Part shown: piece after piece, positions 1 through 64,000 of the stretch | Position numbering within the stretch: the stretch's first letter is position 1 | Layout: the number at the start of each line of letters is the position of its first letter | IMG/VR virus record: IMGVR_UViG_3300013307_000673 | Strand: one strand, 5' to 3' | Source of the DNA: a virus | Taxonomy: Duplodnaviria; Heunggongvirae; Uroviricota; Caudoviricetes | DNA length: 64,000 nt | Made by a program: the position numbers and the translations under genes | The notes under the pieces: generated by a model | Told to the model about the DNA's origin: nothing | Database searches by the model: none | Seen by the model: the letters and a program-made list of their open reading frames with translations, nothing else

Positions 1-99
1 TATCTTGAAAGTTATCTACGCCAAAGCTTTGATTCTCATGGGTAATAATCGCAACTTTTTTGCCCTGCTCATTTTTTCCTACCAGAAACTTATTCATGC
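1..99 (-). CDS. Partial CDS, N-terminal 33 codons; the rest lies before the window start (MNKFLVGKNEQGKKVAIITHENQSFGVDNFQD...).
   Basis: Open minus-strand frame starting with ATG at 99 and running off the window edge. A TATAAT-like element is upstream on the minus strand. Confidence 0.3.
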
Positions 100-206
100 T
101 TTATCCTCAATGATGAGATACAGTTTTAGACTTACTATTTTTAGTATAATAGCAGGAATCATTATGATATTCAAAGGAAAATAATCTAAAAATTATCATA
201 TTTTAG

Positions 207-236
207 TGGCTTTTCACAGTCAAAATAAGGTATAAT
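207..236 (+). promoter_or_regulatory. Possible sigma70-like promoter (TATAAT at 231-236) for the 268..837 gene.
   Basis: TATAAT hexamer 31 nt upstream of the ATG. The -35 element is weak or ambiguous (TGGCTT with an 18-nt spacer). Confidence 0.3.
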
Positions 237-267
237 TACCTTGTAAAATCAACCATAAGAGGGTTTT

Positions 268-837
268 TTGATGAGCAGAACAAAGATTGTTTTAGGTAAT
301 AAATCTCATTTTAAAGGCGCACCTGAATGGGCTAACCATGTTGTCCAGTACAATAATAATAAATATTTTACTGAATACGCACAACCAAAGCCTTTCGATA
401 AATATGCTCGCTTTCATGAGCCTCATGTTCAGGGCAACCTTAATGAACACATGTTTAAATCCTCAGAGCATTCGTTTCAACTGATCGCCTCACGTGTTGA
501 TATTGAGGAAAAATCATGGGATGGCGAAGGTGAGCCTTCAGTAGGCCAGATTTGTAGCTTAGCCGCACCAAGCGAGCAATACGATGTTGGAACACCTGTG
601 ATTGTGAGTGGTATTCTTAACCTGTTTCATGGACGTATGATTGCCGTTCAGCCATTTAATGCCGACAAAGAGTTCATCGTTGTAGGACTTGATGATTTGG
701 CTGTTTTTGACTCAGAGAAAGAAAAGAAGAAAAAGAAATCCCTCGCAGCTATCGCTAATATTCTAAACACTGATATTGATGATAAATCTGTTCAGGATAT
801 TTATTACGCAATGAGACGCGGAGAGATTCAAGCCTAA
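268..837 (+). CDS. Hypothetical protein, 189 aa.
   Basis: Complete ORF. A bidirectional terminator hairpin follows at 917-946. No recognisable domain. Confidence 0.5.
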   Translation: MMSRTKIVLGNKSHFKGAPEWANHVVQYNNNKYFTEYAQPKPFDKYARFHEPHVQGNLNEHMFKSSEHSFQLIASRVDIEEKSWDGEGEPSVGQICSLAAPSEQYDVGTPVIVSGILNLFHGRMIAVQPFNADKEFIVVGLDDLAVFDSEKEKKKKKSLAAIANILNTDIDDKSVQDIYYAMRRGEIQA

Positions 838-916
838 CCTTCTCCAGCAAGGAAGCACGACGTGGCGTTTGGAAGCGCCGGGCGCATTTAATAATTAATC
901 AGGTTTACTCAAACAA

Positions 917-946
917 AAAGAGCGGCTAGCCGCTCTTTCTTTTTTA
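917..946. terminator. Bidirectional intrinsic terminator (GAGCGGC-TA-GCCGCTC flanked by A- and T-runs).
   Basis: Perfect 7-bp GC stem with a poly-T run on the plus strand and a poly-A run upstream. It sits between convergent genes. Confidence 0.75.
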
Positions 947-1687
947 TTAACTCACCTTATCATTCGGTAAAGTTACGCCGACGATTTTTTCAAATCTATC
1001 CATATCAACCTTATCATTCATCATATACCGGTTAATATTGAATATATCCACTTTCAACACGTCTACAGGCGCACCATATACACCAAAGGCCGCAATATAC
1101 CCATTACTCTTCAAAGCCTTTACAAGAGCTTTAGAGCGCTTTCCATAAGGATACACATAAATAGGCACAAACTTTCCAGTGCTTTTCATAATCTGTAGCT
1201 TACTTAATGCCACATCATAATCAGGACGCTTGATAAAATCCTTAATGAAATGCGTATGAGAGTGATTCACATATGTAAAGTTATTGGCTTTATACTTCTC
1301 AAAATCTTCCGGCTGAAGATAGGTTTTATTTTTAAACTGCTGATACTCCGTCACAAGCGCAAACATGCCGGGATATTTATATTTTTCAAGAATATCCATT
1401 GCCGACTTCTGAGAAGCCCAACCATCATCAAAGGTGATCACAACCGTTTTAGGCGCAACCTCTTTCTTATTCTGAATATCGGACACCAGCTCTTCACCTG
1501 TAATCACATTGTAGTTATTGCTATGAAGATACTCCATCTGTTGAGCAAATCGCTCTGGCGTGGTATTCATATCGTTTTCAACTTCTGCTATGCGGTGATA
1601 CATGAGAACAACGGCAACATTTTTGGAAAATGCTGCGGCTGGTAAAACACACATCAAAGAGAGGAGTGCCGCTTTTAATAGTTTCAT
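947..1687 (-). CDS. Secreted polysaccharide deacetylase (CE4/NodB domain).
   Basis: N-terminal signal peptide (MKLLKAALLSLMCVLPAAAFS). NodB motifs TFDDGW and HSHTHF, and the LMYHRI block typical of PgaB/IcaB-like CE4 enzymes. Confidence 0.75.
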   Translation of the reverse strand: MKLLKAALLSLMCVLPAAAFSKNVAVVLMYHRIAEVENDMNTTPERFAQQMEYLHSNNYNVITGEELVSDIQNKKEVAPKTVVITFDDGWASQKSAMDILEKYKYPGMFALVTEYQQFKNKTYLQPEDFEKYKANNFTYVNHSHTHFIKDFIKRPDYDVALSKLQIMKSTGKFVPIYVYPYGKRSKALVKALKSNGYIAAFGVYGAPVDVLKVDIFNINRYMMNDKVDMDRFEKIVGVTLPNDKVS

Positions 1688-1742
1688 TTTATCCCTGTTT
1701 ATTTAAATATAAAAAAGCCTCCCTTGTTCAGAGAGGCAACTC

Positions 1743-2921
1743 TTAATAGTTTCCACTGTAGCCTATATTGTTTTCACGACACCATATAGCCAAAATGTTT
1801 TTCTCATGACTTTTCAAATCACGGTTAGCAAAGCCACGCGCTTGAGCAACAATGTAATTACTCCTCACCTCAATCGTAGCTACACGTTTTTCTTCAAAAT
1901 GACCTGTAGGTGTATTAGGGCGAACACGCATTGACCAAATAGACACACTTCCCGAAATACACCTCGGTCTATAACTATAAACACAATGGTGCATCTTGTT
2001 ACCTTCTTCAGCCAAATCCTTTCCTTTTACAATCTGCGTAATGCTCCAGATCACTTCACGACCCTGCTCATCTTTCTTCATAAACTGCCTGTCAGGAATA
2101 TCAAAACCTGTCCATGTATAACCTGAATGCTCTTTAATACGACGCATATCGTAATGCCAGTTCTTCATGCGCTCAAGCAAAGTTTTAACAGTGAAGCCCT
2201 GACCAAAAATAGAAAACTCTCTGTTTTCCAATAAACGGCTTTCGAGATAGTCAACCAAATCGTTAATCTGATTAACACTCTCAGCATGGTTTACCGCAAA
2301 GAAACGCGCACAGTCACGCCAAAACGTATTTGTATAAGCCTTCTCTGCTATCTTAGATTTAGCAATACGAAAAGCCATACCGTCTGATGCCCCAGCACAC
2401 AAAGCCGTCGCGTAGTAAATAGCACGGTTGATGTTAAGCGGCTTATTGCAAGCCATAAATGCATGACTTTCTTTCTTTGTCATGAAATCTTTAAGATGTG
2501 CCTTATGAAGCGACCCGCCCGTTGCAGCACAGATATACCAATCATGGAAAAGGCTACGCACAACTTTCATTTCCTTGACTGGCTCACGTCTATAGAAATA
2601 ATCATTACGATTGATGTTACGTTCATTCTGTTCTTTATACCAGACCTGCTCCAAAATCTTAGGAACCGGATATTGAATATAGAGATGCTTAACCAACTCA
2701 ATACGTTGTTTAATACGATCAGATGATCGAGTTTTTAAGCGAAAATCACAGGCAGGACGAATACTCAGATTTAAAAGTTCTTGAGGAATATCATGCTCAA
2801 TCGGCACAACTATTTTTTCTTTCTCTTTTCGCTGCTTACCCGCAACACAAAGCATTGCCTGCTCTTTCTCAGCACGCAATAACTCCTCGCTACGGCTTTT
2901 CTTCGACTTCGATTTAGACAT
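1743..2921 (-). CDS. Hypothetical 392-aa protein, possibly PcfJ-like.
   Basis: Long ORF with a lysine-rich N-terminus. A C-terminal block (HHCVYSY...SIWSM) is reminiscent of PcfJ-like proteins common in phages and plasmids; this rests on memory only. Confidence 0.5.
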   Translation of the reverse strand: MSKSKSKKSRSEELLRAEKEQAMLCVAGKQRKEKEKIVVPIEHDIPQELLNLSIRPACDFRLKTRSSDRIKQRIELVKHLYIQYPVPKILEQVWYKEQNERNINRNDYFYRREPVKEMKVVRSLFHDWYICAATGGSLHKAHLKDFMTKKESHAFMACNKPLNINRAIYYATALCAGASDGMAFRIAKSKIAEKAYTNTFWRDCARFFAVNHAESVNQINDLVDYLESRLLENREFSIFGQGFTVKTLLERMKNWHYDMRRIKEHSGYTWTGFDIPDRQFMKKDEQGREVIWSITQIVKGKDLAEEGNKMHHCVYSYRPRCISGSVSIWSMRVRPNTPTGHFEEKRVATIEVRSNYIVAQARGFANRDLKSHEKNILAIWCRENNIGYSGNY

Positions 2922-3021
2922 TTAATGTCAACTCCATTAATAATAGGCATTTATCTTATCTTTATTCATTATCAGAATCAAGCTTTTATTGACACAAAAA
3001 AGGCCCCGAAGGACCTTTTGT

Positions 3022-3252
3022 TTATTTTAGTGCTTTCTCAAGAGCGGATCGCATAAAGGCATTGATATTCAAACCTTCCGATTTAGCTTGAGCCTCAAGC
3101 TTTTCTTTCAGATCATTACTTATTCTGAAAGAAACCTCACTTAAACCCAATGCCTTATCAATTGCCTCAGCCTCACCTGCTGATGCCACAGCCACATAAC
3201 GCCCATCACAACCTAACTCTCTTGATTCCCACGGACATGTTTCTTTTTTCAT
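3022..3252 (-). CDS. Small ribbon-helix-helix (CopG/Arc-like) DNA-binding protein, 76 aa.
   Basis: C-terminal SFRISNDLKEKLEAQAKSEGLNINAFMRSALEKAL is a classic RHH beta-alpha-alpha pattern. AGAGGA RBS upstream. Confidence 0.55.
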   Translation of the reverse strand: MKKETCPWESRELGCDGRYVAVASAGEAEAIDKALGLSEVSFRISNDLKEKLEAQAKSEGLNINAFMRSALEKALK

Positions 3253-3344
3253 GATATATCCTCTATTTGATTTTTGAGTAAGTAAAGCCAGTAAAACGTT
3301 ATCAAATAGATATCACTAAAACATCATATCACAAAACGACTTTG

Positions 3345-3569
3345 CTACTCAATAGTAGCAGCAAAGTTTTCTTCTACAAGCAGGCTGGAGTCGATGACTT
3401 CAGGAAACTCATACGTGGACACATTATTAGCAATGAACTTATTGGCGGATGCCAACGTTACAAACTCAAGCGCATCTTCTCTGGAAGCCGCAGGGATTGC
3501 CCGACCACTGTCAGATACATCCTCAAGCGCTATGCGGTTTCCATCAATCAACACAGTAATCGCATACAT
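3345..3569 (-). CDS. Hypothetical acidic protein, 74 aa, immediately upstream of the RHH gene.
   Basis: GAGAGG RBS upstream of the ATG. Conflicting plus-strand ORFs 3342..3632 and 3394..3600 lack RBS. A hairpin (TTGCTACT..AGTAGCAA) overlaps the 3' end. Confidence 0.35.
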   Translation of the reverse strand: MYAITVLIDGNRIALEDVSDSGRAIPAASREDALEFVTLASANKFIANNVSTYEFPEVIDSSLLVEENFAATIE

Positions 3570-3791
3570 TTTAAACCTCTCTCGTTATTTATGTGGTTAA
3601 ATGACAACCAAGCGAAGCCACTATACGGATAACCCTTATGACACTCAAGAAATTTTTGACTATTTTTTATACTTATTTCTTTATTTTGCTCTGAACTTAA
3701 CTCAGTCTCGGCTTGTTTTTATTTAGAGGATGATTTTGACTAGTAAATCATTACCTAACCATGATATGATTATACAAAACAGGAGATATCT

Positions 3792-4082
3792 ATGAAAAAA
3801 CTGATTAGTCTTGCACTTACCACGTTACTATTCTCTGGCGCTGCGTTATCACAATGTAACTCAACCTCTCCAGCAAGGAGCAATGCCAGAGATGCTGGTG
3901 TTCAGGTCAATACAATTCAAACCTGTGAGAATAACGGCAATATTACAACCACTATTACTTACACGAATGGAACAGTAAAAATCATCAATCCTGATCATAG
4001 CGTTCAGGAAATCCGTGTGAATAATGAGATTAAACTCATTCAACCTGACGGAAAAGCTGTAGTTCTACAGCAAGGCCAGTAA
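3792..4082 (+). CDS. Small secreted protein, 96 aa, with signal peptide.
   Basis: MKKLISLALTTLLFSGAALSQ signal peptide and GGAG RBS. Terminator hairpin directly downstream. Confidence 0.55.
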   Translation: MKKLISLALTTLLFSGAALSQCNSTSPARSNARDAGVQVNTIQTCENNGNITTTITYTNGTVKIINPDHSVQEIRVNNEIKLIQPDGKAVVLQQGQ

Positions 4083-4095
4083 TCACATTAGGCAA

Positions 4096-4123
4096 TAAAA
4101 AAGGCCACTTAGTGGCCTTATTA
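4096..4123. terminator. Bidirectional intrinsic terminator (GGCCACT-TA-GTGGCC).
   Basis: Perfect stem flanked by A- and T-runs, between convergent genes 3792..4082 (+) and 4126..6093 (-). Confidence 0.75.
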
Positions 4124-4125
4124 AC

Positions 4126-6093
4126 TTATACGAACTTAAGCAGATAATCTAACACTTCGCTTTCGTTGTATTCCTCATTGTATTGGCTCATAAGAAGGCC
4201 AGCAGGATAGGCTTTAGAAAGTATCTTTCTTGCTTGCTCCACTGATGTAAGACTATACAGCTTATTTCTTATCTCAACTTCTGACTTTATAGGAGTCACT
4301 GCCCAATACTGAATAGGTGAAAGGTTAAAGTTCAGCGGAAGGCTCATATCTCCATTTTTTGTGCTAAAATGACCTTCTATTCCAATCGTGTTCTGCTGAA
4401 TGTTTGACTGCATGAATAAGTTGCTTTTATTCTTAGAGACGATATTAAAAGAAGATGTTGAATACTGTTTAAGCTGCTCTAATTTATAGTCATCACAAAT
4501 AGAATCATTAAATAAAACAGTTAAATCTACTCCTTGCTTACGCCCCTCTCTCAATAAAACTGTTATAATACCGCGAAGCTCATCACGATTATGTTTTTTT
4601 GAAAAAGCAATCTCTGCGTCGTCTAACACTAGACGTTTATTACTATTTTTTACTTTACTAATATAACGTCTTATTAAAGGTTTACATTTTTCATTTATAC
4701 TGGAAATATCATCATAGAAATAATGTTCAAGTATAAACTGTTTTAAAAGATGACAACTTGCAAGAACATAGCCAAACTCTGCTTCTTTGCTATCTTTGGC
4801 GAGAGCCAAATGCGTTATATGCTCTCTATAGTCTATATTTACATTAGTCGCACTTGAGGCAAATACATTATTTCTGAGGATCTCATCTGCTTTTATTATA
4901 GCTCTCTGGAACTCTTTCTCAAATACACTTAGTTCTCCGCGTCTTTCTGTATCAAGCGCATCCCTAAAATCTTTCATTGTCGGCATAGCTTGTTTGTGAG
5001 CATACCATGCCCAATATTCATTTTTACCTGAATCCGCAATGATATTTCTTATTTCAATCCACGACATCTCATTGCGACTCTCTCCAGCTTCTAATAATGC
5101 TATTTTTATTTCTGGAACACTTTCTATATTTACGTATTTTTCTTTATATAGACCTTCAGTGATTCTCCACAATGCTCCTGCGTTGAGTTCATTGCCTGTT
5201 ATATATGAAAGCACACTTGTTATCGCAGATAGTTCATTGCCTAATGGTTTATCATGCCCAAAACTGATATCGAACGGATTAATGCAATGCTGGCTCTCAT
5301 TATTAATATTGTATTTTTTAACAATTACTTCATATTTCTTTTTCTGTTTTAAACCATAACTTATTGTATCAATAAAACCATCGCTGCTTTTATCTTTACT
5401 TATAACTGAGATGTAAGGGGTTCTTTCATTATCGTCTGAGCTATTAGAGAAAAAAGACAGATTTAACGTATTTAATAATACTTTGGCATACTGTTTTTGA
5501 TATGGTTCGCTATAGCTTATTACGTTAATCCATACCTGCTGGTCTTGGGAGTTTGATTCAAAATAAAAAGATTGTCCATTGCTTTGAGTAAATCTATGCC
5601 CTTTATTTGAACCAATATCGTTTCTCGCTTCAGGCTTGTTAATTTTATCTTCGAAAGGCATGAACATTAAGACATCAGAGCCATCAATGCATTTAGATTG
5701 GTATTTTTGCATCACCACCAATATATTTAAAAACTCTTGTTTTATTTTTTTCTCGCAGTCGCTTTTTAAAATCAAATAATACTTTTTGTTTTTCCCAATA
5801 TTATCAATACTTATCTTCTTATTTACTTCATCAACCAAGTCAGACATAGCATAAAAATCATGAGCGGGTTTTAAAACTTCTTTTTCTTTATTATCAGACT
5901 CAATAAATATAATCTGGCTGCGGATTTTTTGTTTTTTTAGAAGATTTATTGTTTGCTCATCTTGAACATTAAAGTTGTCAACTTCAAGGATAATATAATA
6001 ATTATCATCATCTCCGCGCATGATATATGAAATATCATTTGTTGGAGTTAGAGTCTTGGCGGTAATAAATAAATCCTGTAGTATATTTTTCAT
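4126..6093 (-). CDS. Large hypothetical protein, 655 aa.
   Basis: Long uninterrupted ORF immediately downstream of the five-paralog array on the same strand. No recognisable motifs (no Walker A). Confidence 0.6.
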   Translation of the reverse strand: MKNILQDLFITAKTLTPTNDISYIMRGDDDNYYIILEVDNFNVQDEQTINLLKKQKIRSQIIFIESDNKEKEVLKPAHDFYAMSDLVDEVNKKISIDNIGKNKKYYLILKSDCEKKIKQEFLNILVVMQKYQSKCIDGSDVLMFMPFEDKINKPEARNDIGSNKGHRFTQSNGQSFYFESNSQDQQVWINVISYSEPYQKQYAKVLLNTLNLSFFSNSSDDNERTPYISVISKDKSSDGFIDTISYGLKQKKKYEVIVKKYNINNESQHCINPFDISFGHDKPLGNELSAITSVLSYITGNELNAGALWRITEGLYKEKYVNIESVPEIKIALLEAGESRNEMSWIEIRNIIADSGKNEYWAWYAHKQAMPTMKDFRDALDTERRGELSVFEKEFQRAIIKADEILRNNVFASSATNVNIDYREHITHLALAKDSKEAEFGYVLASCHLLKQFILEHYFYDDISSINEKCKPLIRRYISKVKNSNKRLVLDDAEIAFSKKHNRDELRGIITVLLREGRKQGVDLTVLFNDSICDDYKLEQLKQYSTSSFNIVSKNKSNLFMQSNIQQNTIGIEGHFSTKNGDMSLPLNFNLSPIQYWAVTPIKSEVEIRNKLYSLTSVEQARKILSKAYPAGLLMSQYNEEYNESEVLDYLLKFV

Positions 6094-6227
6094 AGGAACT
6101 CCTAAATATTAATATTAATAAAATAAACCGTTATCTTTTAAAGCAAACAAAAGATACTCAGTGAAATCAATTTAGGAGACAAATAAAACCTTGTCAAATA
6201 ATCCAAAATTTCTCGACTTTTTTATTT

Positions 6228-7331
6228 TTAAAAAGCCACCAACCACCCGCGCAGACTGGATTCCTTGTCATCGCCGTATATCGTTCCGCTATGTTTTTCT
6301 TTTAGAATCCCCATAGCTTTATCGACATTATCTGTAATAACCCAATCCATTCTATCCTTTTCTGAAAGATAAATATTATTGGTCAGATACGTTTCCATTT
6401 TAGGACTATTGTTTTGAGGCCTGTCCTTAGAAATAATCGTATAAAAAGCATTAAAGGTCTTAAAAATTGTATAAAGTTTATCATAATCATGCTGTTTATA
6501 AGCCTCTAACATTTTTTTAAGCTCAGCATTCTTCGGCTCTACAACATCATCCATTTCCCCAACCGTTTTTTTAATAAACGTACTGTCTCTATTGTAGTTT
6601 GCAACTAAAAAATTCCTAATCTCAATATATTTTCTTGACTGCTCTGGTCTCAACATAAACAAATTAGAATCAACTCCATTTTCGCTTGAATATCTTATTA
6701 TATTGCTATACATTTTTTCAGGTAAGGATGGATCTTTTATATAATTATCTCTTGCTGAAAAAGAATACTGAGCATAATCAAGCGCCTCTTTTTTACTCAA
6801 ATTATTTTTTATCTTATCTTGATAAAGACGAATATTTTTCTGTAGCTTTTGTATATTTTCATTCCCTTCAGAAAAATATTCATCTTTTGAAAGCATTCCC
6901 ATAAGTGCTGCCAAATGTTTAGTATTATCTATTCCATTATATTTATATTTTGCTCGAACAAAGGCATCAAAAGTATTTGTTTCATTTAGATACGTAAATA
7001 ATGTATTGTTGCGGGAATCCACATAAATAAACTTGAATAACGCCATATCTTTCTCAAAATCACTCTTAGAATAAGGAACGGCATCAGCCTTATTTTTGAA
7101 TGCTGAATACGTTTCAACGCTTTCAAAGTAAGCAGCTCTACTATCAGCAAAGTTTGACATCTTTACACCATTAGATACAGATGTGCCTATATCTAAGGAT
7201 ACAGCAGTCAGACAAAGTAATGACAATGATATAAAGGACTTCTTGAAAAACCCTTTGGATTTGACTACTGAGTTGTTTTTATTTGTTATCTTTTGCTCAA
7301 AAACATTTTCTTGTCTTTTTAGTTCAATCAT
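6228..7331 (-). CDS. Paralog 5 of the N-anchored membrane-protein family, 367 aa.
   Basis: N-terminal basic segment plus one TM helix. Shares the AVPYS..F..D and YK.HDYDKL...F.TFNAF blocks with four upstream paralogs. Confidence 0.6.
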   Translation of the reverse strand: MIELKRQENVFEQKITNKNNSVVKSKGFFKKSFISLSLLCLTAVSLDIGTSVSNGVKMSNFADSRAAYFESVETYSAFKNKADAVPYSKSDFEKDMALFKFIYVDSRNNTLFTYLNETNTFDAFVRAKYKYNGIDNTKHLAALMGMLSKDEYFSEGNENIQKLQKNIRLYQDKIKNNLSKKEALDYAQYSFSARDNYIKDPSLPEKMYSNIIRYSSENGVDSNLFMLRPEQSRKYIEIRNFLVANYNRDSTFIKKTVGEMDDVVEPKNAELKKMLEAYKQHDYDKLYTIFKTFNAFYTIISKDRPQNNSPKMETYLTNNIYLSEKDRMDWVITDNVDKAMGILKEKHSGTIYGDDKESSLRGWLVAF

Positions 7332-7340
7332 TTTATTTCC

Positions 7341-8399
7341 TTAATAATAAAGAGCAAACATGTCGTCATAATAAACAGCATTCTCAGGGGTATATTCTCC
7401 TTTTGCCCTGGCAATAAAGCGAGCACTGTCAAATATCAATGAGCCATCATATATGCCATCAAATAATACAGAGGATATTAAATTGGTTGTTGGCGCATTT
7501 TTATTGGCATAACTCATTGGCTGCTCAACCATCACATAACTAAAAGCACGAGCCATCTGTAGCAGCTTTCTTAGTTTTTCTTTATCTCCTGATTTATAAT
7601 ACTTTTCTATTTCTGAGTTTGCTTTATTGGCAGACGATTCCACATCATGGAAATATTTATTAAGACCTTCGCTTGTTGAAGTTAGTTTTTTTCTATTATA
7701 AGCGATATTAGGATCTATAAGTAATATATTTTCACTGAAACCTTTCTCTTTTAAATAACTATTCATATTATTGTATATTTCTTGATTATCGCTATTCATA
7801 GGACCTAAACTACCGTATATGTTAGATAATCTTAAAGAGCCGGATATAAATTTTCTTGCCGTATCTGGATCATCTTCAGGCTTTATTGTTCTTTCCATCG
7901 TATTAGAAACACTTACAGGGATGTCTTTAAGCTCGCTATCAGGCAATCCTTTTGTCGCCTGCAGTAGCCGCTCATAATTTTCATTTTGGTCTTTATATTT
8001 AAAACCATTAATTATCATTGAATTAATATTATAGCCACGACCTCCTCCTCTACTATTAACTATTTTCCTATACATTACATTATCTTTATGTCCGTATAGA
8101 TAGTCTAATGTTTTTAGATCATAGTTAAACTGCGCATCAGAATAAGGCACAGAATCAATTTGCTTTTTAAAGCTTTCATATTCAGTTAAAACATTATGGT
8201 TATGCACTTTATATTCCGCAATATTACTTATTTTAATCGAATATGTATTTATCAAAGCAACATCCCATGAGGTGATTGCTGCAACAGTTAAACCTACACC
8301 TAAAGCAATACGCTTCAGCCATGAAGCCTTTGCGATTTTATTTTTTGATACCTTGGAATAGGTATATTTTTGTCCAAACAAGCTTTTTGTTTTTAACAT
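7341..8399 (-). CDS. Paralog 4 of the N-anchored membrane-protein family, 352 aa.
   Basis: Conserved blocks: SVPYSDAQF, EKGFSENILLIDP, YYKSGDKEKLRKLLQMARAF, and a C-terminal YTPEN..YYDD.F.LY. Confidence 0.65.
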   Translation of the reverse strand: MLKTKSLFGQKYTYSKVSKNKIAKASWLKRIALGVGLTVAAITSWDVALINTYSIKISNIAEYKVHNHNVLTEYESFKKQIDSVPYSDAQFNYDLKTLDYLYGHKDNVMYRKIVNSRGGGRGYNINSMIINGFKYKDQNENYERLLQATKGLPDSELKDIPVSVSNTMERTIKPEDDPDTARKFISGSLRLSNIYGSLGPMNSDNQEIYNNMNSYLKEKGFSENILLIDPNIAYNRKKLTSTSEGLNKYFHDVESSANKANSEIEKYYKSGDKEKLRKLLQMARAFSYVMVEQPMSYANKNAPTTNLISSVLFDGIYDGSLIFDSARFIARAKGEYTPENAVYYDDMFALYY

Positions 8400-8409
8400 A
8401 TTTTAGTCC

Positions 8410-9459
8410 CTAGAAATATAATGAAAAAAATGAATCATCATAATACAAAGAGTTATCAGGTGTATAATCACCATTTTTCTGAGCAATCCATTTTATAGTT
8501 TCCGCCACACCATAACCATTTTCAGCATCACCTATAAGCTTAAATGAAAGGGGAGGCTCAACTAATCCCACATTATACGTTTTCTGCGCTATCTCTCCCG
8601 CTATGCGATATTTGAATGCATACGCCATCTGGAGCAGCTCTTTCAGCTTCGCCTTATCACCAGAACGATAAACACTCTCAAGCTCAGCATTCGCTTTCTG
8701 AGTAGACTCTCGCACTTTTGTATAAAACTTTTCAATACCTTCAGATCTATCACCTCGTGAAAGAGCAAGATCAGGCGATATGAAAAGAATATTTTCACCA
8801 AATCCTTTTTCTTTGAAATAATGCTCCATGTTTTCATAAAGCCCTTTATTCAAAGATATTCCCTCACCAAAAGTGGCATAGCTTGCGCTCATTCTATATG
8901 AAGCTAATGAGTTCATTGCCCACTTTACTTTATCCTTTTTAACACCCTCATCCAAAGAAAATACTTTGTATATTTCAGGATTTAGATCTTTGAATTCCTT
9001 TTCAGGCATATCTTTTGTTAAGGTTAGTAGCTTATTATACGTTGCGACCTGATCGATATATTTACCACTTCCTAACGTCATCATGCCTAAAAAAGAACCA
9101 TAACCTCCACTGACGCCGCTCATTATTTTGTTATACATAACGTTCTCCTGATGATTATAGATAACATCAAGAACCTTTAAATCCTGATTAAACTGCGCAT
9201 CTGTATAAGGAACTGCATCTATTTGTGATTTAAATGTGCTATAGGATGATAACGATTTATAATGGTTTACTTTGTAGTTTGCTAATGTGTTTACCTTAGC
9301 AACATCACCACTTAATATAGCCACATCACATGCAGCAATACCTGCCACCGTAAACATTACACCTACTATAACTTTTTTAACAAAAGAGGTCTTACTGACC
9401 TTAGCCGATTTCTCTTTATAGGTTATATCGTTATTAAATACACTTTTAAATTTAAACAT
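8410..9459 (-). CDS. Paralog 3 of the N-anchored membrane-protein family, 349 aa.
   Basis: Conserved blocks: AVPYTDAQF, EKGFGENILFISP, YRSGDKAKLKELLQMAYAF, and a C-terminal YTPDN..YYDD. Confidence 0.65.
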   Translation of the reverse strand: MFKFKSVFNNDITYKEKSAKVSKTSFVKKVIVGVMFTVAGIAACDVAILSGDVAKVNTLANYKVNHYKSLSSYSTFKSQIDAVPYTDAQFNQDLKVLDVIYNHQENVMYNKIMSGVSGGYGSFLGMMTLGSGKYIDQVATYNKLLTLTKDMPEKEFKDLNPEIYKVFSLDEGVKKDKVKWAMNSLASYRMSASYATFGEGISLNKGLYENMEHYFKEKGFGENILFISPDLALSRGDRSEGIEKFYTKVRESTQKANAELESVYRSGDKAKLKELLQMAYAFKYRIAGEIAQKTYNVGLVEPPLSFKLIGDAENGYGVAETIKWIAQKNGDYTPDNSLYYDDSFFSLYF

Positions 9460-9474
9460 TTGCAGTATCCTTAT

Positions 9475-10548
9475 TTAGTGCCATAGAATAAAATCATCTT
9501 TATCGTAGAGCGATTCTTTTTCAGGTATTAGTGTTCCTGTCATCTTCTGATATGCCTTCGCGCCTTGTTGTATAGTTTCATAATAATCATAGTTATTATC
9601 AAAATACGTCATGAGCATAGCAGATATAGGGAAGCCTATATGCGCATTTTCTTTTAGAGATTGATCTACAGCAACAGAAGTAAAAGCATTACCGAGCCGG
9701 AACACCTCCCTTAACTTATCCAAATCTCCATGCTTATAGTATGCCTTCAATGTTTCAATATTTAATGCAACCTCTCTATCTATTTTATCTTGTTCACTCT
9801 GATATTCTTTTGAACTTATTTCCCCAAGCTTCATTTTGATATAAGCCGATTTCCATAAATACATATTTTTGCTTATACCATGTTCGCTTAATAATCTTTC
9901 AAAGTTACCATAAATAGGAGCATACGTATTATCAGCAGCAATATTTAAATCACTATTCATTACAACGAATATAGATTTAGCACGCTTCTTTGCCTGCAAA
10001 TCGTCAGAGTAAGAAAATCCATCGCTTTTTATTTTATATTTATCTGTAATACGCTGTATTTTTTCCGCGTTAAGTGTTGAACTTAGGTTATCACCATTCA
10101 CATCATCAACAGATTCTCGATTCAAAAAAGACATCTCTTTTAAATAACCAACAGGATCAGTGTAAGTGTATTTAAGCAGTAAAAGTGTATCAAGACCATC
10201 GCCATAGTTTATTGTATTTCTAAAAGATTTATTACCCTCAATATAGGTTAACTTAAATATGTTTAAATCTCGGTTAAAATCCGCATCTGAATAAGGAACT
10301 GCTTCCATTTTAGATTTAAACGTCGAATAATTATTTATTTGAGCGTTATTATAGGTTTTATAGTCAACCATATCAGCAACATGCTTAATATTGGTCAGGT
10401 TAACCGCCACATCCCATGAGGCTATAGAAGCAATAGAAAGCGCTACGCCTAAAGCAACTCTTTTGAATAGAGATGCCTTATTGATTTTACTTTTGCTTGT
10501 TTCCCTATAGCTAACATTTTTGTCAAAGATATTTTTAGTTTTTAACAT
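9475..10548 (-). CDS. Paralog 2 of the N-anchored membrane-protein family. Start moved to an internal ATG, giving 357 aa.
   Basis: An AAGGA RBS lies 9 nt before the ATG at 10548. The tabled start at 10578 would overlap paralog 1. Conserved blocks: AVPYSDADF and YYKHGDLDKLREVFRLGNAF. Confidence 0.6.
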   Translation of the reverse strand: MLKTKNIFDKNVSYRETSKSKINKASLFKRVALGVALSIASIASWDVAVNLTNIKHVADMVDYKTYNNAQINNYSTFKSKMEAVPYSDADFNRDLNIFKLTYIEGNKSFRNTINYGDGLDTLLLLKYTYTDPVGYLKEMSFLNRESVDDVNGDNLSSTLNAEKIQRITDKYKIKSDGFSYSDDLQAKKRAKSIFVVMNSDLNIAADNTYAPIYGNFERLLSEHGISKNMYLWKSAYIKMKLGEISSKEYQSEQDKIDREVALNIETLKAYYKHGDLDKLREVFRLGNAFTSVAVDQSLKENAHIGFPISAMLMTYFDNNYDYYETIQQGAKAYQKMTGTLIPEKESLYDKDDFILWH

Positions 10549-10558
10549 TATGAATTCC

Positions 10559-11650
10559 TTATGGCCTATACCAAACATCGAATATGCCTTTTTTATATAT
10601 TTTTTCTTTTTCTGGTGTTAACGAGCCAGTATATTTAGAATACAACTCAGCAGGCTTCAAGAAATTAGTTGTGCCTAACATTTCATCCTGATATAAATAA
10701 AATGAAAAAGAATATCCTAAACGGTAATCATTTTTGATGCCATCAATATAATCAGAAACGACTACTGTCGAAAAGCCGTTACCTATTTTGAATAGCTCCC
10801 TAATCTTTTTAAAATCGCCTTTTTCATAATAAGCACGTAATGCTTCATTATTCTTATTCATCTGATTGTCATAATTTTCATATATTGCTTTTGCTTCAGG
10901 ACTTCCCGATTTACCGATTACTGCATCTAGCTTTTTGACATCTTCTTTTTTGGGAAAATAAGCTTGAGCATTAAACCCTTTCTCCGTCAACAACTGACTA
11001 AGATTATCATAAATTTTACTTTCACTATGCATATAAGTATAAGAGGAGCCTAGCGACAGGTTTGCTCTTATTGACTTGATCATTCCAGGATCACTAAAAT
11101 CTTTCTTATAAGGTTTATGCTTGTCATTAATAGCGCTAATCTTGCCGTAAAAGTCTTTTTCTCTTTCACCTGTCATTTCTTTAACATCACGCCCTTTTGT
11201 GAAGTTATAGACATCTTTATAAAACTCTCCAGGATTATCAAGATTAAAATTCATCTGCAGCATCGTATTTAGCTCCACACCACTACCTACCGGGCCATCT
11301 CTCCACATGTATTTTTTGAAAGCCGCATTATCTGTGCCTCTATAGCCATATATATATTCAAAGGTATTCAGATCTTTTTTGAACTGCGCATCCGTGTAAG
11401 GCACCGCCATCACTCTCGCCTTAAAAGAACTGTAGTTATCAAGTGAGGCATTATCCGCTATCTTGTAATCAACCATTTTATTGATATGAGCAATATTTGA
11501 GGTGGTTACAGCAACATCGTAGGTAGCAAAACCTCCAAATAAACAGAAAGCACCTATAACGATAGGCTTCCACATCTTTCTTTTTATAACAGATTTATCT
11601 GCAGCTACAGTCCTTTGACCGAACAGTGTTTTATTGCCAAACTTTAACAT
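10559..11650 (-). CDS. Paralog 1 of the N-anchored membrane-protein family, 363 aa.
   Basis: GAGGA RBS. TM helix IVIGAFCLFGGFATY. Conserved blocks: AVPYTDAQF and YYEKGDFKKIRELFKIGNGF. Preceded by a sigma70-like promoter and by terminator 11722-11752. Confidence 0.65.
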   Translation of the reverse strand: MLKFGNKTLFGQRTVAADKSVIKRKMWKPIVIGAFCLFGGFATYDVAVTTSNIAHINKMVDYKIADNASLDNYSSFKARVMAVPYTDAQFKKDLNTFEYIYGYRGTDNAAFKKYMWRDGPVGSGVELNTMLQMNFNLDNPGEFYKDVYNFTKGRDVKEMTGEREKDFYGKISAINDKHKPYKKDFSDPGMIKSIRANLSLGSSYTYMHSESKIYDNLSQLLTEKGFNAQAYFPKKEDVKKLDAVIGKSGSPEAKAIYENYDNQMNKNNEALRAYYEKGDFKKIRELFKIGNGFSTVVVSDYIDGIKNDYRLGYSFSFYLYQDEMLGTTNFLKPAELYSKYTGSLTPEKEKIYKKGIFDVWYRP

Positions 11651-11721
11651 AAAAAATCCTCATTTTATCATAGTGTAATAATACTATTTTAGCAGAGGTT
11701 ATGCCAAATTTATTATGTAAA

Positions 11722-11752
11722 CAAAAAAGGCCGCACTGCGGCCTTTATATAA
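11722..11752 (-). terminator. Intrinsic terminator (GGCCGCACTGCGGCC) separating the upstream small gene from the paralog array.
   Basis: Perfect 6-bp GC stem with a T-run on the minus strand. Confidence 0.7.
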
Positions 11753-11764
11753 TTATTTTATTGA

Positions 11765-11956
11765 TTAAGCTGCTCGGACAAATACGGATTGCTCCGGCAC
11801 TTCTTTATTGTCGATAGAATCAATTTCTCCAGACATTAGCAGGCTATTGACAAGACGCCATGCATCTCGATAGGTAGTTTTCACAACGGTATTGCCATTG
11901 TATTTTACCTGATATCCATTACCTTCAGGTGCTCTGTCTAAAACTGCTTGCTTCAT
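11765..11956 (-). CDS. Hypothetical protein, 63 aa.
   Basis: Complete ORF with RBS, followed by a terminator. Confidence 0.45.
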   Translation of the reverse strand: MKQAVLDRAPEGNGYQVKYNGNTVVKTTYRDAWRLVNSLLMSGEIDSIDNKEVPEQSVFVRAA

Positions 11957-12017
11957 GATATATCCTCGTATTGATAGTATTAGGTTATTATATCAAGCTC
12001 TGCTTCAGAGAACAACC

Positions 12018-12233
12018 TTATTCTTCACAATACTCGTCGATGGCTTCAATAACCATTTCTTCAGAGACACGCCATTCACGCTCTCCATCATGGATTTTAT
12101 CCAGAGGCTCAAACATCCAGTTCAGCACACCAAACTCCTTGAGCGTTACATGCTTGACGATATAGCCGCGATACTCAAAAGAAACCGCAACGTCTTGTTC
12201 TGGATTTTCAACAATATTGGTTTTACGGTGCAT
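12018..12233 (-). CDS. Hypothetical acidic protein, 71 aa.
   Basis: Complete ORF. The terminator 12251-12280 lies upstream of it on the minus strand. Confidence 0.45.
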   Translation of the reverse strand: MHRKTNIVENPEQDVAVSFEYRGYIVKHVTLKEFGVLNWMFEPLDKIHDGEREWRVSEEMVIEAIDEYCEE

Positions 12234-12283
12234 ATTGATTTACCTTTTAGATAGAGTAAAAGCCCATTGAAGGGCTTTGGAGA

Positions 12284-12547
12284 TTATTCAGATACAAGCT
12301 CAAACATAGGCACAACCTCAATCGGATAGTTTCCGACGTTGGAGATATAGCCTGTGCGGTCGTCAGCAGGCTGCATGAGATCAGACAGTGGCGTGAACCG
12401 ATGCATTGTACGATGATCTTCTGACTTAAAAAAACCTAAACAAAACATATATTCTTCCAGCACAAATATGCCTTCTTCAGGATATAAACCATTATGCCAT
12501 TTTACAAGCACTTTATCGCCTACTTTTAACTTAGGAATCTCAACCAT
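12284..12547 (-). CDS. Hypothetical protein, 87 aa.
   Basis: Complete ORF, followed by an AAGCCC-TTGAA-GGGCTT terminator. Confidence 0.45.
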   Translation of the reverse strand: MVEIPKLKVGDKVLVKWHNGLYPEEGIFVLEEYMFCLGFFKSEDHRTMHRFTPLSDLMQPADDRTGYISNVGNYPIEVVPMFELVSE

Positions 12548-12634
12548 GATACACCTCTTTACTGTTTGTATGACAACATAATATCAGCTATTGAGATGAT
12601 GCACAAGCGTTAAGTTAAAAGTTCTATCGTGATT

Positions 12635-13264
12635 TTAGTAAAGCTCTGCTTTCTGAATGCAGTCCTCGTAGAGTAAATGAAACTCTGTATTCTCATGGCA
12701 ATCATATCCGCTATGTTTTTTATAGTAATCTAAGAGGTCTCCATTACTCAACTCAAGACCTTCATTTAGAAGATAGGCCTCTACCAATGCTTGTTTGCCC
12801 ATTTCTTTTTTAAAAGCAACTATTAGCTCAGGTGATGCTACACAAGACAAGAAACATTCATTTAAAAAATCATTTTTTCTTCCCAATTCAGCCTTTAGCT
12901 CTTCAATCCTACCTTTATTTTTGGCTTTTATTTTAACTCTTTCCAGCAAATCATCAACAAAAAACACCCCCAAAAAGGATACCGGCACCAATAAGCAAGA
13001 TGAGGCTAAAACTGAAAAATCCAGCAATAAATGTGATAAAAATGCCAAAATTAAACCAAATGACAATCCAATAATTATAATTATTGATGCTAATACAGAA
13101 TCAAAAAACCTGTCATACAAAAAATCGGAAATGCTTTGTTCTTGCTTGTTATTTTCTAAAAAATCTATGTTTTCTAACATTTCTTTTTCTTTCTTGCTAT
13201 TGTGATCAGCCCTTTCTTTTTCTAAAATTTTCTCAAAATCAAAAATAGCTGTAGAACTATTCAT
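12635..13264 (-). CDS. Hypothetical membrane protein, 209 aa, with two TM helices.
   Basis: Hydrophobic stretches IIIIIGLSFGLILAFLSHLLL and LVPVSFLGVFFV. The antisense ORF 12795..13205 is rejected. Confidence 0.5.
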   Translation of the reverse strand: MNSSTAIFDFEKILEKERADHNSKKEKEMLENIDFLENNKQEQSISDFLYDRFFDSVLASIIIIIGLSFGLILAFLSHLLLDFSVLASSCLLVPVSFLGVFFVDDLLERVKIKAKNKGRIEELKAELGRKNDFLNECFLSCVASPELIVAFKKEMGKQALVEAYLLNEGLELSNGDLLDYYKKHSGYDCHENTEFHLLYEDCIQKAELY

Positions 13265-13363
13265 ATTTCATCCTTTTATTTAAATTTACTTCTATTTTAT
13301 TTTATCGAGCCAAAGATAATCAAATTTTAAAAATAAAAAAAGCTGCCGAAGCAGCTTCTTTGC

Positions 13364-13488
13364 TATAATGTAAGACAAGCGCCTATCCCGATTATTACGC
13401 CCATCAATACGCCAACCATCATACCAAAGGCAAACGCCTTCTCATTAGCCGTAGCGGGACGGGAACAGGCCGCTAAAATCTTAGTCAT
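13364..13488 (-). CDS. Possible small hydrophobic membrane peptide (41 aa, MTKILAACSRPATANEKAFAFGMMVGVLMGVIIGIGACLTL). Its start overlaps the upstream stop codon (ATGACTAA).
   Basis: Not in the ORF table (under 60 aa). Found by reading the minus strand: the overlap suggests translational coupling, and a terminator hairpin follows immediately at 13334-13362. Confidence 0.3.
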
Positions 13489-14254
13489 TGTCAGACTCCT
13501 CTACATCGTGATAACCTGGAATATTGGCAAGCGTATAAATATCATCCTCTTTGCTGAACTCAAACAAAGAACAATCTTCTTCTGGCTTGATGTTGTATTC
13601 CTTTACGATATAATCCATCATGGCATTCCATTTAGCACGGTCATGCGTGTAATAGGTGTAGATATCCATATAACGATCGCTACGGTTATAATGACCAATC
13701 ACCTCACCATTAAATACAACTCGTGCCGTAATATCACCCCATTTTAAATCAGAGTCTGTCTTTTGATAGATAATTTCTAAAGAAATATTCTCAGGCTTGC
13801 GATGATACATTCCAGAGCCGAGGTCATGTTTATCTAAGCGCATATAGCTAGCTACAGCATCGATAAGACCTTCAATACCTTTCTCAACATGCAACACAGG
13901 CGCATCTAAAAGCTCCTGATAAGCGCCCTTTTTATACTCCCAATCAGGCATTTCTTCAGTATTTACTTTATAGAAACTCTCAGAAAACGTATTCTTTTCT
14001 TCCTGACTGATAGTAATAGCCCTAACGCCATTTCGGAAAGGATCTTCAACCATATCCAAGAAGTTGGCTTCTTCTATCACCTTGTCGCTGAAATGATAAG
14101 CAAAGAAATAGGCTGGATCGTCTCCTTCATGACTAATAACATTAGCATAGAAAAACTTTGAGTCTTTCTTTGCTTGTGTGAAATGCTGGCGCACTTCATT
14201 GCCTTGTTTATTAATATGGTCAAAAAAGAATGCTGCAGCTTGATTCTGAGTCAT
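13481..14254 (-). CDS. Hypothetical protein, 257 aa.
   Basis: Complete ORF. The antisense ORF 13508..13747 is rejected. Confidence 0.55.
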   Translation of the reverse strand: MTQNQAAAFFFDHINKQGNEVRQHFTQAKKDSKFFYANVISHEGDDPAYFFAYHFSDKVIEEANFLDMVEDPFRNGVRAITISQEEKNTFSESFYKVNTEEMPDWEYKKGAYQELLDAPVLHVEKGIEGLIDAVASYMRLDKHDLGSGMYHRKPENISLEIIYQKTDSDLKWGDITARVVFNGEVIGHYNRSDRYMDIYTYYTHDRAKWNAMMDYIVKEYNIKPEEDCSLFEFSKEDDIYTLANIPGYHDVEESDND

Positions 14255-14347
14255 GATTTTCCTTAAAAGATTTTTAATGTCGCTATTCTATAGACTTTTG
14301 AAATGATAAGCAATAAAAAAGACCAGTCGGACTGGCCTTTTTACTTT

Positions 14348-14698
14348 TTATACCACCCTCATCGCTCGACGATAGTTAATCACGGGATCAGCAAGTGGCT
14401 TGGCAATAACCTGAGCAAGAAGCTTATCCCAATTGTCTTTGATATGCATAATACCATGACCGGGAAACTCTTCCTGTTCATCAGTCGTAGTTTTGAGAGA
14501 ATCAATCACCGAACAAGGGACAGCTACCGTATGCTTTCCGTTATTATAGTAATCCTGTTGAGACATAATCTCTTCACGGGTATATTTCCCGGCACGCTCA
14601 AGACTATGCGTATAGCCACGCGCATCAGGCCCCCACAGCAAGATAAAATCACAGGTTTTCAGAGTGTGTTTTACACTAACCACATAAAACTGTTCCAT
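14348..14698 (-). CDS. Hypothetical protein, 116 aa.
   Basis: Complete ORF followed by the GACCAGTCGGACTGGCC terminator at 14314-14347. The overlapping plus-strand ORF 14303..14701 is rejected. Confidence 0.5.
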   Translation of the reverse strand: MEQFYVVSVKHTLKTCDFILLWGPDARGYTHSLERAGKYTREEIMSQQDYYNNGKHTVAVPCSVIDSLKTTTDEQEEFPGHGIMHIKDNWDKLLAQVIAKPLADPVINYRRAMRVV

Positions 14699-14706
14699 TA
14701 AAACTC

Positions 14707-15210
14707 CTAATTAAATAATAAAGGCTCGTTAGCATCTGCTGCTCTCTGGCAGCCATGTATGAACTTTTCGGCAATGTCACCGTAGTTCTCATTATGCCAT
14801 TGTTCGATGCTGTGTACAACACCTTTTATTGTCAAATCAGGTATTTTCTTTTTAGCTATAAAAGGATAATTCGTGGCTTTTATAACAGGCAGAAGTTTTA
14901 TTAAACTATTGGCTATCAGAAAGCACATATCTGGCGATATCTCACCCTCATAATCAGAGTGAAGCAAGAAGACAAATAGGCCTATGTTTTTTTCATCCTG
15001 TCTGATATCTTCCGGGAGATAAACCTCATGATCTTCGAGTGTATCATCAACAATAAGCTGACCTTCATCATCAAAATCAAACACACCTTTACCTTTGGAT
15101 TTATAGTGAGGAGGCATAGATCCGCCTGCAGCATTTGCCACAACCTGTCTGAATCGGTGGAACTCACCGTATGTTCCTCTAAAGGCTTGATGACTACATT
15201 TTAATCCCAT
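14707..15210 (-). CDS. Hypothetical protein, 167 aa.
   Basis: Complete ORF separated by 8 nt from the downstream gene, suggesting an operon. Confidence 0.5.
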   Translation of the reverse strand: MGLKCSHQAFRGTYGEFHRFRQVVANAAGGSMPPHYKSKGKGVFDFDDEGQLIVDDTLEDHEVYLPEDIRQDEKNIGLFVFLLHSDYEGEISPDMCFLIANSLIKLLPVIKATNYPFIAKKKIPDLTIKGVVHSIEQWHNENYGDIAEKFIHGCQRAADANEPLLFN

Positions 15211-15335
15211 TATCTTATTATTCCGTCCTCTTTTCTGCTTAATATTTACACTACATGCCTCATCTTAGCAAGTAAAATTGAATCTCACTTTGGATTATTA
15301 TAACATATCAGCTCATACAAAAAAGAGGTGTTCAA

Positions 15336-16097
15336 ATGGATAAAGATAATGTTTACACCAAGTCGGGAGCTAAAAATTCATTCCGCTTCCGCCTATCAGT
15401 TTTCGCTTGGCTTGGCCCGACTTTAACCTTTTTAGGATTAATTTGTTTTGCCATAGGAAATATTTATGACAGGCCTGCTAATCGATTTATTAACACCTCA
15501 TCATCTGACTACAGAAATGAGCAGACACTTTTTAATGAAGCTAAAGATCTTTTACAGACTCCTTGCCATAAGGAATGTGAAAAGTATTTCATTGAGAAGC
15601 CTATTCTGTCCAGAGACGTTAAGCTTGTTCGCCTTACACCTCTAATGACATCTTCCAGTCGTGATGATTATATTATCGCCACACAGCAAGATGTCGAAGA
15701 AGGTAAAGTTGTGGTAGACAACTACATCGCAATCGTTTCATTTAATGATGGCAAACCTGATTTGACCTTTATGCTTCCTAAAAACAGCCTTTTCCCTGTT
15801 TTCCCTGTTTTCGCACCAACTCAAAGAGAAGAAGATTATCAGAAAATTGTAACAACTCGATATGAAAAATATAATCGCTATCTTGACGTTCAATCCAACT
15901 TAAACGTGGCAAGCACTATTGTTTTAAAACCTTCTCGTGAAGGCGTTATTGTTGGCTCTGCTGATACAATAACATCTGTGCCTATGAAAACCTTTGAAAA
16001 TCTTTTGAACACGATTAATGATGAGATATTAGAAAAGACACCTGATCTAATAAAACAGCAAGCAGATCTAAAACTCTGGCAGGACGCCAAATCATAA
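15336..16097 (+). CDS. Hypothetical membrane-anchored protein, 253 aa.
   Basis: GAGGTG RBS and TM helix WLGPTLTFLGLICFAIGNI. Followed by bidirectional terminator 16101-16133. Confidence 0.55.
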   Translation: MDKDNVYTKSGAKNSFRFRLSVFAWLGPTLTFLGLICFAIGNIYDRPANRFINTSSSDYRNEQTLFNEAKDLLQTPCHKECEKYFIEKPILSRDVKLVRLTPLMTSSSRDDYIIATQQDVEEGKVVVDNYIAIVSFNDGKPDLTFMLPKNSLFPVFPVFAPTQREEDYQKIVTTRYEKYNRYLDVQSNLNVASTIVLKPSREGVIVGSADTITSVPMKTFENLLNTINDEILEKTPDLIKQQADLKLWQDAKS

Positions 16098-16100
16098 AAT

Positions 16101-16133
16101 AAAAGGCCACCCGGAGGTGGCCTTTTTATTTTA
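16101..16133. terminator. Bidirectional intrinsic terminator (GGCCACC-CGGA-GGTGGCC).
   Basis: Perfect 7-bp stem with flanking A- and T-runs, between convergent genes. Confidence 0.75.
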
Positions 16134-16139
16134 GTTAAG

Positions 16140-16862
16140 TTAAGCATACTTCAATACAAACTCGCGAAGCGTTATTTTATCTTTAAACTGCTCAGCATGT
16201 GAAGGCGTCTGCAGAGAGTCCAGATAGTCGTTAATAATCTTATCCTTGATCTTCGCATCCAAACCAATGCTTTCTTCCATATGGTTAAGATTTTTCACCA
16301 GATCGCGATATTTATCCAGCGCAGTTGTCCATACGCGAAAATAACTGTTGAATATGTTAACCAGGCGATCTTCCTGCTGACGAGACGTTTCATACTCATC
16401 GACTTCCGGTATTTCTTGAGTTATTCTAAAATAAAGCCCATCTTTTTCATATTCAATCTTAAATGGCAAGTCTTCATTGAACATCTGCGAATGATCACCG
16501 ATCTTAATTGCTTCAAAAATGAAATCTGCCACAGAAACGCCATCGCTTTTCTCCCGGAAAGACTTTAAGCTCTCTATGTTTTTTGAGGCTGGCGAATAAG
16601 TTGTGCTCCAGGCATTAACATTCACCTCCTTAAAATAAGGCTCACCATCAAAAAGATAACTAAGCATAACACGCTGAACTTGCTGAGCCGTAACGATAAT
16701 TTCGTTTTTAACTTTACGCTTAGTCAGCCATTTTTTATCAAAAGCTTTCATGCCCTGCTCAGGATAAACCTCATTAGCAAATCTCAGTAGTCCCATTTTA
16801 TTGATAGCAGGACGTGGGCCTATCGTATTAAAAAATGATAATTCTTGTGCGCTTAAACTCAT
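16140..16862 (-). CDS. Hypothetical protein, 240 aa.
   Basis: Complete ORF. The antisense ORF 16281..16568 is rejected. Confidence 0.55.
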   Translation of the reverse strand: MSLSAQELSFFNTIGPRPAINKMGLLRFANEVYPEQGMKAFDKKWLTKRKVKNEIIVTAQQVQRVMLSYLFDGEPYFKEVNVNAWSTTYSPASKNIESLKSFREKSDGVSVADFIFEAIKIGDHSQMFNEDLPFKIEYEKDGLYFRITQEIPEVDEYETSRQQEDRLVNIFNSYFRVWTTALDKYRDLVKNLNHMEESIGLDAKIKDKIINDYLDSLQTPSHAEQFKDKITLREFVLKYA

Positions 16863-16906
16863 AAAAACCTCTTTAAAAAAGAAGGCAGGTCTTCCTGCCT
16901 TGATTG

Positions 16907-17125
16907 TCAGTTAACTTGCAGGATGGTTTTTAACTGCTTCCCAAGCTCTATATAAACCTCATTCGTCTGGTCTTCCAGCTCGACCTGAGATCTTACAGCA
17001 GCCTCAATCTCATAGAAATCCAGTTCATCCATAATATCAAACGCTTCATCCACAGTCAGCTCTTTACCTAACCGATGAGCAACCAGAATGATATCATCCG
17101 TTCCAACCTCATACATCAAATTCAT
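16907..17125 (-). CDS. Hypothetical acidic protein, 72 aa.
   Basis: Complete ORF. The terminator 16875-16900 is downstream. Confidence 0.45.
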   Translation of the reverse strand: MNLMYEVGTDDIILVAHRLGKELTVDEAFDIMDELDFYEIEAAVRSQVELEDQTNEVYIELGKQLKTILQVN

Positions 17126-17202
17126 CGCCTTCCCCTTAAGTTAGCATTCAGTATCGACTCAATGACAACATTATACGTTAAGGCTTTATGCTTCACAAGG
17201 AA

Positions 17203-18387
17203 TTATTTATGCCTTAACGCTTCATATTGCTCAACAGATACGCGTTTTTCCTCATTGGTAACAGCACGCTGATGATAAATCGATGACCCTTCATGGTTGA
17301 TGAACACATATTCACGAATATCAATAACGACATCATCATTACTGTCGCCTTTACTTAGAAAACCATGCTCATAAAACACATTCTGATTCGGACGACAGTT
17401 TTGACGCACGCTGCTTCCTCGCTCTACAGAGCCTACCACGCCCCGGCGCACCTCAAAGTAATCATAATGCTCCGCTTCTTTACCTGTTTCATCACTGATC
17501 ATCACGTCTTTACGCTTAATAACGACTGTATTCTTTAAACCACTTCTGATCAGAAGCGACAGCATATATTCAATGTTTTCAAGGGAAATAGTCCTCTCCG
17601 CTTGCCACACCCCAAGCTCGGTCACCAAAAGTCCAACGTTTTTAGGAGAATCAATCACAACTGAATCTAATGAAAATAACTTTTCCGAATACGGTTTCAT
17701 AAAGTCGAAACCTAAACGATTCTCATACATTGCAATCGCTTTTAACAGATTGGTTGGCATAGGGGTTCCGCGCTCCACCATGAAAAGCAAAGTCTCAAAA
17801 TAATCCATACTCTGCTTTTTAGCCTTCACATTACCTTCCAGGCCTTTTTTAGCACGATCCCTTACACCTTCATCAACCAATTTCAGATTCCATAAAAGGC
17901 CAATTCCAATAGACTGTGCTTCTTCACGAGCCATTTTTATAGTGTAATCGATTCCGATCCTGCGAGCATCCTCATCGCTATTGGTTTTACTCAGCATAAA
18001 AACAAGTTCTTTAGACACTTTATCTTTTAAGCTTTTGCGGTCTATTTCCGCCATAAGTGTTTTAGCCGCCCACTCTCTTACTTGAGGATAATACTCTTTC
18101 TTCTCATTATCTTGTGTATAGTAAACTTCACATTTACCCAAAACTTCAAATAAGAACTTTTCTTTACTTATCCAACCCGATTGATAGACCAAATCCAAAA
18201 TCTCAGGGTTATCCTGATGAATAGCCTCATACATAGCCTCACCCGCAAGACGCTTATGAGGGCGACCATTCGCCAGCCAATGCCTTACTTTATTGACATC
18301 GTTATTCAAGACAAACGCCTTTACTTGTGTCCTGTTAAAACAAGGCACATTGGTTTCATATCTTGGATCATAAATATTTTGCGTCAT
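17203..18387 (-). CDS. Hypothetical protein, 394 aa.
   Basis: Long ORF. No recognisable motif. Confidence 0.55.
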   Translation of the reverse strand: MTQNIYDPRYETNVPCFNRTQVKAFVLNNDVNKVRHWLANGRPHKRLAGEAMYEAIHQDNPEILDLVYQSGWISKEKFLFEVLGKCEVYYTQDNEKKEYYPQVREWAAKTLMAEIDRKSLKDKVSKELVFMLSKTNSDEDARRIGIDYTIKMAREEAQSIGIGLLWNLKLVDEGVRDRAKKGLEGNVKAKKQSMDYFETLLFMVERGTPMPTNLLKAIAMYENRLGFDFMKPYSEKLFSLDSVVIDSPKNVGLLVTELGVWQAERTISLENIEYMLSLLIRSGLKNTVVIKRKDVMISDETGKEAEHYDYFEVRRGVVGSVERGSSVRQNCRPNQNVFYEHGFLSKGDSNDDVVIDIREYVFINHEGSSIYHQRAVTNEEKRVSVEQYEALRHK

Positions 18388-18485
18388 TGGCTTACCTCTT
18401 ATTTGTTTGCGCCATTATACCTTTTCCAGCGTTTCATTTCCAGCTTTATTTAGACGTAAAAAAAGGAGATTGCTCTCCTTTTCTT

Positions 18486-18674
18486 TTATTTTTCATTGTC
18501 TTCCAAAAATCTTAATCCTTTTCGCCTCATTAAATCCAACAACACAACTCTGCCAAGAGTCCCTTTAGCAGCATAAAAACCTGCTGGAAACACAACAGTG
18601 CCTGACTCATCGACAATCGCATTGCTATACTTAGACACACTTTTATCATCAAACTTCAAAGGACGTGCTGCCAT
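18486..18674 (-). CDS. Hypothetical protein, 62 aa.
   Basis: Complete ORF with AGGTGAGAG RBS. The terminator 18457-18490 is downstream. Confidence 0.4.
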   Translation of the reverse strand: MAARPLKFDDKSVSKYSNAIVDESGTVVFPAGFYAAKGTLGRVVLLDLMRRKGLRFLEDNEK

Positions 18675-18706
18675 ACTCTCACCTCTTTATTTTATTATTT
18701 TAAAAC

Positions 18707-19279
18707 TCACCACAAAGACTTGTCATTCATTATTTTGTAAGCGAGTAGACTCTTGTATTGTTTGACACCATTATACTGATAGGAATATTTAGCAAAAATA
18801 TCAGCCATATCTTTCTTATCCTGAAGCTTATCTTCTGGAATAGCATCAAGCATTTTCTCAAAGAAACCTTTACTCATTTCACTGTTTTCAAACTGAACCA
18901 GCAATGACAAAATACTCAGCCTTCTAAATCGTAGCGCTAAAAAAGTCTGAAGCCCAAGACCACTCACTACCGTCAGAAATCCATAAAGCCATCCACTTAC
19001 ATGAAAACCTAAAACTAAAGGGAAAATCGGCATAATAATAAGATTGGCGAGAATACAGGCCAATACAAAGACAACGATGCCGCCGAAGGCGTTCTTATCA
19101 ACGTAAAGCCAGGATTTCTTCACAAGAGATAAATACTCTGTGTCTTCTTTAAGCCATCGTTCTTTCTCTTCAGCAAGCAGTTTTTCCACTCTTAAGAATA
19201 ACGTAAAGTATCGTTGCGCCTCAACGTTGCCCGCGCAATTATCAAGTAAAATCTGCCTTACCTTTTCCTGATTTACCAT
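18707..19279 (-). CDS. Hypothetical membrane protein, 190 aa, with two TM helices.
   Basis: Hydrophobic segments GGIVVFVLACILANLIIMPIFPLVLGFHVSGWLYGFLTVV. Confidence 0.5.
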   Translation of the reverse strand: MVNQEKVRQILLDNCAGNVEAQRYFTLFLRVEKLLAEEKERWLKEDTEYLSLVKKSWLYVDKNAFGGIVVFVLACILANLIIMPIFPLVLGFHVSGWLYGFLTVVSGLGLQTFLALRFRRLSILSLLVQFENSEMSKGFFEKMLDAIPEDKLQDKKDMADIFAKYSYQYNGVKQYKSLLAYKIMNDKSLW

Positions 19280-19382
19280 TAAATACCTCTATCTATCCGA
19301 TTTTCTATTCTGAGATCTGCTTCAAAATATTTTGAAGCCTGCCCATTTTATGCTACGCTATGATAACAAAAAAAGGAGTGTT

Positions 19383-20843
19383 ATGCACGTTATTAAAAAT
19401 TATTATCTTGAACATTATCTTAACACAATGGAGTCCGCTTTCACTATTTATTCTCAGGATAATAAAAAAGACTTAACTAACCTGATTAAACTCTTTGGAG
19501 TTCGGGGATTTAATCTAGCTAAAACTCTTTTTGTTAAATCTTACTTTTTTGAATATAATCTTTTACCGCTGGCACATAGAAATCTCAGCCACAGTCATTT
19601 ATCAGAAGTTCAGAAAAAAGATGAAAAGTTAGCTCACCTGATAATACGGAGCCAATCTGTTAATGAAATGCTAACGCTGATTAAAGAACGAGAGTCTTCG
19701 TTCTATATCTTGTTTAAAGAGAGCTATAAAAATGCCCATTATTATCTGAAAAAATCGATTTTTGAAGCCAACACCTTACTGACTCAAACCGATCAGGATT
19801 ATAATGATACCTATCTCTGTCAGCAAACAAAGCGCGCCTCAGATTATTACACTCGCTTTTCCGATAATAGTCTTAGAGCCTATGCTTTACTCCAACGTTA
19901 TCAACTTGGCTCTATTCATGCGCCGGAGCATTATAATATAACCAATGAAGCACTTGATGATATTGAACGTGCTTTCAGTAGCCTTGCTGAGCGTTATCAA
20001 AGTCATCATCGTGTTGGCCTATATGGTAATATCCATCTTCACCTCAACACAGATAAAAACTTTCTTATTTATAATACATCTAAGAACTTTAATCAGGATT
20101 ATGGCGCATTCCAGTGCGGTAAAGTCGGGCTTAATCTTAAACGTATTACTCATTGCTTTAATGAAAAACAAGACTTTATTGAGCAACTCCAGAGAACCTA
20201 CCATCATGAGCGATTTCACGCTCTCGACTATTACTTACTTGAATCAATCCGACATGATCAAACGGTCCCTGATGATTTTATAATGGCATCCGACCACGCC
20301 AATCAGTTCGGCCTTAGCAAAGTCTTTAAAACGCTTATAGAGAGCACATTATCAAATAATAATACAAAGCCTTACGAGATGTTTAAGAAGCGCTTAGAGG
20401 AGCTTATAGCACGATTTTTACCTGAAGCATTAACTCTTAATGAAAGAGATAAGAACTCTCTTTATTTAAATCTCTCATCAATGGCGCTTAAGATATTACC
20501 TTCTAATATAGTAATGTATCGCCTGTATTTTTCTGCTATACAAAAACTACTTAATGCTAAAAGTGAACTCATGGGAAAAATACAAGCTTTAGTGCAGTAT
20601 GAGCCTTTTATCTCAGAAATACGCGACATTGATTTATCTTATTACCATTATTTTGATGTAGACATATCCTCATTTTCCAATCTTATAAAAAAAGAAATTG
20701 ATTGCCGTAACCATCGCCAATATAGCTATTTCATGACACCTCATGAGTTTTGCGCACGAATAGCTGATAGCATCTTCTCAGATCCTGAAGTTTCCGGTTA
20801 TTTAATCGAGATAGAAAATCTGCTTTTCTCTGCCAATAAGTAA
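19383..20843 (+). CDS. Hypothetical protein, 486 aa. Start moved to an internal ATG that has a GGAG RBS.
   Basis: AAAAAAGGAGTGTT ATG lies at 19383. The tabled start at 19332 lacks an RBS. This gene is part of a plus-strand island among minus-strand genes. Confidence 0.5.
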   Translation: MHVIKNYYLEHYLNTMESAFTIYSQDNKKDLTNLIKLFGVRGFNLAKTLFVKSYFFEYNLLPLAHRNLSHSHLSEVQKKDEKLAHLIIRSQSVNEMLTLIKERESSFYILFKESYKNAHYYLKKSIFEANTLLTQTDQDYNDTYLCQQTKRASDYYTRFSDNSLRAYALLQRYQLGSIHAPEHYNITNEALDDIERAFSSLAERYQSHHRVGLYGNIHLHLNTDKNFLIYNTSKNFNQDYGAFQCGKVGLNLKRITHCFNEKQDFIEQLQRTYHHERFHALDYYLLESIRHDQTVPDDFIMASDHANQFGLSKVFKTLIESTLSNNNTKPYEMFKKRLEELIARFLPEALTLNERDKNSLYLNLSSMALKILPSNIVMYRLYFSAIQKLLNAKSELMGKIQALVQYEPFISEIRDIDLSYYHYFDVDISSFSNLIKKEIDCRNHRQYSYFMTPHEFCARIADSIFSDPEVSGYLIEIENLLFSANK

Positions 20844-20899
20844 ATTTGTTTTTAACTGTTGTGTATTTTATACTCAACATACTTAACAGGAGATATTCT

Positions 20900-21469
20900 A
20901 TGAACACTATTTTATTTATAGTCAAAGACAATGATTTGCATGTGCTAAAATCCTTCGATCCAGAAGATTTCTTTAATGAATACCAAAAAGATCCTGAGCA
21001 ATTTCATCGTAGCGTTCTTTTTTCTTCAAAAATCTCTCATGATAGCCTTAGCAGCATGGTTATTAATGGTAATGGCTTCACGTATCTCCATCATAATGAT
21101 TTTGATCTCTTTGAGGCATTTAAAGAAGATTTACCTACTGATGAAAGTGCAACAGCTTTAATGGGGAGACCCTATAAAGATTACCCACAGAAAGCCAGTA
21201 GATCAGGCGTTCATTTGTTTGCATTCTCTGAGTCTGACATAGAAGATTATAAGAAAGACAAAAGCTTATTTAATCGGGTTGTAGCCCACGCTAAAAAACT
21301 TAAATCAGAAAGCACTATTGTTGATGATGATTTTATTAGTGCAAGAATACTGAATATAAAAGAAAGTCCGATTACTTATCTGGCTTATATACCAAAAGAG
21401 TATGCTTTATGGCTTCAGGTTAATAAACAACTTATTACTTTTTGCGCCAATAAGAACATCGATATTTAA
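20900..21469 (+). CDS. Hypothetical protein, 190 aa. Start moved to an internal ATG that has an AGGAG RBS.
   Basis: AACAGGAGATATTCT ATG lies at 20900. The tabled start at 20846 has no RBS. Followed by bidirectional terminator 21471-21502. Confidence 0.5.
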   Translation: MNTILFIVKDNDLHVLKSFDPEDFFNEYQKDPEQFHRSVLFSSKISHDSLSSMVINGNGFTYLHHNDFDLFEAFKEDLPTDESATALMGRPYKDYPQKASRSGVHLFAFSESDIEDYKKDKSLFNRVVAHAKKLKSESTIVDDDFISARILNIKESPITYLAYIPKEYALWLQVNKQLITFCANKNIDI

Positions 21470-21499
21470 AAAGAAAAAGGCGATCTCTCGCCTTTTTAG

Positions 21500-22123
21500 T
21501 TATTTTCCTGCCTGATATTCCTGCTGGAGCTTTCTTACACGCTCAAGCTCACTTTCTTCATGAACTACACCGCCTGTGTTAAGATCCAGATAGAACTGAA
21601 TCAAGTCACCGTAATCTTTCACATCATAGATCTGGAACAGGAGATGCTTACGGCGCGGCGAGAAGGCTGTTTTAAGCAGTGAAGCCTCATCATATCGCCC
21701 ACCGAAAATCTTAAACTTGCCATCCATGAAATCCACAACGGCAGTTAAACGCTGCAGGCCATCCACACAGAACATATCGTAGCCATGCATTCCCGTCGCC
21801 TCAGCACTGAAATCATGAAACTTGGCGCAGTTAAACTTGATTTCAAGTGGCGCGGTTCCGCGAAGCAAATTTTCAACATATCCAATCTGTTTTTCACGCG
21901 ACCACACATGCCCGCGCTGGAAATCAGGATTTAGGTTAAACACGCCACCATCCAGCTCCGCTTGCTCAGCCTGACGTGCAAGCTCACGTTTTACATTATG
22001 GAGATCGACAGACACACTGTAGTTGCAGGTGCGCATAGGCCGGATAATACGATAAAGCTCGCGCTCTTCTTCACTGAGTCCAGCCCAATGTGAAGGACTA
22101 ACACCAAATTGTTCTTTTTCCAT
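21500..22123 (-). CDS. DUF262 (ParB/sulfiredoxin-fold, GmrSD N-terminal-like) domain protein, about 207 aa.
   Basis: Motifs NPDFQRGHVW and VDGLQRLTAV (the DGQQR signature of DUF262). Start moved to MMEKEQ, which has a GGTGA RBS. The tabled start at 22186 overlaps a TTGCTT-17-TATAAT promoter. Confidence 0.55.
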   Translation of the reverse strand: MEKEQFGVSPSHWAGLSEEERELYRIIRPMRTCNYSVSVDLHNVKRELARQAEQAELDGGVFNLNPDFQRGHVWSREKQIGYVENLLRGTAPLEIKFNCAKFHDFSAEATGMHGYDMFCVDGLQRLTAVVDFMDGKFKIFGGRYDEASLLKTAFSPRRKHLLFQIYDVKDYGDLIQFYLDLNTGGVVHEESELERVRKLQQEYQAGK

Positions 22124-22157
22124 CATAATCACCATAGAGTTCATTAATATGGTTGTC

Positions 22158-22186
22158 ATTATACAGACATCAGAAATCCAAAGCAA
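22158..22186 (-). promoter_or_regulatory. Sigma70-like promoter (TTGCTT-N17-TATAAT) for the DUF262 gene.
   Basis: Hexamers with exact 17-nt spacing immediately downstream of terminator 22188-22212. This implies the real CDS start is downstream of the tabled one. Confidence 0.5.
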
Positions 22187-22214
22187 TAAAAAAGGCCGCT
22201 AAGCGACCTTTCTT

Positions 22215-22364
22215 TTAATAAACTTCCTCAAGCTCCAACTCTTCGCGACGACCTCGCACTGTCTTATTCATCTTTTTATTATCGCGCTTAGCCACCACTT
22301 CTTTACGAGCCATTTTCTTTGATTTCTCAAATTTTTCTACGCGGATAGAAGAAGAGTTTAACAT
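22215..22364 (-). CDS. Small basic protein (49 aa, MLNSSSIRVEKFEKSKKMARKEVVAKRDNKKMNKTVRGRREELELEEVY). Paralog of 27693..27842.
   Basis: Not in the ORF table. AAGGATG RBS. Shares the (I/V)RVEKF(E/G)K motif and K/R-rich composition with the second copy. Terminator downstream. Confidence 0.4.
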   Translation of the reverse strand: MLNSSSIRVEKFEKSKKMARKEVVAKRDNKKMNKTVRGRREELELEEVY

Positions 22365-22487
22365 TTTATCATCCTTATTTATCTATTTAAAAACATGGGC
22401 CTAAGCCCTAATCAGTGAAATAAGTATAGCAATCACCTTTTTGAGGTTCAAGCATTATTTGAAAGCGCCGTGTTCGTTTGCTTGTTT

Positions 22488-22916
22488 TTACGCCAACACT
22501 TTCTCAAAAAACTCAGACGCGCTTACTTTTACGGGCTTGCCTTTAATGTAATACGCAATGGGATCATCCGACAAGTCGCTTACACGCCTGTCTCCAAAGA
22601 GTGTGATAAATGTTTCCGACTCTGAGAGGTCTGAAAGAATCACTGATTCATCATAGCAGTCATCCACAAAAATACTTTTCAAGGATAAGGCTGCCTTAAT
22701 ATCATGAATGGTTCTTACCTCATGACGTGTATAAGGTGTCGCCCACAACATGGAATCTGGATTAATCATTGTATCATTATGATCGTGTTGTGTTATCAGC
22801 AGATTCCCATCAACCGAGAAGAAATCCCTGATATAGTCTTCGCCTTTATAGTCAGGCATATCAGGATCAACCAAAGTTAATGTATAGCTATATTTTTCTG
22901 GATTTTTTAGAAACAT
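22488..22916 (-). CDS. Hypothetical acidic protein, 142 aa.
   Basis: Complete ORF overlapping the upstream kinase gene by 29 nt (operon). Confidence 0.5.
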   Translation of the reverse strand: MFLKNPEKYSYTLTLVDPDMPDYKGEDYIRDFFSVDGNLLITQHDHNDTMINPDSMLWATPYTRHEVRTIHDIKAALSLKSIFVDDCYDESVILSDLSESETFITLFGDRRVSDLSDDPIAYYIKGKPVKVSASEFFEKVLA

Positions 22917-23334
22917 TTTGACTTCCTTTATAAACGGGAATTAACTCTTGCTTATTCAGATCATAGTTCTCAGCATAGCAGCGAGACAGATGCTTCACGA
23001 AATGAATATCGATTTTTCTTTGATCTTGACGCGCCTCAACATTTTTCCAGCACGCCTCTAAATCATTTTCAAAGAAGCGCCATTCAAATGACTCAACGGT
23101 AAAATCTGGCCCCAGCATCTTCCTCAAAGAAGCCTCAGCCCTCTCCTGAGTAGCCATACACAAAGTAGGATCGGCAATATACAGGACTGACTCTGGATTT
23201 TCTTTGAAATCAGCAAGTCTCTCCAAGTGGATGGAGAAATCATCAATACAAAAACCATCATTTATTTGCTCAAGTAAAGTTGTCTTCCCTGCTCCGGGTA
23301 AGCCAACAATGAAGACAACTTTGATATTCATCAT
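22888..23334 (-). CDS. P-loop NTPase / small nucleotide-kinase-like protein, 148 aa.
   Basis: Walker A motif VFIVGLPGAGKTTLLEQI at the N-terminus. Size and layout resemble small nucleoside or polynucleotide kinases. Confidence 0.55.
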   Translation of the reverse strand: MMNIKVVFIVGLPGAGKTTLLEQINDGFCIDDFSIHLERLADFKENPESVLYIADPTLCMATQERAEASLRKMLGPDFTVESFEWRFFENDLEACWKNVEARQDQRKIDIHFVKHLSRCYAENYDLNKQELIPVYKGSQNVSKKSRKI

Positions 23335-23338
23335 TTTC

Positions 23339-23692
23339 TCACTTGAATACTGATTTCAAAGCATCTAAAAGATATTGGGTATTCAGGCGTTTTACGCTAT
23401 AATATTCATAGCCGTAGTAATTATCTACATGATCAGTCCCATCATCCCACAGACCTTTACTCTCCAAACGTTTATACTGAAGGAATGTGATATCTGGGCA
23501 AATAACCTCAAGCACATCGATCCATTCTTCAGGATCATGCAAAGGCTCTGATTCAGCTTGAATTAGGGATGTACTGCCAACCATACCTCCAATAATCCAT
23601 TTCTTTTCAATAGGGAACACCTTACGCCCCAGCGCTTCCTCAACCAGTTTTTCCAACTCTTTAGCACTTTTAATGCCATGAATATCAATCAT
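23339..23692 (-). CDS. Hypothetical protein, 117 aa. Shorter paralog of 23773..24321.
   Basis: Shares KKW..GG......E.EP......DVLE...PD.T.....R block with the 182-aa neighbour. Confidence 0.5.
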   Translation of the reverse strand: MIDIHGIKSAKELEKLVEEALGRKVFPIEKKWIIGGMVGSTSLIQAESEPLHDPEEWIDVLEVICPDITFLQYKRLESKGLWDDGTDHVDNYYGYEYYSVKRLNTQYLLDALKSVFK

Positions 23693-23772
23693 GTTAACCT
23701 CAGTATGTTATGTGCAATAAAAAAAGCATACCAGAAACTGATATGCTTTTCTATTACTATCTTAGCAATGCT

Positions 23773-24321
23773 TTAACTGAATGTCTTTCTCAAAGATTCA
23801 AGTAAACTTTGCGTTTCATACTCATGAATCATGACATTGTAATTATCATAATAATAGCCCATTTCTGTATCGGTATACTCTGAATACTCCAGGCCTGATA
23901 ACACACGCTCTATCTGTATCGCCGTCATGTCAGGACGCAAAAACTCAAGCACATCTAACAGACCTTCCGCGTATTTAGGTTCACGCTCTGCTTCTAATAC
24001 AGTTTCTCCACCATAGCCATCAGCACCTGTTCCACCAGTTTTCCATTTTTTCTTCAGAGGGAACAAGCCGGGACGATCCAGCTCTTTTTCGATATAGCCT
24101 TCAAAATGCGCTTCAGAAATAAATGAATGAACATCAATCAAGCCGTCAGCATTTTTTCTCACTGGCAACTCGCGCTCATTTGGATGATTGCGCCCCATAC
24201 TGCTACGTTCAACACCTGCAGCCGACAGTTTTTCCATCTCCTCTACTAACAGCTCACCTTCAGATTTCGCATAAACAAACTCTTCAGTTATTTTAGGACG
24301 CTTTTTCGTTGTCGTATTCAT
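23773..24321 (-). CDS. Hypothetical protein, 182 aa. Paralog of 23339..23692 with an N-terminal extension.
   Basis: Shares the C-terminal 120-aa domain with the neighbouring gene. Terminator 23712-23750 lies between them. Confidence 0.5.
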   Translation of the reverse strand: MNTTTKKRPKITEEFVYAKSEGELLVEEMEKLSAAGVERSSMGRNHPNERELPVRKNADGLIDVHSFISEAHFEGYIEKELDRPGLFPLKKKWKTGGTGADGYGGETVLEAEREPKYAEGLLDVLEFLRPDMTAIQIERVLSGLEYSEYTDTEMGYYYDNYNVMIHEYETQSLLESLRKTFS

Positions 24322-24433
24322 TTTTATATCCTCTTATATAATAATAGCATAATAACATAAATAATATTCTAATCGCAAATAAAAAAGGCACACCGCGAAA
24401 GTATGCCTTTTAGAAATAATCATGATTAAGGAT

Positions 24434-24994
24434 TTAATAAAATGAAAAAACAATCGTTGAGCTTGTTCCCGCAGAGTTACATGCTGTCGCCGCATTTGCT
24501 ACACTCCAGTCAACATTAGATAAATCACTTTTAGCATAACTACCGCCTATGTTAACCATAGACATACTTGGAGCAACTGCTGTTACAAGCTTAACGCAAG
24601 CATCTTGAGGGACGTTGGCATAACTTATATTGAACACAACCTTACCATAGGAAGCATAATTTGTAGCAGACAACTTTACTTTACCTTTAAAACCATTAAC
24701 CACATCTGATACTGTTCCACCACTTTGAACTAACATATTATCAGGAAATATTTGCGCATTTATTCCTACTGTATTATTTACTGTTGTTATATTCGTTGTG
24801 GATGAATATAAAGCCAGTAATCCTGCTCTAATGGTCGCAATATTTTTAGATTCAGCGTCAACTATTTGCGAAGTTCTTACTTTAGGATAAACAATAAAAG
24901 CCGCCACTATTAGCGCCGCTATTATTCCTAAAACCAATAATAACTCTAACAAAGAAAATCCTTTTAACTTTCTATTCCTAATAAAAATCTTCAT
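24434..24994 (-). CDS. Type IV pilin / pseudopilin-like protein, 186 aa.
   Basis: Class III prepilin leader MKIFIRNRKLKG|FSLLELLLVLGIIAALIVAAF, with Gly at -1, Phe at +1 and Glu at +5. C-terminal Cys pair (DACVKL...ATACNS), typical of the pilin disulfide loop. Confidence 0.7.
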   Translation of the reverse strand: MKIFIRNRKLKGFSLLELLLVLGIIAALIVAAFIVYPKVRTSQIVDAESKNIATIRAGLLALYSSTTNITTVNNTVGINAQIFPDNMLVQSGGTVSDVVNGFKGKVKLSATNYASYGKVVFNISYANVPQDACVKLVTAVAPSMSMVNIGGSYAKSDLSNVDWSVANAATACNSAGTSSTIVFSFY

Positions 24995-25102
24995 TTATAC
25001 TTTCTTCCTTATTGTTAATGAAATACAATTCGAAAGTAATAAAAAAAATACAATATAACAATAGCTATACATAATTATTTTTAATGTATTTGAATAATAC
25101 AA

Positions 25103-25130
25103 ATAAAAAAGCACCCGAAGGTGCTTAATA
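25103..25130 (-). terminator. Intrinsic terminator (AGCACC-CGAA-GGTGCT).
   Basis: GC stem with a T-run on the minus strand, downstream of 25156..25341. Confidence 0.65.
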
Positions 25131-25155
25131 TAAACTAATGTTTCATTTTTTATGT

Positions 25156-25341
25156 TTACGGCATGAAAGCCATGATCACACAGCAGATCACAAAAGAAAT
25201 AGAACCTCCTTGAAGAAAGCGAATAACATTATCAGCAACGTTAATTACCGGATCATCTATAGCCATGAAGCCACCTATTAAAAACGATGCAAACAACAAC
25301 ATTATTTTGAACCACGAACACTCCAAGTTTCCAAATGTCAT
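25156..25341 (-). CDS. Small membrane protein, 61 aa.
   Basis: Two hydrophobic helices (IMLLFASFLIGGFMAI, SISFVICCVIMAF). The overlapping plus-strand ORF 25265..25468 is rejected. Confidence 0.4.
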   Translation of the reverse strand: MTFGNLECSWFKIMLLFASFLIGGFMAIDDPVINVADNVIRFLQGGSISFVICCVIMAFMP

Positions 25342-25428
25342 TTTTATCCTTGCCTTATCACTTGATTTTAAAAGCTATTCTAGCATCACTAACTATGATT
25401 GCATAGCGAAATCTTTTTTATTTTGGTT

Positions 25429-25456
25429 TTTAGTTGGCTGGAAAGCGTGTTATACT
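25429..25456 (+). promoter_or_regulatory. Sigma70-like promoter (TTTAGT-N16-TATACT) for the ferredoxin gene.
   Basis: Hexamers 25429-25434 and 25451-25456. A GAGGAG RBS lies 8 nt before the ATG at 25481. Confidence 0.45.
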
Positions 25457-25480
25457 ATGAACACTTAATGAGGAGTACGT

Positions 25481-25720
25481 ATGAGAAACATTCATGTCAA
25501 AATAACCGACTTTAATCACACATCGTTGCTTCACTATCTTTTAGCTAAAGAAATCATTGTAGAGTTTAATTGCATGGATGGATTTTGTGGCGCTTGCCAC
25601 AGCAAACTGATCTCAGGAGAGATTATGATGGTCAAAGATGACTTGGCTTATAAACCATCAGGGGATTTCCTGCTATGTTGCGCTGTGCCTAAAACCGATA
25701 TTGAGATCGCTATATATTAA
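25481..25720 (+). CDS. yfaE: YfaE-like 2Fe-2S ferredoxin, 79 aa (class Ia RNR maintenance ferredoxin family).
   Basis: Cys pattern C-x4-C-x2-C...CC. Block-wise similarity to E. coli YfaE (VEYQCREGYCGSCRTRLVAGQV vs VEFNCMDGFCGACHSKLISGEI; ILPCCCRAKGDIEIE vs LLCCAVPKTDIEIA). Confidence 0.6.
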   Translation: MRNIHVKITDFNHTSLLHYLLAKEIIVEFNCMDGFCGACHSKLISGEIMMVKDDLAYKPSGDFLLCCAVPKTDIEIAIY

Positions 25721-25738
25721 AAAAGCCTCCGAAGAGGC

Positions 25739-26011
25739 TTAGATTTGACCAATAAGCTCAGCACTCTCTGCCTCGCCTAAGTTATGTTTTAACATGGCCT
25801 TAAACACATCAGCATCTGACATATTTCTCAAAAACTGGTTTAGATAACGAACTACCTGCTCGCCTTTTTCTGATACTGACAAAGAAATTGTGTTTAATGT
25901 TTCGCCGTATTCCAACACCATTTCATATTTCTTATTACCTGACTCTACACACTTTACCTTTTTCATATTAAAAACCTGATCTGACTTAAAGGTTTTCAGT
26001 ATATCAGGCAT
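25739..26011 (-). CDS. Hypothetical protein, 90 aa from the internal ATG, translationally coupled to the upstream small gene.
   Basis: The tabled ORF starts with GTG at 26059. The ATG at 26011 overlaps the TGA of the upstream 49-aa ORF (ATGCCTGA). Confidence 0.45.
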   Translation of the reverse strand: MPDILKTFKSDQVFNMKKVKCVESGNKKYEMVLEYGETLNTISLSVSEKGEQVVRYLNQFLRNMSDADVFKAMLKHNLGEAESAELIGQI

Positions 26012-26153
26012 CTTTTTTAGCTTCAAGCTCTTTTTTTGACCACTCACGTCTTTCTTCACGATTTAGACCATGAGGAACTTCTACAGAAGGCTCCTGAGCA
26101 ATCTCTGTCAGGCGCTCAAGTTCTTCTTGTGTTAGCACATATTGCTCAGACAT
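26004..26153 (-). CDS. Small acidic protein (49 aa, MSEQYVLTQEELERLTEIAQEPSVEVPHGLNREERREWSKKELEAKKDA).
   Basis: Not in the ORF table. Strong AGGAGA RBS. Its stop overlaps the start of the downstream gene. Confidence 0.45.
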   Translation of the reverse strand: MSEQYVLTQEELERLTEIAQEPSVEVPHGLNREERREWSKKELEAKKDA

Positions 26154-26222
26154 ATCTTTCTCCTATTATTAACACAGGTATTTTATCACATGAAATATAA
26201 AAAAAAAGCCCCGCAGGGCCTT

Positions 26223-26582
26223 TTACAACATCTTAACTGTAAGCACGTAAAACGTGTCATACTCAGCAGAAACATAGTTGCCAAATTTGTTAGGCTGACC
26301 TGTATAATCCTGCAGTTCTTCTTCCTGTTTCATCTCAACAGAGAATCCTGATCCATGATAAGCATCCTGAAGTTCCTTCAGATCATTTTCACGCAGCGGT
26401 TTGGTCATTTTTACTTTAGCTACAACCTCGCCGGAAGCAATCGCCTGCTTCATTTGATCCATTTTGTTTTTAAGTTTCGTCTCGATATTATTAAACGCCG
26501 CATTGAGACTGCCAAATTTTTCATTCTCGATAGCTTCATTTTTTACTTTCAGATCATTTGCAGAAACAGATGGTTTTAACAT
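26223..26582 (-). CDS. Hypothetical coiled-coil protein, 119 aa.
   Basis: Complete ORF. Antisense ORFs 26142..26351 and 26355..26579 are rejected. Confidence 0.5.
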   Translation of the reverse strand: MLKPSVSANDLKVKNEAIENEKFGSLNAAFNNIETKLKNKMDQMKQAIASGEVVAKVKMTKPLRENDLKELQDAYHGSGFSVEMKQEEELQDYTGQPNKFGNYVSAEYDTFYVLTVKML

Positions 26583-26676
26583 AGTTGTATCCTCATTGAT
26601 TGTTTAGTATATTATACTATTATAAAAAATGATAAGCAAAATATCTTTACCTGTTTAGTATAATTAACACGGCTTT

Positions 26677-27147
26677 TTAAGCAACATTCGTAAGGCATCG
26701 ACCGATATGTCTTTCAACAAAGAACACATGATCACGCCATGAGACAGGTTTAAACCTGATCAGATCTTCATCAACCTCGCTCTGATGAAACTCTGCAATA
26801 TGCATTCTTATTTGATCCATCTTATCAGAGGTGGTAAATATTTTGAAGCTCGCCGCCTCAATATCATAGATCAGTTCATTTTTCTTCAAAAAATCAAAAA
26901 AGACATTGAGATCTTTTGTCGCTTTGAAATGAACGATAATAACATTCAGGTTTTGCGTATCCCATAAGAAACCATGTTCTTTTAGAGCACACTGCGCCTC
27001 TTTGATTAGACTAATACGCTCTGGCTCATAAAGAGCTGCCATTTCTTGAACACCTTTACTTTTTTCAGATATTCGCAAGCGGGCCTCTTGATCCTTTTTC
27101 TCGATTTCCGCATAAATACGTTTAATACTTGTCATTTCCTCAAACAT
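26677..27147 (-). CDS. Hypothetical protein, 156 aa.
   Basis: Complete ORF. Terminator 27161-27195 lies upstream on the minus strand. Confidence 0.5.
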   Translation of the reverse strand: MFEEMTSIKRIYAEIEKKDQEARLRISEKSKGVQEMAALYEPERISLIKEAQCALKEHGFLWDTQNLNVIIVHFKATKDLNVFFDFLKKNELIYDIEAASFKIFTTSDKMDQIRMHIAEFHQSEVDEDLIRFKPVSWRDHVFFVERHIGRCLTNVA

Positions 27148-27192
27148 TTTTTCTCTCCTGATATGAAAAAAGCACCTTTCGGTGCTTTCTTT

Positions 27193-27618
27193 TTATACTG
27201 AACCTTGCTCGATAATAACTTTATCATCACTTAATGCTTTATTGGCGTGAGCATCTTTGCAAGCACCAAAGAAAAAATCGTGCGCATACATGCCATTGCC
27301 TACATTAAATAAAAACAAGAACTTTTCTTGATCTTCTTTGATAATACGAAATACTACGGCATCAACACAGGTAAATGTTTTTGTATCATAGTCTTTCCAT
27401 TCACAGTAAGAAGTGTCGAATACCCACCCTTCCATGTCAAAGTCAATCTTACTCACAACATCTTCATCTTCTGATAACGCTTCAGCATCATCAATACAGT
27501 CGTTATCTTTAAAATACCAACCGAAGTTTTCACAGCATTGGAACTCTGTATTAAAACCAACGAAGATGTCATTTTCGTCAATAAAGTTCTCAGAGTGCTC
27601 GTAATCTACTTTAATCAT
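27193..27618 (-). CDS. Hypothetical acidic protein, 141 aa (D/E-rich, several Cys).
   Basis: Complete ORF with GGAGAG RBS. Confidence 0.5.
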   Translation of the reverse strand: MIKVDYEHSENFIDENDIFVGFNTEFQCCENFGWYFKDNDCIDDAEALSEDEDVVSKIDFDMEGWVFDTSYCEWKDYDTKTFTCVDAVVFRIIKEDQEKFLFLFNVGNGMYAHDFFFGACKDAHANKALSDDKVIIEQGSV

Positions 27619-27692
27619 TTTTTCTCTCCTAATAGTTTAAATATACCAATTCAGACTATTTAAGAGAAGGCTGCCGGAGCAGCCCTTACATC

Positions 27693-27842
27693 TTAGAAAC
27701 CGCTTTGCTCGTCATCACGACGTTTGCCACGTTTAACTTTACCTTTCTTACGTGAGTCCTGCTTACCGCCAAACTCACCACCACGACTATCACGTTTATC
27801 TTTACCGAACTTTTCTACACGAACGCCAGCAGAGCCTTGCAT
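27693..27842 (-). CDS. Small basic protein (49 aa, MQGSAGVRVEKFGKDKRDSRGGEFGGKQDSRKKGKVKRGKRRDDEQSGF). Paralog of 22215..22364.
   Basis: Not in the ORF table. GAGG RBS. Shares the RVEKF(G/E)K motif with the first copy. Terminator 27660-27690 downstream. Confidence 0.4.
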   Translation of the reverse strand: MQGSAGVRVEKFGKDKRDSRGGEFGGKQDSRKKGKVKRGKRRDDEQSGF

Positions 27843-27938
27843 TTTACTAACCTCATTTAATTAAATTTACTTTCATGTTCCGGCTAACCTCACCGTGACA
27901 ACAGTATAGCAGGCCAGAACATGACATTCAACTATTTT

Positions 27939-28145
27939 TTAATCTGAAGAACCACACGAGCCGCCTGAATCACTGTTTGACGAAGAACTATTGCTACAAC
28001 CGTCATCACGACTACCATAGTCATTCGAGTCGTAGCCACTGTTATAACTGTTATAACCGCTATAGCGTGAATTTGAAGAGGAACTCGAACGATTAGACTG
28101 CGATTGACGCTGCTTTTGATTCTGTGGTTTATTAGGATATGCCAT
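27939..28145 (-). CDS. Low-complexity Ser/Asn/Gly/Tyr-rich small protein, 68 aa.
   Basis: AAGAGGTG RBS. The composition is extremely biased. Confidence 0.35.
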   Translation of the reverse strand: MAYPNKPQNQKQRQSQSNRSSSSSNSRYSGYNSYNSGYDSNDYGSRDDGCSNSSSSNSDSGGSCGSSD

Positions 28146-28461
28146 ATTACACCTCTTAGTTAGTTGAAAAACTTATGCCAAAAAGATACACGTTTATTTT
28201 CAGATAATACCTGCTCGATAGGCTGCATTGAGTAGGACATGAAACAGTAAGACCACATAGCTTTACTCTCCTTCAAATCAGTAAGCTCACTATATCAACT
28301 TCTATTCTCAAAGTATAGCATTATTTGATCATTGGACTTCAATTTTTTTGACCATCTCCATCAAAGATAACCTCTTGATTATTTTATAACCATGACGTAT
28401 TCTTACTTTATAAATGTGATGCGCATCACATAAAACTTTAACTTAATAGAAGGAAAATAAA

Positions 28462-28662
28462 ATGAAAAACACTAAACTTGCAGTTTCCGCTTTAGCTATC
28501 GCTTTACTTACAGGTTCATTTGCTGCTCAGGCAAGACAGGGTAACGGTGATGAGAATGTTCAAACTACTCAGAGTTATCAGGCTTTTGTTCAGCATCAAG
28601 AGCAACGTGGTGAAGTTCAGGGCGACTCAAGCCTGTTTGTAAATCACGACAGCAATCGTTAA
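28462..28662 (+). CDS. Small secreted protein, 66 aa, with signal peptide.
   Basis: MKNTKLAVSALAIALLTGSFAAQA signal peptide and AGGAAAATAAA RBS. Terminator 28664-28700. Confidence 0.5.
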   Translation: MKNTKLAVSALAIALLTGSFAAQARQGNGDENVQTTQSYQAFVQHQEQRGEVQGDSSLFVNHDSNR

Positions 28663-28702
28663 TCAGTAAAAAGGGAGCGCGGCTCCCTTTCCTTATTCAG
28701 TT

Positions 28703-29329
28703 TTACTCAACTTCTTCTACAATCGCCACATTTGAAAACAGAACATCGTTAATCGCATACCAGAACACTTCCGCGATAGCCACATTATAACGTTCAGCTT
28801 CCGGGCCACGCGGCGCAAAGTAAATCAAACCTTTTTTATTAAAGCGATTAAATGCAGCCATGACCTTTTGAGTGAGATCCTTTTCATCAATATAGCCGCC
28901 ATTCATAACCGCAGAGCAAAGCTTGAAAATCGCAGTCATTTCATCGCGATCAATCTCACGACCAACCAGCTCCTGATAAGAGCCTTTCAGCTCAGGCTGC
29001 TCTTTGACTTTAGCTGCATAGGTGTCATATAACATTTTTACAATGACATCCCATGACTCTTGACTCATCTTCACATCGTAGAAGCCAACCAGACGACGAG
29101 CGCGACCAAAAGTAATAAAACCAGATTCGGTCATTTGCTTCAGAACATCACGCTCTTCCTGATTGATACGATCCCCATTTACCGGATCAGTCGTCATATA
29201 CATGTGGTGAAGCAAAGGCAATAGTCGAAGCTCCGTTTTAGCGATATCGCGGCCTGTCTTTTCTTTATAAAAAACGGCATCAGCATCATCGACACGACCA
29301 CGATTTACAGGCAGCATTTCTTTAATCAT
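28703..29329 (-). CDS. Hypothetical protein, 208 aa.
   Basis: Complete ORF with AAGAGGA RBS. Confidence 0.55.
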   Translation of the reverse strand: MIKEMLPVNRGRVDDADAVFYKEKTGRDIAKTELRLLPLLHHMYMTTDPVNGDRINQEERDVLKQMTESGFITFGRARRLVGFYDVKMSQESWDVIVKMLYDTYAAKVKEQPELKGSYQELVGREIDRDEMTAIFKLCSAVMNGGYIDEKDLTQKVMAAFNRFNKKGLIYFAPRGPEAERYNVAIAEVFWYAINDVLFSNVAIVEEVE

Positions 29330-29371
29330 CTTAAATCCTCTTATTTAGTAGTGTAACTTACCAAAAGTATT

Positions 29372-30265
29372 TTAAAAAATACTTGTCTCAATAAACTTAG
29401 ACAGCCGTTTATTCTCATCGTAGAAATAAAGGTCAACATCTTCCAATGGGCGACCTTCATACTTTTTAATAAACTCAGCCATTACAGCGGTTGTTACCAT
29501 TTTAAACTCGCGTGAACCATCATGACCTTCTTTTACAAAGTAGGCTTTCTCAAACGGTTTCACCAGATCAAAACGCTCCACACGGACTTCATAGCCTAAC
29601 GTTGAGGCTGTATCTTTAATGTCTTCGAGGTTATAGCCTGCGTCTTCAAAAATCATTTCATCAGAAGACAAACTGTAAATGCCTTCTTTATTAAAGCCTT
29701 TAGTTATCAAATCAACGATAATGTTTTCCATCATAAACTGTTGAATGCTTTGCTGACGCGCCGGAGAAAGACCGCCAAAAATAACCTGACGCGTGATCTT
29801 ACTATTCAACAACACATCATCAAAGCCACGACTTACTGCAAAATCATTGAAGGTTGTATGACCATCAAATAATGTTGGCTCAACAAGTTTTAAAGATTGG
29901 AAGTTCGCCTTTACCAGATCAATGCTAATATAAACACGACCTTCATTACCTGTGGTATAGAGTTCTTTTTTAGGAATGGACAGCTTTTTCTGAAAAGGCT
30001 TCATATCCATTTTAGCAAAGCGGGCATACTCTGGCTTTTGGCTCAGATATTTGAGTGTTTCATTGAGTTTATTCGCGTTATGCTTGAACATCAACTCACC
30101 ATGAACATCATACGCCTTTTTGAACAGGTCAAACTTACGCAGAGTATCGTAATAGGGATCAAGAAGGTTAAGAAAATAAGAGAAATAAGGCTCACGATCA
30201 ACCGCAATCGGAAGCTTGAACGTCCGAATGAAGTTCTTATTCATTGTTTGATTGATGTCTCTCAT
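29372..30265 (-). CDS. Hypothetical protein, 297 aa.
   Basis: Complete ORF with AAGGAAGG RBS. The antisense ORF 29897..30283 is rejected. Confidence 0.55.
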   Translation of the reverse strand: MRDINQTMNKNFIRTFKLPIAVDREPYFSYFLNLLDPYYDTLRKFDLFKKAYDVHGELMFKHNANKLNETLKYLSQKPEYARFAKMDMKPFQKKLSIPKKELYTTGNEGRVYISIDLVKANFQSLKLVEPTLFDGHTTFNDFAVSRGFDDVLLNSKITRQVIFGGLSPARQQSIQQFMMENIIVDLITKGFNKEGIYSLSSDEMIFEDAGYNLEDIKDTASTLGYEVRVERFDLVKPFEKAYFVKEGHDGSREFKMVTTAVMAEFIKKYEGRPLEDVDLYFYDENKRLSKFIETSIF

Positions 30266-30396
30266 TATAGCCTTCCTTTTTAAACTTAACGGTTGTCATT
30301 ATAAAGGAATCAAGAATGATACTCAAGCGCTTTGTTGTTTGACTCCTTTTTTCCCCTGCTATATAATCAGATTAACCAACTTAAAAAGGATTTTTT

Positions 30397-30810
30397 ATGA
30401 CAAAGCCATCAAACCAAAGCCTTAATAACAGGAGCTTGCCACCTTTACATGTTGACAAGCCTGAAGAAAACGCCTCCCTACTTACTCCTGACGTGATCAT
30501 GCGACAGAAAAACACTGAGGTTATTCACACACAATCTGATAAGATTCATACTTATCAACCTAACAATGATGCCATCTTAGCCAAAGATATTTTGGATGCT
30601 CAGAAAAAACCTTATACTCAGCAAGGAAAAACGGTTAGCAAGGCAGATTTAAGCTCAAAAGATACCGCTAAACATTCAGGTAAAGCTAGTTCTATACCTG
30701 AAGCTGCGCAGTCATCTTTTTCAGCAAGACTTAAGCAGGCAAGAGAGCTTTACAACCATCCATCGGCTACTATCAGTACACCTTATTCAAACGGACCTAA
30801 AATCCGTTAA
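30397..30810 (+). CDS. Hypothetical low-complexity protein, 137 aa.
   Basis: AAAAAGGA RBS. Terminator 30811-30840. Confidence 0.45.
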   Translation: MTKPSNQSLNNRSLPPLHVDKPEENASLLTPDVIMRQKNTEVIHTQSDKIHTYQPNNDAILAKDILDAQKKPYTQQGKTVSKADLSSKDTAKHSGKASSIPEAAQSSFSARLKQARELYNHPSATISTPYSNGPKIR

Positions 30811-30836
30811 AAGAAAGGCCCATCACGGCCTTTTTA

Positions 30837-31139
30837 TTATCCTTTATGATTTTTTATCAGATCTTGAAATTTTTCACTTTCAGCCGGATTACGCCAGCCT
30901 AGAATCAATCCAGTTTCAATATCGATTTCCATCATAATATAATCAGATCCATCGTTAGGAACAAAAGACGGAACATAACCATCATAATCAGCAATTACCT
31001 GACCATTCTCATCTTTTATCGTCATGAAAAAGAGGTCGCTCACTTTTCCACTGATAATCATTGTCTTAGGCACTTTCTTTTGTGTCATAAAAATCTCCTC
31101 TATTGATTTAACAAAAAGGCCGCCCGAAGGCAGCCTCAA
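30837..31139 (-). CDS. Hypothetical protein, 100 aa.
   Basis: Complete ORF. Its start is adjacent to the upstream stop (31141), suggesting an operon. Confidence 0.5.
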   Translation of the reverse strand: MRLPSGGLFVKSIEEIFMTQKKVPKTMIISGKVSDLFFMTIKDENGQVIADYDGYVPSFVPNDGSDYIMMEIDIETGLILGWRNPAESEKFQDLIKNHKG

Positions 31140-31140
31140 C

Positions 31141-31593
31141 TTACATCTCTACGTTAAACATATTGCCATTTTCATCGTAGAAAACCGCACTGACAAACTT
31201 CATTCCCGCGAAATATCGCGCATCTTCAGTAGGCATCCCCATATCGAAATCATAACCGATGAAATAATCTTTTCCGTCTTTTGAGAAACGAATGAAATTA
31301 TCTGAAGCATCATGCTCAATATCATCAAACTCATCTTCGAACTCTTCCACCTCAAAATCTACCGAGTCATAAGGCTCACCATAACGTGTGCGCGATCCAT
31401 TGAACTTCTCAATACAAATCTGCAGGCAGCGCAGGAAAACCCCTGCTTCTTCTTTTGTTGAGACTTCATCTGCGACGTAAACAACAGGTCCTGTCCAGTG
31501 GTCATGTTCGTTCACATTCGTATGACATTCCTGAAGCGTATACTCAAGTTTATTCTTGATAACCGGACGCTCAATCGGTGTAAATGTAGCCAT
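31141..31593 (-). CDS. Hypothetical acidic protein, 150 aa.
   Basis: Complete ORF with GAGGAAATATC RBS. Confidence 0.5.
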   Translation of the reverse strand: MATFTPIERPVIKNKLEYTLQECHTNVNEHDHWTGPVVYVADEVSTKEEAGVFLRCLQICIEKFNGSRTRYGEPYDSVDFEVEEFEDEFDDIEHDASDNFIRFSKDGKDYFIGYDFDMGMPTEDARYFAGMKFVSAVFYDENGNMFNVEM

Positions 31594-31649
31594 GATATTT
31601 CCTCAAACATAAAGTGATACAAAAGGAGGCGAGCCTCCTTTATGATTAG

Positions 31650-31949
31650 TTAATCTGCTTTTTTCTCAGCTTTTTCTTTTTCCATCTGAGCAATTTCTTC
31701 TTTTGTTGCCAGACGGTAATAACAAGGCCGAATCTGGATTCTTACAGGTTCCTTTTCTTTCCACTTATTCACAGCCGCCAGACCAAAACGACGAGGCGTA
31801 TTGCCATTCCATGAAGCAATAACATGTGTCTCATGAACTTCTTTAATAGATACGCGGAATACTGAAACGGTTTTAAGCGTAGTATTACCCATCTTTGTCT
31901 TTTCAACAGAGAAAACAACATCACCAGGTTTCAGCTTAGAGATTTTCAT
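31650..31949 (-). CDS. Hypothetical protein, 99 aa.
   Basis: Complete ORF. Terminator 31621-31650 downstream. Confidence 0.5.
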   Translation of the reverse strand: MKISKLKPGDVVFSVEKTKMGNTTLKTVSVFRVSIKEVHETHVIASWNGNTPRRFGLAAVNKWKEKEPVRIQIRPCYYRLATKEEIAQMEKEKAEKKAD

Positions 31950-32071
31950 TTTTACCTCGATAAGTTATTAGAGTTCGTCATTTCAATAAGAAGCATTATA
32001 CATCCCCAGCGCATAACAATCAAGCAATGAATATATGTTTTTAAAGTTTTAAACTCTTTATATTCAAAGAC

Positions 32072-32314
32072 TTAATTAATCTTTGATGCCGTCATATTTG
32101 CTTTTATGTCGCTTATAAAAGCATTAAAAAATGCCTGAAAAACCAATACTATACCGAAAGATGTTGCACCCAAAGCCACGCCAGCAATACTCATTAAGAG
32201 CGTTGCCAAAACGTCATTTACCTGCTTAAATGTTTCAGGAAATATCTGAAAACTTACGATCACTCCACCGATTAAACACATCAGGCCTAGCGCTAACATG
32301 ATTTTCTCTTTCAC
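32072..32314 (-). CDS. Small membrane protein, 80 aa, with two TM helices.
   Basis: Hydrophobic stretches IMLALGLMCLIGGVIVSF and LMSIAGVALGATSFGIVLVF. Confidence 0.45.
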   Translation of the reverse strand: MKEKIMLALGLMCLIGGVIVSFQIFPETFKQVNDVLATLLMSIAGVALGATSFGIVLVFQAFFNAFISDIKANMTASKIN

Positions 32315-32688
32315 GATAATTCCTTTTTTAAATTAAAGTAGAGTATGATTTTAACACAATGATAGTTTATGCACAACAAAAAAGACGCCGAAGCGTCTTG
32401 TTTGTTCTGAGATAACTTTAGGTTTGCCCGTGATTACTCGTACACTCTCTCGCTTCCTATAGCGATTGTGGCGAATGACATCCACTCTTCCAGATCTATG
32501 TCTGACGTGCTTTTTAGGCCTCATTCTCGGCACTGGCAAAATAAAGCTATCTCAAATCTGGCCTGCTCTTTTAATATCCCGCTCACTGGCTGGGAGGTTC
32601 TCACCCGACATTGATGCCCGTTTAACACGTTCCAGTCTGCATCAACATAGCTATATTATACCAACAAGATATCAATAGCAAGCACTTT

Positions 32689-33183
32689 TTAAATATGACA
32701 GTCAAAAACTGCTAACTCGGTTTCAGGAGTAAGGTCTTCAAATATTTTTTGAAAATCTTCTATCCACTTCTCATGTGAGCCTGAGCGTTTAGCATCATAC
32801 CATTCTCCGTCATGAAGAAAAGCATAAGGTGTTATGAACTCTCTTGAACGCTGGCTAACATACTCGTCTTCTGTCATGTAAGAGCCTAACATATTGATAA
32901 TACCTTCTCGCTTTTTCTCCTCGCTTTCAAAGTTTATTACCTCAAAAATCCCATACTCTTTCTTAGCGACTTCTATTATTTCCGCCTTCATTTTTTCTAT
33001 GTCGATCTCACAAACTTTTGAGACACAGAAACTTGTGCCATCTTTTTTGGAGAAGTAGCTTCTGAAACGGCGACCTAATCCATAGTTATCCCATTTTGAT
33101 TCAGGATTACCATCAGCTTCTTTGAACTTTTCCATTTGTTTTACAATATCTTTTTCCAAAACCACCATTAGAGCATAATGCAT
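32689..33183 (-). CDS. Hypothetical protein, 164 aa. Its C-terminal domain is shared with 35717..36712.
   Basis: C-terminal block FITPYAFLHDGEWYD...LTPETELAVFDCHI matches IITPFAFLKDGVWSE...LPEDTLLTAVDCHI of the larger paralog. Confidence 0.5.
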   Translation of the reverse strand: MHYALMVVLEKDIVKQMEKFKEADGNPESKWDNYGLGRRFRSYFSKKDGTSFCVSKVCEIDIEKMKAEIIEVAKKEYGIFEVINFESEEKKREGIINMLGSYMTEDEYVSQRSREFITPYAFLHDGEWYDAKRSGSHEKWIEDFQKIFEDLTPETELAVFDCHI

Positions 33184-33321
33184 ATCGTTTTCCTTTTTAT
33201 TTTATTTTATTTTTATGCATTTTCTTCACTTTATCAAGTTTCTTAGTCATATTTACATTGAAAAGCACGATAAGAGCCGCTATAATGCTGTCTCTATTTA
33301 CTAATCAGGAGCTTTACCATA

Positions 33322-34233
33322 ATGAATATTTTGAAAGATGAGAAAACTAACTTGGGCGCAGCATATCTTGGTGTAATTCTTACGCTTGTTTTCCTTGCTG
33401 TAGCTGTTTATGCAGGCATGAACTGTAAAGTTTTAGTTCAGGAAGCAGGATTCTATGATAGTAAAATCGTAGAAGATTTTTCTGTACCGTATGCTTGCGC
33501 AGCTTTCATTGCGGCATTCTTCTCAGTTATTTCATTCTTAAATAGCTTTATTATCATCTCTCCCAACCAAAAAGTGGTCGCAAGTTTCTTAGGAAAATAC
33601 CGGGGTACACTTACAGGAGAAGGATTCACATTGGTTAACCCTTTCTTCTCCTTTGAAAAAATCAGCACTAAGATTGGCACCTTTGAGACGCAAGAAACCA
33701 AAATCAATGACAAAGAAGGGATTCCTTTGAATGTTTCGATGGTTGTTAACTATCGTGTTGATCAGGCCGCGCCTTTTCATTATAACGCAGAAAAGCCGGA
33801 CGATATTATTCGCAACGCCAGTGAGAGCGAACTGAGAACTATCGTTACACAACACGCTTTTGATAGTGACAAAAATGAAGATGAAACACTCAGTAAAAAT
33901 CTGGATATATTCTCAAGAAACTTGGTTGAACGTATCAACGTGCGCCTGAAAGAGATTGGCGTGATCGTAACCAGCGCTAATATTACTAAAATTTCTTATG
34001 CACCAGAAATCGCTCAATCAATGCTGCAGCGTCAGCAAGCCAAAAAATTGGCTGAAAGTCGTCGTGAAATCGTAGATGCTGCAGTATTAACAGTGAAGGA
34101 CGCTGTTCAAGACATTCAAACTAAGATTGGTGTCACTTTTGATGACACTGAAAAGAAACGCCTTGTAGAAAAACTGATGGTGGTTATCGTTTCCGACAGG
34201 CCTACCACACCTGTTATCTCCCTCGATAACTAA
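33322..34233 (+). CDS. SPFH (stomatin/prohibitin/flotillin/HflKC, band 7) domain membrane protein, 303 aa.
   Basis: N-terminal TM helices, then ISPNQKVVASFLGKYRGTL..GFTLVNPFF..EKISTKIGTFETQ...IPLNVSMVVNYRV, typical of an SPFH core. Coiled-coil C-terminus. Confidence 0.6.
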   Translation: MNILKDEKTNLGAAYLGVILTLVFLAVAVYAGMNCKVLVQEAGFYDSKIVEDFSVPYACAAFIAAFFSVISFLNSFIIISPNQKVVASFLGKYRGTLTGEGFTLVNPFFSFEKISTKIGTFETQETKINDKEGIPLNVSMVVNYRVDQAAPFHYNAEKPDDIIRNASESELRTIVTQHAFDSDKNEDETLSKNLDIFSRNLVERINVRLKEIGVIVTSANITKISYAPEIAQSMLQRQQAKKLAESRREIVDAAVLTVKDAVQDIQTKIGVTFDDTEKKRLVEKLMVVIVSDRPTTPVISLDN

Positions 34234-34247
34234 TCCTTATCAAAACA

Positions 34248-34278
34248 AATAAAGGCCTCCATAGGAGGCCTTTTTATT
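34248..34278. terminator. Bidirectional intrinsic terminator (AGGCCTCC-ATAG-GAGGCCT).
   Basis: 8-bp stem with a T-run, downstream of the SPFH gene. Confidence 0.7.
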
Positions 34279-34380
34279 GCACGACTTTGCTGATTATAGT
34301 TGCCATAATCCTTACTTTTACCTGACTGTTTCACCACGTGAAAGAAAAAACCATGATACTTAATGTATAAAGATAATAAA

Positions 34381-35574
34381 TTACTGGTTTAAGATATGAA
34401 GCTCAATGCTGGTATCAAGACTTTCACCTATTACATCAGCAAGCACATTATAGAAAGATTCGCCATTATCCCATTCTTCTGGAGAGATAATCAGCTTATC
34501 TTTGCCTTCAATAATCTCACAAAGGTAGGCGTATTCTTCATCTTCAATGTCTGAAGTTTCTTCCCATTCAGTTTTAATGTTTGATAGTTTAACTTGCTGC
34601 CATTCTTTAGATTCTTTGCAAAACTCAACGTTTACACCAACATCATCATCTTCCCAATTCACTTTGATACTCTCAACAGCATCAGCAAGGTGGCGTAGAA
34701 AGCTTGCAGTATCCTTAGCTTGACCACCTTGCCCTGAAGTCATAATAGGCCGAATCATAACGTTCTCTACAAGCATTGTCTCAAGTAACCGTTCTGTTTC
34801 GGCTAGGGCGCGGAACACTTCTTCTTCAGCTTTTTCAAAGCCATTATTTTTAGCAAAAGTAATGACTTCTTTATGAACTTTTGATCCGCTTACATTTGAT
34901 ACAGCTTGACCAATAAAGCTAAACTTAATCTTGTTCAAGTTAGTTTTCGCTATACTTTCAAAAGCTATCTTATTAGCAATATCAGTTTGTTGCTCGAAAG
35001 TGATTTTACCAGACTCAACATCTGCTTCCAGTCTTGCTTTATTGATGTCAGCCGCTTCTTTAAATCCCATCATGTTATTATAACAGCTTAACACTTCCTT
35101 GATTTTGGCATCAATTGTTTCTTTTGAGTGAATCATTACCTGATAAACGGATTCATGGATAGCAAAGGCCGCAACAAAACACTTCTCCCCTTGAAAATCC
35201 TTAAGGAACAATCTCCCACTGCGAACCATATCCTGAATCTTCTGCCATGTTAAATCTTTTACATTTACATCCATATGATCATGACAATCGTTATATTCTT
35301 CGCCCTCTATAGAGATATTCTCTGAATATTCTTGTTTAATATAATTTTGAATATACTTGGCAAACAAAGAATCTTCGTCAAAATCATAATTATTGAAATC
35401 AGCATATTCTGCAGGAATAGCTCCACCGCCAATAATCTTAAAGTTATCCCAGGGATAGCATTCACCACCTTTACCAATTACCTGACCTTCAGATACAACA
35501 TAAAATAAGCGCACCTTATTTCCTTCACGGATTGGCGCACGGCTGACAGCACACGTTGTATTAAACGATCCCAT
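34381..35574 (-). CDS. Hypothetical protein, about 397 aa, starting at MGSFNTT.
   Basis: A GAGGGT RBS precedes the ATG at 35574. The tabled start at 35586 lies inside that RBS. Confidence 0.5.
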   Translation of the reverse strand: MGSFNTTCAVSRAPIREGNKVRLFYVVSEGQVIGKGGECYPWDNFKIIGGGAIPAEYADFNNYDFDEDSLFAKYIQNYIKQEYSENISIEGEEYNDCHDHMDVNVKDLTWQKIQDMVRSGRLFLKDFQGEKCFVAAFAIHESVYQVMIHSKETIDAKIKEVLSCYNNMMGFKEAADINKARLEADVESGKITFEQQTDIANKIAFESIAKTNLNKIKFSFIGQAVSNVSGSKVHKEVITFAKNNGFEKAEEEVFRALAETERLLETMLVENVMIRPIMTSGQGGQAKDTASFLRHLADAVESIKVNWEDDDVGVNVEFCKESKEWQQVKLSNIKTEWEETSDIEDEEYAYLCEIIEGKDKLIISPEEWDNGESFYNVLADVIGESLDTSIELHILNQ

Positions 35575-35716
35575 TTTTACCCTCATTAGTTATAAAATAT
35601 CACCGTCATTTTACGCTAAAGGCATTTTATAAGCAAGAAAAATCAATTTTACTCGTTTTTTATGTATAAAAAAAGCGCCATGAAAGGCGCTTATTATTTC
35701 TAAAACATTTATTGAT

Positions 35717-36712
35717 TTAAATGTGACAGTCAACCGCTGTTAACAGCGTATCTTCAGGAAGACCACGCAGCATCTCGTAGAACTCATCGTTCCAGTCGTT
35801 CTGAGCTTTTTCATCCATCGCCATACCAAACCAGCCCATTTGTCCCTTTTCAGACCATACACCATCCTTCAGGAAAGCAAACGGCGTGATGATTGATTTA
35901 CGCTGTCTCTCAACATATTCCTCACGGCTATTGCCAAAGATTTCATAAAAATCACCCCAAAAATCAAAACGAGCTTCATTAAAATCCTTAACAACCGGAT
36001 GATTATGATATTCATTTCTTGCTGCATCAATATCCGCACCATGCTTTTCCCTGATCTCTGTCCATGACGGATATTGACGGCCTTTCAAAATAGACTCAAT
36101 CTTATCATAGGTTGCGTTTGCCTCAGCAATAGCCTCAGCCTCCATACCTTCAAAGTCAATATCTTTCAAACGGATAACATCATAGCGACCTGCCTCAGCA
36201 GCTTCCGTCATCAGACCAGGACGGCCTTGTTCTCCACCCACACCCGGTTTACCTTTAAAATATCCTGTCCAGCGACCGCCTACCTGATACCAATCCCATT
36301 TTGCGTTAGGGTTATGCCAATATCCATAAGCATTAAGTTCTTCTGAATATCCATAGCCACAATAATCTCTAAGATAGCTTTCAAATGTTGGATAGAGTTC
36401 TGAAACCGCACCCTCATAAAGTCTAGCACCTTCAGGAAGTTCAAGCACTGTCTCACCGAAAGGTGAACTCTCGCTTTTGATAGACTTTTCAAATCTGCGA
36501 ACAACATCATCAGAACGATGGTATTTTACACCATCCAGCTCAACGATTTGCGTAGTTTTGTTTTTGTAATCCTTTTGCTCTTGAGAAGACTCACTCTTAT
36601 TTTCGAATTCAAAATAAGGCGAGCTTTCGGGATGAGATGACTGCTCCTCGAAAGGCGCTAAAGCCTCTTCAAGATTAACATCACCAGCAACAATAACGGT
36701 AAAATGCGACAT
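35717..36712 (-). CDS. Hypothetical protein, 331 aa. Larger paralog sharing its C-terminal domain with 32689..33183.
   Basis: Shared C-terminal about 60 aa ending ...AVDCHI. Antisense ORFs are rejected. Confidence 0.5.
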   Translation of the reverse strand: MSHFTVIVAGDVNLEEALAPFEEQSSHPESSPYFEFENKSESSQEQKDYKNKTTQIVELDGVKYHRSDDVVRRFEKSIKSESSPFGETVLELPEGARLYEGAVSELYPTFESYLRDYCGYGYSEELNAYGYWHNPNAKWDWYQVGGRWTGYFKGKPGVGGEQGRPGLMTEAAEAGRYDVIRLKDIDFEGMEAEAIAEANATYDKIESILKGRQYPSWTEIREKHGADIDAARNEYHNHPVVKDFNEARFDFWGDFYEIFGNSREEYVERQRKSIITPFAFLKDGVWSEKGQMGWFGMAMDEKAQNDWNDEFYEMLRGLPEDTLLTAVDCHI

Positions 36713-36853
36713 AGAAACTCCTGTTTTTAAAAGGTAGATAGAGATTATACCACGCTATAACTGTAGAACTCAATCGTTTTTTACGACATTAATATATTGA
36801 ATATGATAAGCGCTGAAGCTATAATGCTATTTCTTTTAAACATCGAGGTGTCT

Positions 36854-37534
36854 ATGTCTTATCATGATTGTAACCGCGCAACCAGAGTCAGTATCGTTGT
36901 CTTACTGATTACCATTTTTGCTTTTGCCTTGTTCTTATGGCTGAGTCCATCACACAAAAGTTATGCTTTTGTTAACTATAATTCATACATCTACTCTTAT
37001 GATGCAGGTGGAAACTTTGAGAAAGATGCCGAAAAGGTTTTTATCAACATTTGCTCGAAAGATTGTGATCGCTATACCTTTAAAGTCAGCGATGATTTTA
37101 AAACTTGCCCAGCAGTAAAATCTATCAAGATTTCTACTATTTGGGACTCGTATGATATGGATTACCGCTATGGAAAAGTCGTTAAGAAAGATGATTCCCT
37201 TGAGAAGGAAGCTGCCGGTTATATCGCAAAAATCAACTTTAAAGACAAAAATATTAATCCTCAATATAGAATTCATAATACCGAGAAAGCAAAAGATGAA
37301 GCGGCTAATGAATACGTTTCCAAACTTCATCGTAATATCCTGATTGAACAAACAGAAAGCACCGTCTCCTTCAAAATGGACATTTCAGGCATTAAAGACG
37401 CTCCTAATCCTGAAACTATCTTGATGCTGGTTTCTGAAATGAATAAAGATGCCTGCGATTATTATAAAGACATACGAGACTCAACCAGCCTCACTGAAGA
37501 AAATCAAAAACTATGGGAAGCTGCTAAACAATAA
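36854..37534 (+). CDS. Hypothetical secreted or membrane-anchored protein, about 226 aa, starting at MSYHDC.
   Basis: GAGGTG RBS before the ATG at 36854. Signal anchor VSIVVLLITIFAFALFLWL. Terminator 37534-37560. Confidence 0.5.
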   Translation: MSYHDCNRATRVSIVVLLITIFAFALFLWLSPSHKSYAFVNYNSYIYSYDAGGNFEKDAEKVFINICSKDCDRYTFKVSDDFKTCPAVKSIKISTIWDSYDMDYRYGKVVKKDDSLEKEAAGYIAKINFKDKNINPQYRIHNTEKAKDEAANEYVSKLHRNILIEQTESTVSFKMDISGIKDAPNPETILMLVSEMNKDACDYYKDIRDSTSLTEENQKLWEAAKQ

Positions 37535-37684
37535 AAAAAGGGCTACGGCCCTTTTTTATTTTTATCTGTCTTTCGCTTTCCATTAAGCTCATCTGCAGGC
37601 GCTCTATATTGTTCAGACACCAATACTTTCGCATTAGCTAACATTATTCTTCTGACATCTTCCCCACTTAGTCTTTTGCTCATA

Positions 37685-37990
37685 TCATACCTCCCAAGAA
37701 CACAAAAAGATGAAAAACCACAAGACAAAGATACCAACTAACCACGCTGTGGTTTGCCATGAGAACTTGCGCATCATTTTAGAAACATTCTCTCGCTGAT
37801 CGGAAAACTTCTTCTCTATTGCCTCATAATGCCTGTCAAATGAAGCCGACATGCTCTCACCATGATTTATAAGCATTCTATCCATTTCAATAGTGTGATT
37901 ATCAAACTTCATGCTCATTTCTTGAAAAGAGCTTTCTATATCAGCCACAAGCTCATTTTTATGCTTCTTCATTTCAGCAAATTCATTCAT
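37685..37990 (-). CDS. Hypothetical tail-anchored membrane protein, 101 aa.
   Basis: GGAGG RBS. C-terminal TM helix TTAWLVGIFVLWFFIFL. The overlapping ORF 37543..37737 is uncertain. Confidence 0.45.
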   Translation of the reverse strand: MNEFAEMKKHKNELVADIESSFQEMSMKFDNHTIEMDRMLINHGESMSASFDRHYEAIEKKFSDQRENVSKMMRKFSWQTTAWLVGIFVLWFFIFLCSWEV

Positions 37991-38326
37991 AAGGCCTCCT
38001 GTTAATATTGCGTCACTATACCATATGCCAATATTGATTTCAATATTGGGAATTATCCTAGAAATACAGTGATTTTATTAATCTATTTTCTCTGTGATTA
38101 TCATGCTTTCGATTATCCGATCTGTATCTATTAATGTCCTATTACTAGGCTAAATAATAAGCTAAACATAAAAATATAAATCTTTGCCAGCTAGATATTC
38201 TATTTATTTGATTTATTCCGATTTATGTATTTGTATTTTAAGTAAAGTAATCAGATCACTAGGTGGTGAGTTTATTAATTATTTTTTATATGTTATTGAT
38301 TATAAAACTTCTATAAGGATATTAAT
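37991..38326. other. AT-rich 336-bp intergenic region with short direct repeats (GATTATC x2, TCTATT x3, GATTTAT x2). Divergent regulatory region upstream of the MCP-like gene.
   Basis: No ORF. About 80% AT. Contains TATAAAT- and TATAAT-like elements. Flanked by divergent genes. Confidence 0.4.
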
Positions 38327-39391
38327 ATGAAACACATAAGAGATATTTCTGTTAGGGCTGTTGCTTCATCGGTATTATTTATTTTTTCATTTTATGCATT
38401 TATTCCTTTTGTATTTTATTTAACCGGAGATATATCAACATCTCTGATATTATTTTCCGCTATTCCTTTTCTGCTATTACCTGCATCACTTTTTATTCGG
38501 CATTACATTACGGTTAATCTGATTAACCCATTATCCTTATTACGTAAAGATATTCATAACCTCAGCAACAAAGACTTCTGTAAGAGCGCATTTTGCTCTC
38601 CTGATCTTGATGTAGTCAGAGAAATGTTAAGCCAATGGGCAACTCAGCAGCAGGAAGCCTCACAGCGTCTTAATGACAGTCTTATCTCACTGGATAAAGG
38701 TAATCTCGCGCTACTCTCCAGAAATGAAACACAGAGCCGCGCTGTTGAGAAAACCGCATATAATGTCAATGAGCTTTATCAGGTCGCCTCACACAACGAA
38801 CAGGAGTCCAATCAGGCCTTTTCATTGGCTTCTATGACACTTGCTGGTGTTCAGGAGGCCATAGAGAATGTTTCACTTATGACAAACTCTACAAGCACTA
38901 TAAAGGACCAGTCTTTGGAGATTAAAAAGATATCAGACTTTATCAGTGAGATGGCCTTTAAAACAAACTTACTTTCATTGAACGCCTCAATTGAAGCCGC
39001 AAGAGCGGGCGATCATGGCAGAGGCTTTTCTGTTGTAGCCAATGAAGTGAGATTGCTGGCTAAAAGTTGTGCTGATTCCGCTCAGGAAATCAAGGCGCTT
39101 GTGAATGATACCTCCTCTCAAATAGAAGATACATTCAAACTGAATAATAAAAACGCGGCTTATATCCATGAAATGCTTACGATGATAGAGAGAACTAATG
39201 TGGCGCTTTCTACGATTAGCACATCATCCAAAGAACAACGCATGAAAATAGAATGTATGAAGAACTCTATTGATAATATTATTATGGCGGTTTACGAAAA
39301 TACAACTTACTCCGAGGAAACTGCTAAGATATTAAACAATATTCGACATGATCTTGATGATATTGAAAAGGAGCATAAAAAGGCCGCATAA
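38327..39391 (+). CDS. Methyl-accepting chemotaxis protein (MCP) signalling-domain protein, 354 aa, with an N-terminal two-helix membrane hairpin and no periplasmic sensor.
   Basis: Near-perfect MCP highly-conserved-domain signature FKTNLLSLNASIEAARAGDHGRGFSVVANEVRLLA. Two adjacent TM helices at residues 10-58. Confidence 0.75.
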   Translation: MKHIRDISVRAVASSVLFIFSFYAFIPFVFYLTGDISTSLILFSAIPFLLLPASLFIRHYITVNLINPLSLLRKDIHNLSNKDFCKSAFCSPDLDVVREMLSQWATQQQEASQRLNDSLISLDKGNLALLSRNETQSRAVEKTAYNVNELYQVASHNEQESNQAFSLASMTLAGVQEAIENVSLMTNSTSTIKDQSLEIKKISDFISEMAFKTNLLSLNASIEAARAGDHGRGFSVVANEVRLLAKSCADSAQEIKALVNDTSSQIEDTFKLNNKNAAYIHEMLTMIERTNVALSTISTSSKEQRMKIECMKNSIDNIIMAVYENTTYSEETAKILNNIRHDLDDIEKEHKKAA

Positions 39392-39422
39392 AAAAAGCCT
39401 CGTCAGAGGCTTTTGTTTTTAT
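39391..39422. terminator. Bidirectional intrinsic terminator (AGCCTC-GTCA-GAGGCT).
   Basis: GC stem with a T-run, between convergent genes. Confidence 0.7.
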
Positions 39423-39889
39423 TAAATATCTTCCAGCATATCCGGCGAAACAAATCCCATATAGTCTTCAATGTCGCTGATCGAGATGACAGACCACACC
39501 TTTCCGAACATGGTAATATCACCACCATAAGATACGTGCTCACCTTTAAGGTAATCAATCTTTCCGCCTGCGGTATTTACAGAGACATCCTCTTTTATCT
39601 TCTTATAACGATCCTTCTCTTGAGGCTCAACGGGGAGAAAAGTTGGCTCAGCCACATTCAGCTTTACACGTTCTGCGCTGATGAAGTTTCGATAGCCATA
39701 GTCGCCATCAAAATCGCGCTCAGGACCAAACTGGTCTTTAACCATACGTTTGCCGTCAATATCACCGATCCACGCTACAAACGCTTCCCGCAGCTTCTGA
39801 GGGCCTACCTTATCGGTACATAGCTTTTGTGTTGCCCAGGCTGGCGAACCAACAAAATCTTTTTCAGTGCCTGAAATATATTTCCACAT
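39422..39889 (-). CDS. Hypothetical protein, 155 aa.
   Basis: Complete ORF. The overlapping plus-strand ORF 39413..39823 is rejected. Confidence 0.5.
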   Translation of the reverse strand: MWKYISGTEKDFVGSPAWATQKLCTDKVGPQKLREAFVAWIGDIDGKRMVKDQFGPERDFDGDYGYRNFISAERVKLNVAEPTFLPVEPQEKDRYKKIKEDVSVNTAGGKIDYLKGEHVSYGGDITMFGKVWSVISISDIEDYMGFVSPDMLEDI

Positions 39890-39906
39890 AGATAACTCCT
39901 TATTTG

Positions 39907-40548
39907 TTAGGAAAAACGCTCAACAGTAAAACCATTTACCTGCTTGCCTGTAGCCAGCATCTCACTCATACGGCGACGAGGAATGCGAAGCTGAGCGGCA
40001 CATACTGAAACACTTTCAAAGGCGGCATAAAACTTTCCGTTCCTCATCACTTTTACAGATTTCTTTATGGCGGCTCCCATGCTACCCTTTTTAACTAACT
40101 CAAGGTTTTCAAGCTTACAGTTCCACCAGTTGCCATCTTTAAGGCGAACAGTGTATGCTTTCATTGAATCACCTTCGGGAAGCAGAAAAACTTTCGCCAT
40201 CAATACTGCTAATGCGATAGAAGACGATTTGTGGAAACGGGTACAGCAGCTAAACGTCTTTACCTTACGAACAGAATCGCCTCTTACACCCCAAGAATGA
40301 GTAATTTTATCCGCTTTGACAATCATGCCATCTTGAGTGGCCCAATATTCAGTCAGCACACCTTTCATAAACACGCGGCCCATAGCTTTTGAACGGCAAT
40401 CAAGAATCCCCTGACGCATTTCATTCGTATAGGTATTATGAGTTTTGAGAGCGGAAATACGGTTTTCTTCTTTTTCAGCCAAAACCTGACCAAAAGATTC
40501 AGCTTTCTCGCAGAACTGAGTAAAGTCTTTTTTCTCAAAATAACGCAT
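39907..40548 (-). CDS. Homing-endonuclease-like protein: HNH(AP2-type)-like core, apparently degenerate, plus a C-terminal NUMOD1 DNA-binding motif. About 213 aa.
   Basis: C-terminus GKFYAAFESVSVCAAQLRIPRRRMSEMLATGKQVNGFTVERF fits the NUMOD1 pattern (F.S..AA..LGI......L.GK...GF). Upstream block ...AYTVRLKDGNWWNCKLENLEL resembles the VNHIDGNK.NN..NLE motif of HNH_3, with the His replaced. Start moved to the ATG at 40548 (AGAGATAAGACG RBS). Confidence 0.4.
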   Translation of the reverse strand: MRYFEKKDFTQFCEKAESFGQVLAEKEENRISALKTHNTYTNEMRQGILDCRSKAMGRVFMKGVLTEYWATQDGMIVKADKITHSWGVRGDSVRKVKTFSCCTRFHKSSSIALAVLMAKVFLLPEGDSMKAYTVRLKDGNWWNCKLENLELVKKGSMGAAIKKSVKVMRNGKFYAAFESVSVCAAQLRIPRRRMSEMLATGKQVNGFTVERFS

Positions 40549-40653
40549 CGTCTTATCTCTTAGTTGTTCATCACAATATGAGAACATCATAACAAACAAT
40601 GACAACATGCGCAAGGGTTTTTACTAAAAAACCGCCCGAAGGCGGCTTATCTT

Positions 40654-40902
40654 TTACTCATCCCATTCCTGACTTTTCAGTTGCGCCTCTGCTTTTTGAC
40701 GCTCTTTGCGATCTTCAGCTTCGATAAACTCCTTGCCATAAACAGGGAGCTTAACTTGGAGGTTTTTACGTAGCTTTTCTACTCCACATGAAAAACTCAC
40801 CAGACCTTCGCCAACATAGTGGCAGACACGCTCAGTAAGGTAAAGTGGCACCAGAATAACACCACGATGCATATTCTTTACGACAATCCAAAACCAATTC
40901 AT
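40654..40902 (-). CDS. Hypothetical protein, 82 aa.
   Basis: Complete ORF with RBS. Terminator 40621-40650 downstream. Confidence 0.45.
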   Translation of the reverse strand: MNWFWIVVKNMHRGVILVPLYLTERVCHYVGEGLVSFSCGVEKLRKNLQVKLPVYGKEFIEAEDRKERQKAEAQLKSQEWDE

Positions 40903-40949
40903 TTGAAACGCTCCTTATAAAACAAGGCGGTTTTTAGCCGCCCTGTAGA

Positions 40950-41282
40950 TCAATAACTGTAGTCGTCGTTGCACTCTTTAACAGTGACGTTGTGCAAGCT
41001 ACCGTCTTCCATCGTCTCGATTGAGTTTTTCAACACGCAGCCATCAGAGGTTTTTTGCTGCTGTTGCGCGTTGTAATCCTGATTCTGACGAACTGGCTCA
41101 AGTGGTTCTGTGCTGCTACCAGAAGAACGCCCCATCATATAACCTACGGCTGCAGCACCGCCAGCGATAGCCAGATGCTTAGTCCATGACGAGGATTTAG
41201 AACGTGAGCGAGATTTCGCATCAGCCGCTACTGAAGTCAGAGCCAACACAGCCGCTAGAGCAACAACAATCATTTTTTTCAT
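40950..41282 (-). CDS. Small secreted Gly/Ser-rich protein, 110 aa. Start moved to MKKMIVVALAAV.
   Basis: AAGGAAAAAC RBS before the ATG at 41282. Signal peptide MKKMIVVALAAVLALTSVAADA. The tabled N-terminal extension would overlap the upstream gene. Confidence 0.5.
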   Translation of the reverse strand: MKKMIVVALAAVLALTSVAADAKSRSRSKSSSWTKHLAIAGGAAAVGYMMGRSSGSSTEPLEPVRQNQDYNAQQQQKTSDGCVLKNSIETMEDGSLHNVTVKECNDDYSY

Positions 41283-41359
41283 GTTTTTCCTTAGAGAAGA
41301 AAGAAGTATTATCAGAGACGTAGTATAGTTGAACTTACGCCTCTGCACAAGAGATTTTA

Positions 41360-41698
41360 TTAGTTTTGACGACGGCACTCGTTAACCAGAACAACGCGAG
41401 AGCTACCATTCCAGTCAGTTTGCTGATAGCGGCGCACGGGGCAACCATCATTCGTGAAATACGCAATAGACGGATCCTGATTCATTTGCATCTGCTGCTG
41501 GCGTTGACGCTGCTCATAGCGATAGTTATCATTACGGCGGCTGTCATTGCGATTATCATTATTATCTGACATCTTAGAGCCAATCACATATCCAGCAATC
41601 GCACCGATAGCGCCATAAATAACCGCTTCTTTAGTAGAAGCCTGAGCAGAAGATACACACAGAACAGCACCAACAACGATAGCAATCAGTTTTTTCAT
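41360..41698 (-). CDS. Small secreted protein, about 112 aa. Start moved to MKKLIAIVVGAVL.
   Basis: Signal peptide ending AQAS. AGGA RBS 9 nt before the ATG at 41698. N/R/Q-rich middle region. Confidence 0.5.
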   Translation of the reverse strand: MKKLIAIVVGAVLCVSSAQASTKEAVIYGAIGAIAGYVIGSKMSDNNDNRNDSRRNDNYRYEQRQRQQQMQMNQDPSIAYFTNDGCPVRRYQQTDWNGSSRVVLVNECRRQN

Positions 41699-41835
41699 TT
41701 TCGTCATTCCTGCGAGAGTTTTTAGGTAAGGTTCACTTCAATAAAGACAGTATACTCTTAACACCGATCATGCACAAGCTATTTATTGTCATTTTAAAAT
41801 AAAAAAAAGACCGCTCGAAGCGGCCCTTTTATTTA

Positions 41836-42108
41836 TTACATAAGTTTGTGTCCATTGACATCTACAGAGACGATGCCTTTTCCACCTTGCTTTTTACTTT
41901 CAGAAACAGCCGCAATCAGCTCGTTGATACTGGCTTTTTTACAGATGGTATTGGTTTTACCCAATGAGCCATCCGCATTCTTTTCCTGAACAACGTTACA
42001 CTGGTTTACACCGATCAGTGCATTGTCGATCTTTTTATCGCAGCCCGATACAGCAACAGTAGCAGCCAGAGTAAACAGGATAGCAGCAAAAGTAGAGTTT
42101 TTCATGTT
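41836..42108 (-). CDS. Small lipoprotein, about 90 aa. Start moved to MKNSTFAAILFTLAATVAVSGC.
   Basis: Lipobox VSGC after a hydrophobic signal sequence. Terminator 41801-41830 downstream. Confidence 0.5.
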   Translation of the reverse strand, partial: NMKNSTFAAILFTLAATVAVSGCDKKIDNALIGVNQCNVVQEKNADGSLGKTNTICKKASINELIAAVSESKKQGGKGIVSVDVNGHKLM

Positions 42109-42191
42109 ATTCCTTGATATAGGTGATTTCGTTTCAGTGAGAAGAGTATAGCGATTATTGATATTATGCACAAGCTTTTTCTTTATTTATT

Positions 42192-42281
42192 TGGCGGTGA
42201 AGGAGGGATTCGAACCCTCGGCGCGGTTGTCCACGCTCCGTCTTAGCAGGACGGTGTATTAAGCCTCTCTACCACTTCACC
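42192..42281 (-). tRNA. tRNA-Ser (anticodon GCT), type II with long variable arm, CCA encoded.
   Basis: Manual fold: acceptor GGTGAAG/CTTCACC, anticodon stem CCGTC/GACGG with loop CTGCTAA, T-arm GAGGGTTCGAATCCCTC. Confidence 0.7.
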
Positions 42282-42353
42282 ATTAATCGATCAGTAAGAG
42301 AATACGTTGGCATGACATATCTCTTACTCAATTTACGCAGAGCGTATATTGTT

Positions 42354-42439
42354 TGGTGCCTCAGATCAGACTCGAACTGGTATAGCCATAAGCTGAGGGA
42401 TTTTAAATCCCTTGTGTCTACCGATTTCACCACTGAGGC
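42354..42439 (-). tRNA. tRNA-Leu (anticodon TAA), type II.
   Basis: Acceptor GCCTCAG/CTGAGGC, D-arm GGTGAAATCGGTAGACAC, anticodon stem AGGGA/TCCCT with loop TTTAAAA. One C-A mismatch in the T-stem. Confidence 0.65.
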
Positions 42440-42652
42440 ATTAAAAGGAAGTTGCAGCTTCCTTTTTAGGTTAACTTGTTCCGCCGACTATACAAGTTTA
42501 AATAGTGAATGATAAAGGCTTATCAATTATTTCAAACTCAGCTTAGAAAGCGATATTAGGCCTCTTTCTTAAAACAGCTCAGTCCCGATTGATTACGGTT
42601 TCAAACGCAGTAAATTACTTGTTGTCATACAGCGCTGTAGGCTCGCATAACT

Positions 42653-42728
42653 GGCGCATCCTATAGGATTCGAACCTATGACCTACGGCTTAGAAGGCCG
42701 TTGCTCTATCCTGCTGAGCTAAGGAAGC
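42653..42728 (-). tRNA. tRNA-Arg (anticodon TCT), copy 1.
   Basis: Canonical cloverleaf: GCTTCCTTAGCTCAGCAGGATAGAGCAACGGCCTTCTAAGCCGTAGGTCATAGGTTCGAATCCTATAGGATGCGCCA. Confidence 0.75.
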
Positions 42729-42767
42729 AATATTATCTTACGCTCTATACCGCGTTTCGATGTAGTA

Positions 42768-42796
42768 ATAATAGCAAAGACGACCTTTCAGTACAA
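42768..42796 (-). promoter_or_regulatory. Conserved tRNA promoter (TTGTAC-N17-TATTAT) upstream of tRNA-Arg copy 1.
   Basis: Hexamers with 17-nt spacing about 40 nt upstream of the tRNA 5' end. The same -35 octamer GTTGTACT recurs at five other tRNA loci. Confidence 0.55.
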
Positions 42797-42878
42797 CACT
42801 TTTCTCACTATTTTTAACTGACTGCAGACTTTTTGATCAATATGCAACAAAAAAGGAGGCTTGGCCTCCTTTCTCATT

Positions 42879-43199
42879 TTAATACCATGAATCATGTTGC
42901 TCTTTCGATCTATCGTAGACTTTGCCTATGAAAATTTTGAAGATTTTTTCTTCTTCTTCATCCATTTCTCTTGATTGTCTGCCTATTACCACTCGACTTT
43001 TTCCTTTCTCTGAAAGCAAAAAGCAAATCTCTGGCTCTATGCGGACATTTATCTGTATAGAAAAAGGACAGAACTCCATTATACACAAATACTTTGACTC
43101 ATATCCTTCAAAATCAAAAATTACAGGATCATAGTTATTTCTCAGCAAATCAGCACTTTCTTCAATGAACATTAACTCTTTTTTGATTAACTCTTTCAT
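42879..43199 (-). CDS. Hypothetical protein, 106 aa.
   Basis: Complete ORF with GGAGAAAGATATG RBS. Terminator 42850-42875 downstream. Confidence 0.45.
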   Translation of the reverse strand: MKELIKKELMFIEESADLLRNNYDPVIFDFEGYESKYLCIMEFCPFSIQINVRIEPEICFLLSEKGKSRVVIGRQSREMDEEEEKIFKIFIGKVYDRSKEQHDSWY

Positions 43200-43450
43200 A
43201 TCTTTCTCCTATTTAGTTTATATTAAAACAGGATTTTGATTTGCTTTTATATTAAACCTTACAGCATTTCTTTTGTCAAAACTTTCTCTTTAAAACAAGA
43301 AAAGCCACCCGAAGGTGGCTCTCTGCTATTCTTTGTGGCTTCATATCCACCTCAATCCGCCTAATAGCATCAGCAAGACGAGTTCAAATACTGCTTTCCA
43401 CTTTACGGCTGTAGACGCCTATTCCTCAATATTCATCATATAAAATTATC

Positions 43451-43577
43451 AATAAGTTTTTAAATATCTAGTGCTCTACCAGCAATCAGACACACTTTTA
43501 CGTGTCCGGCTACATTCGACTTAACGGTATGCGAATGGTCTTAGCTACTATCACTGAGAACTGGACACCAACCAGTC
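43451..43577. repeat. Copy 1 of a roughly 127-bp direct repeat in a 690-bp non-coding stretch. It contains an imperfect hairpin closed by GTGTCC...GGACAC with inner CATTCG/CGAATG.
   Basis: About 88% identical to 43671..43796. No ORF. Segments resemble tRNA D-arm (GCTGGTAGAGCAC) and acceptor sequences, but no cloverleaf can be folded. Confidence 0.55.
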
Positions 43578-43670
43578 CAAATATCTGCTCTCCCCCTTTG
43601 TTAGTTAAATTCACTCTATGATTTACGGCTCATAGCAGCCTTAAACTCGTTATCAATATAAGATCATCTA

Positions 43671-43796
43671 TAGGTTTTTCAAATATCTAGTGCTCTACCA
43701 ATAATCAGATACACTTTTACGTATCCGGCTACATTCGACTTAAGGGTATGCGAATGATCTTAGCTACTATTATCGAGAACTGGACACCAACCAGCT
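43671..43796. repeat. Copy 2 of the roughly 127-bp direct repeat (period 220 bp).
   Basis: Aligned by eye with copy 1. Substitutions break the outer stem without compensation. Confidence 0.55.
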
Positions 43797-43892
43797 CTTT
43801 TATCTAACCTCCTCTTTCTCATTAATATTCATCGCTTTGCTCAGCTTAGGCACTCATTATATCCAGTTCTCTCTTGCTGCACAAGCACTTTT

Positions 43893-44285
43893 TTATAAAA
43901 TTTTATTTTTTTTGAAATCAGCCAGCATTTCCCTGATTTCTTTAATCTTCTGCTCAATCTTTTTATTGAAAAGATCCGCAGAAACATTACCATGACCTGC
44001 TACACTTATCATCTGACGCGCTTCAATCTCCCTGATTACAAAGTTCATCATTCCAATAAGCAGGACGCGCTCACGGCCTTCAAACTCAGGCTTCTTGCTA
44101 TTTTCAAACGCGATATTCACTTTTTGAGCAATTACCTTAAGAGTTCTTTGATTCTGCTCCGCACGCCCTTTTAGCTCTGCAGAATCGTCAATCATGACGC
44201 TAACAATATCAGATTCCAGCTTTACCTTTTCAGCATATAAAGGAATCGCTTTATGAATCAATGCTACATTTTCTTGCGTTAACAT
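43893..44285 (-). CDS. Hypothetical protein, about 130 aa. Start moved to MLTQENV so that it does not overlap tRNA-Leu(CAA).
   Basis: AGAGGGAAATACT RBS before the ATG at 44285. The tabled start at 44384 lies inside the tRNA gene. Confidence 0.5.
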   Translation of the reverse strand: MLTQENVALIHKAIPLYAEKVKLESDIVSVMIDDSAELKGRAEQNQRTLKVIAQKVNIAFENSKKPEFEGRERVLLIGMMNFVIREIEARQMISVAGHGNVSADLFNKKIEQKIKEIREMLADFKKNKIL

Positions 44286-44303
44286 AGTATTTCCCTCTTT
44301 TAT

Positions 44304-44390
44304 TGGTGCCTCAGACCAGAATCGAACTGGTACGCCCGTGAAGGCGAGAGATTTTGAATCTCTTGTGTCTACCGATTTCACCACTGAGGC
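44304..44390 (-). tRNA. tRNA-Leu (anticodon CAA), type II.
   Basis: Acceptor GCCTCAG/CTGAGGC, anticodon stem AGAGA/TCTCT with loop TTCAAAA, T-arm ACCAGTTCGATTCTGGT. Confidence 0.75.
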
Positions 44391-44473
44391 AGTATAAAGA
44401 GTGTTTGGGGCACTCTTTAACTTATTACTTTACATCTTTAACCATAAACTAAGCAAAGGGATCAAGCTTTGCT

Positions 44474-44549
44474 GGTGGCCCCTGCTGGACTCGAACCAGC
44501 GACCAAGCGATTATGAGTCGCGTGCTCTAACCAACTGAGCTAAGGGGCC
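44474..44549 (-). tRNA. ileX: tRNA-Ile2/Met (anticodon CAT), near-identical to E. coli ileX.
   Basis: GGCCCCTTAGCTCAGTTGGTTAGAGCACGCGACTCATAATCGCTTGGTCGCTGGTTCGAGTCCAGCAGGGGCCACCA, about three differences from the E. coli tRNA-Ile2(LAU) as I recall it. Confidence 0.75.
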
Positions 44550-44562
44550 GTTTAATAAAGCC

Positions 44563-44591
44563 ATTATACCTATTCTTTTCTTTCAGTACAA
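44563..44591 (-). promoter_or_regulatory. Conserved tRNA promoter (TTGTAC-N17-TATAAT) upstream of tRNA-Ile/Leu(CAA).
   Basis: The -10 element ends about 13 nt before the tRNA 5' end. The -35 element lies within the conserved GTTGTACTGAAAG block. Confidence 0.6.
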
Positions 44592-44607
44592 CAGCTTTTT
44601 TGACTTT

Positions 44608-44946
44608 TTAACGCTCAATAAAAACTTTACCTTGATACCACGTGCCACAAAAACCTACCGAACCATTAGAAATATCGCATTCACGATAACTACCGTCACT
44701 CTGCTTTACCGGAAAACGTTGCCTTTGACTCCATGAACCACAAAAACCTACGGACCCATTAGAAATATCACAATCGTGATAACTACCGTCTGATCCTTGA
44801 ATTGGATATGCGTTTGCTTGCGCCCATGAACCACAAAAACCTACCGATCCATTAGAAATATCACATTCATATAAGGCAGCCATGCTTGAAAAGCTACATG
44901 TCATCAATGCTGCTATCAAAACTTGTTTCAGTAATTTCATTTTCAC
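44608..44946 (-). CDS. Small secreted Cys-rich protein, 112 aa, with three tandem 28-aa repeats (CDISNGSVGFCGSW).
   Basis: Signal peptide MKMKLLKQVLIAALMTCSFSSMAA. Three copies of (Y/H/R)(E/D)CDISNGSVGFCG(S/T)W.Q...(P/F)..(G/S)DGSY. Embedded between tRNA genes. Confidence 0.55.
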   Translation of the reverse strand: MKMKLLKQVLIAALMTCSFSSMAALYECDISNGSVGFCGSWAQANAYPIQGSDGSYHDCDISNGSVGFCGSWSQRQRFPVKQSDGSYRECDISNGSVGFCGTWYQGKVFIER

Positions 44947-44965
44947 CTCATGAGATTTATTGTTA

Positions 44966-45042
44966 TGGCGCGTCCTATAGGATTCGAACCTATGACCTAC
45001 GGCTTAGAAGGCCGTTGCTCTATCCTGCTGAGCTAAGGACGC
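44966..45042 (-). tRNA. tRNA-Arg (anticodon TCT), copy 2.
   Basis: Identical to copy 1 except for two acceptor-stem positions (compensated). Confidence 0.75.
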
Positions 45043-45069
45043 AGTATGTTGTTCTCTCTCGATAAAACA

Positions 45070-45098
45070 ATCATAGCAAAGCAGATATTTAAGTACAA
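45070..45098 (-). promoter_or_regulatory. Conserved tRNA promoter (TTGTAC-N17-TATGAT) upstream of tRNA-Arg copy 2.
   Basis: Same architecture and flanking sequence (AGCAAAG...AGTACAAC) as the copy-1 locus, indicating a duplicated module. Confidence 0.55.
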
Positions 45099-45197
45099 CT
45101 GTTTTTTTGCTACTTTCGTTTAACCGCGTGTTTTTTGCTCAGGCATTATCTATATTCAGCACGCGTATGGTGTTCATACTGATATTTAAACACAATC

Positions 45198-45746
45198 TTA
45201 CTTCGCTTTAACCGCAAACTTTTCAGACAGTTTATCCGCCATAGATTTTTTGCTTAAGGAAGCGCGAACCACAGAAATATCTGTTGTGATTTTTCCTTCG
45301 TGTCGGAGGTTTTCAGCTATATCCAGGACATCAGAGAGATAAACATCACCGGATAAAAAGCGAGAAAACTCCTGCTCCAGATAAACCTCAAGCGTTGCAT
45401 GTGCATTAACATGCGAAGCTTTCATATAAAAGTTATAGACGCGATCAAAGTTGCTATGAAGGTAACCACGAAGCCCTCTCATATTTAGAGAAGAATCCTT
45501 TTTACTGGATAGTGAAAAAATATCAAATTCGCCATCATGAGATACTGAAAGCTTTTCAAAATCAAAATAATTCCAAGAACCAGACTCAGGATGATGAAGC
45601 TCAACACAGTCAATCACATCATTAAGATGATCAACTTCTTTCTCAATAGCCTCTTTCGTACAATGACGAGTAGCTATAATTGTTTTGGTCTCACCCTCAC
45701 AATCGAAGCCGACAATATGCTGAATAATAAATAAAGATTTTTCCAT
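45198..45746 (-). CDS. Hypothetical protein, 182 aa.
   Basis: Complete ORF with RBS. Confidence 0.5.
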   Translation of the reverse strand: MEKSLFIIQHIVGFDCEGETKTIIATRHCTKEAIEKEVDHLNDVIDCVELHHPESGSWNYFDFEKLSVSHDGEFDIFSLSSKKDSSLNMRGLRGYLHSNFDRVYNFYMKASHVNAHATLEVYLEQEFSRFLSGDVYLSDVLDIAENLRHEGKITTDISVVRASLSKKSMADKLSEKFAVKAK

Positions 45747-45781
45747 AATTCCTCTGAGAAAAAGTGGTTATCAAAAAAAGC

Positions 45782-46123
45782 TTAAACTTCGAATACGCCT
45801 TTAAAATCTGGATGAGACAAGCCCGGAACCTGCTCTTCAGTTAAGCCCACAGCTTTCGCAAGCACAACGCAGGCATGAGCTACATCAACCATATCTGATG
45901 ACCAGAACTCTACCAAAAGCCAATCATTGGAATCGCCTTGAATGTATGGCTTTGCATTCTCACAATCTGATGAAGCAACCGCCGCTTTCACAGCAAGCTT
46001 TTGATCTTCATTCAGACCTTGAAACTGAATATTGGTTGCTTTATCGCAGAACTCACCACGGGCAAATACCGCAGCATGAGGTTGACCAATGACAACTTTT
46101 GATGGAGATACAAACTTATCCAT
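45782..46123 (-). CDS. Hypothetical protein, 113 aa.
   Basis: Complete ORF. The antisense ORF 45898..46092 is rejected. Confidence 0.5.
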   Translation of the reverse strand: MDKFVSPSKVVIGQPHAAVFARGEFCDKATNIQFQGLNEDQKLAVKAAVASSDCENAKPYIQGDSNDWLLVEFWSSDMVDVAHACVVLAKAVGLTEEQVPGLSHPDFKGVFEV

Positions 46124-46133
46124 TTAAGGCCTC

Positions 46134-46346
46134 TTAATAATCGTCTTCAAAACGTGAACGCGCAGGGAACGCGAAAAAAGAAATCACAGCATAGCTAATC
46201 ATATAAACAAAGCTCAGCACGTAAAGCGCAAATGCCAGTGTCTCAGCTCCTTTATGATCTACAGAAGGAACAAAAGGAAAACTAACGGTCTTCAAAAAAC
46301 CTATTACATAGGCCAGACAAATGAGGAAAAGGATAAATTTTTTCAT
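46134..46346 (-). CDS. Small membrane protein, 70 aa, with two TM helices.
   Basis: Hydrophobic stretches FILFLICLAYVIGFL and LAFALYVLSFVYMISYAVISFFAF. Confidence 0.45.
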   Translation of the reverse strand: MKKFILFLICLAYVIGFLKTVSFPFVPSVDHKGAETLAFALYVLSFVYMISYAVISFFAFPARSRFEDDY

Positions 46347-46449
46347 TACAACCTCTTAACCATGCTCGTTTTCAATAAGTTAAGTATAGCAAAAGACAAT
46401 ATCTTACACAAGCAAAATGTTGTCTTTATTTTAGATAATAATGGAACTT

Positions 46450-46707
46450 TTACTCATGACTTCCAAGCAGTAGTTGCTTCTGACCATAAAACTGAGAGTT
46501 CTTAAAACCATCTCCACTAAAGTCATCCAGTTCAAATGTAGGGTCATACTTGCCCGGCGCTGATTCTTCAGGATTAAAAGCAACGACCTGAATATTGCCA
46601 CCTTGATCATAATAACCAGAACCACTGGTATGACTAATAACCATTACCTCAGCGTCTTGAGGTTGTGTTTTCAACCACTCAATGAACTCAGAAACTTTCA
46701 TAGTCAT
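46450..46707 (-). CDS. Hypothetical protein, 85 aa.
   Basis: Complete ORF with RBS. The overlapping ORF 46431..46625 is rejected. Confidence 0.45.
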   Translation of the reverse strand: MTMKVSEFIEWLKTQPQDAEVMVISHTSGSGYYDQGGNIQVVAFNPEESAPGKYDPTFELDDFSGDGFKNSQFYGQKQLLLGSHE

Positions 46708-46733
46708 ATCAGTTTTTCCTTTTTTGAAATATT

Positions 46734-46950
46734 GGTGTCTTCTACTGGATTTGAACCAGTGCGCATTGCTTATTGAAACGAGAATCTACACGACCACGGA
46801 CAACTCCGCCACGGCTCTGTCATTGAGCTAAAGGTTTCCTACTGGAACCTTATCAGACTTTAACTGATACGCATCGCTTAAGTAGATATTTTCTCATCCC
46901 GCAACCACCGTAATCTACGGCCTCGGCTCTAACCACTGAGCTAAGAAGAC
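46734..46950 (-). tRNA. Split or interrupted tRNA-like gene. The 5' acceptor and D-arm (GTCTTCTTAGCTCAGTGGTTAGAGC) and the 3' T-arm and acceptor (ACTGGTTCAAATCCAGTAGAAGACACCA) are separated by about 140 nt.
   Basis: Perfect 7-bp acceptor pairing between the two ends. A tight hairpin (CCGTA-GAT-TACGG) sits where the anticodon arm should be. A TTGTGC-17-TATAGT promoter lies upstream at 46960-46988. Confidence 0.35.
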
Positions 46951-46959
46951 AATGAAGCC

Positions 46960-46988
46960 ACTATAGCAGCTTCTTTTATCATGCACAA
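46960..46988 (-). promoter_or_regulatory. Sigma70-like promoter (TTGTGC-N17-TATAGT) upstream of the split tRNA-like gene.
   Basis: Same GTATTGTGC/GTTGTAC -35 family with 17-nt spacing as the other tRNA promoters. Confidence 0.5.
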
Positions 46989-46993
46989 TACTT

Positions 46994-47713
46994 TTACTGA
47001 TTGTTATCTTTTTTCCACTGAGCGAGATTATAGCCCCAGCGTGTCTCTCCATTCTCATGAATCGTTCCACACATTTCATCCGGTTCTGGCTCTGTAAAAT
47101 AGCCCAACAGTTTATCAATGTATTCCTGCTTCATGTAAAGACGCAGCAATGCTTTATTCTTACGATACAGCTCTGCCATCTCACGAATATCGTTATCCAT
47201 CAGGCAAACCAGAGGCATTTGTTCCAAAATGAATACGCCAAGCATATCGATCATTACACGTTCAGGAGTATCCTCTGACAGTAAATCATCTTTATCAAGA
47301 CTATCAATAAAGCTTACCCATGACTGTAAAGGCCATTGATTAGTATCCATACTCCAACTACCACGAATAGCATCGAATAGCGGATTCTCAATACCATAAG
47401 AATACTTATCATGAAGCTTCTCGTTTTTCTTAAAGAAAGCGACCACATCAGGAACATGACCATCCCATGATTCTGGCGTATTAAACAATGAGTCATAAAT
47501 CAGTGTCTGAAGCACTACCGCATCACTGTAAATAACAAGCGCCGAATGTTCACCCGCACCACCACCAAGCAGAATATGCTCAGGTGTTAATGTTTTGCTC
47601 CCAGCATTGCGCACAACTTTATCCATTGACACATTCTCCATAGGCCAATACATATTAATATTGCCTTTGAATTTCGCCACATGAACATTTTGAACCGCAT
47701 CAATATCAGACAT
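46994..47713 (-). CDS. Hypothetical protein, 239 aa.
   Basis: Complete ORF. Overlapping ORFs 46915..47118, 47057..47278 and 47314..47496 are rejected. Confidence 0.55.
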   Translation of the reverse strand: MSDIDAVQNVHVAKFKGNINMYWPMENVSMDKVVRNAGSKTLTPEHILLGGGAGEHSALVIYSDAVVLQTLIYDSLFNTPESWDGHVPDVVAFFKKNEKLHDKYSYGIENPLFDAIRGSWSMDTNQWPLQSWVSFIDSLDKDDLLSEDTPERVMIDMLGVFILEQMPLVCLMDNDIREMAELYRKNKALLRLYMKQEYIDKLLGYFTEPEPDEMCGTIHENGETRWGYNLAQWKKDNNQ

Positions 47714-47722
47714 TATTTTTCC

Positions 47723-47905
47723 TTATTTAGAACGTTGATGGGCTGGAAGACGAGACAGAGCCTGATCGCGACGGTCTTTAGCCCAATACTCTTCACCATA
47801 CGTTTTCGCCTTTACAGACTCTTCTGAATAGCGATCATAGATTTTCTGCTCTTCTACCGTGCGGCGAGGACCATAATCTCCAGTTCCTTCATAAAACATA
47901 CACAC
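47723..47905 (-). CDS. Hypothetical protein, 60 aa.
   Basis: Complete ORF immediately upstream of 46994..47713 (9-nt gap). Confidence 0.4.
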   Translation of the reverse strand: MCMFYEGTGDYGPRRTVEEQKIYDRYSEESVKAKTYGEEYWAKDRRDQALSRLPAHQRSK

Positions 47906-47930
47906 CTCGGCTGGGAATATTCAGTTTATA

Positions 47931-48071
47931 TTATTTTGAGCGCAGTTTCTCAAGTGCTGTATCACGACGAACTTGCGCACGGATTTCGTCTCCGTAGCTT
48001 TTAGAATCAGCAACATCTTTCTGATATTGCTCGTTCACTTCTTTTTCAGTCATTACTTTATTATCCGACAT
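47931..48071 (-). CDS. Small protein (46 aa, MSDNKVMTEKEVNEQYQKDVADSKSYGDEIRAQVRRDTALEKLRSK).
   Basis: Not in the ORF table. Strong AAGAGGA RBS 8 nt before the ATG. Confidence 0.4.
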   Translation of the reverse strand: MSDNKVMTEKEVNEQYQKDVADSKSYGDEIRAQVRRDTALEKLRSK

Positions 48072-48108
48072 GTTAAATCCTCTTTTATTTGGTTTCACCC
48101 TACAGGGC

Positions 48109-48231
48109 TTATGATTTTAAAAATTCCTGAGCTTCTTCAATGCGCTTAGCCGTTCCCGCATTAGGCTCAACTTCCTGCAGACGTTTTGCGTCTTCTAACA
48201 ACTTAGCCACTAACTCTTTTACGTCAGTCAT
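48109..48231 (-). CDS. Small protein (40 aa, MTDVKELVAKLLEDAKRLQEVEPNAGTAKRIEEAQEFLKS).
   Basis: Not in the ORF table. Strong AAGAGGA RBS. Confidence 0.35.
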   Translation of the reverse strand: MTDVKELVAKLLEDAKRLQEVEPNAGTAKRIEEAQEFLKS

Positions 48232-48334
48232 TGCTTTAATCCTCTTAAGGTAAGGTAGTTATCATATCATTTCATGACAACAATAACAACTGTTTTTCAA
48301 GCAAAGAGCCTCTGAAGAGACTCTTTCTTCTGCT

Positions 48335-48835
48335 TCAGATAAGCTTTTCATCTAATATATTATAAACATCTGAAATGTTTATAGTATATCGCTTAGTTAT
48401 TTCGTAATTCCCATAATAACCGCTATCAGTGCGTGTGTTACGCTCCATTTTTTCAAAAACATACTGAACCAACTCATCTATCTGCTTATCATTCCTTTTA
48501 GGAAGCATCGCTGATAATAATATACGAATGGCTTTTTTTACCAGTGAGATTTTTTCTTCGTAATACTTTGGCTCATCCATATCGTCAGACCAGCAAGAAC
48601 CCGACCATTGCTCTTCAATCAACATAGACACACATAAATACTCATCATTCATAAAAAATGAGTAATGATTTTTACGAAAGAAGTTATCACTGTCTGAGCC
48701 TCTCAGATAGTCAGCCTGTTTCTGCACAATCGCTTTAACTTTCGACACGTCTTTATTGATTAACAACATGATTTTCATTCCTAAAAGTAAGATTGCAGTG
48801 ATTATACCGACAATATTGATGTAAAGCAAGCACAA
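48335..48835 (-). CDS. Hypothetical protein, 166 aa, with an N-terminal TM helix.
   Basis: Complete ORF. N-terminal hydrophobic segment VGIITAILLLGMKIMLLI. Confidence 0.5.
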   Translation of the reverse strand: MCLLYINIVGIITAILLLGMKIMLLINKDVSKVKAIVQKQADYLRGSDSDNFFRKNHYSFFMNDEYLCVSMLIEEQWSGSCWSDDMDEPKYYEEKISLVKKAIRILLSAMLPKRNDKQIDELVQYVFEKMERNTRTDSGYYGNYEITKRYTINISDVYNILDEKLI

Positions 48836-48858
48836 AAAAGCCTCCGAAGAGGCTTAGT
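48833..48858 (-). terminator. Intrinsic terminator (AGCCTC-CGAA-GAGGCT) downstream of the peptidase gene. The same sequence occurs at 25722-25740.
   Basis: 6-bp GC stem with a T-run on the minus strand. Confidence 0.65.
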
Positions 48859-48865
48859 CTATATC

Positions 48866-50770
48866 TTATCTCTTCAGGAAATACTTCTCAAACAACTCAA
48901 TCTGCTGAGTCAGGAAGTCTTCCTGATATTCAATCACCACATCATCACCTTTTGGCGTCAGAATCGGCGTCATGAAGCCTACCACTGTAGCCAATCCTAA
49001 GCCACTCACACGCTCTAACACCTCTTTATGAACCAACTGATTAACTTTGGTGCCATAGGTCTCTACGAGGGCTTTAGCTGCGTTAAAATCGCCTTCTGAT
49101 TTAATACGCTGAATCTCTGCCAGCAACTGACCGACCAGAGCGCGAACACCATCAAGATCATTAACCTCAATGAAATACTGACCCTCTTTCACAACCATCG
49201 CCATCTGCTCAGGCTTTGCTTTCTCAAGCAACCATGTAGAGATAATCTGGCGGTTTCTGAAGTGAGCTTGCGTCAGATCAGCACCCAAACGCACCCGGCG
49301 CAACTGACCAATAGCACCATTAGTGAAATATGCCACGTATTTAGCCATTGCTGCATCGCGAACATTGACATCCTCAGCAAAAATACCAATCTCTTTTAGC
49401 TTCTCATCAGGGATATAATAAAGCGCAACCAGATCAGCACGACATTCCTCAATTACTGAGTAATACGTGGACAGAACATCACTGTTAACGCCGTCCAGCA
49501 CCTTGCCTGATCCATGACCAGCAATCTCATGTAAGTCCGTATGAAGAACGCCTGTCTCATTGCCATAACGCTTAATCAGATCCTGATATTTATCCAGATA
49601 CAAGGCTTTGGTTAATGGCACATCATAGCTACTACGTGAGGAATCCACGTTAGACAACGTAACGGATTTAGAACCAAACTTTTTACGAATCCAGTCGCTG
49701 TTAGGCAAGTTAATCCCTAAAGGCAGCACAGGAGAGGTTTCTCCAGCCATAGAAATAACATTGATAGAACTCGCAGATAGCCCTACAGCCTTATCTTTCT
49801 TAAAGCGCTTATCAAACGGGAGATTATCCTCAAACCACTGGATATTATCAATGATACGCTTCACTTTAGCTGTCTGTGCTGGATTTTTAAACGCAACCAA
49901 ACTCTCAAAGTTACACGCCACACCTAGCGGATCTTTATAAGATTCAATCAAGCCATTTACGAAATAAATCGAACTATCCTGATCTTGCGTCCACGCTACA
50001 CAGTGCTTATCAAAATCAGCAGCATCACCCGTCTCATAGAAGGTAATCAGTGTCTCAATAGAGGCATGTTGTTTTTCATTTTCAGTGTAGTTCAGAGCAA
50101 GCTTAAGCTCTTTAATGATTTCTTTAACATAGCGACCATAAAGACCATCAGCGAAGATGACTTCTCGTTTAATCTCACCCGTGAGATGATTTTTTAGGAG
50201 TTTCTCGTTAAATCCGTAAGGTGGAATCTCATCATTATCATGTTTCGGGTAGGCTTCTTTGCGAAAAGCAATTACTTCCTCGGTGGTAAGGCCAGCATAG
50301 AAGTTAACACCAGACTGCTTAACCACATCTACGCCGTCTTTTTGAACGGTGCGGTATAAAGGTAGATTATAGGTATCGTTCTCAAAAAGAAATATTTCAA
50401 TCGATAAGGCAGCTAATGAACAGTAAACATTAGAACACAATACATCAAATTGCTCACTATCCAGAGGCAGTGTCAGTTTTTCACCTGTTGTGGTATGATA
50501 AAGACCACCGTGCGCAAAGAGCATAAATAAACTATCACGAACCTGCTTAAAAGCTTCAGTTTCTTTATCAAGATGTTTATACATATGGATTAGTGCAGGA
50601 ATAACGATAAGGTTAGCGCTTGATCCCTGAGTCAGCCCGATCACTTTCCCCCACATACCCGCTTCTGACAGATGATAAGCCAGACGTTTAGTGCGGCTAT
50701 CGAGTGATGAGAAGCCTTCAGTGTCCAGCTTTACGATTGCAATATCATTAAGACGTTCAGAATATGTCAT
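48866..50770 (-). CDS. Dipeptidyl-peptidase III-like zinc metallopeptidase (M49 family), 634 aa.
   Basis: M49 signature motifs HEIAGHGSGK (HExxGH) and IEECRADLVALYY (EECRAE/D) at the expected spacing. Full-length, comparable to cellular DPP III. Confidence 0.7.
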   Translation of the reverse strand: MTYSERLNDIAIVKLDTEGFSSLDSRTKRLAYHLSEAGMWGKVIGLTQGSSANLIVIPALIHMYKHLDKETEAFKQVRDSLFMLFAHGGLYHTTTGEKLTLPLDSEQFDVLCSNVYCSLAALSIEIFLFENDTYNLPLYRTVQKDGVDVVKQSGVNFYAGLTTEEVIAFRKEAYPKHDNDEIPPYGFNEKLLKNHLTGEIKREVIFADGLYGRYVKEIIKELKLALNYTENEKQHASIETLITFYETGDAADFDKHCVAWTQDQDSSIYFVNGLIESYKDPLGVACNFESLVAFKNPAQTAKVKRIIDNIQWFEDNLPFDKRFKKDKAVGLSASSINVISMAGETSPVLPLGINLPNSDWIRKKFGSKSVTLSNVDSSRSSYDVPLTKALYLDKYQDLIKRYGNETGVLHTDLHEIAGHGSGKVLDGVNSDVLSTYYSVIEECRADLVALYYIPDEKLKEIGIFAEDVNVRDAAMAKYVAYFTNGAIGQLRRVRLGADLTQAHFRNRQIISTWLLEKAKPEQMAMVVKEGQYFIEVNDLDGVRALVGQLLAEIQRIKSEGDFNAAKALVETYGTKVNQLVHKEVLERVSGLGLATVVGFMTPILTPKGDDVVIEYQEDFLTQQIELFEKYFLKR

Positions 50771-50976
50771 AGTATCTCCTTTAAAAGTGCGTATACTTTA
50801 TCATGTTTTCCAATGGATTAAAACATTTTTCATCAAACTAATCTTGTTTAAGTTTACCTTATAGGACTTGTCTTAAATCATTATCAAATCTTAACATTAC
50901 TCTTTTAAATGCATTTACATTTTTCATAAATTTGATACTATTTTTATACACTTAAACTACTTTTAAAAGGACAAAT

Positions 50977-51444
50977 ATGAATAGAATTATATTAACCAGT
51001 TTATTGTTATCCGCATCATTATTTTCTTCCACTGTATTATCAGCAACACCTGTTTATGAAAGAATAAATTTAAGCATTGTGCCTGACGTGGGAATTGGAT
51101 ATAGCCATACTTTTTACGTTCCTTACGATAATAAAAAACATTATTTTTATTTTGATCAAAAAGACTCAAGTTTAAAAGAAACAACCGATGGATCTTTTTT
51201 TGATAAAAACACAGACTCTGATAGCACATATTTCACCTTCACACAGGTCCGCAACCCAAACACACCTGAGAAAGACAATACTTATTTCAATATTCACTAT
51301 AAAGATTACAATAATAATAACTGTTTAGTTGAGTCCACCGCAGGCACTGTATTTTATAATAATCCATATAAAACTATTAGCATCTTAAAAAGCTGCACAA
51401 AAGATAAAAAGACTACATATAAAATATCTTTATCTTTAAGTTAA
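50977..51444 (+). CDS. Secreted hypothetical protein, 155 aa.
   Basis: Signal peptide MNRIILTSLLLSASLFSSTVLSA. Followed by bidirectional terminator 51442-51470. The antisense ORF 50987..51229 is rejected. Confidence 0.5.
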   Translation: MNRIILTSLLLSASLFSSTVLSATPVYERINLSIVPDVGIGYSHTFYVPYDNKKHYFYFDQKDSSLKETTDGSFFDKNTDSDSTYFTFTQVRNPNTPEKDNTYFNIHYKDYNNNNCLVESTAGTVFYNNPYKTISILKSCTKDKKTTYKISLSLS

Positions 51445-51486
51445 AAAAAGCGGCTAGGCCGCTTTTATTTAATAACTTATTAAGAT

Positions 51487-51693
51487 TTACCAACCATCCA
51501 ACTCATCTGAGGCATAATCTTCAATCATAGCTTGCGTTGCGTTTGAGTCTGCGCCTTTACCTGACATACCATATCCCGGCGAACTAACAAGATCAAGAGA
51601 GACATTACTCAAATCATCTTGGCGCTTCTTGCGTTTATCTTTACTTTTTTCATCAGCCAACACGCTCTCACATTCTCCCCACAGATCTAACAT
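51487..51693 (-). CDS. Hypothetical acidic protein, 68 aa.
   Basis: Complete ORF. Confidence 0.4.
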   Translation of the reverse strand: MLDLWGECESVLADEKSKDKRKKRQDDLSNVSLDLVSSPGYGMSGKGADSNATQAMIEDYASDELDGW

Positions 51694-51761
51694 ATCAACC
51701 TCGTCTATTGTGTTTTATGGCTCTATACTATACACCTTTGGGCTATCGCAATCAATGACTA

Positions 51762-52148
51762 TTACATGATTGTCAGCACAGCCATCAATGATAACGCATC
51801 GCTATCGGCTTTAAACTCATCTTTGCTTTTAATGATGCGATAAGCTATAGTGCCGTCTTCTTTCTTGTTAAAAATGTAATACTGGCCTTCTTTGAAGAAA
51901 CGCTCATCTTTTTCCGTCAGAAGATTTTCTGATTTTAATGAGCTGAAGTTTGCCAGACATTCTTGTTTATTACACGCCAGACTATCGGTTGATTTTTGGT
52001 TTAGTATCTGACCCTTATGAGTCTCAATATAAGCGCTCATCACTTTATTCTCCGACTCTTTTTGTTTTCCATTCCAATATACATTACTACCAACAAAACA
52101 CACCAATGAGGCTATTCCTAATACTGAAACAAGTTTAAAAAGGCTCAT
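51762..52148 (-). CDS. Signal-anchored hypothetical protein, 128 aa.
   Basis: N-terminal hydrophobic helix LFKLVSVLGIASLVCFVGS. RBS present. Confidence 0.5.
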   Translation of the reverse strand: MSLFKLVSVLGIASLVCFVGSNVYWNGKQKESENKVMSAYIETHKGQILNQKSTDSLACNKQECLANFSSLKSENLLTEKDERFFKEGQYYIFNKKEDGTIAYRIIKSKDEFKADSDALSLMAVLTIM

Positions 52149-52273
52149 ATTTATTCTCCATCGATTATTTACGCTCTATATCATTATGCTTTTCAAATAG
52201 CAAATCTATATAGTTGTCAATTTGATTTACCCCCTGCTAAATGATACAGTTTAGAAAAATAAAGGAGATTACA

Positions 52274-53233
52274 ATGTTTAGTCTAACTGATGTTATGCGT
52301 GTATTCGATAACCGCGCCAGAGAGTTTGCTGGTCTGAGAGAAGATCAGATTTTTATGTTTGATGCGAGCGCTGAAGAAATCATTAAAAGAAGCCAAAAAA
52401 GAACGCTATGGGGATTGGGAAAGCCCGAAACTCTTGATTTTAAAGTGAGAACAACCAGTGGGTTTACACCGTTTTCTAAAACCGATGAGTTAGCCAAAAT
52501 CAAACTCTTTATAGAAAATGGCGCTGATATTAATAAAGTTGACATCTATGGCGAAAATGCTCTTTTCAACCAAAGCTACAGCATTGAAAACACTATTTAT
52601 TTATTAGAAAAAGGCATTAACGTTAATCAGCGGAATACAAAAGGCGAAAATGTTCTTGATAATCTTCACTTTCACCATGATTATGATGAAGCTATAGCTG
52701 AGCTTTATATAAAATATGGCATCGACTACCATCATGTTAATCCCAAGACTCAACGTAATGGTTTATTTACTTTAGACCATCAAAAAGGCTTATTTTTAGT
52801 TAAAAATGGAATCAATATTCATCAGATTGATTCGTATGGTCGCAATATGCTTTTTTATTTAGATAGCAACGAAAAAGACGGAAGCCTTCAGCTATTAACT
52901 GAGCTTATCAAACAAGGGATTAATATTAATCAAGTCGATCAATGGGGGCGCAATGCTTTATTTGAATCAGGCTCTGATATTAAAAAAGCCCGATTACTTC
53001 TTGAGGCAGGAATAAATGTTAATCAAGTTGATGAAAAAGGGAATAGTGCATTAGAATATACTTATTGGGAAGATAATGAAAAACTTTTATTCTCTTATGG
53101 CATTAAAGATAGAGAATATAAAAAGGAAGGCATGTTCACAAAAGAAAGAATGAGATTTGCAATGAGAAATCACAGACAGGACAACTGGAGTGCTCTTTTT
53201 AAGTCATCTCCAAAATTAAGTTATGAAGTGTAA
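52274..53233 (+). CDS. Ankyrin-repeat protein, about 319 aa, with at least five ANK repeats.
   Basis: Repeated G(A/I)(D/N)(I/V)N..(D/N)..G.NALF/LxYL blocks (GADINKVDIYGENALF, GINVNQRNTKGENVL, GINIHQIDSYGRNMLFY, GININQVDQWGRNALFE, GINVNQVDEKGNSALEY). Start moved to the ATG at 52274 (AAGGAG RBS). Confidence 0.65.
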   Translation: MFSLTDVMRVFDNRAREFAGLREDQIFMFDASAEEIIKRSQKRTLWGLGKPETLDFKVRTTSGFTPFSKTDELAKIKLFIENGADINKVDIYGENALFNQSYSIENTIYLLEKGINVNQRNTKGENVLDNLHFHHDYDEAIAELYIKYGIDYHHVNPKTQRNGLFTLDHQKGLFLVKNGINIHQIDSYGRNMLFYLDSNEKDGSLQLLTELIKQGININQVDQWGRNALFESGSDIKKARLLLEAGINVNQVDEKGNSALEYTYWEDNEKLLFSYGIKDREYKKEGMFTKERMRFAMRNHRQDNWSALFKSSPKLSYEV

Positions 53234-53276
53234 ACTGAAATGGCTTATTGGAATAAGCCATTTTTTATAGTTTAAG

Positions 53277-53495
53277 TTATTTCTCTACGTCTTTTTCAAC
53301 ACATTCAATCTTACGTGGCTTAAAAATATATTTGCCCCAATCTTCACCACGCAGTTTCTCTGGCTGATAGCTGACATCATTAACCAACTCTTTCGCCGTA
53401 TTACATGTTGCCATATCAGGCATAACCTGAACGTTTGTAATAGTGCTTCCATGAACACCAAAAACAGAAATAAGAAATATAGTTTTTACGATCAT
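53277..53495 (-). CDS. Small secreted protein, 72 aa.
   Basis: Signal peptide MIVKTIFLISVFGVHG and RBS. Confidence 0.45.
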   Translation of the reverse strand: MIVKTIFLISVFGVHGSTITNVQVMPDMATCNTAKELVNDVSYQPEKLRGEDWGKYIFKPRKIECVEKDVEK

Positions 53496-53622
53496 ATTTG
53501 TTTCGCCTATTTAATGATTATTTAAAAATAGCTTACAATATTGAATATTTTTTATCAAATTGTTATCGTAAAGACTTTTCAGATTAGATTGGTATTTTTG
53601 AAATGATAAGAGGAAGAGAAAA

Positions 53623-53698
53623 TGGTGCACTCGGAGGGATTCGAACCCCCGACACCCGGATCTTCAATCCAGTGCTCTACCAACTGAGCTACAAGTGC
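53623..53698 (-). tRNA. tRNA-Phe (anticodon GAA), copy 1 (anticodon loop TTGAAGA).
   Basis: GCACTTGTAGCTCAGTTGGTAGAGCACTGGATTGAAGATCCGGGTGTCGGGGGTTCGAATCCCTCCGAGTGCACCA. Canonical cloverleaf. Confidence 0.75.
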
Positions 53699-53828
53699 AT
53701 AGTCTTATCAGGTTAGGTGTTGTATCGGCCCACCTCTTAAACGATAATAGGAAAGTCTGGTTTCGCTCCAAACGTGCTATTACCTTTCACATCCACTCAC
53801 GTTGTCGGACGCAACCTAATAAAACAGG

Positions 53829-53903
53829 TGATTTCTGCAGGACTCGAACCTACGTCGTCAGCGGATTCTCCCGCCAATGCTCTACCCGTTGAGCTAAAAA
53901 ATC
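53829..53903 (-). tRNA. Aberrant tRNA-like gene. Acceptor, D-arm and T-arm are canonical, but the anticodon arm is a tight GCGGG-AGAA-TCCGC hairpin (or an 8-nt loop GGAGAATC). No CCA encoded.
   Basis: GATTTTTTAGCTCAACGGGTAGAGCATTGGCGGGAGAATCCGCTGACGACGTAGGTTCGAGTCCTGCAGAAATCACC. No 7-nt anticodon loop can be drawn. Confidence 0.4.
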
Positions 53904-54146
53904 ATTGACTAGCCACTTTAACCCACACACCGCGTCATACGATGCTGGCTGATCTGCTAATCCAGTAGGTAATCACGCTTCACAGAGTTAATACAGCCTC
54001 TCCACGCTTCTTACTGACGCCTCTACCAAGACGATATCTCTAACGGTTATATGCCGGGCAAACAACTTGCTTGCCAGAAGCCTCTTGAGACAATCACGTC
54101 TCTTCTCTTCATCCGAGGAGGATTAGTGGCTGATTAGACCACTCGG

Positions 54147-54221
54147 TGGTGTCCCGTGCAGGAATCGAACCTGCAACTCCCTCTTAGGAGGAGGGGATTA
54201 TATCCGTTTAACTAACAGGAC
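54147..54221 (-). tRNA. tRNA-Arg (anticodon CCT).
   Basis: GTCCTGTTAGTTAAACGGATATAATCCCCTCCTCCTAAGAGGGAGTTGCAGGTTCGATTCCTGCACGGGACACCA. Anticodon stem CCCTC/GAGGG with loop CTCCTAA. Confidence 0.65.
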
Positions 54222-54385
54222 GCTATACAAAACATTCTATCCAATCAGAAACTCGATTGCAAGCACTTTTTAAGCCATACTTCATTTTCTCGCTCAGAAT
54301 TACTCTTTTTTCATTCAGCTATGGCTTTACTTTATATTGTAATGCTCTTAAATTGTAACTATACACTACATTAAGGAAATAAAAA

Positions 54386-54820
54386 ATGAGCTTTTCAGAA
54401 AGATTAAAAAGTTTCAAAAAAAACTTAGAAAAAACCGAGCTTGAGCAACAAGTAAAATTATTCAAGAAGGAAGCGATTCCTATTGAAAATCTTGGCGATT
54501 TACTAAAAGATTATATAGACAGTAAAGGCGAAAAATATGACTGCTTTAAGCTTGCCTATATTTTAAATAAGCCGGGAGATCATGGCACGCCTTATGCGCC
54601 TTCTGAGCAGAAATACCCTGAACAGTTTGAAAATATGATGCGCAATGTTGATAAACTTTTAGCGCAACCAAAGTATGCTGAAGTAATGAAAGATTTGGTT
54701 GTTACAAATGATGCTATCGGTTCTATGGGAGACTGGATTGTTCCAACTAACTCTGTAATCAGTGATATTAAAAGAAGCCTGAATCAAAAAGAAGAGTTCC
54801 AGCGTAAATTCAAAATGTAA
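54386..54820 (+). CDS. Hypothetical protein, 144 aa.
   Basis: AAGGAAATAAAAA RBS. Terminator 54824-54856. The antisense ORF 54659..54859 is rejected. Confidence 0.5.
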   Translation: MSFSERLKSFKKNLEKTELEQQVKLFKKEAIPIENLGDLLKDYIDSKGEKYDCFKLAYILNKPGDHGTPYAPSEQKYPEQFENMMRNVDKLLAQPKYAEVMKDLVVTNDAIGSMGDWIVPTNSVISDIKRSLNQKEEFQRKFKM

Positions 54821-54875
54821 TAATGAAAAACTCCTCACCAAGAGGAGTTCTTTATACACTAAACGTCATCAACCT

Positions 54876-55193
54876 TTAACTGATAAAAATACAATCTTCC
54901 TTATCAATTTTAGCAAAAATCATAGACGTTGCTTCATGCACCATCGTCAGCTCAACCAATTCACCTGAAATATCCAGGACAATCACCGATTTAAAATCCA
55001 CGGCGTTTATAGGAAGGCTAAGATTGATATTTGACAGCTCATCTGTAATTCTCTGGCTTTCTTTTCTCAGATCATCATCGCTTTCACCTGCATCTTCAGT
55101 GAATGAAACGTAGGCAGCCTTAACCGCACCCGCAAAGAAGTTCTTGAAGAACTGTGTCAGCTTTTCGTTATAGATTAACTTTTGAACAATCAT
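54876..55193 (-). CDS. Hypothetical protein, 105 aa.
   Basis: Complete ORF overlapping the upstream gene by 4 nt (operon). Confidence 0.5.
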   Translation of the reverse strand: MIVQKLIYNEKLTQFFKNFFAGAVKAAYVSFTEDAGESDDDLRKESQRITDELSNINLSLPINAVDFKSVIVLDISGELVELTMVHEATSMIFAKIDKEDCIFIS

Positions 55194-55585
55194 GCCTGAG
55201 CCTCTTTTTTAGTCAGTGATTCTTTCCATGCTTTGTGATTTGCTTCAATAATAGCAATACCGCGATTCAATGCATTTTCCATATGCGAAATAACATCTGC
55301 AGGAATACCAGACTCTCTCATTTCAGCAATAAACGCATTGGTATGCGCTTTCAGATCGAGAGCGTCCTCACGTGAGGCCATAGCATTGTCATTCACTTCA
55401 AACGATTTAGCTTCAGCTTTATTGTAAAGCTCCATAACTCTTACCGCAAGCCATGACATAAAGCCAGCATGACGATAGCTCACATTGCGGCACAGCATAC
55501 CTGATACATAGCTATCTTTTCTAAACTTAATGCGGTCAATCACATCCACATCAACGTTAATGTCACTGATTTCAATCATATCCAT
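55190..55585 (-). CDS. Hypothetical protein, 131 aa.
   Basis: Complete ORF. Terminator 55660-55700 follows on the minus strand. Confidence 0.5.
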   Translation of the reverse strand: MDMIEISDINVDVDVIDRIKFRKDSYVSGMLCRNVSYRHAGFMSWLAVRVMELYNKAEAKSFEVNDNAMASREDALDLKAHTNAFIAEMRESGIPADVISHMENALNRGIAIIEANHKAWKESLTKKEAQA

Positions 55586-55704
55586 TTAGCTTTCGCCTTC
55601 TTTTCTGATTAGAGTAGATAGCCATTATACAACAAAGCACGATCATGCACAACCTTTTCATAGCCATAGAAAATCCCCGCCGAGGCGAGGAGTTATTTTA
55701 GGTA

Positions 55705-56028
55705 TTAAATACAGTAGTGGTCAGCAAGGGCCACTCCCCACACAGTAGAGCAGACATCACAATCCAGACACTTCATCTTAGGTGCTATATTCTGACTGTC
55801 TCCCTGGTAATGGCCTCTTATTTTGATTCGATACACTTCAATATTTTTACCCTGGCATAATGGACAGGAAAGACTTGAGGCTTTTATGCGAATCTTAAGA
55901 TTTTTGGGATTGAGCGAAAAGTTTGTCATATTAAACTTTTTCGCAAAAGCAAGCGCCTCTTCATCGGTCAGGGTTTTCTTAGCTGCTTCAAGATATTTTT
56001 CAGAAATCAAATCATCGTTATCGTTCAT
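55705..56028 (-). CDS. Small zinc-finger protein, about 107 aa (CPLCQG...CLDCDVC).
   Basis: Two CxxC pairs. Start moved to the ATG at 56028 (MNDNDD). The tabled start has no ATG or RBS. Confidence 0.45.
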   Translation of the reverse strand: MNDNDDLISEKYLEAAKKTLTDEEALAFAKKFNMTNFSLNPKNLKIRIKASSLSCPLCQGKNIEVYRIKIRGHYQGDSQNIAPKMKCLDCDVCSTVWGVALADHYCI

Positions 56029-56048
56029 ATTATTCTCGCACCTTTTTA

Positions 56049-56267
56049 TTAATGCATCACATTCATACCCACTGTATGACAAATACAGGAGCACAGCTTT
56101 ATTTTTTGAAATCCCTTCTGGATTACCTTTTTACTTTCTGTGTCCTCAATGATCTTATAGGCATTCTTACCATAAATCGCATCAAGACCTTCTTTATTTA
56201 AAGTCCCGTCTACATTGAGATACTTTTGATAACACATACTGCAGCACGGCATAACCATTTTAACCAC
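56049..56267 (-). CDS. Cys-rich zinc-ribbon family protein, paralog 3 (72 aa, GTG start).
   Basis: N-terminal CC, EGLDAIYGKNAY, and C-terminal CSCICHTVGMNVMH, shared with the two upstream paralogs. Confidence 0.5.
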   Translation of the reverse strand: MVKMVMPCCSMCYQKYLNVDGTLNKEGLDAIYGKNAYKIIEDTESKKVIQKGFQKIKLCSCICHTVGMNVMH

Positions 56268-56271
56268 CTAT

Positions 56272-56607
56272 TTAATGAATAATATTTAAGCCGATAACAT
56301 GACAATCGCAACCGCAAAGCTCATGCTCAACGTTATCTACGATCACCTTATAAATATAATCAAACTCTCTATCAATATCTTTGATTAAATGAATGGCATT
56401 TCCTTGTAGCGTTTTGATGCCACCATCAACAAAAATATATTTTCCTTCACCAAAGATGAAATCCATTGCTTCTTTTTTGGAGTAAGGCACTTTCTCAGTT
56501 AAGGCCTGATAGTTTCCTTTTCCAAAAATTTTATCCAGCCCTTCTTCAGAAAGCTCTTTATTTTCAGCTATATATTTCATACCTGATAAATCACAACATT
56601 CTCTCAT
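56272..56607 (-). CDS. Cys-rich zinc-ribbon family protein, paralog 2 (111 aa).
   Basis: N-terminal CC, EGLDKIFGKGNY, and C-terminal CGCDCHVIGLNIIH. Confidence 0.55.
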   Translation of the reverse strand: MRECCDLSGMKYIAENKELSEEGLDKIFGKGNYQALTEKVPYSKKEAMDFIFGEGKYIFVDGGIKTLQGNAIHLIKDIDREFDYIYKVIVDNVEHELCGCDCHVIGLNIIH

Positions 56608-56622
56608 TCTTATTTTCTCTTC

Positions 56623-57000
56623 TTAGTGATCCATATTACAGCCTATAACATGACAATCGCAATCGCAAAGTGTAATTTCTTTATCCTGAGTTTTAACTTT
56701 GTAAGTATAGATATACTTTCTTTCAAAAATCTCTCTTTGAAAATGTTTTATATCCACCATTAAAACCTCACCTTGCCGCATTACAACCTGTCTCACCAGA
56801 ATTCCATTTGGTGTTTTTCTTAAATATTCAAAACCTTCACCGAACCATTTATCCACAGTCTCTTTATAGTTCTGAAATTTTTTTTCGATAGTTAACTCGT
56901 AGTTATCTTCTCCAAAGATTTTATCTAACGCTTCTCTGGAGAGATCGCCTTCTTCAATAATATAATGACCGTAATTTTTTTCACAACAAGAATCAACCAT
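56623..57000 (-). CDS. Cys-rich zinc-ribbon family protein, paralog 1 (about 125 aa, start at MVDSCCEKNY).
   Basis: AAGGA RBS before the ATG at 57000. Contains CC, EALDKIFGEDNY, and C-terminal CDCDCHVIGCNMDH. Confidence 0.55.
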   Translation of the reverse strand: MVDSCCEKNYGHYIIEEGDLSREALDKIFGEDNYELTIEKKFQNYKETVDKWFGEGFEYLRKTPNGILVRQVVMRQGEVLMVDIKHFQREIFERKYIYTYKVKTQDKEITLCDCDCHVIGCNMDH

Positions 57001-57100
57001 AATAAAATCCTTATCCAATAATAAGTTTTCATTATAACCTGCAAAAACCACAAAAACAAAAAAAAGCACTCTTGCGAATGCTTCTTTTTTAACTCACATC

Positions 57101-57907
57101 TTAACTATTATGGACAGCAAACGCCCGGTTGAAAAGCTCATCATGCTCAGCACTTAGTTCCTCATCTAACCAGAAAGGACGATAGCCTTTTCCTTCCTCT
57201 TCAAGCACCACATTCAGGGCGCGGATGTGGTCAAGATACTCTTCCATACAATGAGCAAAGACTTTACGAATATTTGGATTGTTCTCTTGTGTCGGATCAG
57301 AAAGCATACGTTTATACTTATCCATGCCTTCCAGATAGAATTTTGATGTAGTGCAGCTCATCTTCATTTTACGACCAAAGCCAAACGCATAGTTGCGGCT
57401 CGTCGCATAGCCGATATGATCACCTGTCCGGTGAGGAGCAACACCACCCGTTTTGATTTCTCCTTTCTCAGTATAGAACACTACTGATGGATTCGCTTTT
57501 ACCAGAGGATTATTCACATCCGCAAAGCCAAAGAATAAATAAGAACGCAGACCCTCAATCAGAGCTGGGACCTCAAGGAACATGACCTCTGAAATGATAT
57601 TGCTATTCGAGAGATCACTGAAAACGCGAAGCTGATTGTTTCTCATTAAATCGTTCAGACTTTGTGAGTTTAAAAACGCCAGTTCTGGCTCGCCGTAGAA
57701 GCGATCTGATTCTGGTAAAATAATCTCTTCGGAAAAATGAATGCTTTTGATGCTATCATCACTGTTTCCAGTAATCGTTAAAAATCCTTTCGCACAATCA
57801 GGAATAGACAGCGCCGAAGTAAAATGGCCTATAATAACCGTTTTGCTCTGTTTTAACACAGCAGGATCAACAAAGAATAGCTCAACTTGCTTTTCGATTT
57901 TCATCAT
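57101..57907 (-). CDS. Hypothetical protein, 268 aa.
   Basis: Complete ORF. Terminator 57060-57090 downstream. Confidence 0.55.
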   Translation of the reverse strand: MMKIEKQVELFFVDPAVLKQSKTVIIGHFTSALSIPDCAKGFLTITGNSDDSIKSIHFSEEIILPESDRFYGEPELAFLNSQSLNDLMRNNQLRVFSDLSNSNIISEVMFLEVPALIEGLRSYLFFGFADVNNPLVKANPSVVFYTEKGEIKTGGVAPHRTGDHIGYATSRNYAFGFGRKMKMSCTTSKFYLEGMDKYKRMLSDPTQENNPNIRKVFAHCMEEYLDHIRALNVVLEEEGKGYRPFWLDEELSAEHDELFNRAFAVHNS

Positions 57908-57968
57908 AGATATCCAGTAGTAGAGTAGAAGGCTATTTTACTTCAATAGCCTTTCATGCACAACACTT

Positions 57969-58286
57969 TTAAACTGTTTTTTCTTCATCAATCCAGCTTA
58001 GCCCATCCTCAGCATTCACGCCATCAATAAGAGCTTTGAGGAACTTATCTTCCTTCTCCTTTGAATCCGCATTGCAAGGCCATTCCATTCCAGTCAGCTT
58101 CTGTGCAAGAATCTCCTGGAACATCTCACGTTCAGCAGTATCAATACCATTGATTTCAATCATGCTTTGCTTCACGTATGTTCCATCCAGAAGCGTGTTT
58201 AAAAAACCTTCGGTCGCACGAACACCAATTTTAGCAAGACGGTTATTCAGATCAGCAATCAGTTTGGCAGGCAGTTTTTCGCTCAT
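57969..58286 (-). CDS. Hypothetical protein, 105 aa. Paralog of 58364..58669.
   Basis: Shares ...(L/I)TGM(E/K)WP...D(S/T)KEK...F(L/F)(K/T)ALI..V.(A/E)(E/D) with its neighbour. Confidence 0.5.
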   Translation of the reverse strand: MSEKLPAKLIADLNNRLAKIGVRATEGFLNTLLDGTYVKQSMIEINGIDTAEREMFQEILAQKLTGMEWPCNADSKEKEDKFLKALIDGVNAEDGLSWIDEEKTV

Positions 58287-58363
58287 TGTTTACTCTCTTA
58301 TTGGTAGCTTTTAAAATTAAACTGAAAGTATCTTTCAGTCATAAGAACGACTCATTATTATGC

Positions 58364-58669
58364 TTAGTTAATCCAGATCAAGTCTTTATCTTCATCTACA
58401 GCCTTAATTAAAGCAGTGAAGAACACTTCCGCTTTTTCTTTGGTATCTTTATCGGAAGGCCATTTCATCCCGGTAATCTTTTCAGCAATCGCATTACAGA
58501 ACACACCTGCGCTATACGCATCCATCATGGTTTTCTTAACACCTTCTTCAGAAAACAGGCCGTTAATGTAATCTGGTGTGGCGCGAAAATGCAATACTTT
58601 AAGCTGACTATTAAGATTATCAATCAGTTCGTTAGACAGGGCAGCATTCATCATCGATTCTCTTTTCAT
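58364..58669 (-). CDS. Hypothetical protein, 101 aa. Paralog of 57969..58286.
   Basis: Tandem paralog pair. The antisense ORF 58036..58314 is rejected. Confidence 0.5.
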   Translation of the reverse strand: MKRESMMNAALSNELIDNLNSQLKVLHFRATPDYINGLFSEEGVKKTMMDAYSAGVFCNAIAEKITGMKWPSDKDTKEKAEVFFTALIKAVDEDKDLIWIN

Positions 58670-58796
58670 TGGAGCGGATTAAGCCTTACACTTTCTGCAT
58701 CGCTCAGCAATTCAGGATAATATGACAACATTGTAGCATAGACAAAAATAAAAAGGCACCTTTTAAAGTGCCTTTATGGTGATATTTTATGTTTTA

Positions 58797-59213
58797 TTAC
58801 TCATTTTCGTCATCATCAGGAGAATCGATAGCTTCTTTTGCCCCTTCTGGCACATTGTTTTCAATTACTTGGAAGCAAGACAGTGGAGGAACAACATAGG
58901 TTCTGCTTCCTTCTGCTATTCTTGGATCTATAAGTGAACACATACCACCCAGCGTAGAGAACGCATAGCCACCTTTATCCAGCTTAAAGATATCAATATC
59001 ACCAATCGCATCACCAGAGCGCTTAATCACGCTCAGCAGCGCATAGGCTTCTTCAGAGATAGCCACATGACCAGTATCGCCAATAACGTAGCCAAGATTG
59101 CCGGGCTTATCGTAAGGACTGGTAACCATATCATTACTGTCTTCCGTTTTATATTCCACCACGAGAATATCGTTATAGGCTGTTACTTCCGCGTAAATCT
59201 CTTTATTTGTCAT
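58797..59213 (-). CDS. Hypothetical protein, 138 aa.
   Basis: Complete ORF. Terminator 58745-58790 downstream. Confidence 0.5.
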   Translation of the reverse strand: MTNKEIYAEVTAYNDILVVEYKTEDSNDMVTSPYDKPGNLGYVIGDTGHVAISEEAYALLSVIKRSGDAIGDIDIFKLDKGGYAFSTLGGMCSLIDPRIAEGSRTYVVPPLSCFQVIENNVPEGAKEAIDSPDDDENE

Positions 59214-59322
59214 TTCTTTTCCTCAGTTAATATTGCATTTATTTTATCACATCCCGCATACCACGTACAAGGAAATCATTATTCTAAACATAAAAAAAGA
59301 GCGCCCGGAGGCACTCTCATTT

Positions 59323-59574
59323 TTAACTACTGCTTATATCGTATTCTTCTTGTGTATGGATCACATCACCTTGATAACGCACCTCAAGTGTTGCCGTTAA
59401 TATTCGATCAGTGAAAGAACCATAACCATGTGTCATTTCTGATTCAAAACGCAACCTAACATCGATATCACTTAAAACACTTTCCAGATCAGCATCTTCG
59501 GAAAGGAATGGCTGAACTATATCTAATAAACGCATAATATTTTCCTCATAGAATTGAATTTTAATGGGATTCAT
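59323..59574 (-). CDS. Hypothetical protein, 83 aa.
   Basis: Complete ORF. Terminator 59291-59320 downstream. Confidence 0.45.
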   Translation of the reverse strand: MNPIKIQFYEENIMRLLDIVQPFLSEDADLESVLSDIDVRLRFESEMTHGYGSFTDRILTATLEVRYQGDVIHTQEEYDISSS

Positions 59575-59595
59575 TCATATGAAAAAATACTACTT

Positions 59596-59683
59596 TGGTG
59601 TCTCAAGAGGGATTTGAACCCTCACGCCCATTACAGGCACTGGCATCTTAAACCAGCGTGTCTACCTATTCCACCATCAAGAC
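59596..59683 (-). tRNA. tRNA-Leu-like type II tRNA with a non-canonical anticodon loop (TTAAGAT, anticodon AAG; or a 9-nt loop).
   Basis: GTCTTGATGGTGGAATAGGTAGACACGCTGGTTTAAGATGCCAGTGCC...GAGGGTTCAAATCCCTCTTGAGACACCA. The D-arm is nearly identical to tRNA-Leu(TAA). A34 is unusual. Confidence 0.45.
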
Positions 59684-59859
59684 ATAATGGCAATTTTCGC
59701 CACATCCAAGCCGCTTTACAACGACCGGAACAGGCTAGCTGCGTGGAGAGTGTGTCTACCATAATATCAGTAGCAGTGACCTCAGTTTAGCTCGCCAAGC
59801 CAAACTCCAGAATACGCCGCAGACTTCCAGTATTACCTGCAGATAATAACTGGCATTCT

Positions 59860-59936
59860 TGGTGTTCAGTACTGGATTCGAACCAGTGTCGATAGAAATG
59901 CGATCCTACCCGATATACCACTAATCTCAACTAAAC
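59860..59936 (-). tRNA. Aberrant tRNA-like gene. Acceptor and T-arm are good, but the anticodon stem GGTAG/CTATC encloses a 10-nt loop (GATCGCATTT) and the D-stem is weak.
   Basis: GTTTAGTTGAGATTAGTGGTATATCGGGTAGGATCGCATTTCTATCGACACTGGTTCGAATCCAGTACTGAACACCA. Confidence 0.35.
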
Positions 59937-60004
59937 AGTAGCCTGCTAGTTCCCGCTCATCTGGAACTCTTCTCCCGAAGGCTGAGAGCACTATTTAACA
60001 GGCT

Positions 60005-60080
60005 TGGTGGAAGTTATCGGATTCGAACCGATCCAGATGCTTGAGTTACAAACAGAGCTGTCAAACCAGAGTTGACTCCC
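60005..60080 (-). tRNA. Aberrant tRNA-like gene. Acceptor and T-arm are good, the D-stem has 3 bp, and the anticodon arm TGTTT/AAGCA has loop GTAACTC (or a 6-bp stem with a 5-nt loop).
   Basis: GGGAGTCAACTCTGGTTTGACAGCTCTGTTTGTAACTCAAGCATCTGGATCGGTTCGAATCCGATAACTTCCACCA. Confidence 0.35.
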
Positions 60081-60128
60081 ATATTACAGCATTGAGGCTG
60101 TATTTTTCATTTAACAGCTTACAAACTG

Positions 60129-60317
60129 TTAACGGCAAATAACCTGAATAATGCCATTACCGTTTTCTCTCAGTGTATCCGTTGGCTCTCCGCCATGCTT
60201 GATACAACGACCATGATACTCTGAGATTTCATTTTGAGACAGAGGCTCTTGCCTCATAACTACACACATCAGCAAAGCCAGAATAATAATAAAAACAGGA
60301 ACACTATATTTTGCCAT
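60129..60317 (-). CDS. Small secreted protein, 62 aa, with signal peptide.
   Basis: MAKYSVPVFIIILALLMCVV hydrophobic N-terminus. GAGGCGAATAAAA RBS. Confidence 0.4.
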   Translation of the reverse strand: MAKYSVPVFIIILALLMCVVMRQEPLSQNEISEYHGRCIKHGGEPTDTLRENGNGIIQVICR

Positions 60318-60347
60318 TTTTATTCGCCTCTTTGCTTATTAAATTAG

Positions 60348-60422
60348 CACCGCTGCAGGGACTCGAACCCTATCCGTCAACATCGCCGCCGGGCGACAAA
60401 TCACGGGATTACTCCCACCGAT
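60348..60422 (-). tRNA. Possible degenerate tRNA-like element. It has a T-arm, an acceptor with one G-G mismatch, and a tight TCGCC-CGGC-GGCGA hairpin at the anticodon position.
   Basis: ATCGGTGGGAGTAATCCCGTGATTTGTCGCCCGGCGGCGATGTTGACGGATAGGGTTCGAGTCCCTGCAGCGGTG. Weakest of the tRNA-like calls. Confidence 0.2.
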
Positions 60423-60552
60423 TATAGTAGATGCCTCTACTTGACTTTAACGCTTGCTTTTCAGCAAATCCAATCCATACTCATTGGTTACTTATGTACA
60501 ATTTTCGCCAATTTTCTTTTGCGTCTTACTCGGAGTCGAACCGAGAAGCGGT

Positions 60553-60628
60553 TGGTGCATTCAGCAGGACTTGAACCTGCGACACCCGGATTTTCAATCC
60601 AGTGCTCTACCAACTGAGCTACAAATGC
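60553..60628 (-). tRNA. tRNA-Phe (anticodon GAA), copy 2 (anticodon loop TTGAAAA).
   Basis: GCATTTGTAGCTCAGTTGGTAGAGCACTGGATTGAAAATCCGGGTGTCGCAGGTTCAAGTCCTGCTGAATGCACCA. Confidence 0.75.
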
Positions 60629-60637
60629 ATTAAAACA

Positions 60638-60666
60638 ATCATACCCTATTCAAACCTGAAGTACAA
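60638..60666 (-). promoter_or_regulatory. Conserved tRNA promoter (TTGTAC-N17-TATGAT) upstream of tRNA-Phe copy 2.
   Basis: The -35 element lies within GGTTGTACTTCAGG with 17-nt spacing. The -10 element ends 10 nt before the tRNA 5' end. Confidence 0.55.
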
Positions 60667-60815
60667 CCATTTTTTATTGGTTCACGCGACGGGTCTTGCT
60701 CCCGCAGCCTACTTTACAGATACTCAGCCGTATACAGCCTTTTTCCAACCTGACGTGTTTTGCGGGGCGTTTCCCCTTCATAGTCAGGTGACGTTCTACT
60801 ATTGAACTACGCGTG

Positions 60816-60897
60816 TGGTGCATAAGAAAGGACTCGAACCTTTACACAATTTCATGGTCAAACCATGTATCCGCTCTACCAACTGAGCTACTTATGC
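60816..60897 (-). tRNA. Aberrant tRNA-like gene. Acceptor, D-arm and T-arm are canonical, but the anticodon region is a CATGG-TTTGA-CCATG hairpin plus 11 extra nt (possible TTG/Gln-like loop GTTTGAC).
   Basis: GCATAAGTAGCTCAGTTGGTAGAGCGGATACATGGTTTGACCATGAAATTGTGTAAAGGTTCGAGTCCTTTCTTATGCACCA. Confidence 0.35.
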
Positions 60898-60906
60898 AGT
60901 AAAAAG

Positions 60907-60935
60907 AGTATACCTAACTTCTTTCTTAAGTACAA
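60907..60935 (-). promoter_or_regulatory. Conserved tRNA promoter (TTGTAC-N17-TATACT) upstream of the 60816..60897 tRNA-like gene.
   Basis: GAGTTGTACTTAAG -35 block with 17-nt spacing. Confidence 0.5.
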
Positions 60936-60957
60936 CTCTTTTTTTACTTTTTATTTC

Positions 60958-61248
60958 TTACTTTTCCTGAACATAAATAATACGTCTCTCACTTTCAGGC
61001 ACGTTCAAATATACACCACGATCCACATCCGCCCAATACTCAAGTTCCTTTTTGCCAATAAACTGATAGCGGCGCTCCTGAAAAACAGGCTTACTCATCA
61101 GGTTAATTGAAGCTAGCGCAATCTCGTAAAGACGTAAGGATGCCAAAGCTGAAACATCATCAGGATTATTTTCGACCAAACGCTTTGCTGGCTCAATATA
61201 TTTTTGCGCCCACTCAAGCAAGAACTCTTTACCATCAACTTTTACCAT
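60958..61248 (-). CDS. Hypothetical protein, 96 aa.
   Basis: Complete ORF with AAGGAG RBS. The overlapping plus-strand ORF 60865..61110 is rejected. Confidence 0.5.
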   Translation of the reverse strand: MVKVDGKEFLLEWAQKYIEPAKRLVENNPDDVSALASLRLYEIALASINLMSKPVFQERRYQFIGKKELEYWADVDRGVYLNVPESERRIIYVQEK

Positions 61249-61341
61249 AACTTACTCCTTATGTGTCTCATTAGTTGAAAACAACAGCGATGCTTTTACT
61301 TTATAATTTACAACACCAGCCCGAAGACTGGTGTCATAACA

Positions 61342-61524
61342 CTACGAATCACCATAGTTGGAAACAACCAGACCTTGCGTTATCTCTAACATTTCCACTT
61401 CCTCTGCAGGATCATAGTTATAATACTGCTCCATTAACTTCCTTGCAGCAACCTCATCCTTTTCAACAACCATGATTACACCAAAATGACCCAAATCCAT
61501 AACAAACATCTTTAACTCGTTCAT
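61342..61524 (-). CDS. Hypothetical acidic protein, 60 aa.
   Basis: Complete ORF with RBS. The opposing His/Pro/Gln-rich ORF 61275..61475 looks spurious. Confidence 0.4.
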   Translation of the reverse strand: MNELKMFVMDLGHFGVIMVVEKDEVAARKLMEQYYNYDPAEEVEMLEITQGLVVSNYGDS

Positions 61525-61603
61525 GAATATCCCCTATGTTAACATTAACTTGCCGCCATAGGATGATTCAACGAAGCCATCATATCAAAGACCAAAATGA
61601 CAT

Positions 61604-62011
61604 TCAAGTATTAGGACGAATCATTTTACCAATACATTGATCTTCTTCAATATATTCTACAATATCACGACTATCAGACAGCGCCGATACAGAACTTCCC
61701 GGATATTTATTGAAATCCTCAAAGTCCAAATCCATATAGCCTTTAAGACAGCAGTCATAATCAGAGTTCTCAACTGATGCGAAAAACATCTGAATATCCA
61801 TTTCATTTGCCATTTCCTGAACGATTTCACGACCTTCGCTTAGGCGAATCTCTTCAGATCTATAAACCTCAAAATAAGGAATCCCATCCTCAAGAGGCAG
61901 ATGACCAACATTAAGGCCTGTCATTATTTTCAGACCGTGCTTTTCTAGGACTTTCTTGAAACTTTTTTCAAGCTGCTCTGCGTTTTGAGTATACATAAAT
62001 TTCTCTTTCAT
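61604..62011 (-). CDS. Hypothetical protein, 135 aa.
   Basis: Complete ORF. Confidence 0.5.
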   Translation of the reverse strand: MKEKFMYTQNAEQLEKSFKKVLEKHGLKIMTGLNVGHLPLEDGIPYFEVYRSEEIRLSEGREIVQEMANEMDIQMFFASVENSDYDCCLKGYMDLDFEDFNKYPGSSVSALSDSRDIVEYIEEDQCIGKMIRPNT

Positions 62012-62068
62012 TAAAGTTAGAGCACATTATACCTTTTTGCTCAGAGCAATACAAGAAATAAAGACAAC

Positions 62069-62668
62069 TTACAAGCCTATATTACAGTTAACATGGTTCC
62101 GCCATGACTGATTTAACAGGAACGCACCTACAGAAACAAATCGTGTTTGTTGCTTATAATAAAACTTGGAATAATCACCATGCCTGTCATACTCATGACC
62201 TTCAAAATACGTTAAGCCACTCCATATCTTTTTATGATTATCCAAACAGTATTCATCCTCAATGTATTTACACCTGTAGCCAAACTCCTTCGACCTCTCC
62301 CGATAACTTTGAGCCTGAACTGCTTTTAGCTCACCCGCTATCCATTGACGCAATAAACCTTTCTCACTAAGAAAAGCGGTCCATGCATCGAACGGCTTAA
62401 ACTGATCAGACATAATCGCCCCATAGATATCCAGCTCATAGAGATTACCTATGTGATTTATACGCAGTGCTTCACGTTCACCTATCATAGCGTCAATAAT
62501 TGATGCCGTTGACCCATTTTCAATCAAACGAACAGATGAACCATTATAACCTACGTCTTTAAGGGTGTCTTTTTTGGCAGAAAGAATGTCATAGGAGCGA
62601 GAAACTAAAGAGAAAGCATCATCAGCTTTACTGATAAATAAACAGAAGTAAGAATAGTTTTTTGACAT
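62069..62668 (-). CDS. Hypothetical protein, 199 aa.
   Basis: Complete ORF. The antisense ORF 62104..62370 is rejected. Confidence 0.5.
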   Translation of the reverse strand: MSKNYSYFCLFISKADDAFSLVSRSYDILSAKKDTLKDVGYNGSSVRLIENGSTASIIDAMIGEREALRINHIGNLYELDIYGAIMSDQFKPFDAWTAFLSEKGLLRQWIAGELKAVQAQSYRERSKEFGYRCKYIEDEYCLDNHKKIWSGLTYFEGHEYDRHGDYSKFYYKQQTRFVSVGAFLLNQSWRNHVNCNIGL

Positions 62669-62843
62669 AATAATACCCCAAGTTGATAGTTAATAAAAAG
62701 ATGTTGCCTCTTTTAACGACTTGGCGTATTTAACAGTATACTAATAATCTGAACAAGCCTGATCATCTGCCTTATAATAACATAACAAATATTTGATTGC
62801 TATTAAATTATAGAATATTGTTAAAGCTAAAAGGAGGGCATTA

Positions 62844-64000
62844 TGGCAGAAAAAACAAAACAACTCAAAACGTTTTCACTTCATGAAAAAAATATGAAGT
62901 TTGTTGCCATAATGAAAAAAGCTGTTCTGCGATACAAGCACCTCGAAAATATGTTGAACATTATCCTTGGCAAAGAGGCTGAAAGCATCTTTGCCTTACC
63001 TAAAGAAAAAAGAGACTTCTCTTTCTTCAACCTTCTCACCAACAGTATCATCATGAAGGCAGTTATCTCCGACAACAGCGGCGGCGAGAAAACTCAAGGA
63101 TCTATTCTGAAATGTAAAGCCTTCCTGATCGAAAACCATAATGAGATCTATCAGCAGTTGCTGTCCGAAGGGCAGCAGCTTAATGACAAAAATATTTCTC
63201 AGATTGTAACGCGCTTAGGTAAGGACTGGAAAAACAGCTTTAAAAACCTCGGCAAATACTATGCTAATCCCAGCAAGTTTACAGGAAAACCAGAAACACC
63301 TAAAACCAAAAAGTTAAGTAAGGTGTTTAACTATTCGGTTCCGCTTGAGGTAAGCAAGTTTTCCCTGAAGAAAAAAGACCGTTTGGGTATTAATATCTGG
63401 AAAAAGATGGAATATGTATTTTTCCGGGACAATGATTACATCAAAGATAAAAGAATAAATAATGTTACCGTGGCGCTGTCTCACGGTCATATCTATTATA
63501 AGATTTCTTATGAGAACAAGGTCGAATCTGAGAGAAAAGAGCTTCAGGAAAATGCTGACCAACAGGTTTTAGAAAGAAAAGAAAAAGTGGCTGGCTTGGA
63601 TATTGGCTTGCATCATTTGTTTTCATTGTTTGTTAATGATAGCGATACCGACTCCGTGGTTTATCGTAATGCTAAGATGATTCATTATAACTGCTCCTTT
63701 AATAAACACATGGCTAAGTTAAACAACGAGCTGTCAAGGCACGTGGCTGAATACAGGGAGATTACTAAAAAAGACGGCTCGGTTTCTCAGGTTCCTGAGA
63801 AATATACGTCTTATGGGCAGCATATAAGAAAGCAAATGAGCAATATGTTTAACGCACGCAACCAGTTCTTTGACGGAGAGATGAATAAGCTGTCTTCGGC
63901 ATTACTTTCTTATCTGAAAACCAATGCGGTTTCTGATTTGGTGATTTCTAAAAATCTGTCTTTTGTAAAGACCAGTGGAAACATCAAGCAGCATAAGAAA
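62844..64000 (+). CDS. TnpB-like (IS200/IS605 OrfB, RuvC-fold) protein, partial. At least 385 aa, with the C-terminus beyond the window.
   Basis: Not in the ORF table (no stop in window). AAAAGGAGGG RBS before the ATG at 62844. RuvC-I motif VAGLDIGLHHLFSLFVNDSDTDSVVY. OrfB-like N-terminus (KTFSLHEKNMKF...VLRYKHLENMLN). RuvC-II-like block NARNQFFDGEMNKLSSALLSYLKTNAVSDLVISKNLSF, in which the usual catalytic Glu appears to be Ser. Confidence 0.55.

Follow-up and report, generated by a model that had tools for sequence, protein, structure and literature searches.

The window, meaning the whole 64-kb (64,000-nt) stretch of DNA analysed here, carries five consecutive minus-strand open reading frames (ORFs), all of them present where a sequence-only reading of the same DNA had placed them. 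They are best explained as an operon of five diverged paralogs, here named A to E, in a giant uncultivated phage of Enterobacterales. The phage-like nature of the genome is supported by its IMG/VR contigs, PHROG hits, 12 tRNAs, and a neighbouring protein that shares 33% identity with Rak2-like jumbo phages. No further family members were found in the window. The features of the locus are listed below, with related loci designated by L numbers.

11726..11746, minus strand: intrinsic terminator of the upstream unit (9-bp stem with 6 GC pairs, then a T-run)
11678..11707, minus strand: putative sigma-70-like array promoter (TTGGCA, 18 nt, TATTAT; consensus match 10/12)
10559..11650, minus strand: paralog A, 363-aa ORF, closest to the family's ancestral type
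9475..10548, minus strand: paralog B, 357-aa ORF (the mechanical ORF extends to 10578)
8410..9459, minus strand: paralog C, 349-aa ORF
7341..8399, minus strand: paralog D, 352-aa ORF, the most polymorphic copy
7540..8140, minus strand: recombinant tract in D (~aa 87-286), an allele swap relative to L002
6228..7331, minus strand: paralog E, 367-aa ORF, diverged furthest of the five and variable at aa 240-280
4126..6093, minus strand: 655-aa IcmB/DotO/TraU-like gene with a dead P-loop, inserted variably between E and the terminator of the operon
4101..4119, minus strand: intrinsic terminator closing the array's unit (8-bp stem and T-run)

Every array gene is preceded by a ribosome-binding site (GAGG for A), and the spacers between genes are 9-15 nt long. 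The start of B is most likely ATG 10548, because it has an AAGGA ribosome-binding site and the same gene call is made in L001 and L002; the apparent A/B overlap therefore disappears. The array had been credited with its own promoter and terminator upstream. A promoter-like sequence does lie at 11707-11678, but the hairpin at 11746-11726 belongs to the upstream unit and delimits the array's transcription unit at its 5' end. Compensatory changes in the stem preserve this hairpin in related loci (GGCCGC/GCGGCC versus GAACCA/TGGTTC versus GAGCCA/TGGCTC). The promoter sequence is conserved in L001, L002, L003, and L015, and an extra gene copy among the relatives, A0, is preceded by a paralogous version (TTTGCT, 18 nt, TATGAT). 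Promoter-like sites in the array region were not enriched over shuffles, so we infer promoter function, with host RNA polymerase as the probable transcribing enzyme. In L001, the same hairpin as that at 4101..4119 directly follows the stop codon of E. The array lies where the window is richest in AT (GC 0.32-0.34) and is flanked by hypervariable or indel genes, namely a 209-aa membrane protein (48% identical to its orthologue) and the slot holding the IcmB-like gene.

The five genes are true homologues over their whole length (pairwise BLASTP E 9e-8 to 2e-82), as had been proposed from sequence alone. Compositional coincidence does not account for the resemblance: pairwise scores from ectodomains only ranged from 29 to 204 bits, whereas 100 shuffles reached no more than 33.9 bits. 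D-E was the only ectodomain pair within shuffle noise, and E is firmly linked to A, B, and C (E-value 1e-11 to 1e-16). Pairwise identity spans 17-40%, wider than the 25-40% first estimated, with C and D at 40% and E an outlier at 17-21% to the other copies. Four sequence blocks had been ascribed to all five proteins. Two hold up, namely block 1 (VPY[ST][DK]..F..D[LM]) and the core of block 3 (Y..[GH]D..K[LI]...[LF].....[AG]F), whereas EKGF.ENIL.I.P and YTP[DE]N..YYDD.F as written are specific to C/D, degenerate in A/B, and largely missing from E. The N-terminal third and two short core blocks are strongly conserved and the centre poorly so; between paralogs, the best-conserved part is the tail, transmembrane (TM) helix, and stalk. 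A is the copy most similar to distant relatives.

All five copies and each of ~40 relatives have a single hydrophobic peak at ~aa 24-52 and no second hydrophobic segment. Their N-tails carry a net charge of +6 to +9, and the next 15 residues are near neutral. This matches the original description of a basic tail, one TM helix, and a ~300-aa extracytoplasmic domain, and by the positive-inside rule the topology is probably N-in, C-out. In paralog A the TM peak lies at aa 30-48 and the N-tail is +8/-1. Cleavage of a signal peptide after the ~15-residue hydrophobic core may nonetheless yield soluble rather than tethered proteins. None of the ~40 members has a cysteine in its ectodomain, and there is no conserved lipobox (Cys in C only). 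The AF2 model of A (pLDDT 85.2, pTM 0.83) is all-alpha, with a 48-residue helix at aa 24-71 followed by ~16 helices, and that of C is also all-alpha. The ectodomain is best explained as a compact, Cys-free, all-alpha domain of ~300 aa with a predicted fold not seen previously. The residues that never vary across the family (Y, F, D, N, and K) sit where helices meet loops, and no catalytic-looking H/C/S/E set is among them, which points to binding rather than catalysis.

The family is tiny: an exhaustive search of 1.84 billion proteins returned 21 representatives, none with a protein name. Their sources are either huge-phage-like contigs of 0.16-0.87 Mb or short pieces of metagenomic sequence. 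There were no matches in Pfam, PHROGs, PADLOC, NCBIfam, or PDB, nor in 50,697 phage records or 72,556 plasmids. A structure search of BFVD gave only non-significant matches (best E 0.06, TM-score 0.15), and no housekeeping enzyme was matched structurally. The paralog family is therefore confined to one phage clade and belongs to no known fold or family.

The five copies are real and are retained by selection. Across the genes dN/dS was 0.15-0.43: 0.43 for A against L001 and 0.20 against L003, with paired values of 0.23 and 0.18 for B, 0.15 and 0.20 for C, 0.30 and 0.24 for D, and 0.28 and 0.31 for E. Therefore selection on all five is purifying, not positive. Omega did not exceed 1 in any gene or segment, including the most variable tract of D (0.24-0.41) and segment 236-285 of E (0.06-0.70). 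The array is nonetheless more relaxed than its best-conserved neighbours (0.00-0.16). Of the earlier view that the paralogs are old and diversifying, the age stands and positive selection does not.

The sequence-only reading had suggested a check for arrays of different sizes in related phages, and these do occur, with 2, 4, 5, 6, or at least 4 copies. L014 and L015, which represent two different genomic backgrounds, have C/D fusion genes in which C donates the 5' end. These chimeras are in-frame with the crossover inside the VPY[ST]DAQF block, and therefore the anchor and head are exchangeable modules. Unequal crossover lies behind the fusion. L002 is ~99% identical to the window outside a ~600-nt tract of D, where mismatches rise to 11-25 per 100 nt, versus 0-3 elsewhere over 8.7 kb. 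Because dS in this tract is high (0.53, with dN 0.15 and omega 0.28), the local divergence represents an imported old allele. D orthologues form many clusters at 90% identity, and their identity falls to 50% at aa 160-180.

We tentatively favour, with a probability of about 0.3, a role for the array as a set of periplasmic blockers tethered to the inner membrane and serving superinfection exclusion or envelope protection. Several observations lead to this reading: the single TM helix, basic N-tail, and Cys-free ectodomain with a modelled stalk helix and helical head; the non-catalytic-looking invariant residues, with a conserved N-terminal third and variable centre; the changing copy number, C/D chimeras, and D allele swap; purifying selection that is still more relaxed than in the best-conserved neighbours; and an AT-rich array with conserved promoter and ribosome-binding sites among hypervariable genes. 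Against it, no homology-based or experimental link ties the family to an exclusion protein, and a strong arms race usually leaves the signal of positive selection that is missing here at gene and segment level. The possible cleavage of the anchor also counts against tethering, and the conservation of the cytoplasmic tail between paralogs hints at a shared cytoplasmic partner that blockers would not need.

The order A-B-C-D-E, conserved in the window, L001, L002, and L003, and the tight spacing of genes with individual ribosome-binding sites would also suit a stoichiometric complex. The array could encode a hetero-oligomeric envelope assembly (such as a scaffold, ring, or channel in the periplasm) held in the membrane by bundled TM helices and the conserved N-tails and expressed stoichiometrically from the operon. 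Retention of all of these ancient paralogs under purifying selection fits such an assembly, as does the conservation of tail, TM, and stalk expected of an oligomerisation module. We consider it rather unlikely given that array size varies, that the C/D fusion removes one subunit in two backgrounds, that A0 has its own promoter and terminator, and that the central region of D is exchanged wholesale between near-identical phages.

The 655-aa protein lies downstream on the same strand as first described, but it need not be called uncharacterised: it is IcmB/DotO-like with a destroyed P-loop. With tblastn it matched 122 plasmid records annotated IcmB/DotO/TraU (20-24% identity, 62-80% of the query, E to 1e-15), aligning to ~aa 438-964 of the 1015 residues of IcmB. 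It has YSEPYQKQYAK in place of Walker A and DD in place of DE, whereas ~1000-aa homologues keep AQPGAGKS and DE. Its slot between E and the terminator, within the array's transcription unit, holds 0, 1, or 2 such genes among relatives: L014 has the 655-aa gene alone, L015 a 638-aa paralog instead, and L002 and L003 both. With PcfJ, an RHH/NikA-like protein, and a PilS-type pilin nearby, the array and this protein might form a module derived from or targeting type IVB secretion, either building a phage membrane machine or poisoning a host or plasmid conjugation apparatus. The tails would dock the VirB4-family protein, much as the VirB8 and VirB3 tails reportedly dock onto VirB4 in the R388 T4SS structure. 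The array proteins do share with VirB8/DotI and DotF/IcmG a short N-terminal tail in the cytoplasm, a single TM, and a domain in the periplasm, and in some genomes they are co-transcribed with the IcmB-like gene. We nevertheless regard this module as doubtful. The partner is ATPase-dead and dispensable: L001 lacks it, as do the 10-kb flanks of L004, L007, L008, and L012, yet each of these has the array. Neither VirB8 (NTF2-like) nor VirB10 resembles the all-alpha fold, and the family profile matched nothing around IcmB in an MPF_I plasmid (hhalign probability 2.6% for the bitopic protein at the DotF position). The P-loop-dead homologue and pilin also fit a theme of interference with envelope machines, and so the blocker role.

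Lysis timing is very unlikely. T4 holin T and antiholin RI each cross the membrane once, N-in, and use their periplasmic domains to detect superinfection and govern the formation of holes; the array proteins share the gross topology of T and have G/A/S/T-rich TM segments of moderate hydrophobicity (Kyte-Doolittle 1.6-2.3). However, they match no holin in Pfam or PHROG and no PDB entry, T/RI periplasmic domains included; their ectodomain is roughly double that of T in size, a holin would not be expected in five copies, and no endolysin or spanin family occurs among the 50 window ORFs of 120 aa or more. Virion-borne ejection or pilot proteins, which include alpha-helical proteins whose single TM segment would insert into the host membrane during DNA delivery, are highly improbable: the weak top BFVD matches include tape-measure proteins but are non-significant, the array sits among tRNAs and small ORFans of an accessory region, outside any structural module, and the N-terminal hydrophobic segment with its strongly basic n-region is typical of Sec/YidC targeting from the cytoplasm.

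The blocker role has partial parallels in known systems. T4 Imm and Sp, P22 SieA, and HK97 gp15 are single-copy inner-membrane proteins of ~80-200 aa that mediate superinfection exclusion, and such proteins block incoming phage DNA or tail lysozyme. Like them, the array proteins are phage-encoded, non-structural, predicted to be inner-membrane-anchored with periplasm-exposed parts, and encoded by accessory genes that differ among related phages. They differ in lacking sequence or fold similarity to these proteins and in having ~300-aa all-alpha ectodomains in arrays of 2-6 paralogs; exclusion is a candidate role. Bacterial orphan immunity arrays lie beside a cognate toxin (T6SS/CDI/bacteriocin), and their proteins usually span ~100-300 aa and carry cleaved signal peptides or lipoboxes. 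They are likewise series of diverged paralogs that face the envelope and share one orientation, recombination changes their copy number, and each copy presumably counteracts a different agent that enters the periplasm. In contrast, the family here is phage-borne, without an adjacent toxin gene, a conserved lipobox, or a PADLOC or NCBIfam match. The dynamics resemble the "genomic accordions" of viral multigene families such as poxvirus K3L amplification and ASFV MGFs, in which tandem duplication, unequal crossover, and loss have counterparts here in the C/D fusion and extra A0; unlike those, these paralogs are ancient and individually conserved rather than recently amplified, and nowhere above an omega of 1.

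Under the blocker reading, each copy would have a ~30-aa basic cytoplasmic tail, one signal-anchor helix running into a periplasmic stalk, and a helical domain, and the copies would most likely work one by one rather than as an obligate complex. As tethered binders they would block or neutralise agents passing through the envelope of the infected cell; our guess at targets includes the ejection machinery of superinfecting phages, their tail lysozymes, or other periplasm-acting invaders. The tail, TM, stalk, and helical core would provide a common scaffold, with the target of each copy set by the variable central third. The repertoire is reshaped by duplication, unequal crossover, and allele exchange among related phages.

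All five of the consecutive minus-strand genes that the sequence-only reading had placed at 6228-11650 were present as ORFs. In transcription order, these are:

10559-11650, minus strand: A, ORF of 363 aa
9475-10548, minus strand: B, ORF of 357 aa (the mechanical ORF extends to 10578)
8410-9459, minus strand: C, ORF of 349 aa
7341-8399, minus strand: D, ORF of 352 aa
6228-7331, minus strand: E, ORF of 367 aa

For B, we preferred the ATG at 10548 because it has an AAGGA ribosome-binding site, lines up with the MLKTK start seen in the other paralogs, and is the start called in two related contigs. With this start, the spacers between genes measure 9-15 nt, and each has a ribosome-binding site. 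The five proteins aligned colinearly from end to end, with BLASTP E-values from 9e-8 (D-E) to 2e-82 (C-D). With the hydrophobic N-terminal anchor (TM segment) removed, pairs scored 29-204 bits, whereas 100 shuffles reached at most 33.9 bits, and E, the weakest copy, scored 38-55 bits against A, B and C. BLASTP and the shuffles bear out true homology, although pairwise identity by alignment was 17-40%, lower than the 25-40% first estimated. Among the sequence blocks said to unite the family, the first is common to all five as VPY[ST][DK]..F..D[LM], and the third survives in all five only as the core Y..[GH]D..K[LI]...[LF].....[AG]F. The remaining two (EKGF.ENIL and YTP[DE]N..YYDD.F) hold for C and D, but A and B have degenerate versions and E largely lacks them. 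No further family member was found in the 64-kb window, where other tandem paralogs form only small sets (2-3 copies, 72-182 aa each).

Transcription of the array is delimited by three elements:

11726-11746, minus strand: strong hairpin terminator upstream of A
11678-11707, minus strand: sigma-70-like promoter (TTGGCA, 18 nt, TATTAT) between the hairpin and A
4101-4119, minus strand: terminator after the 655-aa gene, the next one downstream of E

The array had been credited with its own promoter and terminator just upstream. A putative promoter stands, but the hairpin ends the preceding unit of small genes. Both elements are kept in relatives, the hairpin via compensatory changes. A recurring phage-specific promoter motif was rejected, as the window has a single instance of the upstream sequence. 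No terminator lies between E and the next gene, which encodes the 655-aa protein (4126-6093, minus strand). At a related locus that lacks this gene (L001), a hairpin of the 4101-4119 type sits directly 3' of E, marking the 655-aa gene as an insert inside the array's unit. Convergent with the array is a 96-aa protein (3792-4082, plus strand) with a signal-peptide-like N-terminus, always found just past this variable slot. It is 100% identical at the amino acid level in L001 (dN 0, dS 0.36), and selection on it is very strong.

Searches for known relatives of the five proteins were largely negative. Pfam gave nothing above noise at E<=0.1 (best 14-16 bits, all under cut-off), PHROGs gave nothing at E<=0.01 except phrog_33463 for A (E 0.007), and scans of the five genes and their neighbours with Pfam, PHROGs, PADLOC and NCBIfam returned nothing. 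We regarded the match of E to TraB_PrgY_gumN (Pfam E 0.032, 14.5 bits, cut-off 26.8) as noise. The family profile had no match among PDB sequences, and Foldseek against BFVD found nothing at E<=1e-3 (best E 0.06, TM-score 0.15). No housekeeping enzyme, a match to which would have spoken against the original proposal, was matched with confidence in Pfam, PHROGs, PADLOC, NCBIfam, PDB sequences or BFVD. Among 50,697 phage records, none was matched by megablast of the array or by tblastn of C and the proteins P0031 and P0029. There was likewise no match to A by tblastn in 72,556 plasmids, no family member in a scan of one genome per GTDB species, and no description of the family in the literature searched. 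An indexed search of 5.8 billion proteins yielded 15, then 13, clusters, and exhaustive HMMER against 1.84 billion representatives yielded 21 proteins at E<=1e-3. This makes it a very small family, in which all relatives are named just "hypothetical protein".

Relatives occur as arrays, as follows.

Array copies at related loci on other contigs
L001, Serratia-bin contig: 5 copies, window gene order
L002: 5 copies, window gene order
L003 (= L005): 6 copies, with an extra A-like copy (A0) upstream, 43% identical to A
L014: 4 copies of 363, 355, 351 and 367 aa
L015: 5 copies (A0, A, B, C/D fusion, E)
L004 and L007: 2 copies, both A-like
L008, low GC: at least 4 copies, array cut by contig end
L012, low GC: 2 copies of 325 and 316 aa

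Tandem layout is therefore old and general in the family, and copy number is plastic: the variation in copy number between related phages that the sequence-only reading had proposed to look for spans 2 to 6. The age it assigned to the paralogs fits both their 17-40% identity and the layout shared across relatives. The A0 copy in L003 has its own duplicated promoter and terminator. In L014 and L015, the 351-aa gene is a C/D fusion, 84-98% identical to C over nt 1-240 and D-like beyond the crossover (up to 100% identical to D of the window), with the crossover point within the conserved VPY[ST]DAQF block. This fusion records an unequal crossover between adjacent copies, and it shows that an anchor-stalk from one paralog and a head (the large C-terminal domain) from another can be fused in frame.

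We next consider selection. Comparison of A-E with L001 and L003 gave omega (dN/dS) of 0.15-0.43, between the values for well-conserved neighbours (0.00-0.16) and for spurious antisense ORFs (~0.75-1.5), which indicates real functional genes under somewhat relaxed purifying selection. Variability was concentrated at aa 100-260 of D and aa 240-280 of E. Relative to L002, the window is ~99% identical across 8.7 kb, except for a 600-nt tract in D (~8140-7540) with 11-25 mismatches per 100 nt. With dS of 0.53 and omega of 0.28, this tract is an older allele imported by recombination rather than an adaptive burst. Every tested gene or segment of the array had omega < 1, so that positive selection on A-E found no support and was set aside; "diversifying", as had been proposed, holds for the repertoire and alleles of the array. 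A DGR target was also rejected, as a Pfam scan of 50 ORFs held no RT family and the D tract represents ordinary divergence. The array region is AT-rich (GC 0.32-0.34) and adjoins other hypervariable genes. Just upstream of the array unit, a 209-aa membrane protein (12635-13264, minus strand) is a second hypervariable envelope gene of the region: it is 47-48% identical to its L001 and L003 orthologues (dN 0.37, dS 1.15), and its flanking genes are 84-99% identical.

The anatomy of the proteins is uniform across A-E and all ~40 relatives. Each has one hydrophobic peak at ~aa 24-52 (Kyte-Doolittle hydropathy 1.5-2.4), an N-terminal tail in which 8-11 Lys/Arg stand against 0-3 acidic residues (net +6 to +9), and a near neutral stretch in the 15 residues after the TM segment. 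None has a second hydrophobic segment or a Cys in the large domain. Under the positive-inside rule, the N-tail is probably cytoplasmic and the C-terminal domain periplasmic, in agreement with the envelope-facing placement first proposed from the single TM and basic tail. The hydrophobic core, rich in G/A/S/T, spans just ~15 residues up to an almost invariant [WY]D, so signal peptidase cleavage or SAR-like behaviour is possible. On the SAR question, the G/A/S/T-rich TM segments have Kyte-Doolittle hydropathy of 1.6-2.3, but the ~30 residues before them carry 8-9 positive charges, which should hinder release. We favoured a stable signal anchor with a stalk because the long basic tail is conserved between paralogs (F8 and K28 are invariant) and AlphaFold places an unbroken helix at aa 24-71.

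Structure prediction was mediocre for C (AF2, 19-sequence alignment, pLDDT 67, all-alpha) and confident for A (39 sequences, pLDDT 85.2, pTM 0.83). The A model is also all-alpha, comprising the anchor-stalk helix and then ~16 helices. Set against PDB sequences and BFVD, the predicted fold is new as far as tested. Residues conserved family-wide are aromatic or hydrophobic, together with D93, N216 and two lysines, and lie at helix-loop-helix junctions; they look like a structural core, not an active site. A further regularity is the aromatic C-terminus, with F, W or Y in the last three residues of 41 of 43 distinct family tails versus 30 of 80 background ORFs. Examples are LYY, LYF, LWH, WYRP and VAF, and the window copies end at 10559, 9475, 8410, 7341 and 6228. 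It is kept even where the remaining C-terminal third is unalignable, and could serve in core packing or as an exposed ligand.

The sequence-only reading was correct in placing the gene for the 655-aa protein after the array on the same strand, but the label "uncharacterised" no longer applies. By tblastn, this protein matched 122 plasmid records annotated IcmB/DotO/TraU (identity 20-24%, query coverage 62-80%, E-values as low as 1e-15), with the match falling in the ATPase half (IcmB residues ~438-964). Metagenomic intermediates of ~1000 aa have weak matches to the VirB4_CagE and TraC models, match 3785 plasmids, mostly conjugative, and retain Walker A (AQPGAGKS) and hhhDE. Judged from these alignments, the 655-aa protein is distantly homologous to IcmB/DotO/TraU, a VirB4-family ATPase that serves type IVB secretion and conjugation systems. 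At the aligned sites, it and its paralog of 638 aa in relatives (L002 14508-16424, 36% identity) have YSEPYQKQYAK for Walker A and DD for DE, and the motif [AG]xxxxGK[ST] is absent from the 655-aa protein. With Walker A destroyed, the phage IcmB-like proteins are almost certainly ATPase-dead, and the lost motifs, 655-aa length and partial coverage point to a degenerate relative rather than a functional member. They may act as decoys against conjugation or T4BSS machinery. The IcmB-like family had no match among PDB sequences, and literature searches turned up no account of phage IcmB-like genes.

Occupancy of the IcmB-like slot varies: it is empty in L001, holds the 655-aa gene in the window and L014, the 638-aa gene in L015, and both in L002 and L003. 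No IcmB-like gene was found near the array in L001 or in the flanks of L004, L007, L008 and L012, so functional coupling with the array, if any, is optional.

How, then, do the paralogs compare with known envelope systems? Pfam and PHROG do not place A-E in T4 Imm/Sp or other annotated exclusion families. T5 Llp and Cor are lipoproteins with a lipobox Cys, whereas in the array only C-type copies have a Cys (IAAC), whose position is Y in A, W in B, W in D and L in E; a lipoprotein reading was rejected for want of a conserved Cys. The periplasmic folds of VirB8 (NTF2-like) and VirB10 (beta-barrel) differ from the all-alpha models of A-E. T4SS bitopic subunits would be expected to have a constant VirB4-family partner, whereas the array stands without an IcmB-like gene nearby at the five loci named above. 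Homology to DotF/IcmG or other T4BSS subunits was rejected: the family HMM gave noise scores against proteins around IcmB in pLMG930.2, and hhalign against a T4BSS protein near IcmB gave a probability of 2.6%, in the TM region only.

Taken together, the data support an orphan, fold-novel family of phage accessory proteins that face the periplasm from the inner membrane and are kept in multi-copy arrays, reshuffled by duplication, unequal crossover and allele exchange. Our main reading, to which we assign a probability of roughly 0.3, is that A-E block or neutralise envelope-crossing agents, such as rival phages or periplasm-acting toxins. This would be the most economical role in a phage whose infection cycle is presumably long, each copy acting independently as a binder. 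The constant anchor, stalk and core, the variable middle, the lack of catalytic-type invariants, the 2-6 copies and the chimeras favour independent binders over a fixed complex. A hetero-oligomeric envelope assembly of the paralogs is accordingly unlikely, since arrays of 2-6 copies and C/D chimeras are tolerated.

Less probable still is a module acting with or against type IVB machinery via the IcmB-like protein, given that no family-level link joins the paralogs to T4BSS subunits and that IcmB-like genes are missing near the array in five loci. Lysis timing is improbable: A-E share with T4 holin T and antiholin RI the inferred N-in single TM and periplasmic C-terminal domain, there is no sequence or fold likeness to the T or RI periplasmic domains, and no lysozyme, endolysin or spanin family occurs among the 50 window ORFs that reach 120 aa or more. 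We give very little weight to ejection proteins, and the remainder falls to something else.

A broader form of the blocking reading, doubtful when taken jointly, joins fold-novel tethered periplasmic blockers, exclusive to a megaphage clade (0.34-0.87 Mb), with ATPase-dead IcmB/DotO decoys. Constant anchors and stalks would carry exchangeable heads, the set would be reshuffled by unequal crossover with the decoys co-transcribed, and the whole would act as an envelope shield encoded by the phage, shutting the infected cell to rival phages and conjugative DNA during a long infection. The array would be the founding example of this blocker family. In addition, the aromatic C-terminus might mimic OMPs as a ligand of periplasmic PDZ proteases or sensors.

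The element carrying the array looks like a huge phage. The window's proteins are recorded on a 458,248-bp JGI contig, and close relatives lie on contigs of 552,876, 259,989, 227,478 and 866,249 bp. The 227-kb contig (L001) was placed in the bin of the MAG "Serratia sp. Se-RSBMAAmG"; this label appears in a cycad-insect gut metagenome paper (PMC10665472). Relatives further removed are found on contigs of 341,648 and 162,793 bp, as well as on short contigs of low GC (26-28%). As the window holds no hallmark structural gene, "phage" rests on indirect signs, which agree with the phage-borne array assumed at the outset: two of the contigs are in IMG/VR, 12 PHROG families were matched among 50 window ORFs, tRNAs are present, and a neighbour protein (34381-35586) has homologues 33-36% identical in Rak2-like jumbo phages (CBB, BF, GAP32, fHe-Yen9-04). 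The 12 tRNA genes (42192-60897, 20 kb, all minus strand) are scattered among small ORFs. One (53827-53903), assigned a four-base anticodon 'agaa' by ARAGORN (tRNA-???), adjoins tRNA-Phe(gaa) genes and could be frameshift-suppressor-like or degenerate. Other relatives lie on the 458-kb and 553-kb contigs. From the 866,249-bp contig Ga0308161_1000008 (L003 = L005), IMG/VR kept just the terminal 259 kb as viral (UViG_3300031087_000527, its last 259,022 bp). This contig carries the array once and so is not a simple two-fold concatemer; it represents a phage genome of exceptional size, an integrated element or else a chimera of assembly.

Further cargo of the window comprises the following:

24434-24994, 23773-24321 and 23339-23692, minus strand: type IVb pilin-like protein (Pfam PilS 1.6e-21, N_methyl, weak TcpA) and small tandem paralogs
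1743-2921, minus strand: PcfJ-like protein
3022-3252, minus strand: small ribbon-helix-helix protein (RHH_1, weak NikA-like match)
33322-34233, plus strand: SPFH/Band_7
38327-39391, plus strand: MCP signalling domain
48866-50770, minus strand: M49 (DPP-III-like) peptidase
52241-53233, plus strand: ankyrin-repeat
21500-22186, minus strand: GmrSD_N-like
947-1687, minus strand: polysaccharide deacetylase

The last six are unusual for a phage, and the PcfJ, RHH, IcmB-like and PilS-like genes give the region a conjugative-plasmid flavour. In L011, a distant low-GC locus, PilS/Bundlin-like and GmrSD_N-like genes also lie upstream of a family member, implying that this synteny is old.

What emerges is a new and well-delimited protein family rather than a system of a new kind. 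Huge phages, with their hundreds of ORFans, commonly carry orphan paralog families, but this one is unusually tractable, with a confident relative-less predicted structure, a clear membrane topology, a natural copy-number series, chimeras that mark module boundaries, and allele swaps in nature that hint at which region determines specificity. A notable side result is the P-loop-dead IcmB/DotO homologue: the literature searched describes no other phage that retains a crippled ATPase of conjugation, and an anti-conjugation decoy encoded by a phage is a directly testable idea. If A-E form a five-protein complex, they would constitute a new virus-built periplasmic assembly. If they are exclusion or protection factors, they would represent a new protein class in phage-phage and phage-plasmid competition and would explain part of the megaphage accessory load.

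Follow-up and report, generated by a model that had tools for sequence, protein, structure and literature searches.

The window, by which we mean the whole 64-kb stretch of DNA analysed here, carries on its minus strand an ATG-initiated open reading frame for a prepilin of 186 amino acids (Table 1). The translation starts MKIFIRNRKLKG|FSLLELLLVLGIIAALIVAAF..., as quoted in the original prediction of a phage-encoded type IV pilin, which left the strand unstated, and divides into a leader of 12 residues with a net charge of +5 and a mature pilin of 174 residues. The class III signal named in that prediction can be read directly as MKIFIRNRKLKG|FSLLELLLVLGIIAALIVAAFIV, a basic leader ending in Gly-1 and followed by a hydrophobic stretch with Phe+1 and Glu+5. 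The signal positions are unchanged in an alignment of 46 relatives, where K11, G12, F13, E17, C133 and C172 are all invariant, and E17, the Glu+5, is present in all phage paralogs as well as in 46 of 46 relatives. The predicted hydrophobic alpha1 N-helix is likewise in place at residues 13–40. The C-terminal Cys pair consists of the protein's only cysteines, residues 133 and 172, which are predicted to form a disulfide bounding the D-region. The leader evolves fast (25–58% identity among orthologs), yet is always basic, and those of the paralogs span 7–13 residues when counted from the nearest start codon.

Table 1. Features of the prepilin locus in window coordinates; the open reading frame includes its stop codon.
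Feature	Position	Strand	Basis or remark
Prepilin ORF, type IVb (PilS/bundlin family) major-pilin-like	24434..24994	-	ORF listing, Pfam, AF2, Foldseek
Leader peptide, residues 1-12 (MKIFIRNRKLKG), ending in Gly-1	24959..24994	-	predicted prepilin-peptidase cleavage site
alpha1-N assembly helix, residues 13-40 (FSLLELLLVLGIIAALIVAAFIVYPKVR), with Phe+1 and Glu+5	24875..24958	-	
D-region, Cys133 to Cys172	24479..24598	-	most variable part of head
Shine-Dalgarno-like AAGGAAG (GGAAG core), 9 nt upstream of ATG	25004..25010	-	read from sequence
Intrinsic-terminator-like hairpin ending the upstream unit	25109..25126	-	terminator scan
Intrinsic-terminator-like hairpin, 12-bp stem and T-run, 23 nt past the pilin stop	24383..24411	-	
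Gene for 79-aa 2Fe-2S ferredoxin, divergent neighbour	25481..25720	+	Pfam Fer2, E 3.6e-8
High-identity block of ~1.5 kb that includes the pilin gene	24066..25565	.	sliding identity profile

As far as its predicted signals indicate, the pilin gene is a stand-alone unit bracketed by two terminator-like hairpins; the terminator scan found four such elements against 0.9 expected. The upstream hairpin ends the preceding unit, and the pilin promoter must sit in the AT-rich gap of ~115 nt before the ATG. No sigma-70 consensus occurs in this gap, and an alignment of the upstream regions of seven orthologs revealed no conserved motif apart from the ribosome-binding site, represented in pilin orthologs by an AAGGA/AGGAG-like element at the equivalent position. 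The gene lies within a block that is 97–100% identical to relatives from IMG/VR and Logan, with one 150-nt bin at 93%, and the flanks of this block are 73–95% identical, mostly 83–92%; against one relative (L015) the pilin gene itself matches at 558 of 561 nt. The divergently transcribed ferredoxin gene is conserved next to pilins of the window type and adjoins them in loci L001–L003 and L006–L011 as well, an observation of genomic context only.

Family models, profile comparison and fold search agree in establishing the protein as a pilin. The Pfam model PilS (PF08805) matches residues 46–183 with 77.2 bits against a cut-off of 22 (E 1.6e-21), N_methyl (PF07963) reaches 24.2 bits against 21.2 (E 2.3e-5) and TIGR02532 scores 20 bits against 16.3, while type IVa and T2SS models match the N-terminal motif only and fall far below their cut-offs. 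Bundlin (PF05307) is passed by the relatives and by most paralogs, and the window pilin itself is unlisted for this model at E <= 1. A profile built from the 46 relatives matches the solved pilins PilS, BfpA, CofA and TcpA. Structure prediction, proposed along with the Pfam search as a check on the gene's identity, likewise gave a pilin fold: the AlphaFold2 model (pLDDT 85, pTM 0.75) has a continuous helix over residues 15–62, and the 16 top matches of this predicted structure in a Foldseek search of the PDB are all type IVb pilins (CofA, PilS, TcpA), with a probability of 1.00 for 15 of the 16 and 0.97 for 1Q5F, the next match falling to 0.08. The combination of pilin signal and family match is, by these sequence comparisons, far beyond chance.

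Textbook type IVb prepilins have leaders of ~15–30 residues and begin, once mature, with a residue other than Phe. The Phe+1 and 12-residue leader of the phage pilin are instead a type IVa/T2SS-like signal, and this short form is common to the phage pilin and its bacterial sister clade. As judged from motifs and models, then, the protein combines a type IVb head of the PilS/bundlin type with a short signal of type IVa character.

The surrounding DNA looks like the accessory region of an uncultivated jumbo myovirus, and the claim that the pilin is phage-encoded fits what the window contains. Twelve tRNAs lie within 19 kb, small ORFs are packed densely on one strand, and the GC content of 37% is far below that of Enterobacterales. 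Two adjacent window proteins are 32–36% identical by tblastn to the products of neighbouring genes in jumbo myoviruses of ~350 kb (CBB, GAP32, BF and fHe-Yen9-04; proteins ~33% identical, synteny partial), PHROG matches of window proteins reach E values of 1e-64 to 1e-67, and near-identical viral contigs in IMG/VR carry the locus, one of 259 kb (IMGVR_UViG_3300031087_000527) and one of 342 kb (IMGVR_UViG_3300011202_000010). We infer the phage origin from gene content and from IMG/VR, and it is known here from sequence alone; the taxonomy of the homologs, together with one assembly label, points to a host among the Enterobacterales. Among 50,697 deposited phage genomes, megablast with 10 kb around the pilin gave no match and tblastn with the pilin gave no homolog at E <= 1e-3.

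It is very improbable that the sequence is not phage at all and that the pilin instead sits on a mislabelled plasmid, a mobilizable island or a fragment of bacterial chromosome. The nearest annotated pilin relatives do reside on islands and plasmids, IMG/VR includes such islands as viral contigs of 37–62 kb, one related locus comes from a 982-kb contig that bears the label Shigella flexneri, and the 64-kb window has no recognisable structural phage gene. Against this stand the tRNA cluster, the dense same-strand ORFs, the low GC, and the match of adjacent genes to adjacent genes of jumbo myoviruses with the PHROG values given above. The window also has no relaxase, integrase or PilV, in contrast to the island loci, and it has no DNA-level match in the plasmid and E. 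coli genome collections, the latter comprising 5,426 complete genomes.

Related phages encode from two to at least seven pilin paralogs per genome, and the window pilin is by its sequence a member of this expanded family. Gly-1, Phe+1, Glu+5 and the Cys pair are retained in every full-length paralog, each of which passes the PilS model; one relative (L032) has a truncated paralog of 130 residues, reduced to leader, alpha1 and a portion of the head. The 64-kb window has no second pilin, and on an IMG/VR contig resembling its source another pilin lies ~4 kb beyond window position 64000. Estimates of dN/dS for the phage pilin, 0.05–0.3 with saturated dS, indicate that it is under strong purifying selection. 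Constraint varies along the protein: between phage orthologs alpha1-N is almost invariant (pN 0–0.05 versus pS ~0.5), pN/pS is 0.1–0.6 in the head and 0.2–0.6 in the D-region, and D-region identity falls from 49% inside the phage clade to 30% when phage and bacterial pilins are compared. The gene has a phage-like GC content of 29–35%, compared with 40–44% in the bacterial relatives, and in a neighbour-joining tree computed without bootstrap support the phage pilins form a clade of their own with deep paralogs. We reject recent capture from a host on account of GC, dS saturation and position in the tree.

This evolutionary record bears on whether the gene is a passenger with no role for the phage, or supplies a head domain used as a virion decoration or fibre, both of which we regard as highly improbable. 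Captured genes do accumulate in the accessory regions of jumbo phages, and the tails of some relatives of the phage group bear unusual whisker-like appendages. Strong purifying selection over saturated synonymous divergence, the phage-like GC, the separate clade and the copy number per genome all argue otherwise. Use by the virion itself, which had been suggested for this gene, is also unlikely given that a near-invariant signal for membrane insertion and cleavage would make little sense for a protein assembled into virions in the cytoplasm, and Foldseek comparison of the pilin model with viral structures (BFVD) gave no significant match.

The pilin is an orphan in the DNA examined, which comprises the 64-kb window and ~20-kb pieces of relatives, out of genomes of 260–340 kb. 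The 30 largest window ORFs include no Peptidase_A24, ATPase, platform or secretin, and ~295 kb of related phage loci contain nothing homologous to the R64 Pil assembly proteins; nowhere in this DNA does the pilin lie within a dedicated assembly operon. The proposal that processing would need the host prepilin peptidase fits the window, where neither an A24 peptidase nor any other assembly gene was found.

The closest relatives of the pilin belong to orphan pilS-pilV modules on integrative mobilizable islands of Enterobacterales and on plasmids of 30–41 kb, where they are annotated as 'type 4 pilus major pilin' and in some cases labelled BfpA. They share with the phage pilin 44–52% identity overall and ~90% in alpha1-N, as well as the short KKG|FSLLE signal and the Cys pair. 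In alpha1-N the phage pilin shares 26 of 28 residues with an E. coli island pilin, which we count as support for compatibility. A tblastn search of plasmids with the N-terminal 65 residues gave no information, since the hydrophobic helix is masked by the low-complexity filter. No assembly genes lie within 10 kb of the pilin at any of 31 bacterial or plasmid loci, most of which have PilV, MobA and an integrase, and some islands and plasmids carry two or three pilin copies. The islands differ from the phage in GC, as given above, and in having a PilV shufflon-type adhesin, a MobA/MobL relaxase, a TraD-like gene and an integrase, none of which the phage has. The whole bacterial sister clade consists of orphan pilins on mobilizable elements, and the pilin's own subfamily thus appears to offer a precedent for action in trans.

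We read the gene as encoding a functional type IVb major prepilin, a self-contained accessory gene of an Enterobacterales jumbo myovirus whose machinery is borrowed from the cell, and we hold this reading with somewhat less than even confidence. Because the pilin gene was found without assembly genes, it is most likely the pilus machinery of the infected cell that the phage borrows, and we infer how processing, assembly, partner machinery and payoff would fit together. During infection the prepilin would use its hydrophobic N-terminal helix to insert in the inner membrane, and a prepilin peptidase supplied by the cell would cut after Gly12 and methylate Phe+1. The pilus machine of the cell, or of a resident conjugative element, could then polymerise the phage pilin alone or mixed with resident pilins, and the infected cell would display pili with an exposed surface, in the D-region, specified by the phage. 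By analogy with other phage pilins, the payoff would most likely be receptor replacement or masking in phage-phage competition, in which either other pilus-binding phages are blocked or sibling virions are kept off the infected cell. Incorporation into host pili and blocking of superinfection, both suggested in the original prediction, are plausible. That a lytic jumbo phage gains from receptor masking, a benefit established mainly for temperate phages, is conjectural.

Phage-encoded pilins have already been published, namely P-FimU and P-PilA (PMC12952977) and those of archaeal SNJ2 (PMC12426801). Sztanko et al. (Cell Rep 2026; PMC12952977) described phage mimics of pilus subunits in Pseudomonas and Xylella phages, demonstrated receptor replacement and masking in functional tests of the P-FimU of a prophage, proposed the same role for PilA-like genes of virulent phages, and reported a truncated N-terminal version. 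Like the jumbo-phage pilin, P-FimU and P-PilA are lone phage pilin genes without assembly genes. Their products conserve the N-terminal helix and vary in the exposed parts, a pattern that suggests entry into the host pilus, and their diversity suggests phage-versus-phage competition, as here. They differ in being type IVa pilins, minor (P-FimU) or major (P-PilA), of ordinary-size phages that usually have one per genome, whereas the present gene combines a type IVb head, an Enterobacterales jumbo phage and multiple paralogs; we found no homology of the phage pilin to FimU or PilA, its head being of the PilS type. Xiang et al. (Cell Rep 2025; PMC12426801) described PilA1 and PilA2 of the Natrinema provirus SNJ2, pilins that hijack the machinery of the host and promote both biofilm and motility. 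SNJ2 resembles the jumbo phage in encoding major pilins, more than one per genome, with no machinery of its own; its pilins take over secretion by the host and make up the dominant filaments, and these pili are the receptor for a second virus. SNJ2 is unlike the jumbo phage in being a temperate pleolipovirus with an archaeal type IV pilin that has no sequence relationship to PilS.

Two other roles in the infected cell have to be weighed against display of a phage-specified pilus. The pilin could be dominant-negative, an excess of prepilin jamming the host peptidase, the platform or the growing fibre and shutting down type IV pili, the T2SS pseudopilus or both, with the receptor lost or conjugation stopped. 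The presence of several paralogs per genome would suit such a role, and the paralog cut down to 130 residues parallels the truncated PilA-like phage proteins (PMC12952977). Given that its short KKG|FSLLE signal is like that of type IVa and T2SS substrates, the pilin could titrate housekeeping peptidases, and over-expression of a single pilin has been reported to disrupt pilus assembly (PMC12952977). A pure jamming agent would, however, require the N-terminal helix alone, and the window pilin is full length, keeps its disulfide pair and is constrained throughout the head; the way in which the paralog heads have diversified has the look of selection acting on an exposed surface. We consider this role unlikely. 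Also doubtful, and decidedly so, is phage-directed adhesion, in which bundling or adhesive type IVb pili aggregate cells or fix them to surfaces, giving poorly diffusing giant virions a higher local density of hosts or some other gain to the infected cell. The match of most paralog heads to the bundlin model and the effects of the SNJ2 pilins on biofilm and motility are in line with this role, as is the pairing of the bacterial sister clade with PilV adhesins for cell-cell contact in mating. The phage loci scanned have no PilV-like adhesin, and the benefit is speculative.

Display of phage-specified pili, if it occurs, has consequences beyond this gene. Phage pilus subunits acting as anti-phage receptor replacements have so far been type IVa in Pseudomonas prophages, together with one archaeal virus, and the locus extends the idea of phage pilins to the type IVb pili of enteric bacteria, to giant phages of lytic type and to multi-copy pilin arsenals. 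The type IVb class includes conjugative thin pili and colonisation pili, and assembly of phage pilins could alter the adhesion, conjugation efficiency or phage susceptibility of gut Enterobacterales and help to find which hosts and receptors uncultivated jumbo phages use. More broadly, we suggest, with considerable reservation, that orphan PilS-type pilins may be a common currency of Enterobacterales mobile elements (islands, small plasmids and jumbo phages), fed into a machine encoded elsewhere, with the parasite setting how the pilus looks and binds. If true, a jumbo phage would re-dress the pili of the infected cell, camouflaging the receptor or directing cell-cell contact, and phages, conjugative elements and their hitchhikers would meet in an undescribed layer of conflict over a shared surface organelle.

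Comparison with well-studied type IVb pilins bears on the choice of partner machine. PilS of R64 (IncI1) and of Salmonella Typhi (1Q5F, 3FHU) has the Pfam family, the fold and the disulfide-bounded D-region of the phage pilin, and the Foldseek match to 3FHU has a probability of 1.0 and TM of 0.53–0.64. R64 PilS differs in its 23-residue leader and G|WAILEQG N-terminus (Trp+1), which fit the textbook type IVb signal, in its head, only ~27% identical to that of the phage pilin, and in its place in a full pilL-pilV operon with the PilU peptidase adjoining. The IncI1 R64 thin pilus, the best known in Enterobacterales, is an unlikely partner, its subunits having G|WAILE (PilS) and G|WASLE (PilV) where the phage and island pilins have G|F(S/T)LLE, with the low head identity just given. 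A suitable pilus machine may be absent from many hosts. TcpA, CofA and BfpA are encoded in dedicated operons and are 13–18% identical to the phage pilin in sequence; TcpA and CofA have longer leaders, and classical type IVb pilins a first residue other than Phe. These three share with the phage pilin the overall alpha/beta architecture of the head, and the CofA pilus 9IUF (E 2.6e-6, TM 0.66) and the TcpA pilus 8UHF are its best structural matches.

The gene under study is a genuine phage-borne gene for a type IVb prepilin, and selection maintains it. Its product begins MKIFIRNRKLKG|FSLLELLLVLGIIAALIVAAFIVYPKV (the bar marks the predicted leader/mature boundary), with a 12-residue leader of net charge +5 and a mature part of 174 aa, and contains cysteines at residues 133 and 172 only; the ATG is preceded at a distance of 9 nt by a GGAAG Shine-Dalgarno element. 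Matches to Pfam PilS PF08805 (77.2 bits, E 1.6e-21; cut-off 22), N_methyl PF07963 (24.2 bits; cut-off 21.2) and TIGR02532 (20 bits; cut-off 16.3) are well above chance, and an alignment of 46 relatives shows no variation at K11, G12, F13, S14, L15, L16, E17, C133 and C172. Therefore the original prediction of a phage-encoded type IV pilin described the ORF correctly in position, signal and Cys pair, its sole omission being the (minus) strand. A profile built from these 46 sequences matches solved type IVb pilins by sequence, namely S. Typhi PilS 1Q5F (E 2.4e-5), BfpA 1ZWT, CofA 9IUF and TcpA 8UHF. The AlphaFold2 model from the 46-sequence alignment (mean pLDDT 85, pTM 0.75) has an unbroken helix at residues 15-62 and an alpha/beta head, and its top 16 Foldseek matches in the PDB are all type IVb pilins, including the CofA pilus 9IUF (E 2.6e-6, TM 0.66), PilS 3FHU and TcpA 8UHF/3HRV/1OQV; the first 15 have a match probability of 1.00 and 1Q5F has 0.97, after which it falls to 0.08. 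The original prediction had named a non-pilin fold as grounds for its rejection, and the fold predicted by AlphaFold2 and Foldseek is that of a pilin. A Foldseek search of the viral structure library BFVD gave no significant match. The identity of the pilin is solid, while its function is predicted.

The pilin is an orphan within all DNA examined, that is, the window and related phage loci. The window holds one prepilin ORF, Pfam scans of its 30 largest ORFs detected neither a prepilin peptidase nor an ATPase, platform or secretin, and tblastn with all Pil proteins of the IncI1 plasmid R64 against 295 kb of window and related phage loci returned PilS homologs only. Domains present among those 30 ORFs are polysaccharide deacetylase, PcfJ, GmrSD_N, Band 7, an MCP signalling domain, HNH, peptidase M49, ankyrin and ferredoxin. 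Since terminator-like hairpins lie on both sides of the pilin gene (the scan found four terminators in 1.6 kb, against 0.9 expected), it looks like a stand-alone transcription unit; no promoter was identified upstream in the window or its orthologs. The divergent ferredoxin gene is a conserved neighbor in the closest relatives.

Features of the window and of related phage loci, with coordinates
Feature	Location	Strand	Remarks
Prepilin ORF	24434-24994	-	186 codons, ATG start; ORF listing
Intrinsic-terminator-like hairpin	25126-25109		115 nt upstream of pilin ATG; terminator scan
Intrinsic-terminator-like hairpin	24411-24383		23 nt past pilin stop codon; terminator scan
2Fe-2S ferredoxin gene	25481-25720	+	79 aa; divergent from pilin
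Polysaccharide deacetylase gene	947-1687	-	Pfam scan
GmrSD_N-domain protein gene	21500-22186	-	Pfam scan
Band 7/SPFH protein gene	33322-34233	+	Pfam scan
Peptidase M49 (dipeptidyl-peptidase III family)	48866-50770	-	E 3.9e-56; also conserved in related loci L006-L008
Truncated pilin	L032 9998-10390 (IMGVR_UViG_3300011202_000010)		130 aa; leader, alpha1 and half head, no Cys
Extended pilin-like protein	L033 10004-10936 (IMGVR_UViG_3300011202_000010)		310 aa; six cysteines, long C-terminal extension

Two other features of the window deserve mention. The MCP signalling domain (PF00015, E 1.2e-33) belongs to a 354-aa protein at 38327-39391 (+) that matches phrog_8572, a chemoreceptor-like module that one would not usually expect in a phage genome. 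An expanded family with no Pfam or PHROG match is formed by five tandem paralogous ORFs at 6228-11650 (-), each 349-367 aa long, with ~20% mutual identity and 24 invariant columns.

Full-length relatives of the pilin in reference genomes (44-52% identity) are confined to Enterobacterales, with the exception of one 7-kb contig that is probably mis-binned. In all chromosomal contexts examined the pilin lies beside a PilV shufflon-type adhesin (33-61% identity to R64 PilV), a MobA/MobL relaxase, a small TraD-like gene and a P4-type integrase, an arrangement for which we found no description in the literature searched. Homologs of R64 assembly proteins were found within ~10 kb of the pilin in 0 of 31 bacterial or plasmid loci, and two plasmids of 30-41 kb that carry two or three major pilins each have no assembly genes annotated in their records (complete and circular for pTy031_01, linear for the K. 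grimontii plasmid). Judging from gene content, the whole subfamily thus seems to act in trans, served by machinery whose genes lie elsewhere; no paper stating so was found. The R64 thin-pilus machine is an unlikely partner: R64 PilS and PilV begin with G|WAILE and G|WASLE, G|F(S/T)LLE being the corresponding start in island and phage pilins, and the R64 PilS head shares only 27% identity with that of the window pilin. A short leader with Phe+1 is the kind of signal that type IVa pilins and T2SS pseudopilins carry, and it is processed by housekeeping peptidases (GspO, PppA and the like). Processing of this kind might suit an orphan pilin. The bacterial loci L018, L021-L025 and L036-L055 are integrative mobilizable islands with orphan pilS-pilV modules, and IMG/VR lists several such islands (L026-L030) as viral contigs of 37-62 kb. 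The plasmids (L020, NZ_CP055415.1; L035, pTy031_01, NZ_KX833210.1) are typed non-mobilizable and also carry a DotA/TraY-family gene, LPD7 and several ankyrin-repeat genes; ankyrin-repeat genes occur near phage pilins too (window 52241-53233; related phage locus L006, 10927-11880).

Among the phages the pilin is a multicopy family. A 259-kb IMG/VR contig encodes a second pilin (171 aa) ~4 kb past the window end, relatives of an 86%-identical ortholog in Logan, ENA and NCBI have as many as four pilins in a 20-kb stretch, and on a 342-kb contig at least four regions together encode five full-length pilins (181-188 aa), one truncated copy and one extended pilin-like protein. Gly-1, Phe+1, Glu+5 and the Cys pair are kept in all full-length phage pilins, all of which pass Pfam PilS. 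Of this model the truncated copy matches the first half; the extended protein matches only the N-terminal methylation motif in Pfam, weakly and under cut-off. Possible roles are a capping or poison subunit for the truncated copy and an adhesin-like subunit for the extended protein. Pilin gene GC is 29-35% in phages, matching their background, versus 40-44% in bacterial relatives. Between orthologs dN/dS is 0.05-0.3 with saturated synonymous sites, and constraint is uneven: in alpha1-N, pN is 0-0.05 versus pS ~0.5 (identity 96% inside the phage clade, 90% phage versus bacteria), while variation peaks in the D-region that the two cysteines enclose (49% and 30%), with pN/pS of 0.2-0.6 and never >1. 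The phage pilins have diversified in the exposed region. In a neighbor-joining tree (no bootstrap support) window-type pilins form a clade beside a bacterial Enterobacterales clade, and four divergent phage paralogs branch deeper. Base composition, substitution rates, the constraint pattern and the tree together argue for an old, functional, diversifying phage family; GC, saturation of synonymous sites and tree position argue against recent capture. The alternative that the pilin is a passenger gene or a virion part is unlikely in view of the same constraint.

We infer that the prepilin would insert into the membrane, that a cellular peptidase would cleave and methylate it, and that the pilus machine of the cell or of a co-resident element would polymerize it and so display phage-specified pilus surfaces. 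The payoff would most likely lie in phage-phage competition, through replacing or masking a receptor, by analogy with P-FimU, for which this has been demonstrated, with the PilA-like genes of virulent phages, for which the same authors propose it (PMC12952977), and with the pilins of the Natrinema provirus SNJ2, which hijack host machinery (PMC12426801). Dominant-negative jamming is a role that the truncated paralog favors, but conservation of the entire head speaks against it; phage-directed aggregation or adhesion via the pilins is a further alternative to receptor masking. Phage-encoded pilins have been known since 2025-2026. The published bacterial examples are all type IVa components of ordinary-size phages, whereas the window pilin combines a PilS/bundlin head with a type IVa-like signal, is carried by a jumbo phage, belongs to a family of up to seven or more copies and is related to orphan pilins on mobilizable islands; no paper linking jumbo phages and encoded pilins was found in the literature searched.

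The window is very probably an accessory region of an uncultivated jumbo myovirus. It has ~37% GC, is densely filled with small ORFs, the majority on the minus strand, and contains no structural phage gene, which is the caveat to this reading; mislabelled, non-phage DNA is an unlikely rival. The adjacent proteins at 34381-35586 and 35717-36712 match PHROGs (E 9e-67 and 3e-64). Jumbo myoviruses of ~350 kb (CBB, GAP32, BF, the pEa_SNUABM phages and fHe-Yen9-04) encode hypothetical proteins with 32-36% identity to these two, and in fHe-Yen9-04 the two homologs are ~7 kb apart. The pilin locus recurs on two IMG/VR viral contigs, one of 259,022 bp, whose pilin protein is 100% identical, and one of 341,648 bp. 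Neither deposited phages nor a set of 5,426 complete E. coli genomes gave a DNA-level match to the locus. Window 55567-64000 is 99.5% identical to the 259-kb contig and the pilin neighborhood 73-95% (mostly 83-92%); judged from these alignments, the two are not the same strain. Within that neighborhood a ~1.5-kb block including the pilin (24066-25565) is 97-100% identical, with one 150-nt bin at 93%, which suggests recent recombinational exchange between phage strains or unusually strong constraint. Compared with the related loci L015 and L001, the same block is a 97-100% patch amid 73-95% flanks. Locus L007 (GCA_052639295.1, ACARGJ010000001.1, 850985-871545), a stretch of related phage DNA in which 20 kb hold four pilins, lies on a 982,256-bp contig, which could represent a ~330-kb phage in concatemeric form, a chimera or an element of much greater size; the Shigella flexneri label of its assembly is the sole direct hint at a host. 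Twelve tRNA genes lie in the window, all between 42 and 61 kb. For one (53827-53903, -) ARAGORN gives a four-base anticodon (agaa), and Rfam aligns it as tRNA (47.2 bits) with an anticodon loop of 10 positions rather than 7; it could be frameshift-suppressor-like or intron-containing.

What the first reader, a model, noticed from the sequence alone, without database searches (positions are those of the whole stretch)
48866..50770. Full-length dipeptidyl-peptidase III (M49) homologue in a phage context
The protein carries both M49 zinc-binding signatures at canonical spacing: HEIAGHGSGK (compare human HELLGHGSGK) and EECRAD. It is as long as cellular DPP III (634 aa). M49 peptidases are cytosolic oligopeptide-trimming enzymes, and finding one inside a virulent-phage accessory region is unusual. 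It could process host or phage peptides, such as signalling peptides or toxin or antitoxin peptides, or it could be a recent host acquisition.
Basis: partly seen in the sequence, partly recalled or inferred. Interest (0 to 1): 0.55.

Follow-up and report, generated by a model that had tools for sequence, protein, structure and literature searches.

The report
Jumbo-phage dipeptidyl-peptidase III gene
A lineage of very large bacteriophages carries an intact, well-conserved copy of a zinc enzyme that clips two amino acids at a time off short peptides; the enzyme looks ordinary, but it is very rare in viruses and its role in infection is unknown.

Summary
Window 48866-50770 (minus strand) is a 634-aa ORF and a full-length M49 dipeptidyl-peptidase III: Pfam PF03571 at 191 bits, end-to-end match to Bacteroides thetaiotaomicron DPP III (5NA7, E~1e-125), and an AF2 model that fits its closed form at TM 0.92. 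All five M49 signature regions, the zinc ligands (H414, H419, E442), the catalytic E415 and the key substrate-anchoring residues are present.

The setting is a jumbo phage: 12 tRNAs, strand-biased small ORFs, distant homologues in GAP32/CBB/KVP40-type phages, and near-identical IMG/VR and ENA contigs of 259-294 kb.

It is not a recent pickup. At least four related phage lineages (69-98% identity) carry it, three of them inside a shared gene block. Its dN/dS is 0.05-0.10 and its GC3 matches each resident genome. The phage clade nests inside a signal-peptide-less DPP III family from uncultured, AT-rich, ankyrin-rich Pseudomonadota, not Bacteroidota.

I found no credible M49 in PHROGs, BFVD or 50,697 deposited phage genomes.

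Most likely it is an active cytoplasmic peptide trimmer, probably for amino-acid salvage. That role is inferred. It is a new member of a known enzyme family, in a setting new for that family; interest is moderate.

The parts
48866..50770 (-). Coding sequence of the 634-aa M49 dipeptidyl-peptidase III homologue. It has no signal peptide.
   Evidence: ORF list; Pfam PF03571 at 191 bits; PDB 5na7 E~1e-125 over the full length; AF2 model pLDDT 89.4, TM 0.92 to 5na8; N-terminus compared with Bacteroidota lipoprotein signals.
49895..49954 (-). M49 conserved region 1 (GLIESYKDPLGVACNFESLV, residues 273-292). It holds E276 and Y278, the equivalents of BtDPP III E307 and Y309 that contact the substrate.
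   Evidence: Regions defined in PMC5667867; coordinates verified; E276 and Y278 invariant in 62 sequences.
49646..49717 (-). M49 conserved region 2 (GINLPNSDWIRKKFGSKSVTLSNV, residues 352-375). It holds G352, N354 and N357 (= Bt G383, N385, N388), the strand that docks the substrate.
49499..49531 (-). M49 region 3, the first zinc motif HEIAGHGSGKV (residues 414-424). H414 and H419 are zinc ligands and E415 is the catalytic base.
   Evidence: Aligned to Bt H448, E449, H453; invariant in 62 sequences; HEIAGH in 117 of 121 family members.
49433..49450 (-). M49 region 4, the second zinc motif EECRAD (residues 441-446). E442 is the third zinc ligand (= Bt E476).
   Evidence: The motif starts 21 residues after the end of HEXXGH, as in BtDPP III.
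49241..49270 (-). M49 region 5 (QAHFRNRQII, residues 501-510). H503 equals Bt H533, which the paper lists among the residues equivalent to human substrate-contact residues.
50776..50782 (-). Shine-Dalgarno sequence AAAGGAG, 5 nt upstream of the ATG. It is conserved in all four aligned phage loci.
   Evidence: Sequence; alignment A3 shows TAAAGGAG invariant; coordinates verified.
50795..50803 (-). Possible extended -10 element TGATAAAGT. Similar TGnTAwAkT elements sit at the same place in L003 and L086. This is inferred only.
   Evidence: Alignment A3. The consensus scan also flags TTTAAA-18-GATAAT at 50909-50880, but promoter-like sites are not enriched over shuffles.
48826..48858 (-). Terminator-like hairpin AAGCCTCTTCGGAGGCTT followed by TTTTTGTG, beginning 8 nt after the stop codon. 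It makes the gene a self-contained unit.
   Evidence: Terminator scan; sequence verified.

Best explanation
The gene encodes an active, cytoplasmic, zinc-dependent dipeptidyl-peptidase III of the short bacterial type, carried by a lineage of jumbo phages.

Enzyme mechanism, inferred by homology to BtDPP III and human DPP III: the protein is a two-lobe clamshell. An oligopeptide with a free N-terminus docks as a beta-strand on the lower lobe (residues 349-357, with E276, Y278, N354 and N357 contacting it). The lobes then close. Zinc held by H414, H419 and E442, with water activated by E415, cuts the second peptide bond and releases a dipeptide. H503 also lines the site. D431, the equivalent of the S2 determinant Bt D465 / human D496, predicts a retained preference for Arg-Arg-type substrates.

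Origin: an ancestor of this phage group took the gene once from a family of AT-rich, ankyrin-rich, probably host-associated Pseudomonadota, and the phages have kept it under strong purifying selection.

Expression: it appears to be a monocistronic unit with its own ribosome-binding site and terminator.

Role, inferred at about 50% among the roles considered: it pushes peptide fragments in the infected cell on to dipeptides, which feeds amino-acid pools for a very large virion and proteome. If the host is an enterobacterium, as several clues suggest, the host probably has no M49 enzyme of its own (my knowledge of peptidase inventories). The phage would then add an activity rather than boost an existing one.
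For: Identity and fold: Pfam PF03571 E=3.9e-56; 5na7 E~1e-125 over residues 5-628; AF2 pLDDT 89.4 and pTM 0.88; Foldseek 5na8 TM 0.92, rmsd 2.5 A.

Catalytic competence: all five M49 regions are present, and the Zn and catalytic residues plus E276, Y278, G352, N354, N357 and H503 are invariant across 62 aligned sequences.

Cytoplasmic location: there is no signal peptide, whereas Bacteroidota homologues carry lipoprotein signals.

Maintained function: dN/dS is 0.075 (window vs L001), 0.09-0.10 (window vs L003/L086) and 0.05 (L003 vs L086). GC3 tracks each genome, 0.40 against 0.18. Only 1 of 634 positions is fixed specifically in the phage clade, and it lies outside the active site.

Phage setting: 12 tRNAs; homologues in GAP32/CBB/BF/KVP40 phages; PHROG hits; IMG/VR contigs of 259 kb and 342 kb; 14-18 collinear shared genes with L003, L086 and L096, and 4-5 with L097.

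Single origin: in the NJ tree the phage clade has bootstrap 93, rising to 100 with P0013/15/16. It nests inside the low-GC family, which is separated from Bacteroidota at 100.

Cellular relatives: they sit on contigs of 0.17-2.2 Mb with LuxR, HD-GYP, rhomboid, CysS and Shine-Dalgarno motifs. The best named CysS hits are Gamma- and Betaproteobacteria at 43-46%.

Expression unit.

Host clues: a 98%-identical copy was binned with a Serratia MAG from a Serratia + Stenotrophomonas co-culture. The phage pilin hits only Enterobacterales plasmids. A phage tRNA is 94-99% identical to E. coli tRNA-Ile. There is no DNA-level M49 relative in 5,426 E. coli genomes.
Against: No activity, metal-binding or expression data exist. 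The salvage role is inferred only from what DPP III enzymes generally do. No peptidase, transporter or amino-acid-metabolism partner lies nearby. Three substrate-contact equivalents differ from BtDPP III (L349, L351 and V596 for T380, I382 and Y627), so specificity may differ in detail. The host is not established. If the host were one of the AT-rich bacteria, it would already have its own copy. No capsid, terminase or other hallmark phage gene lies in the window, so the phage assignment rests on context and on related contigs. Only eight of the cellular-type contexts were inspected. L091, L092 and L093 are short, ORFan-rich contigs that could themselves be mobile elements. E. coli was searched only at DNA level, so the absence of M49 from enterobacteria rests on my knowledge, not on a protein search.
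Confidence: 0.8

Rival explanations
1. Targeted peptide destruction. The enzyme is kept because it removes one particular short linear peptide, not because it salvages peptides in bulk. Candidates are a host defence or toxin-antitoxin-linked signal, a quorum or communication peptide, or an inhibitory peptide produced during infection.
For: DPP III enzymes cut bioactive peptides of about 3-10 residues (abstracts of PMC4824452 and PMC5667867). The gene lies in an accessory region rich in host-interaction-type genes: ankyrin, MCP-domain, pilin, SPFH and GmrSD-like. If the host is an enterobacterium it probably lacks this activity (my knowledge; one search is only a DNA-level negative).
Against: No candidate peptide gene or defence-related partner is linked to it. 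The phage enzyme has no clade-specific changes in its substrate-binding regions compared with its bacterial relatives. The neighbours immediately next to it are not conserved between phage lineages.
Confidence: 0.2
2. Recent, functionally neutral passenger. The gene was picked up lately from the host and is not (yet) used by the phage.
For: Jumbo-phage accessory regions do accumulate host-derived genes. The gene is a self-contained unit.
Against: It is shared by at least four diverged phage lineages, and in three of them it sits in a conserved gene order. dS is saturated between lineages while dN/dS is 0.05-0.10. GC3 is ameliorated to each genome. At 74% identity it is among the best-conserved genes of the shared block.
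Confidence: 0.04
3. Not phage-encoded. The window and its relatives are bacterial chromosome or plasmid segments, or mis-binned contigs, and the M49 gene is an ordinary cellular housekeeping gene.
For: No capsid, terminase or other hallmark gene was found in the 64-kb window. A 98% copy is deposited as a Serratia MAG protein. Cluster members sit on contigs of up to 866 kb.
Against: There are 12 tRNA genes scattered among small, nearly all same-strand ORFs. Several PHROG families are hit, and there are homologues in GAP32, CBB, BF and KVP40 jumbo phages. Two IMG/VR viral contigs carry it. GC is 38%, against my own figure of about 59% for Serratia. No housekeeping gene was found. The Serratia record is a MAG bin from a co-culture.
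Confidence: 0.04
4. Moonlighting or non-catalytic use. The protein is kept as a binding or regulatory factor, as human DPP III binds Keap1, and peptidase activity is incidental.
For: Human DPP III has such a second role (PMC5667867).
Against: The loop with the ETGE motif that mediates the human role is absent from bacterial-type enzymes, which have the short 21-residue spacer. All catalytic and zinc residues are invariant across the phage clade.
Confidence: 0.04

Closest known systems
Bacteroides thetaiotaomicron DPP III (BtDPP III; PDB 5NA6, 5NA7, 5NA8; PMC5667867)
   Same: Full-length alignment (E~1e-125). Two-lobe fold, TM 0.92 to the closed form. HEXXGH and EEXRAD motifs with the identical 21-residue spacer. 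All five M49 regions. Zn ligands, catalytic Glu, and the equivalents of E307, Y309, G383, N385, N388, D465 and H533.
   Different: Only 37-38% identity in the structural alignment. The phage protein has no N-terminal signal peptide, whereas the Bacteroidota homologues examined start with lipoprotein-type signals. L349, L351 and V596 replace T380, I382 and Y627. It is encoded by a phage rather than a gut bacterium.
Signal-less DPP III family of uncultured AT-rich Pseudomonadota (for example P0032 on a 2.2-Mb contig, P0062 on a 1.9-Mb contig, P0031 next to CysS)
   Same: 55-67% identity and about the same length (624-640 aa). No signal peptide. Same motif variants (HEIAGH; EE[ACTS]RAD). The phage clade nests inside this family, and only one position is fixed specifically in phages.
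   Different: These genes sit in cellular genomes, in non-syntenic regions rich in ORFans, ankyrin genes and integrases. No other gene of the window is shared with them, apart from ankyrin-type and pilin-type matches.
Human and yeast DPP III (PDB 3FVY, 3T6B, 3CSK)
   Same: Same family and fold (TM 0.80-0.82 to the closed human complexes). Same hexapeptide zinc motif; human EECRAE compares with EECRAD here.
   Different: About 21% identity. The eukaryotic enzymes are roughly 100 residues longer, with a ~30-residue insert between the zinc motifs that carries the Keap1-binding ETGE motif in vertebrates.
Short bacterial DPP III with pentapeptide motif (Caldithrix abyssi 6EOM, HEISH; Corallococcus 5ZUM, HELMH)
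   Same: M49 fold and exopeptidase chemistry.
   Different: Those enzymes have HEXXH rather than HEXXGH, are 520-570 aa long and share about 20% identity. The phage enzyme belongs to the classical hexapeptide type.
Host-derived auxiliary metabolic genes of large phages, such as cyanophage peptide deformylase (my own knowledge, not tested here)
   Same: A cellular enzyme of protein or peptide metabolism, taken up by a phage, kept under purifying selection and fitted to the phage's own composition.
   Different: I found no M49 enzyme described in any phage: no PHROG, no BFVD structure, no credible hit among 50,697 phage records and no paper.

Membership tests
Peptidase family M49 (dipeptidyl-peptidase III) | Hexapeptide zinc-binding motif HEXXGH | tested here: met
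   HEIAGH at residues 414-419. It aligns to Bt H448-H453 and is invariant in H, E, G and H across 62 sequences.
Peptidase family M49 (dipeptidyl-peptidase III) | Second motif EEXR(K)AE(D), 22-55 residues C-terminal of the first | tested here: met
   EECRAD at 441-446. E441 is 22 positions after H419 (21 residues between the motifs), exactly as in BtDPP III.
Peptidase family M49 (dipeptidyl-peptidase III) | All five conserved sequence regions R1-R5 | tested here: met
   R1 273-292, R2 352-375, R3 414-424, R4 441-446 and R5 501-510, matched to the regions listed in PMC5667867.
Peptidase family M49 (dipeptidyl-peptidase III) | Profile-HMM membership above the curated threshold | tested here: met
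   PF03571 at 191 bits against a gathering cut-off of 21, E=3.9e-56. No NCBIfam model matched.
Peptidase family M49 (dipeptidyl-peptidase III) | Two-lobe fold with a beta-barrel core in the lower lobe and a helical, zinc-bearing upper lobe | tested here: met
   AF2 model pLDDT 89.4. Foldseek gives TM 0.92 and rmsd 2.5 A to 5na8, and every hit with E<1e-20 is a DPP III. This is a predicted model, not an experimental structure.
Peptidase family M49 (dipeptidyl-peptidase III) | One zinc ion bound, and release of N-terminal dipeptides (for example from Arg-Arg-2-naphthylamide) | not testable with these tools
   This needs purified protein. It is predicted from conserved ligands and from D431 (= Bt D465, the S2 determinant).
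Phage auxiliary (host-derived) metabolic gene | Gene of cellular origin, nested phylogenetically within cellular homologues | tested here: met
   The phage clade nests inside the low-GC bacterial family (bootstrap 93, 100 and 100 for the relevant splits). The trees are NJ only, and only eight cellular-type contexts were verified.
Phage auxiliary (host-derived) metabolic gene | Residence in a genuine phage genome, conserved across related phages | tested here: met
   IMG/VR contigs of 259 and 342 kb, tRNA arrays, PHROG and jumbo-phage homologues, and shared genes across four lineages. No hallmark structural gene lies inside the window itself.
Phage auxiliary (host-derived) metabolic gene | Expressed during infection and changing host metabolism | not testable with these tools
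   Only sequence signals are available: a conserved SD, a possible -10 element and a terminator.

The most novel reading that the evidence does not exclude
The phage DPP III is not a bulk salvage enzyme. It is a counter-measure that destroys a specific short linear peptide in the infected cell, for example a peptide signal that potentiates toxin-antitoxin or abortive-infection responses, or a communication peptide of competing phages. It would give an enterobacterial host, which probably has no M49 enzyme, an activity the host cannot supply. That would make it a peptide-degrading anti-defence or signal-quenching enzyme in phages, a class I know no example of.
Probability: 0.1. Interest if true: 0.7.

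Novelty: new member of a known kind. Interest (0 to 1): 0.35.

Why it matters
If the enzyme is active, this would be the first credible virus-encoded M49 peptidase I could find. It shows that a lineage of jumbo phages has kept a peptide-trimming enzyme under selection long enough for synonymous sites to saturate. That implies oligopeptide turnover matters for these infections, and the idea can be tested with a knockout and peptidomics. The work also uncovers a previously unremarked cytoplasmic, signal-less DPP III subfamily in uncultured, AT-rich, ankyrin-rich Pseudomonadota. For M49 enzymologists, the phage protein is a compact 634-aa classical-motif homologue only 37-38% identical to the one characterised bacterial structure of this type.

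Tried and rejected
1. Megablast of the region against 50,697 phage records found nothing. tblastn of a clade-conserved neighbour (57101-57907) against phages also found nothing. No cultured close relative was identified.

2. PHROGs and NCBIfam gave no hit for the protein.

It missed the 55-67% relatives.

4. Attempts to name the bacterial carriers mostly failed. Exact-sequence cluster look-ups of DPP III and of ten neighbouring proteins returned no organism names. A homology search with an RNB-domain neighbour hit only unnamed, very divergent proteins. A paper search for sample and assembly accessions found nothing. Only CysS gave a coarse placement: Gamma- and Betaproteobacteria at 43-46%.

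5. AFDB50 was not available for fold search.

6. I considered that the ORFan-rich, ankyrin-rich, low-GC contigs might be giant viruses. I rejected this because Shine-Dalgarno motifs precede 32-80% of their genes against 4-7% background, and because bacterial-type regulators and CysS are present.

7. I considered MT836480 ('Bacteriophage sp.') as a second phage M49. I rejected it: it is an UNVERIFIED 10-kb scaffold with GC 50% and a copy 65-69% identical to Bacteroidales enzymes. The two GVMAG contigs are small bins with Bacteroidota-like copies.

8. The 393-kb E. coli 'plasmid' with the best pilin hit is an ordinary conjugative plasmid, not a related phage.

9. I looked for functional partners (peptidases, transporters) among about 50 window ORFs and found none.

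10. I looked for phage-specific active-site substitutions and found none.
Full report
OBSERVATION

The ORF is exactly as described: window 48866-50770 on the minus strand, ATG to TAA, 634 aa. HEIAGHGSGK begins at residue 414 and EECRAD at residue 441, with 21 residues between the motifs. Pfam-A gives PF03571 (Peptidase_M49) at E=3.9e-56, 191 bits against a gathering cut-off of 21. A sequence search of the PDB gives an end-to-end match to Bacteroides thetaiotaomicron DPP III (5na7 and 5na6, E~1e-125, query residues 5-628). Weaker partial matches go to human, yeast, Caldithrix, Corallococcus and Armillariella DPP III.

STRUCTURE AND ACTIVE SITE

An AlphaFold2 model built on a 49-sequence alignment is confident (mean pLDDT 89.4, pTM 0.88). 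[quoted passage not shown] Every hit with E<1e-20 is a DPP III.

The BtDPP III structure paper (PMC5667867) defines five M49 signature regions and lists the zinc ligands (H448, H453, E476), the essential E449, and ten residues equivalent to the substrate contacts of human DPP III. All five regions are present in the phage protein: R1 273-292, R2 352-375, R3 414-424, R4 441-446 and R5 501-510.

H414, E415, H419, E442, E276, Y278, G352, N354, N357 and H503 are invariant across 62 aligned phage, low-GC-bacterial and Bacteroidota sequences. D431, the equivalent of the S2 determinant D465, is kept in all phage copies. L349, L351 and V596 replace T380, I382 and Y627.

The 21-residue spacer between the zinc motifs is the short bacterial type. 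The vertebrate loop with the Keap1-binding ETGE motif is absent. The phage protein starts directly at the mature domain, whereas the Bacteroidota homologues examined begin with lipoprotein-type signal peptides. The phage enzyme should therefore act in the cytoplasm.

IS THE SETTING A PHAGE?

The window has GC of about 38% and a uniformly negative GC skew. Nearly all its ORFs are on the minus strand, most are small, and 12 tRNA genes are scattered among them. Most ORFs have no Pfam or PHROG match. Several do hit PHROG families of unknown function.

Two ORFs (34381-35586 and 35717-36712) have 31-35% homologues in jumbo myoviruses of Enterobacterales, Vibrio and Aeromonas: GAP32, CBB, Serratia phage BF and KVP40. 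A 98%-identical copy of the M49 gene with the same neighbours and the same tRNAs lies on IMG/VR contig UViG_3300031087_000527 (259 kb) and on a 294-kb ENA contig.

No hallmark structural gene lies in the window. The phage assignment therefore rests on this context and is an inference, though I consider it a strong one. 'Virulent' cannot be tested here. I found no integrase among about 50 ORFs scanned.

HOW OLD IS THE GENE IN PHAGES?

The gene is shared by at least four phage lineages:
- the window type (98% copies);
- L003/L086, which includes a 342-kb IMG/VR contig (74%);
- L096 (P0003, 74-75%);
- L097 (P0013, 69%).

The first three share 14-18 other genes with the window in the same order. 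L097 shares 4-5. At 74%, DPP III is among the best-conserved genes of the shared block, whose neighbours are 38-76% identical.

Nei-Gojobori estimates give dN/dS of 0.075 (window vs L001), 0.09-0.10 (window vs L003/L086, with dS of 2.1-2.3, i.e. saturated) and 0.05 (L003 vs L086). GC3 of the gene follows each resident genome: 0.40 in the 38%-GC window phage and 0.18 in the 31%-GC lineage. This shows long residence under strong purifying selection. It is not a recent pickup.

WHERE DID IT COME FROM?

Of 7,841 database relatives, the best 120 (at least 53% identity) form one family, well separated from the classical Bacteroidota DPP III. The species-genome scan returned only the latter, at 37-41%.

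In a Bacteroidota-rooted NJ tree the phage sequences form one clade. Bootstrap support is 93 for the core clade, 100 when P0013, P0015 and P0016 are included, and 100 for the whole low-GC family against the outgroup. The phage clade nests inside that family.

I inspected eight contexts of the 55-67% relatives. They are non-syntenic, very AT-rich (25-35% GC) and rich in ORFans, ankyrin genes and integrases. They sit on contigs of up to 1.9 and 2.2 Mb, with a LuxR-type regulator, HD-GYP, rhomboid, a DotM-like domain and CysS nearby. Shine-Dalgarno motifs precede 32-80% of their genes, against 4-7% background, so they are prokaryotic and not giant viruses.

In one genus the DPP III-CysS linkage appears conserved: 82-84% CysS copies lie on contigs of exactly the same lengths (8,861 and 9,818 bp) as those carrying DPP III P0025 and P0024. 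The best named CysS relatives are Gamma- and Betaproteobacteria at only 43-46%. I therefore describe the carriers as uncultured, fast-evolving, probably host-associated Pseudomonadota. I could not name them.

Transfer from bacterium to phage, once, is the most parsimonious reading. The phage lineage also shares ankyrin-type and type IVb-pilin-type genes with these bacteria, at 32-50%.

LIKELY HOST

Three independent clues point to Enterobacterales:
- A member of the 98% cluster is WP_282994823.1 from 'Serratia sp. Se-RSBMAAmG'. This is a MAG binned from a laboratory co-culture of weevil-gut Serratia and Stenotrophomonas.
- The window's PilS-type pilin (24434-24994) hits only Enterobacterales plasmids in PLSDB, at 40-52%. 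That database is heavily biased towards enterobacteria.
- The tRNA at 44473-44549, which ARAGORN calls Met(CAT), is 94-99% identical to the chromosomal tRNA-Ile of 5,133 of 5,426 E. coli genomes.

No E. coli genome has a DNA-level relative of the M49 gene. From my knowledge of peptidase inventories, E. coli has no M49 enzyme. If the host is enterobacterial, the phage supplies an activity the host lacks. This is inference and the host remains unproven.

EXPRESSION UNIT

The gene is preceded by AAAGGAG, 5 nt before the ATG, and this is invariant in all four aligned phage loci. A TGnTAwAkT element that could be an extended -10 lies just upstream. A GC-rich hairpin followed by a T-run starts 8 nt after the stop codon. 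The upstream neighbour is divergently transcribed, and neither immediate neighbour is conserved between lineages. The gene therefore looks monocistronic. Promoter-like matches in the region are no more frequent than in shuffled sequence, so the promoter call is weak.

WHAT IT MOST LIKELY DOES

Shown here: family membership, an intact catalytic apparatus, absence of a signal peptide, purifying selection, and the phage setting.

Inferred by homology: zinc-dependent removal of N-terminal dipeptides from oligopeptides by clamshell closure.

Inferred without direct support: the biological role. The most economical reading is completion of peptide breakdown in the infected cell to feed amino-acid pools. 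Only one position is fixed specifically in the phage clade, and it lies outside all five regions. This argues against a re-tooled specificity, so it favours an ordinary DPP III activity.

A targeted role, destroying a particular signalling or defence-related peptide, is not excluded. It has no positive support: no linked peptide, defence gene or partner was found.

HOW UNUSUAL IS IT?

- No PHROG family matches.
- No BFVD viral structure resembles the model; the best E-value is 0.58.
- Among 50,697 deposited phage records the only tblastn hit is MT836480. This is an UNVERIFIED 10-kb faecal scaffold with GC 50% whose copy is 65-69% identical to Bacteroidales enzymes, so it is almost certainly a bacterial fragment.
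- IMG/VR yields only the two jumbo-phage contigs, plus two small giant-virus-bin contigs with Bacteroidota-like copies.
- Full-text searches found no paper on a phage DPP III.

The enzyme itself is a conventional M49 member. What is new is where it sits and the subfamily it belongs to.

VERDICT

The core interpretation is supported. The 'recent acquisition' alternative is rejected. The enzyme mechanism rests on homology, and the physiological role remains open. It is a new member of a known kind, and interest is moderate (0.35).

Noticed in passing
window 53827-53903 (-); also L001/L002 6875-6951 and L003 5894-5970: A tRNA-like gene with an 8-nucleotide anticodon loop. ARAGORN reads the anticodon as 'agaa'; the related phage L003 has 'aggg' at the same place. 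It lies between tRNA-Arg and tRNA-Phe and is conserved across phage lineages. It could be a quadruplet-decoding (+1 frameshift suppressor) tRNA.
   Followed up: partly
L003 2707-2781 and L085 4981-5055: Amber-suppressor-type tRNAs (anticodon CTA, called 'Pyl' by ARAGORN). One is in the related 31%-GC phage. The other is in the 1.9-Mb AT-rich bacterial contig, a few kb from its DPP III gene.
   Followed up: no
window 44473-44549 (-): The tRNA that ARAGORN calls Met(CAT) is 94-99% identical over 84 bp to the chromosomal tRNA-Ile of 5,133 of 5,426 complete E. coli genomes. It is probably a lysidine-type tRNA-Ile2 taken from an enterobacterial host, which makes it a host clue.
   Followed up: partly
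window 6228-11650 (-): Five tandem paralogous genes of 349-367 aa, 23-45% identical pairwise. The three tested have no Pfam match, and the one tested has no PHROG match. This looks like an expanding gene family in the phage accessory region.
   Followed up: partly
window 38327-39391 (+): A phage-encoded protein with a methyl-accepting chemotaxis protein signalling domain (PF00015, E=1.2e-33; phrog_8572). It lies on the minority strand.
   Followed up: partly
window 24434-24994 (-); L003 15872-16435 and 16801-17346; L096 10086-10631; L093 11934-12182: Type IVb (PilS/bundlin-type) prepilin genes in the phages. They are 40-52% identical to thin-pilus pilins of Enterobacterales conjugative plasmids and 50% identical to a gene next to DPP III in an AT-rich bacterial contig.
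   Followed up: partly
window 52241-53233 (+), 33322-34233 (+), 21500-22186 (-), 947-1687 (-), 1743-2921 (-): Other host-interaction-type genes in the window: an ankyrin-repeat protein (67% conserved in the sister phage lineage), an SPFH/Band-7 protein, a GmrSD_N-like protein, a polysaccharide deacetylase and a PcfJ-like protein.
   Followed up: no
window 47723-47905 / 47931-48098; 56272-56607 / 56623-57069; 57969-58286 / 58364-58669 (all -): Three pairs of adjacent small paralogous ORFs, 33-38% identical. All have counterparts in the related phages.
   Followed up: partly
L093 9313-9909, immediately upstream of its DPP III gene at 10001-11884: A NUDIX hydrolase gene sits directly upstream of DPP III on the same strand in one AT-rich bacterial contig. 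The Caldithrix DPP III entry 6EOM is labelled 'MutT/NUDIX family protein', and plant M49 enzymes are fused to NUDIX domains (my own knowledge). This may be a recurring M49-NUDIX association.
   Followed up: no
clusters of P0001: Near-identical copies of the phage gene sit on contigs of 131, 259, 260, 294, 458, 553 and 866 kb. The true genome size is unclear. It may be about 259-294 kb with concatemeric or chimeric assemblies, or it may be much larger.
   Followed up: no
NCBI WP_282994823.1 / MDI6977100.1 (Serratia sp. Se-RSBMAAmG), 131-kb contig: A jumbo-phage contig appears to be binned into a Serratia MAG. A 2026 study reports this 'species' as a gut biomarker of stereotypic behaviour in giant pandas (PMC13600500). 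Part of that signal could come from phage genes unique to the MAG rather than from Serratia. This is speculation.
   Followed up: no
L094 (MT836480.1) 5785-7686: The only M49 hit in the deposited-phage collection is an UNVERIFIED, unannotated 10-kb 'Bacteriophage sp.' scaffold from human faeces. Its GC is 50% and its gene is 65-69% identical to Bacteroidales DPP III, so it is probably a bacterial fragment in a virome.
   Followed up: yes
PLSDB hits H52, H53, H56: On three Bacteroidota plasmid or secondary-replicon records, the stretch matching DPP III over 98-99% of its length is annotated 'dihydrofolate reductase'. This is probably either a mis-annotation or an incomplete gene table in which only an overlapping or neighbouring gene is listed.
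   Followed up: no
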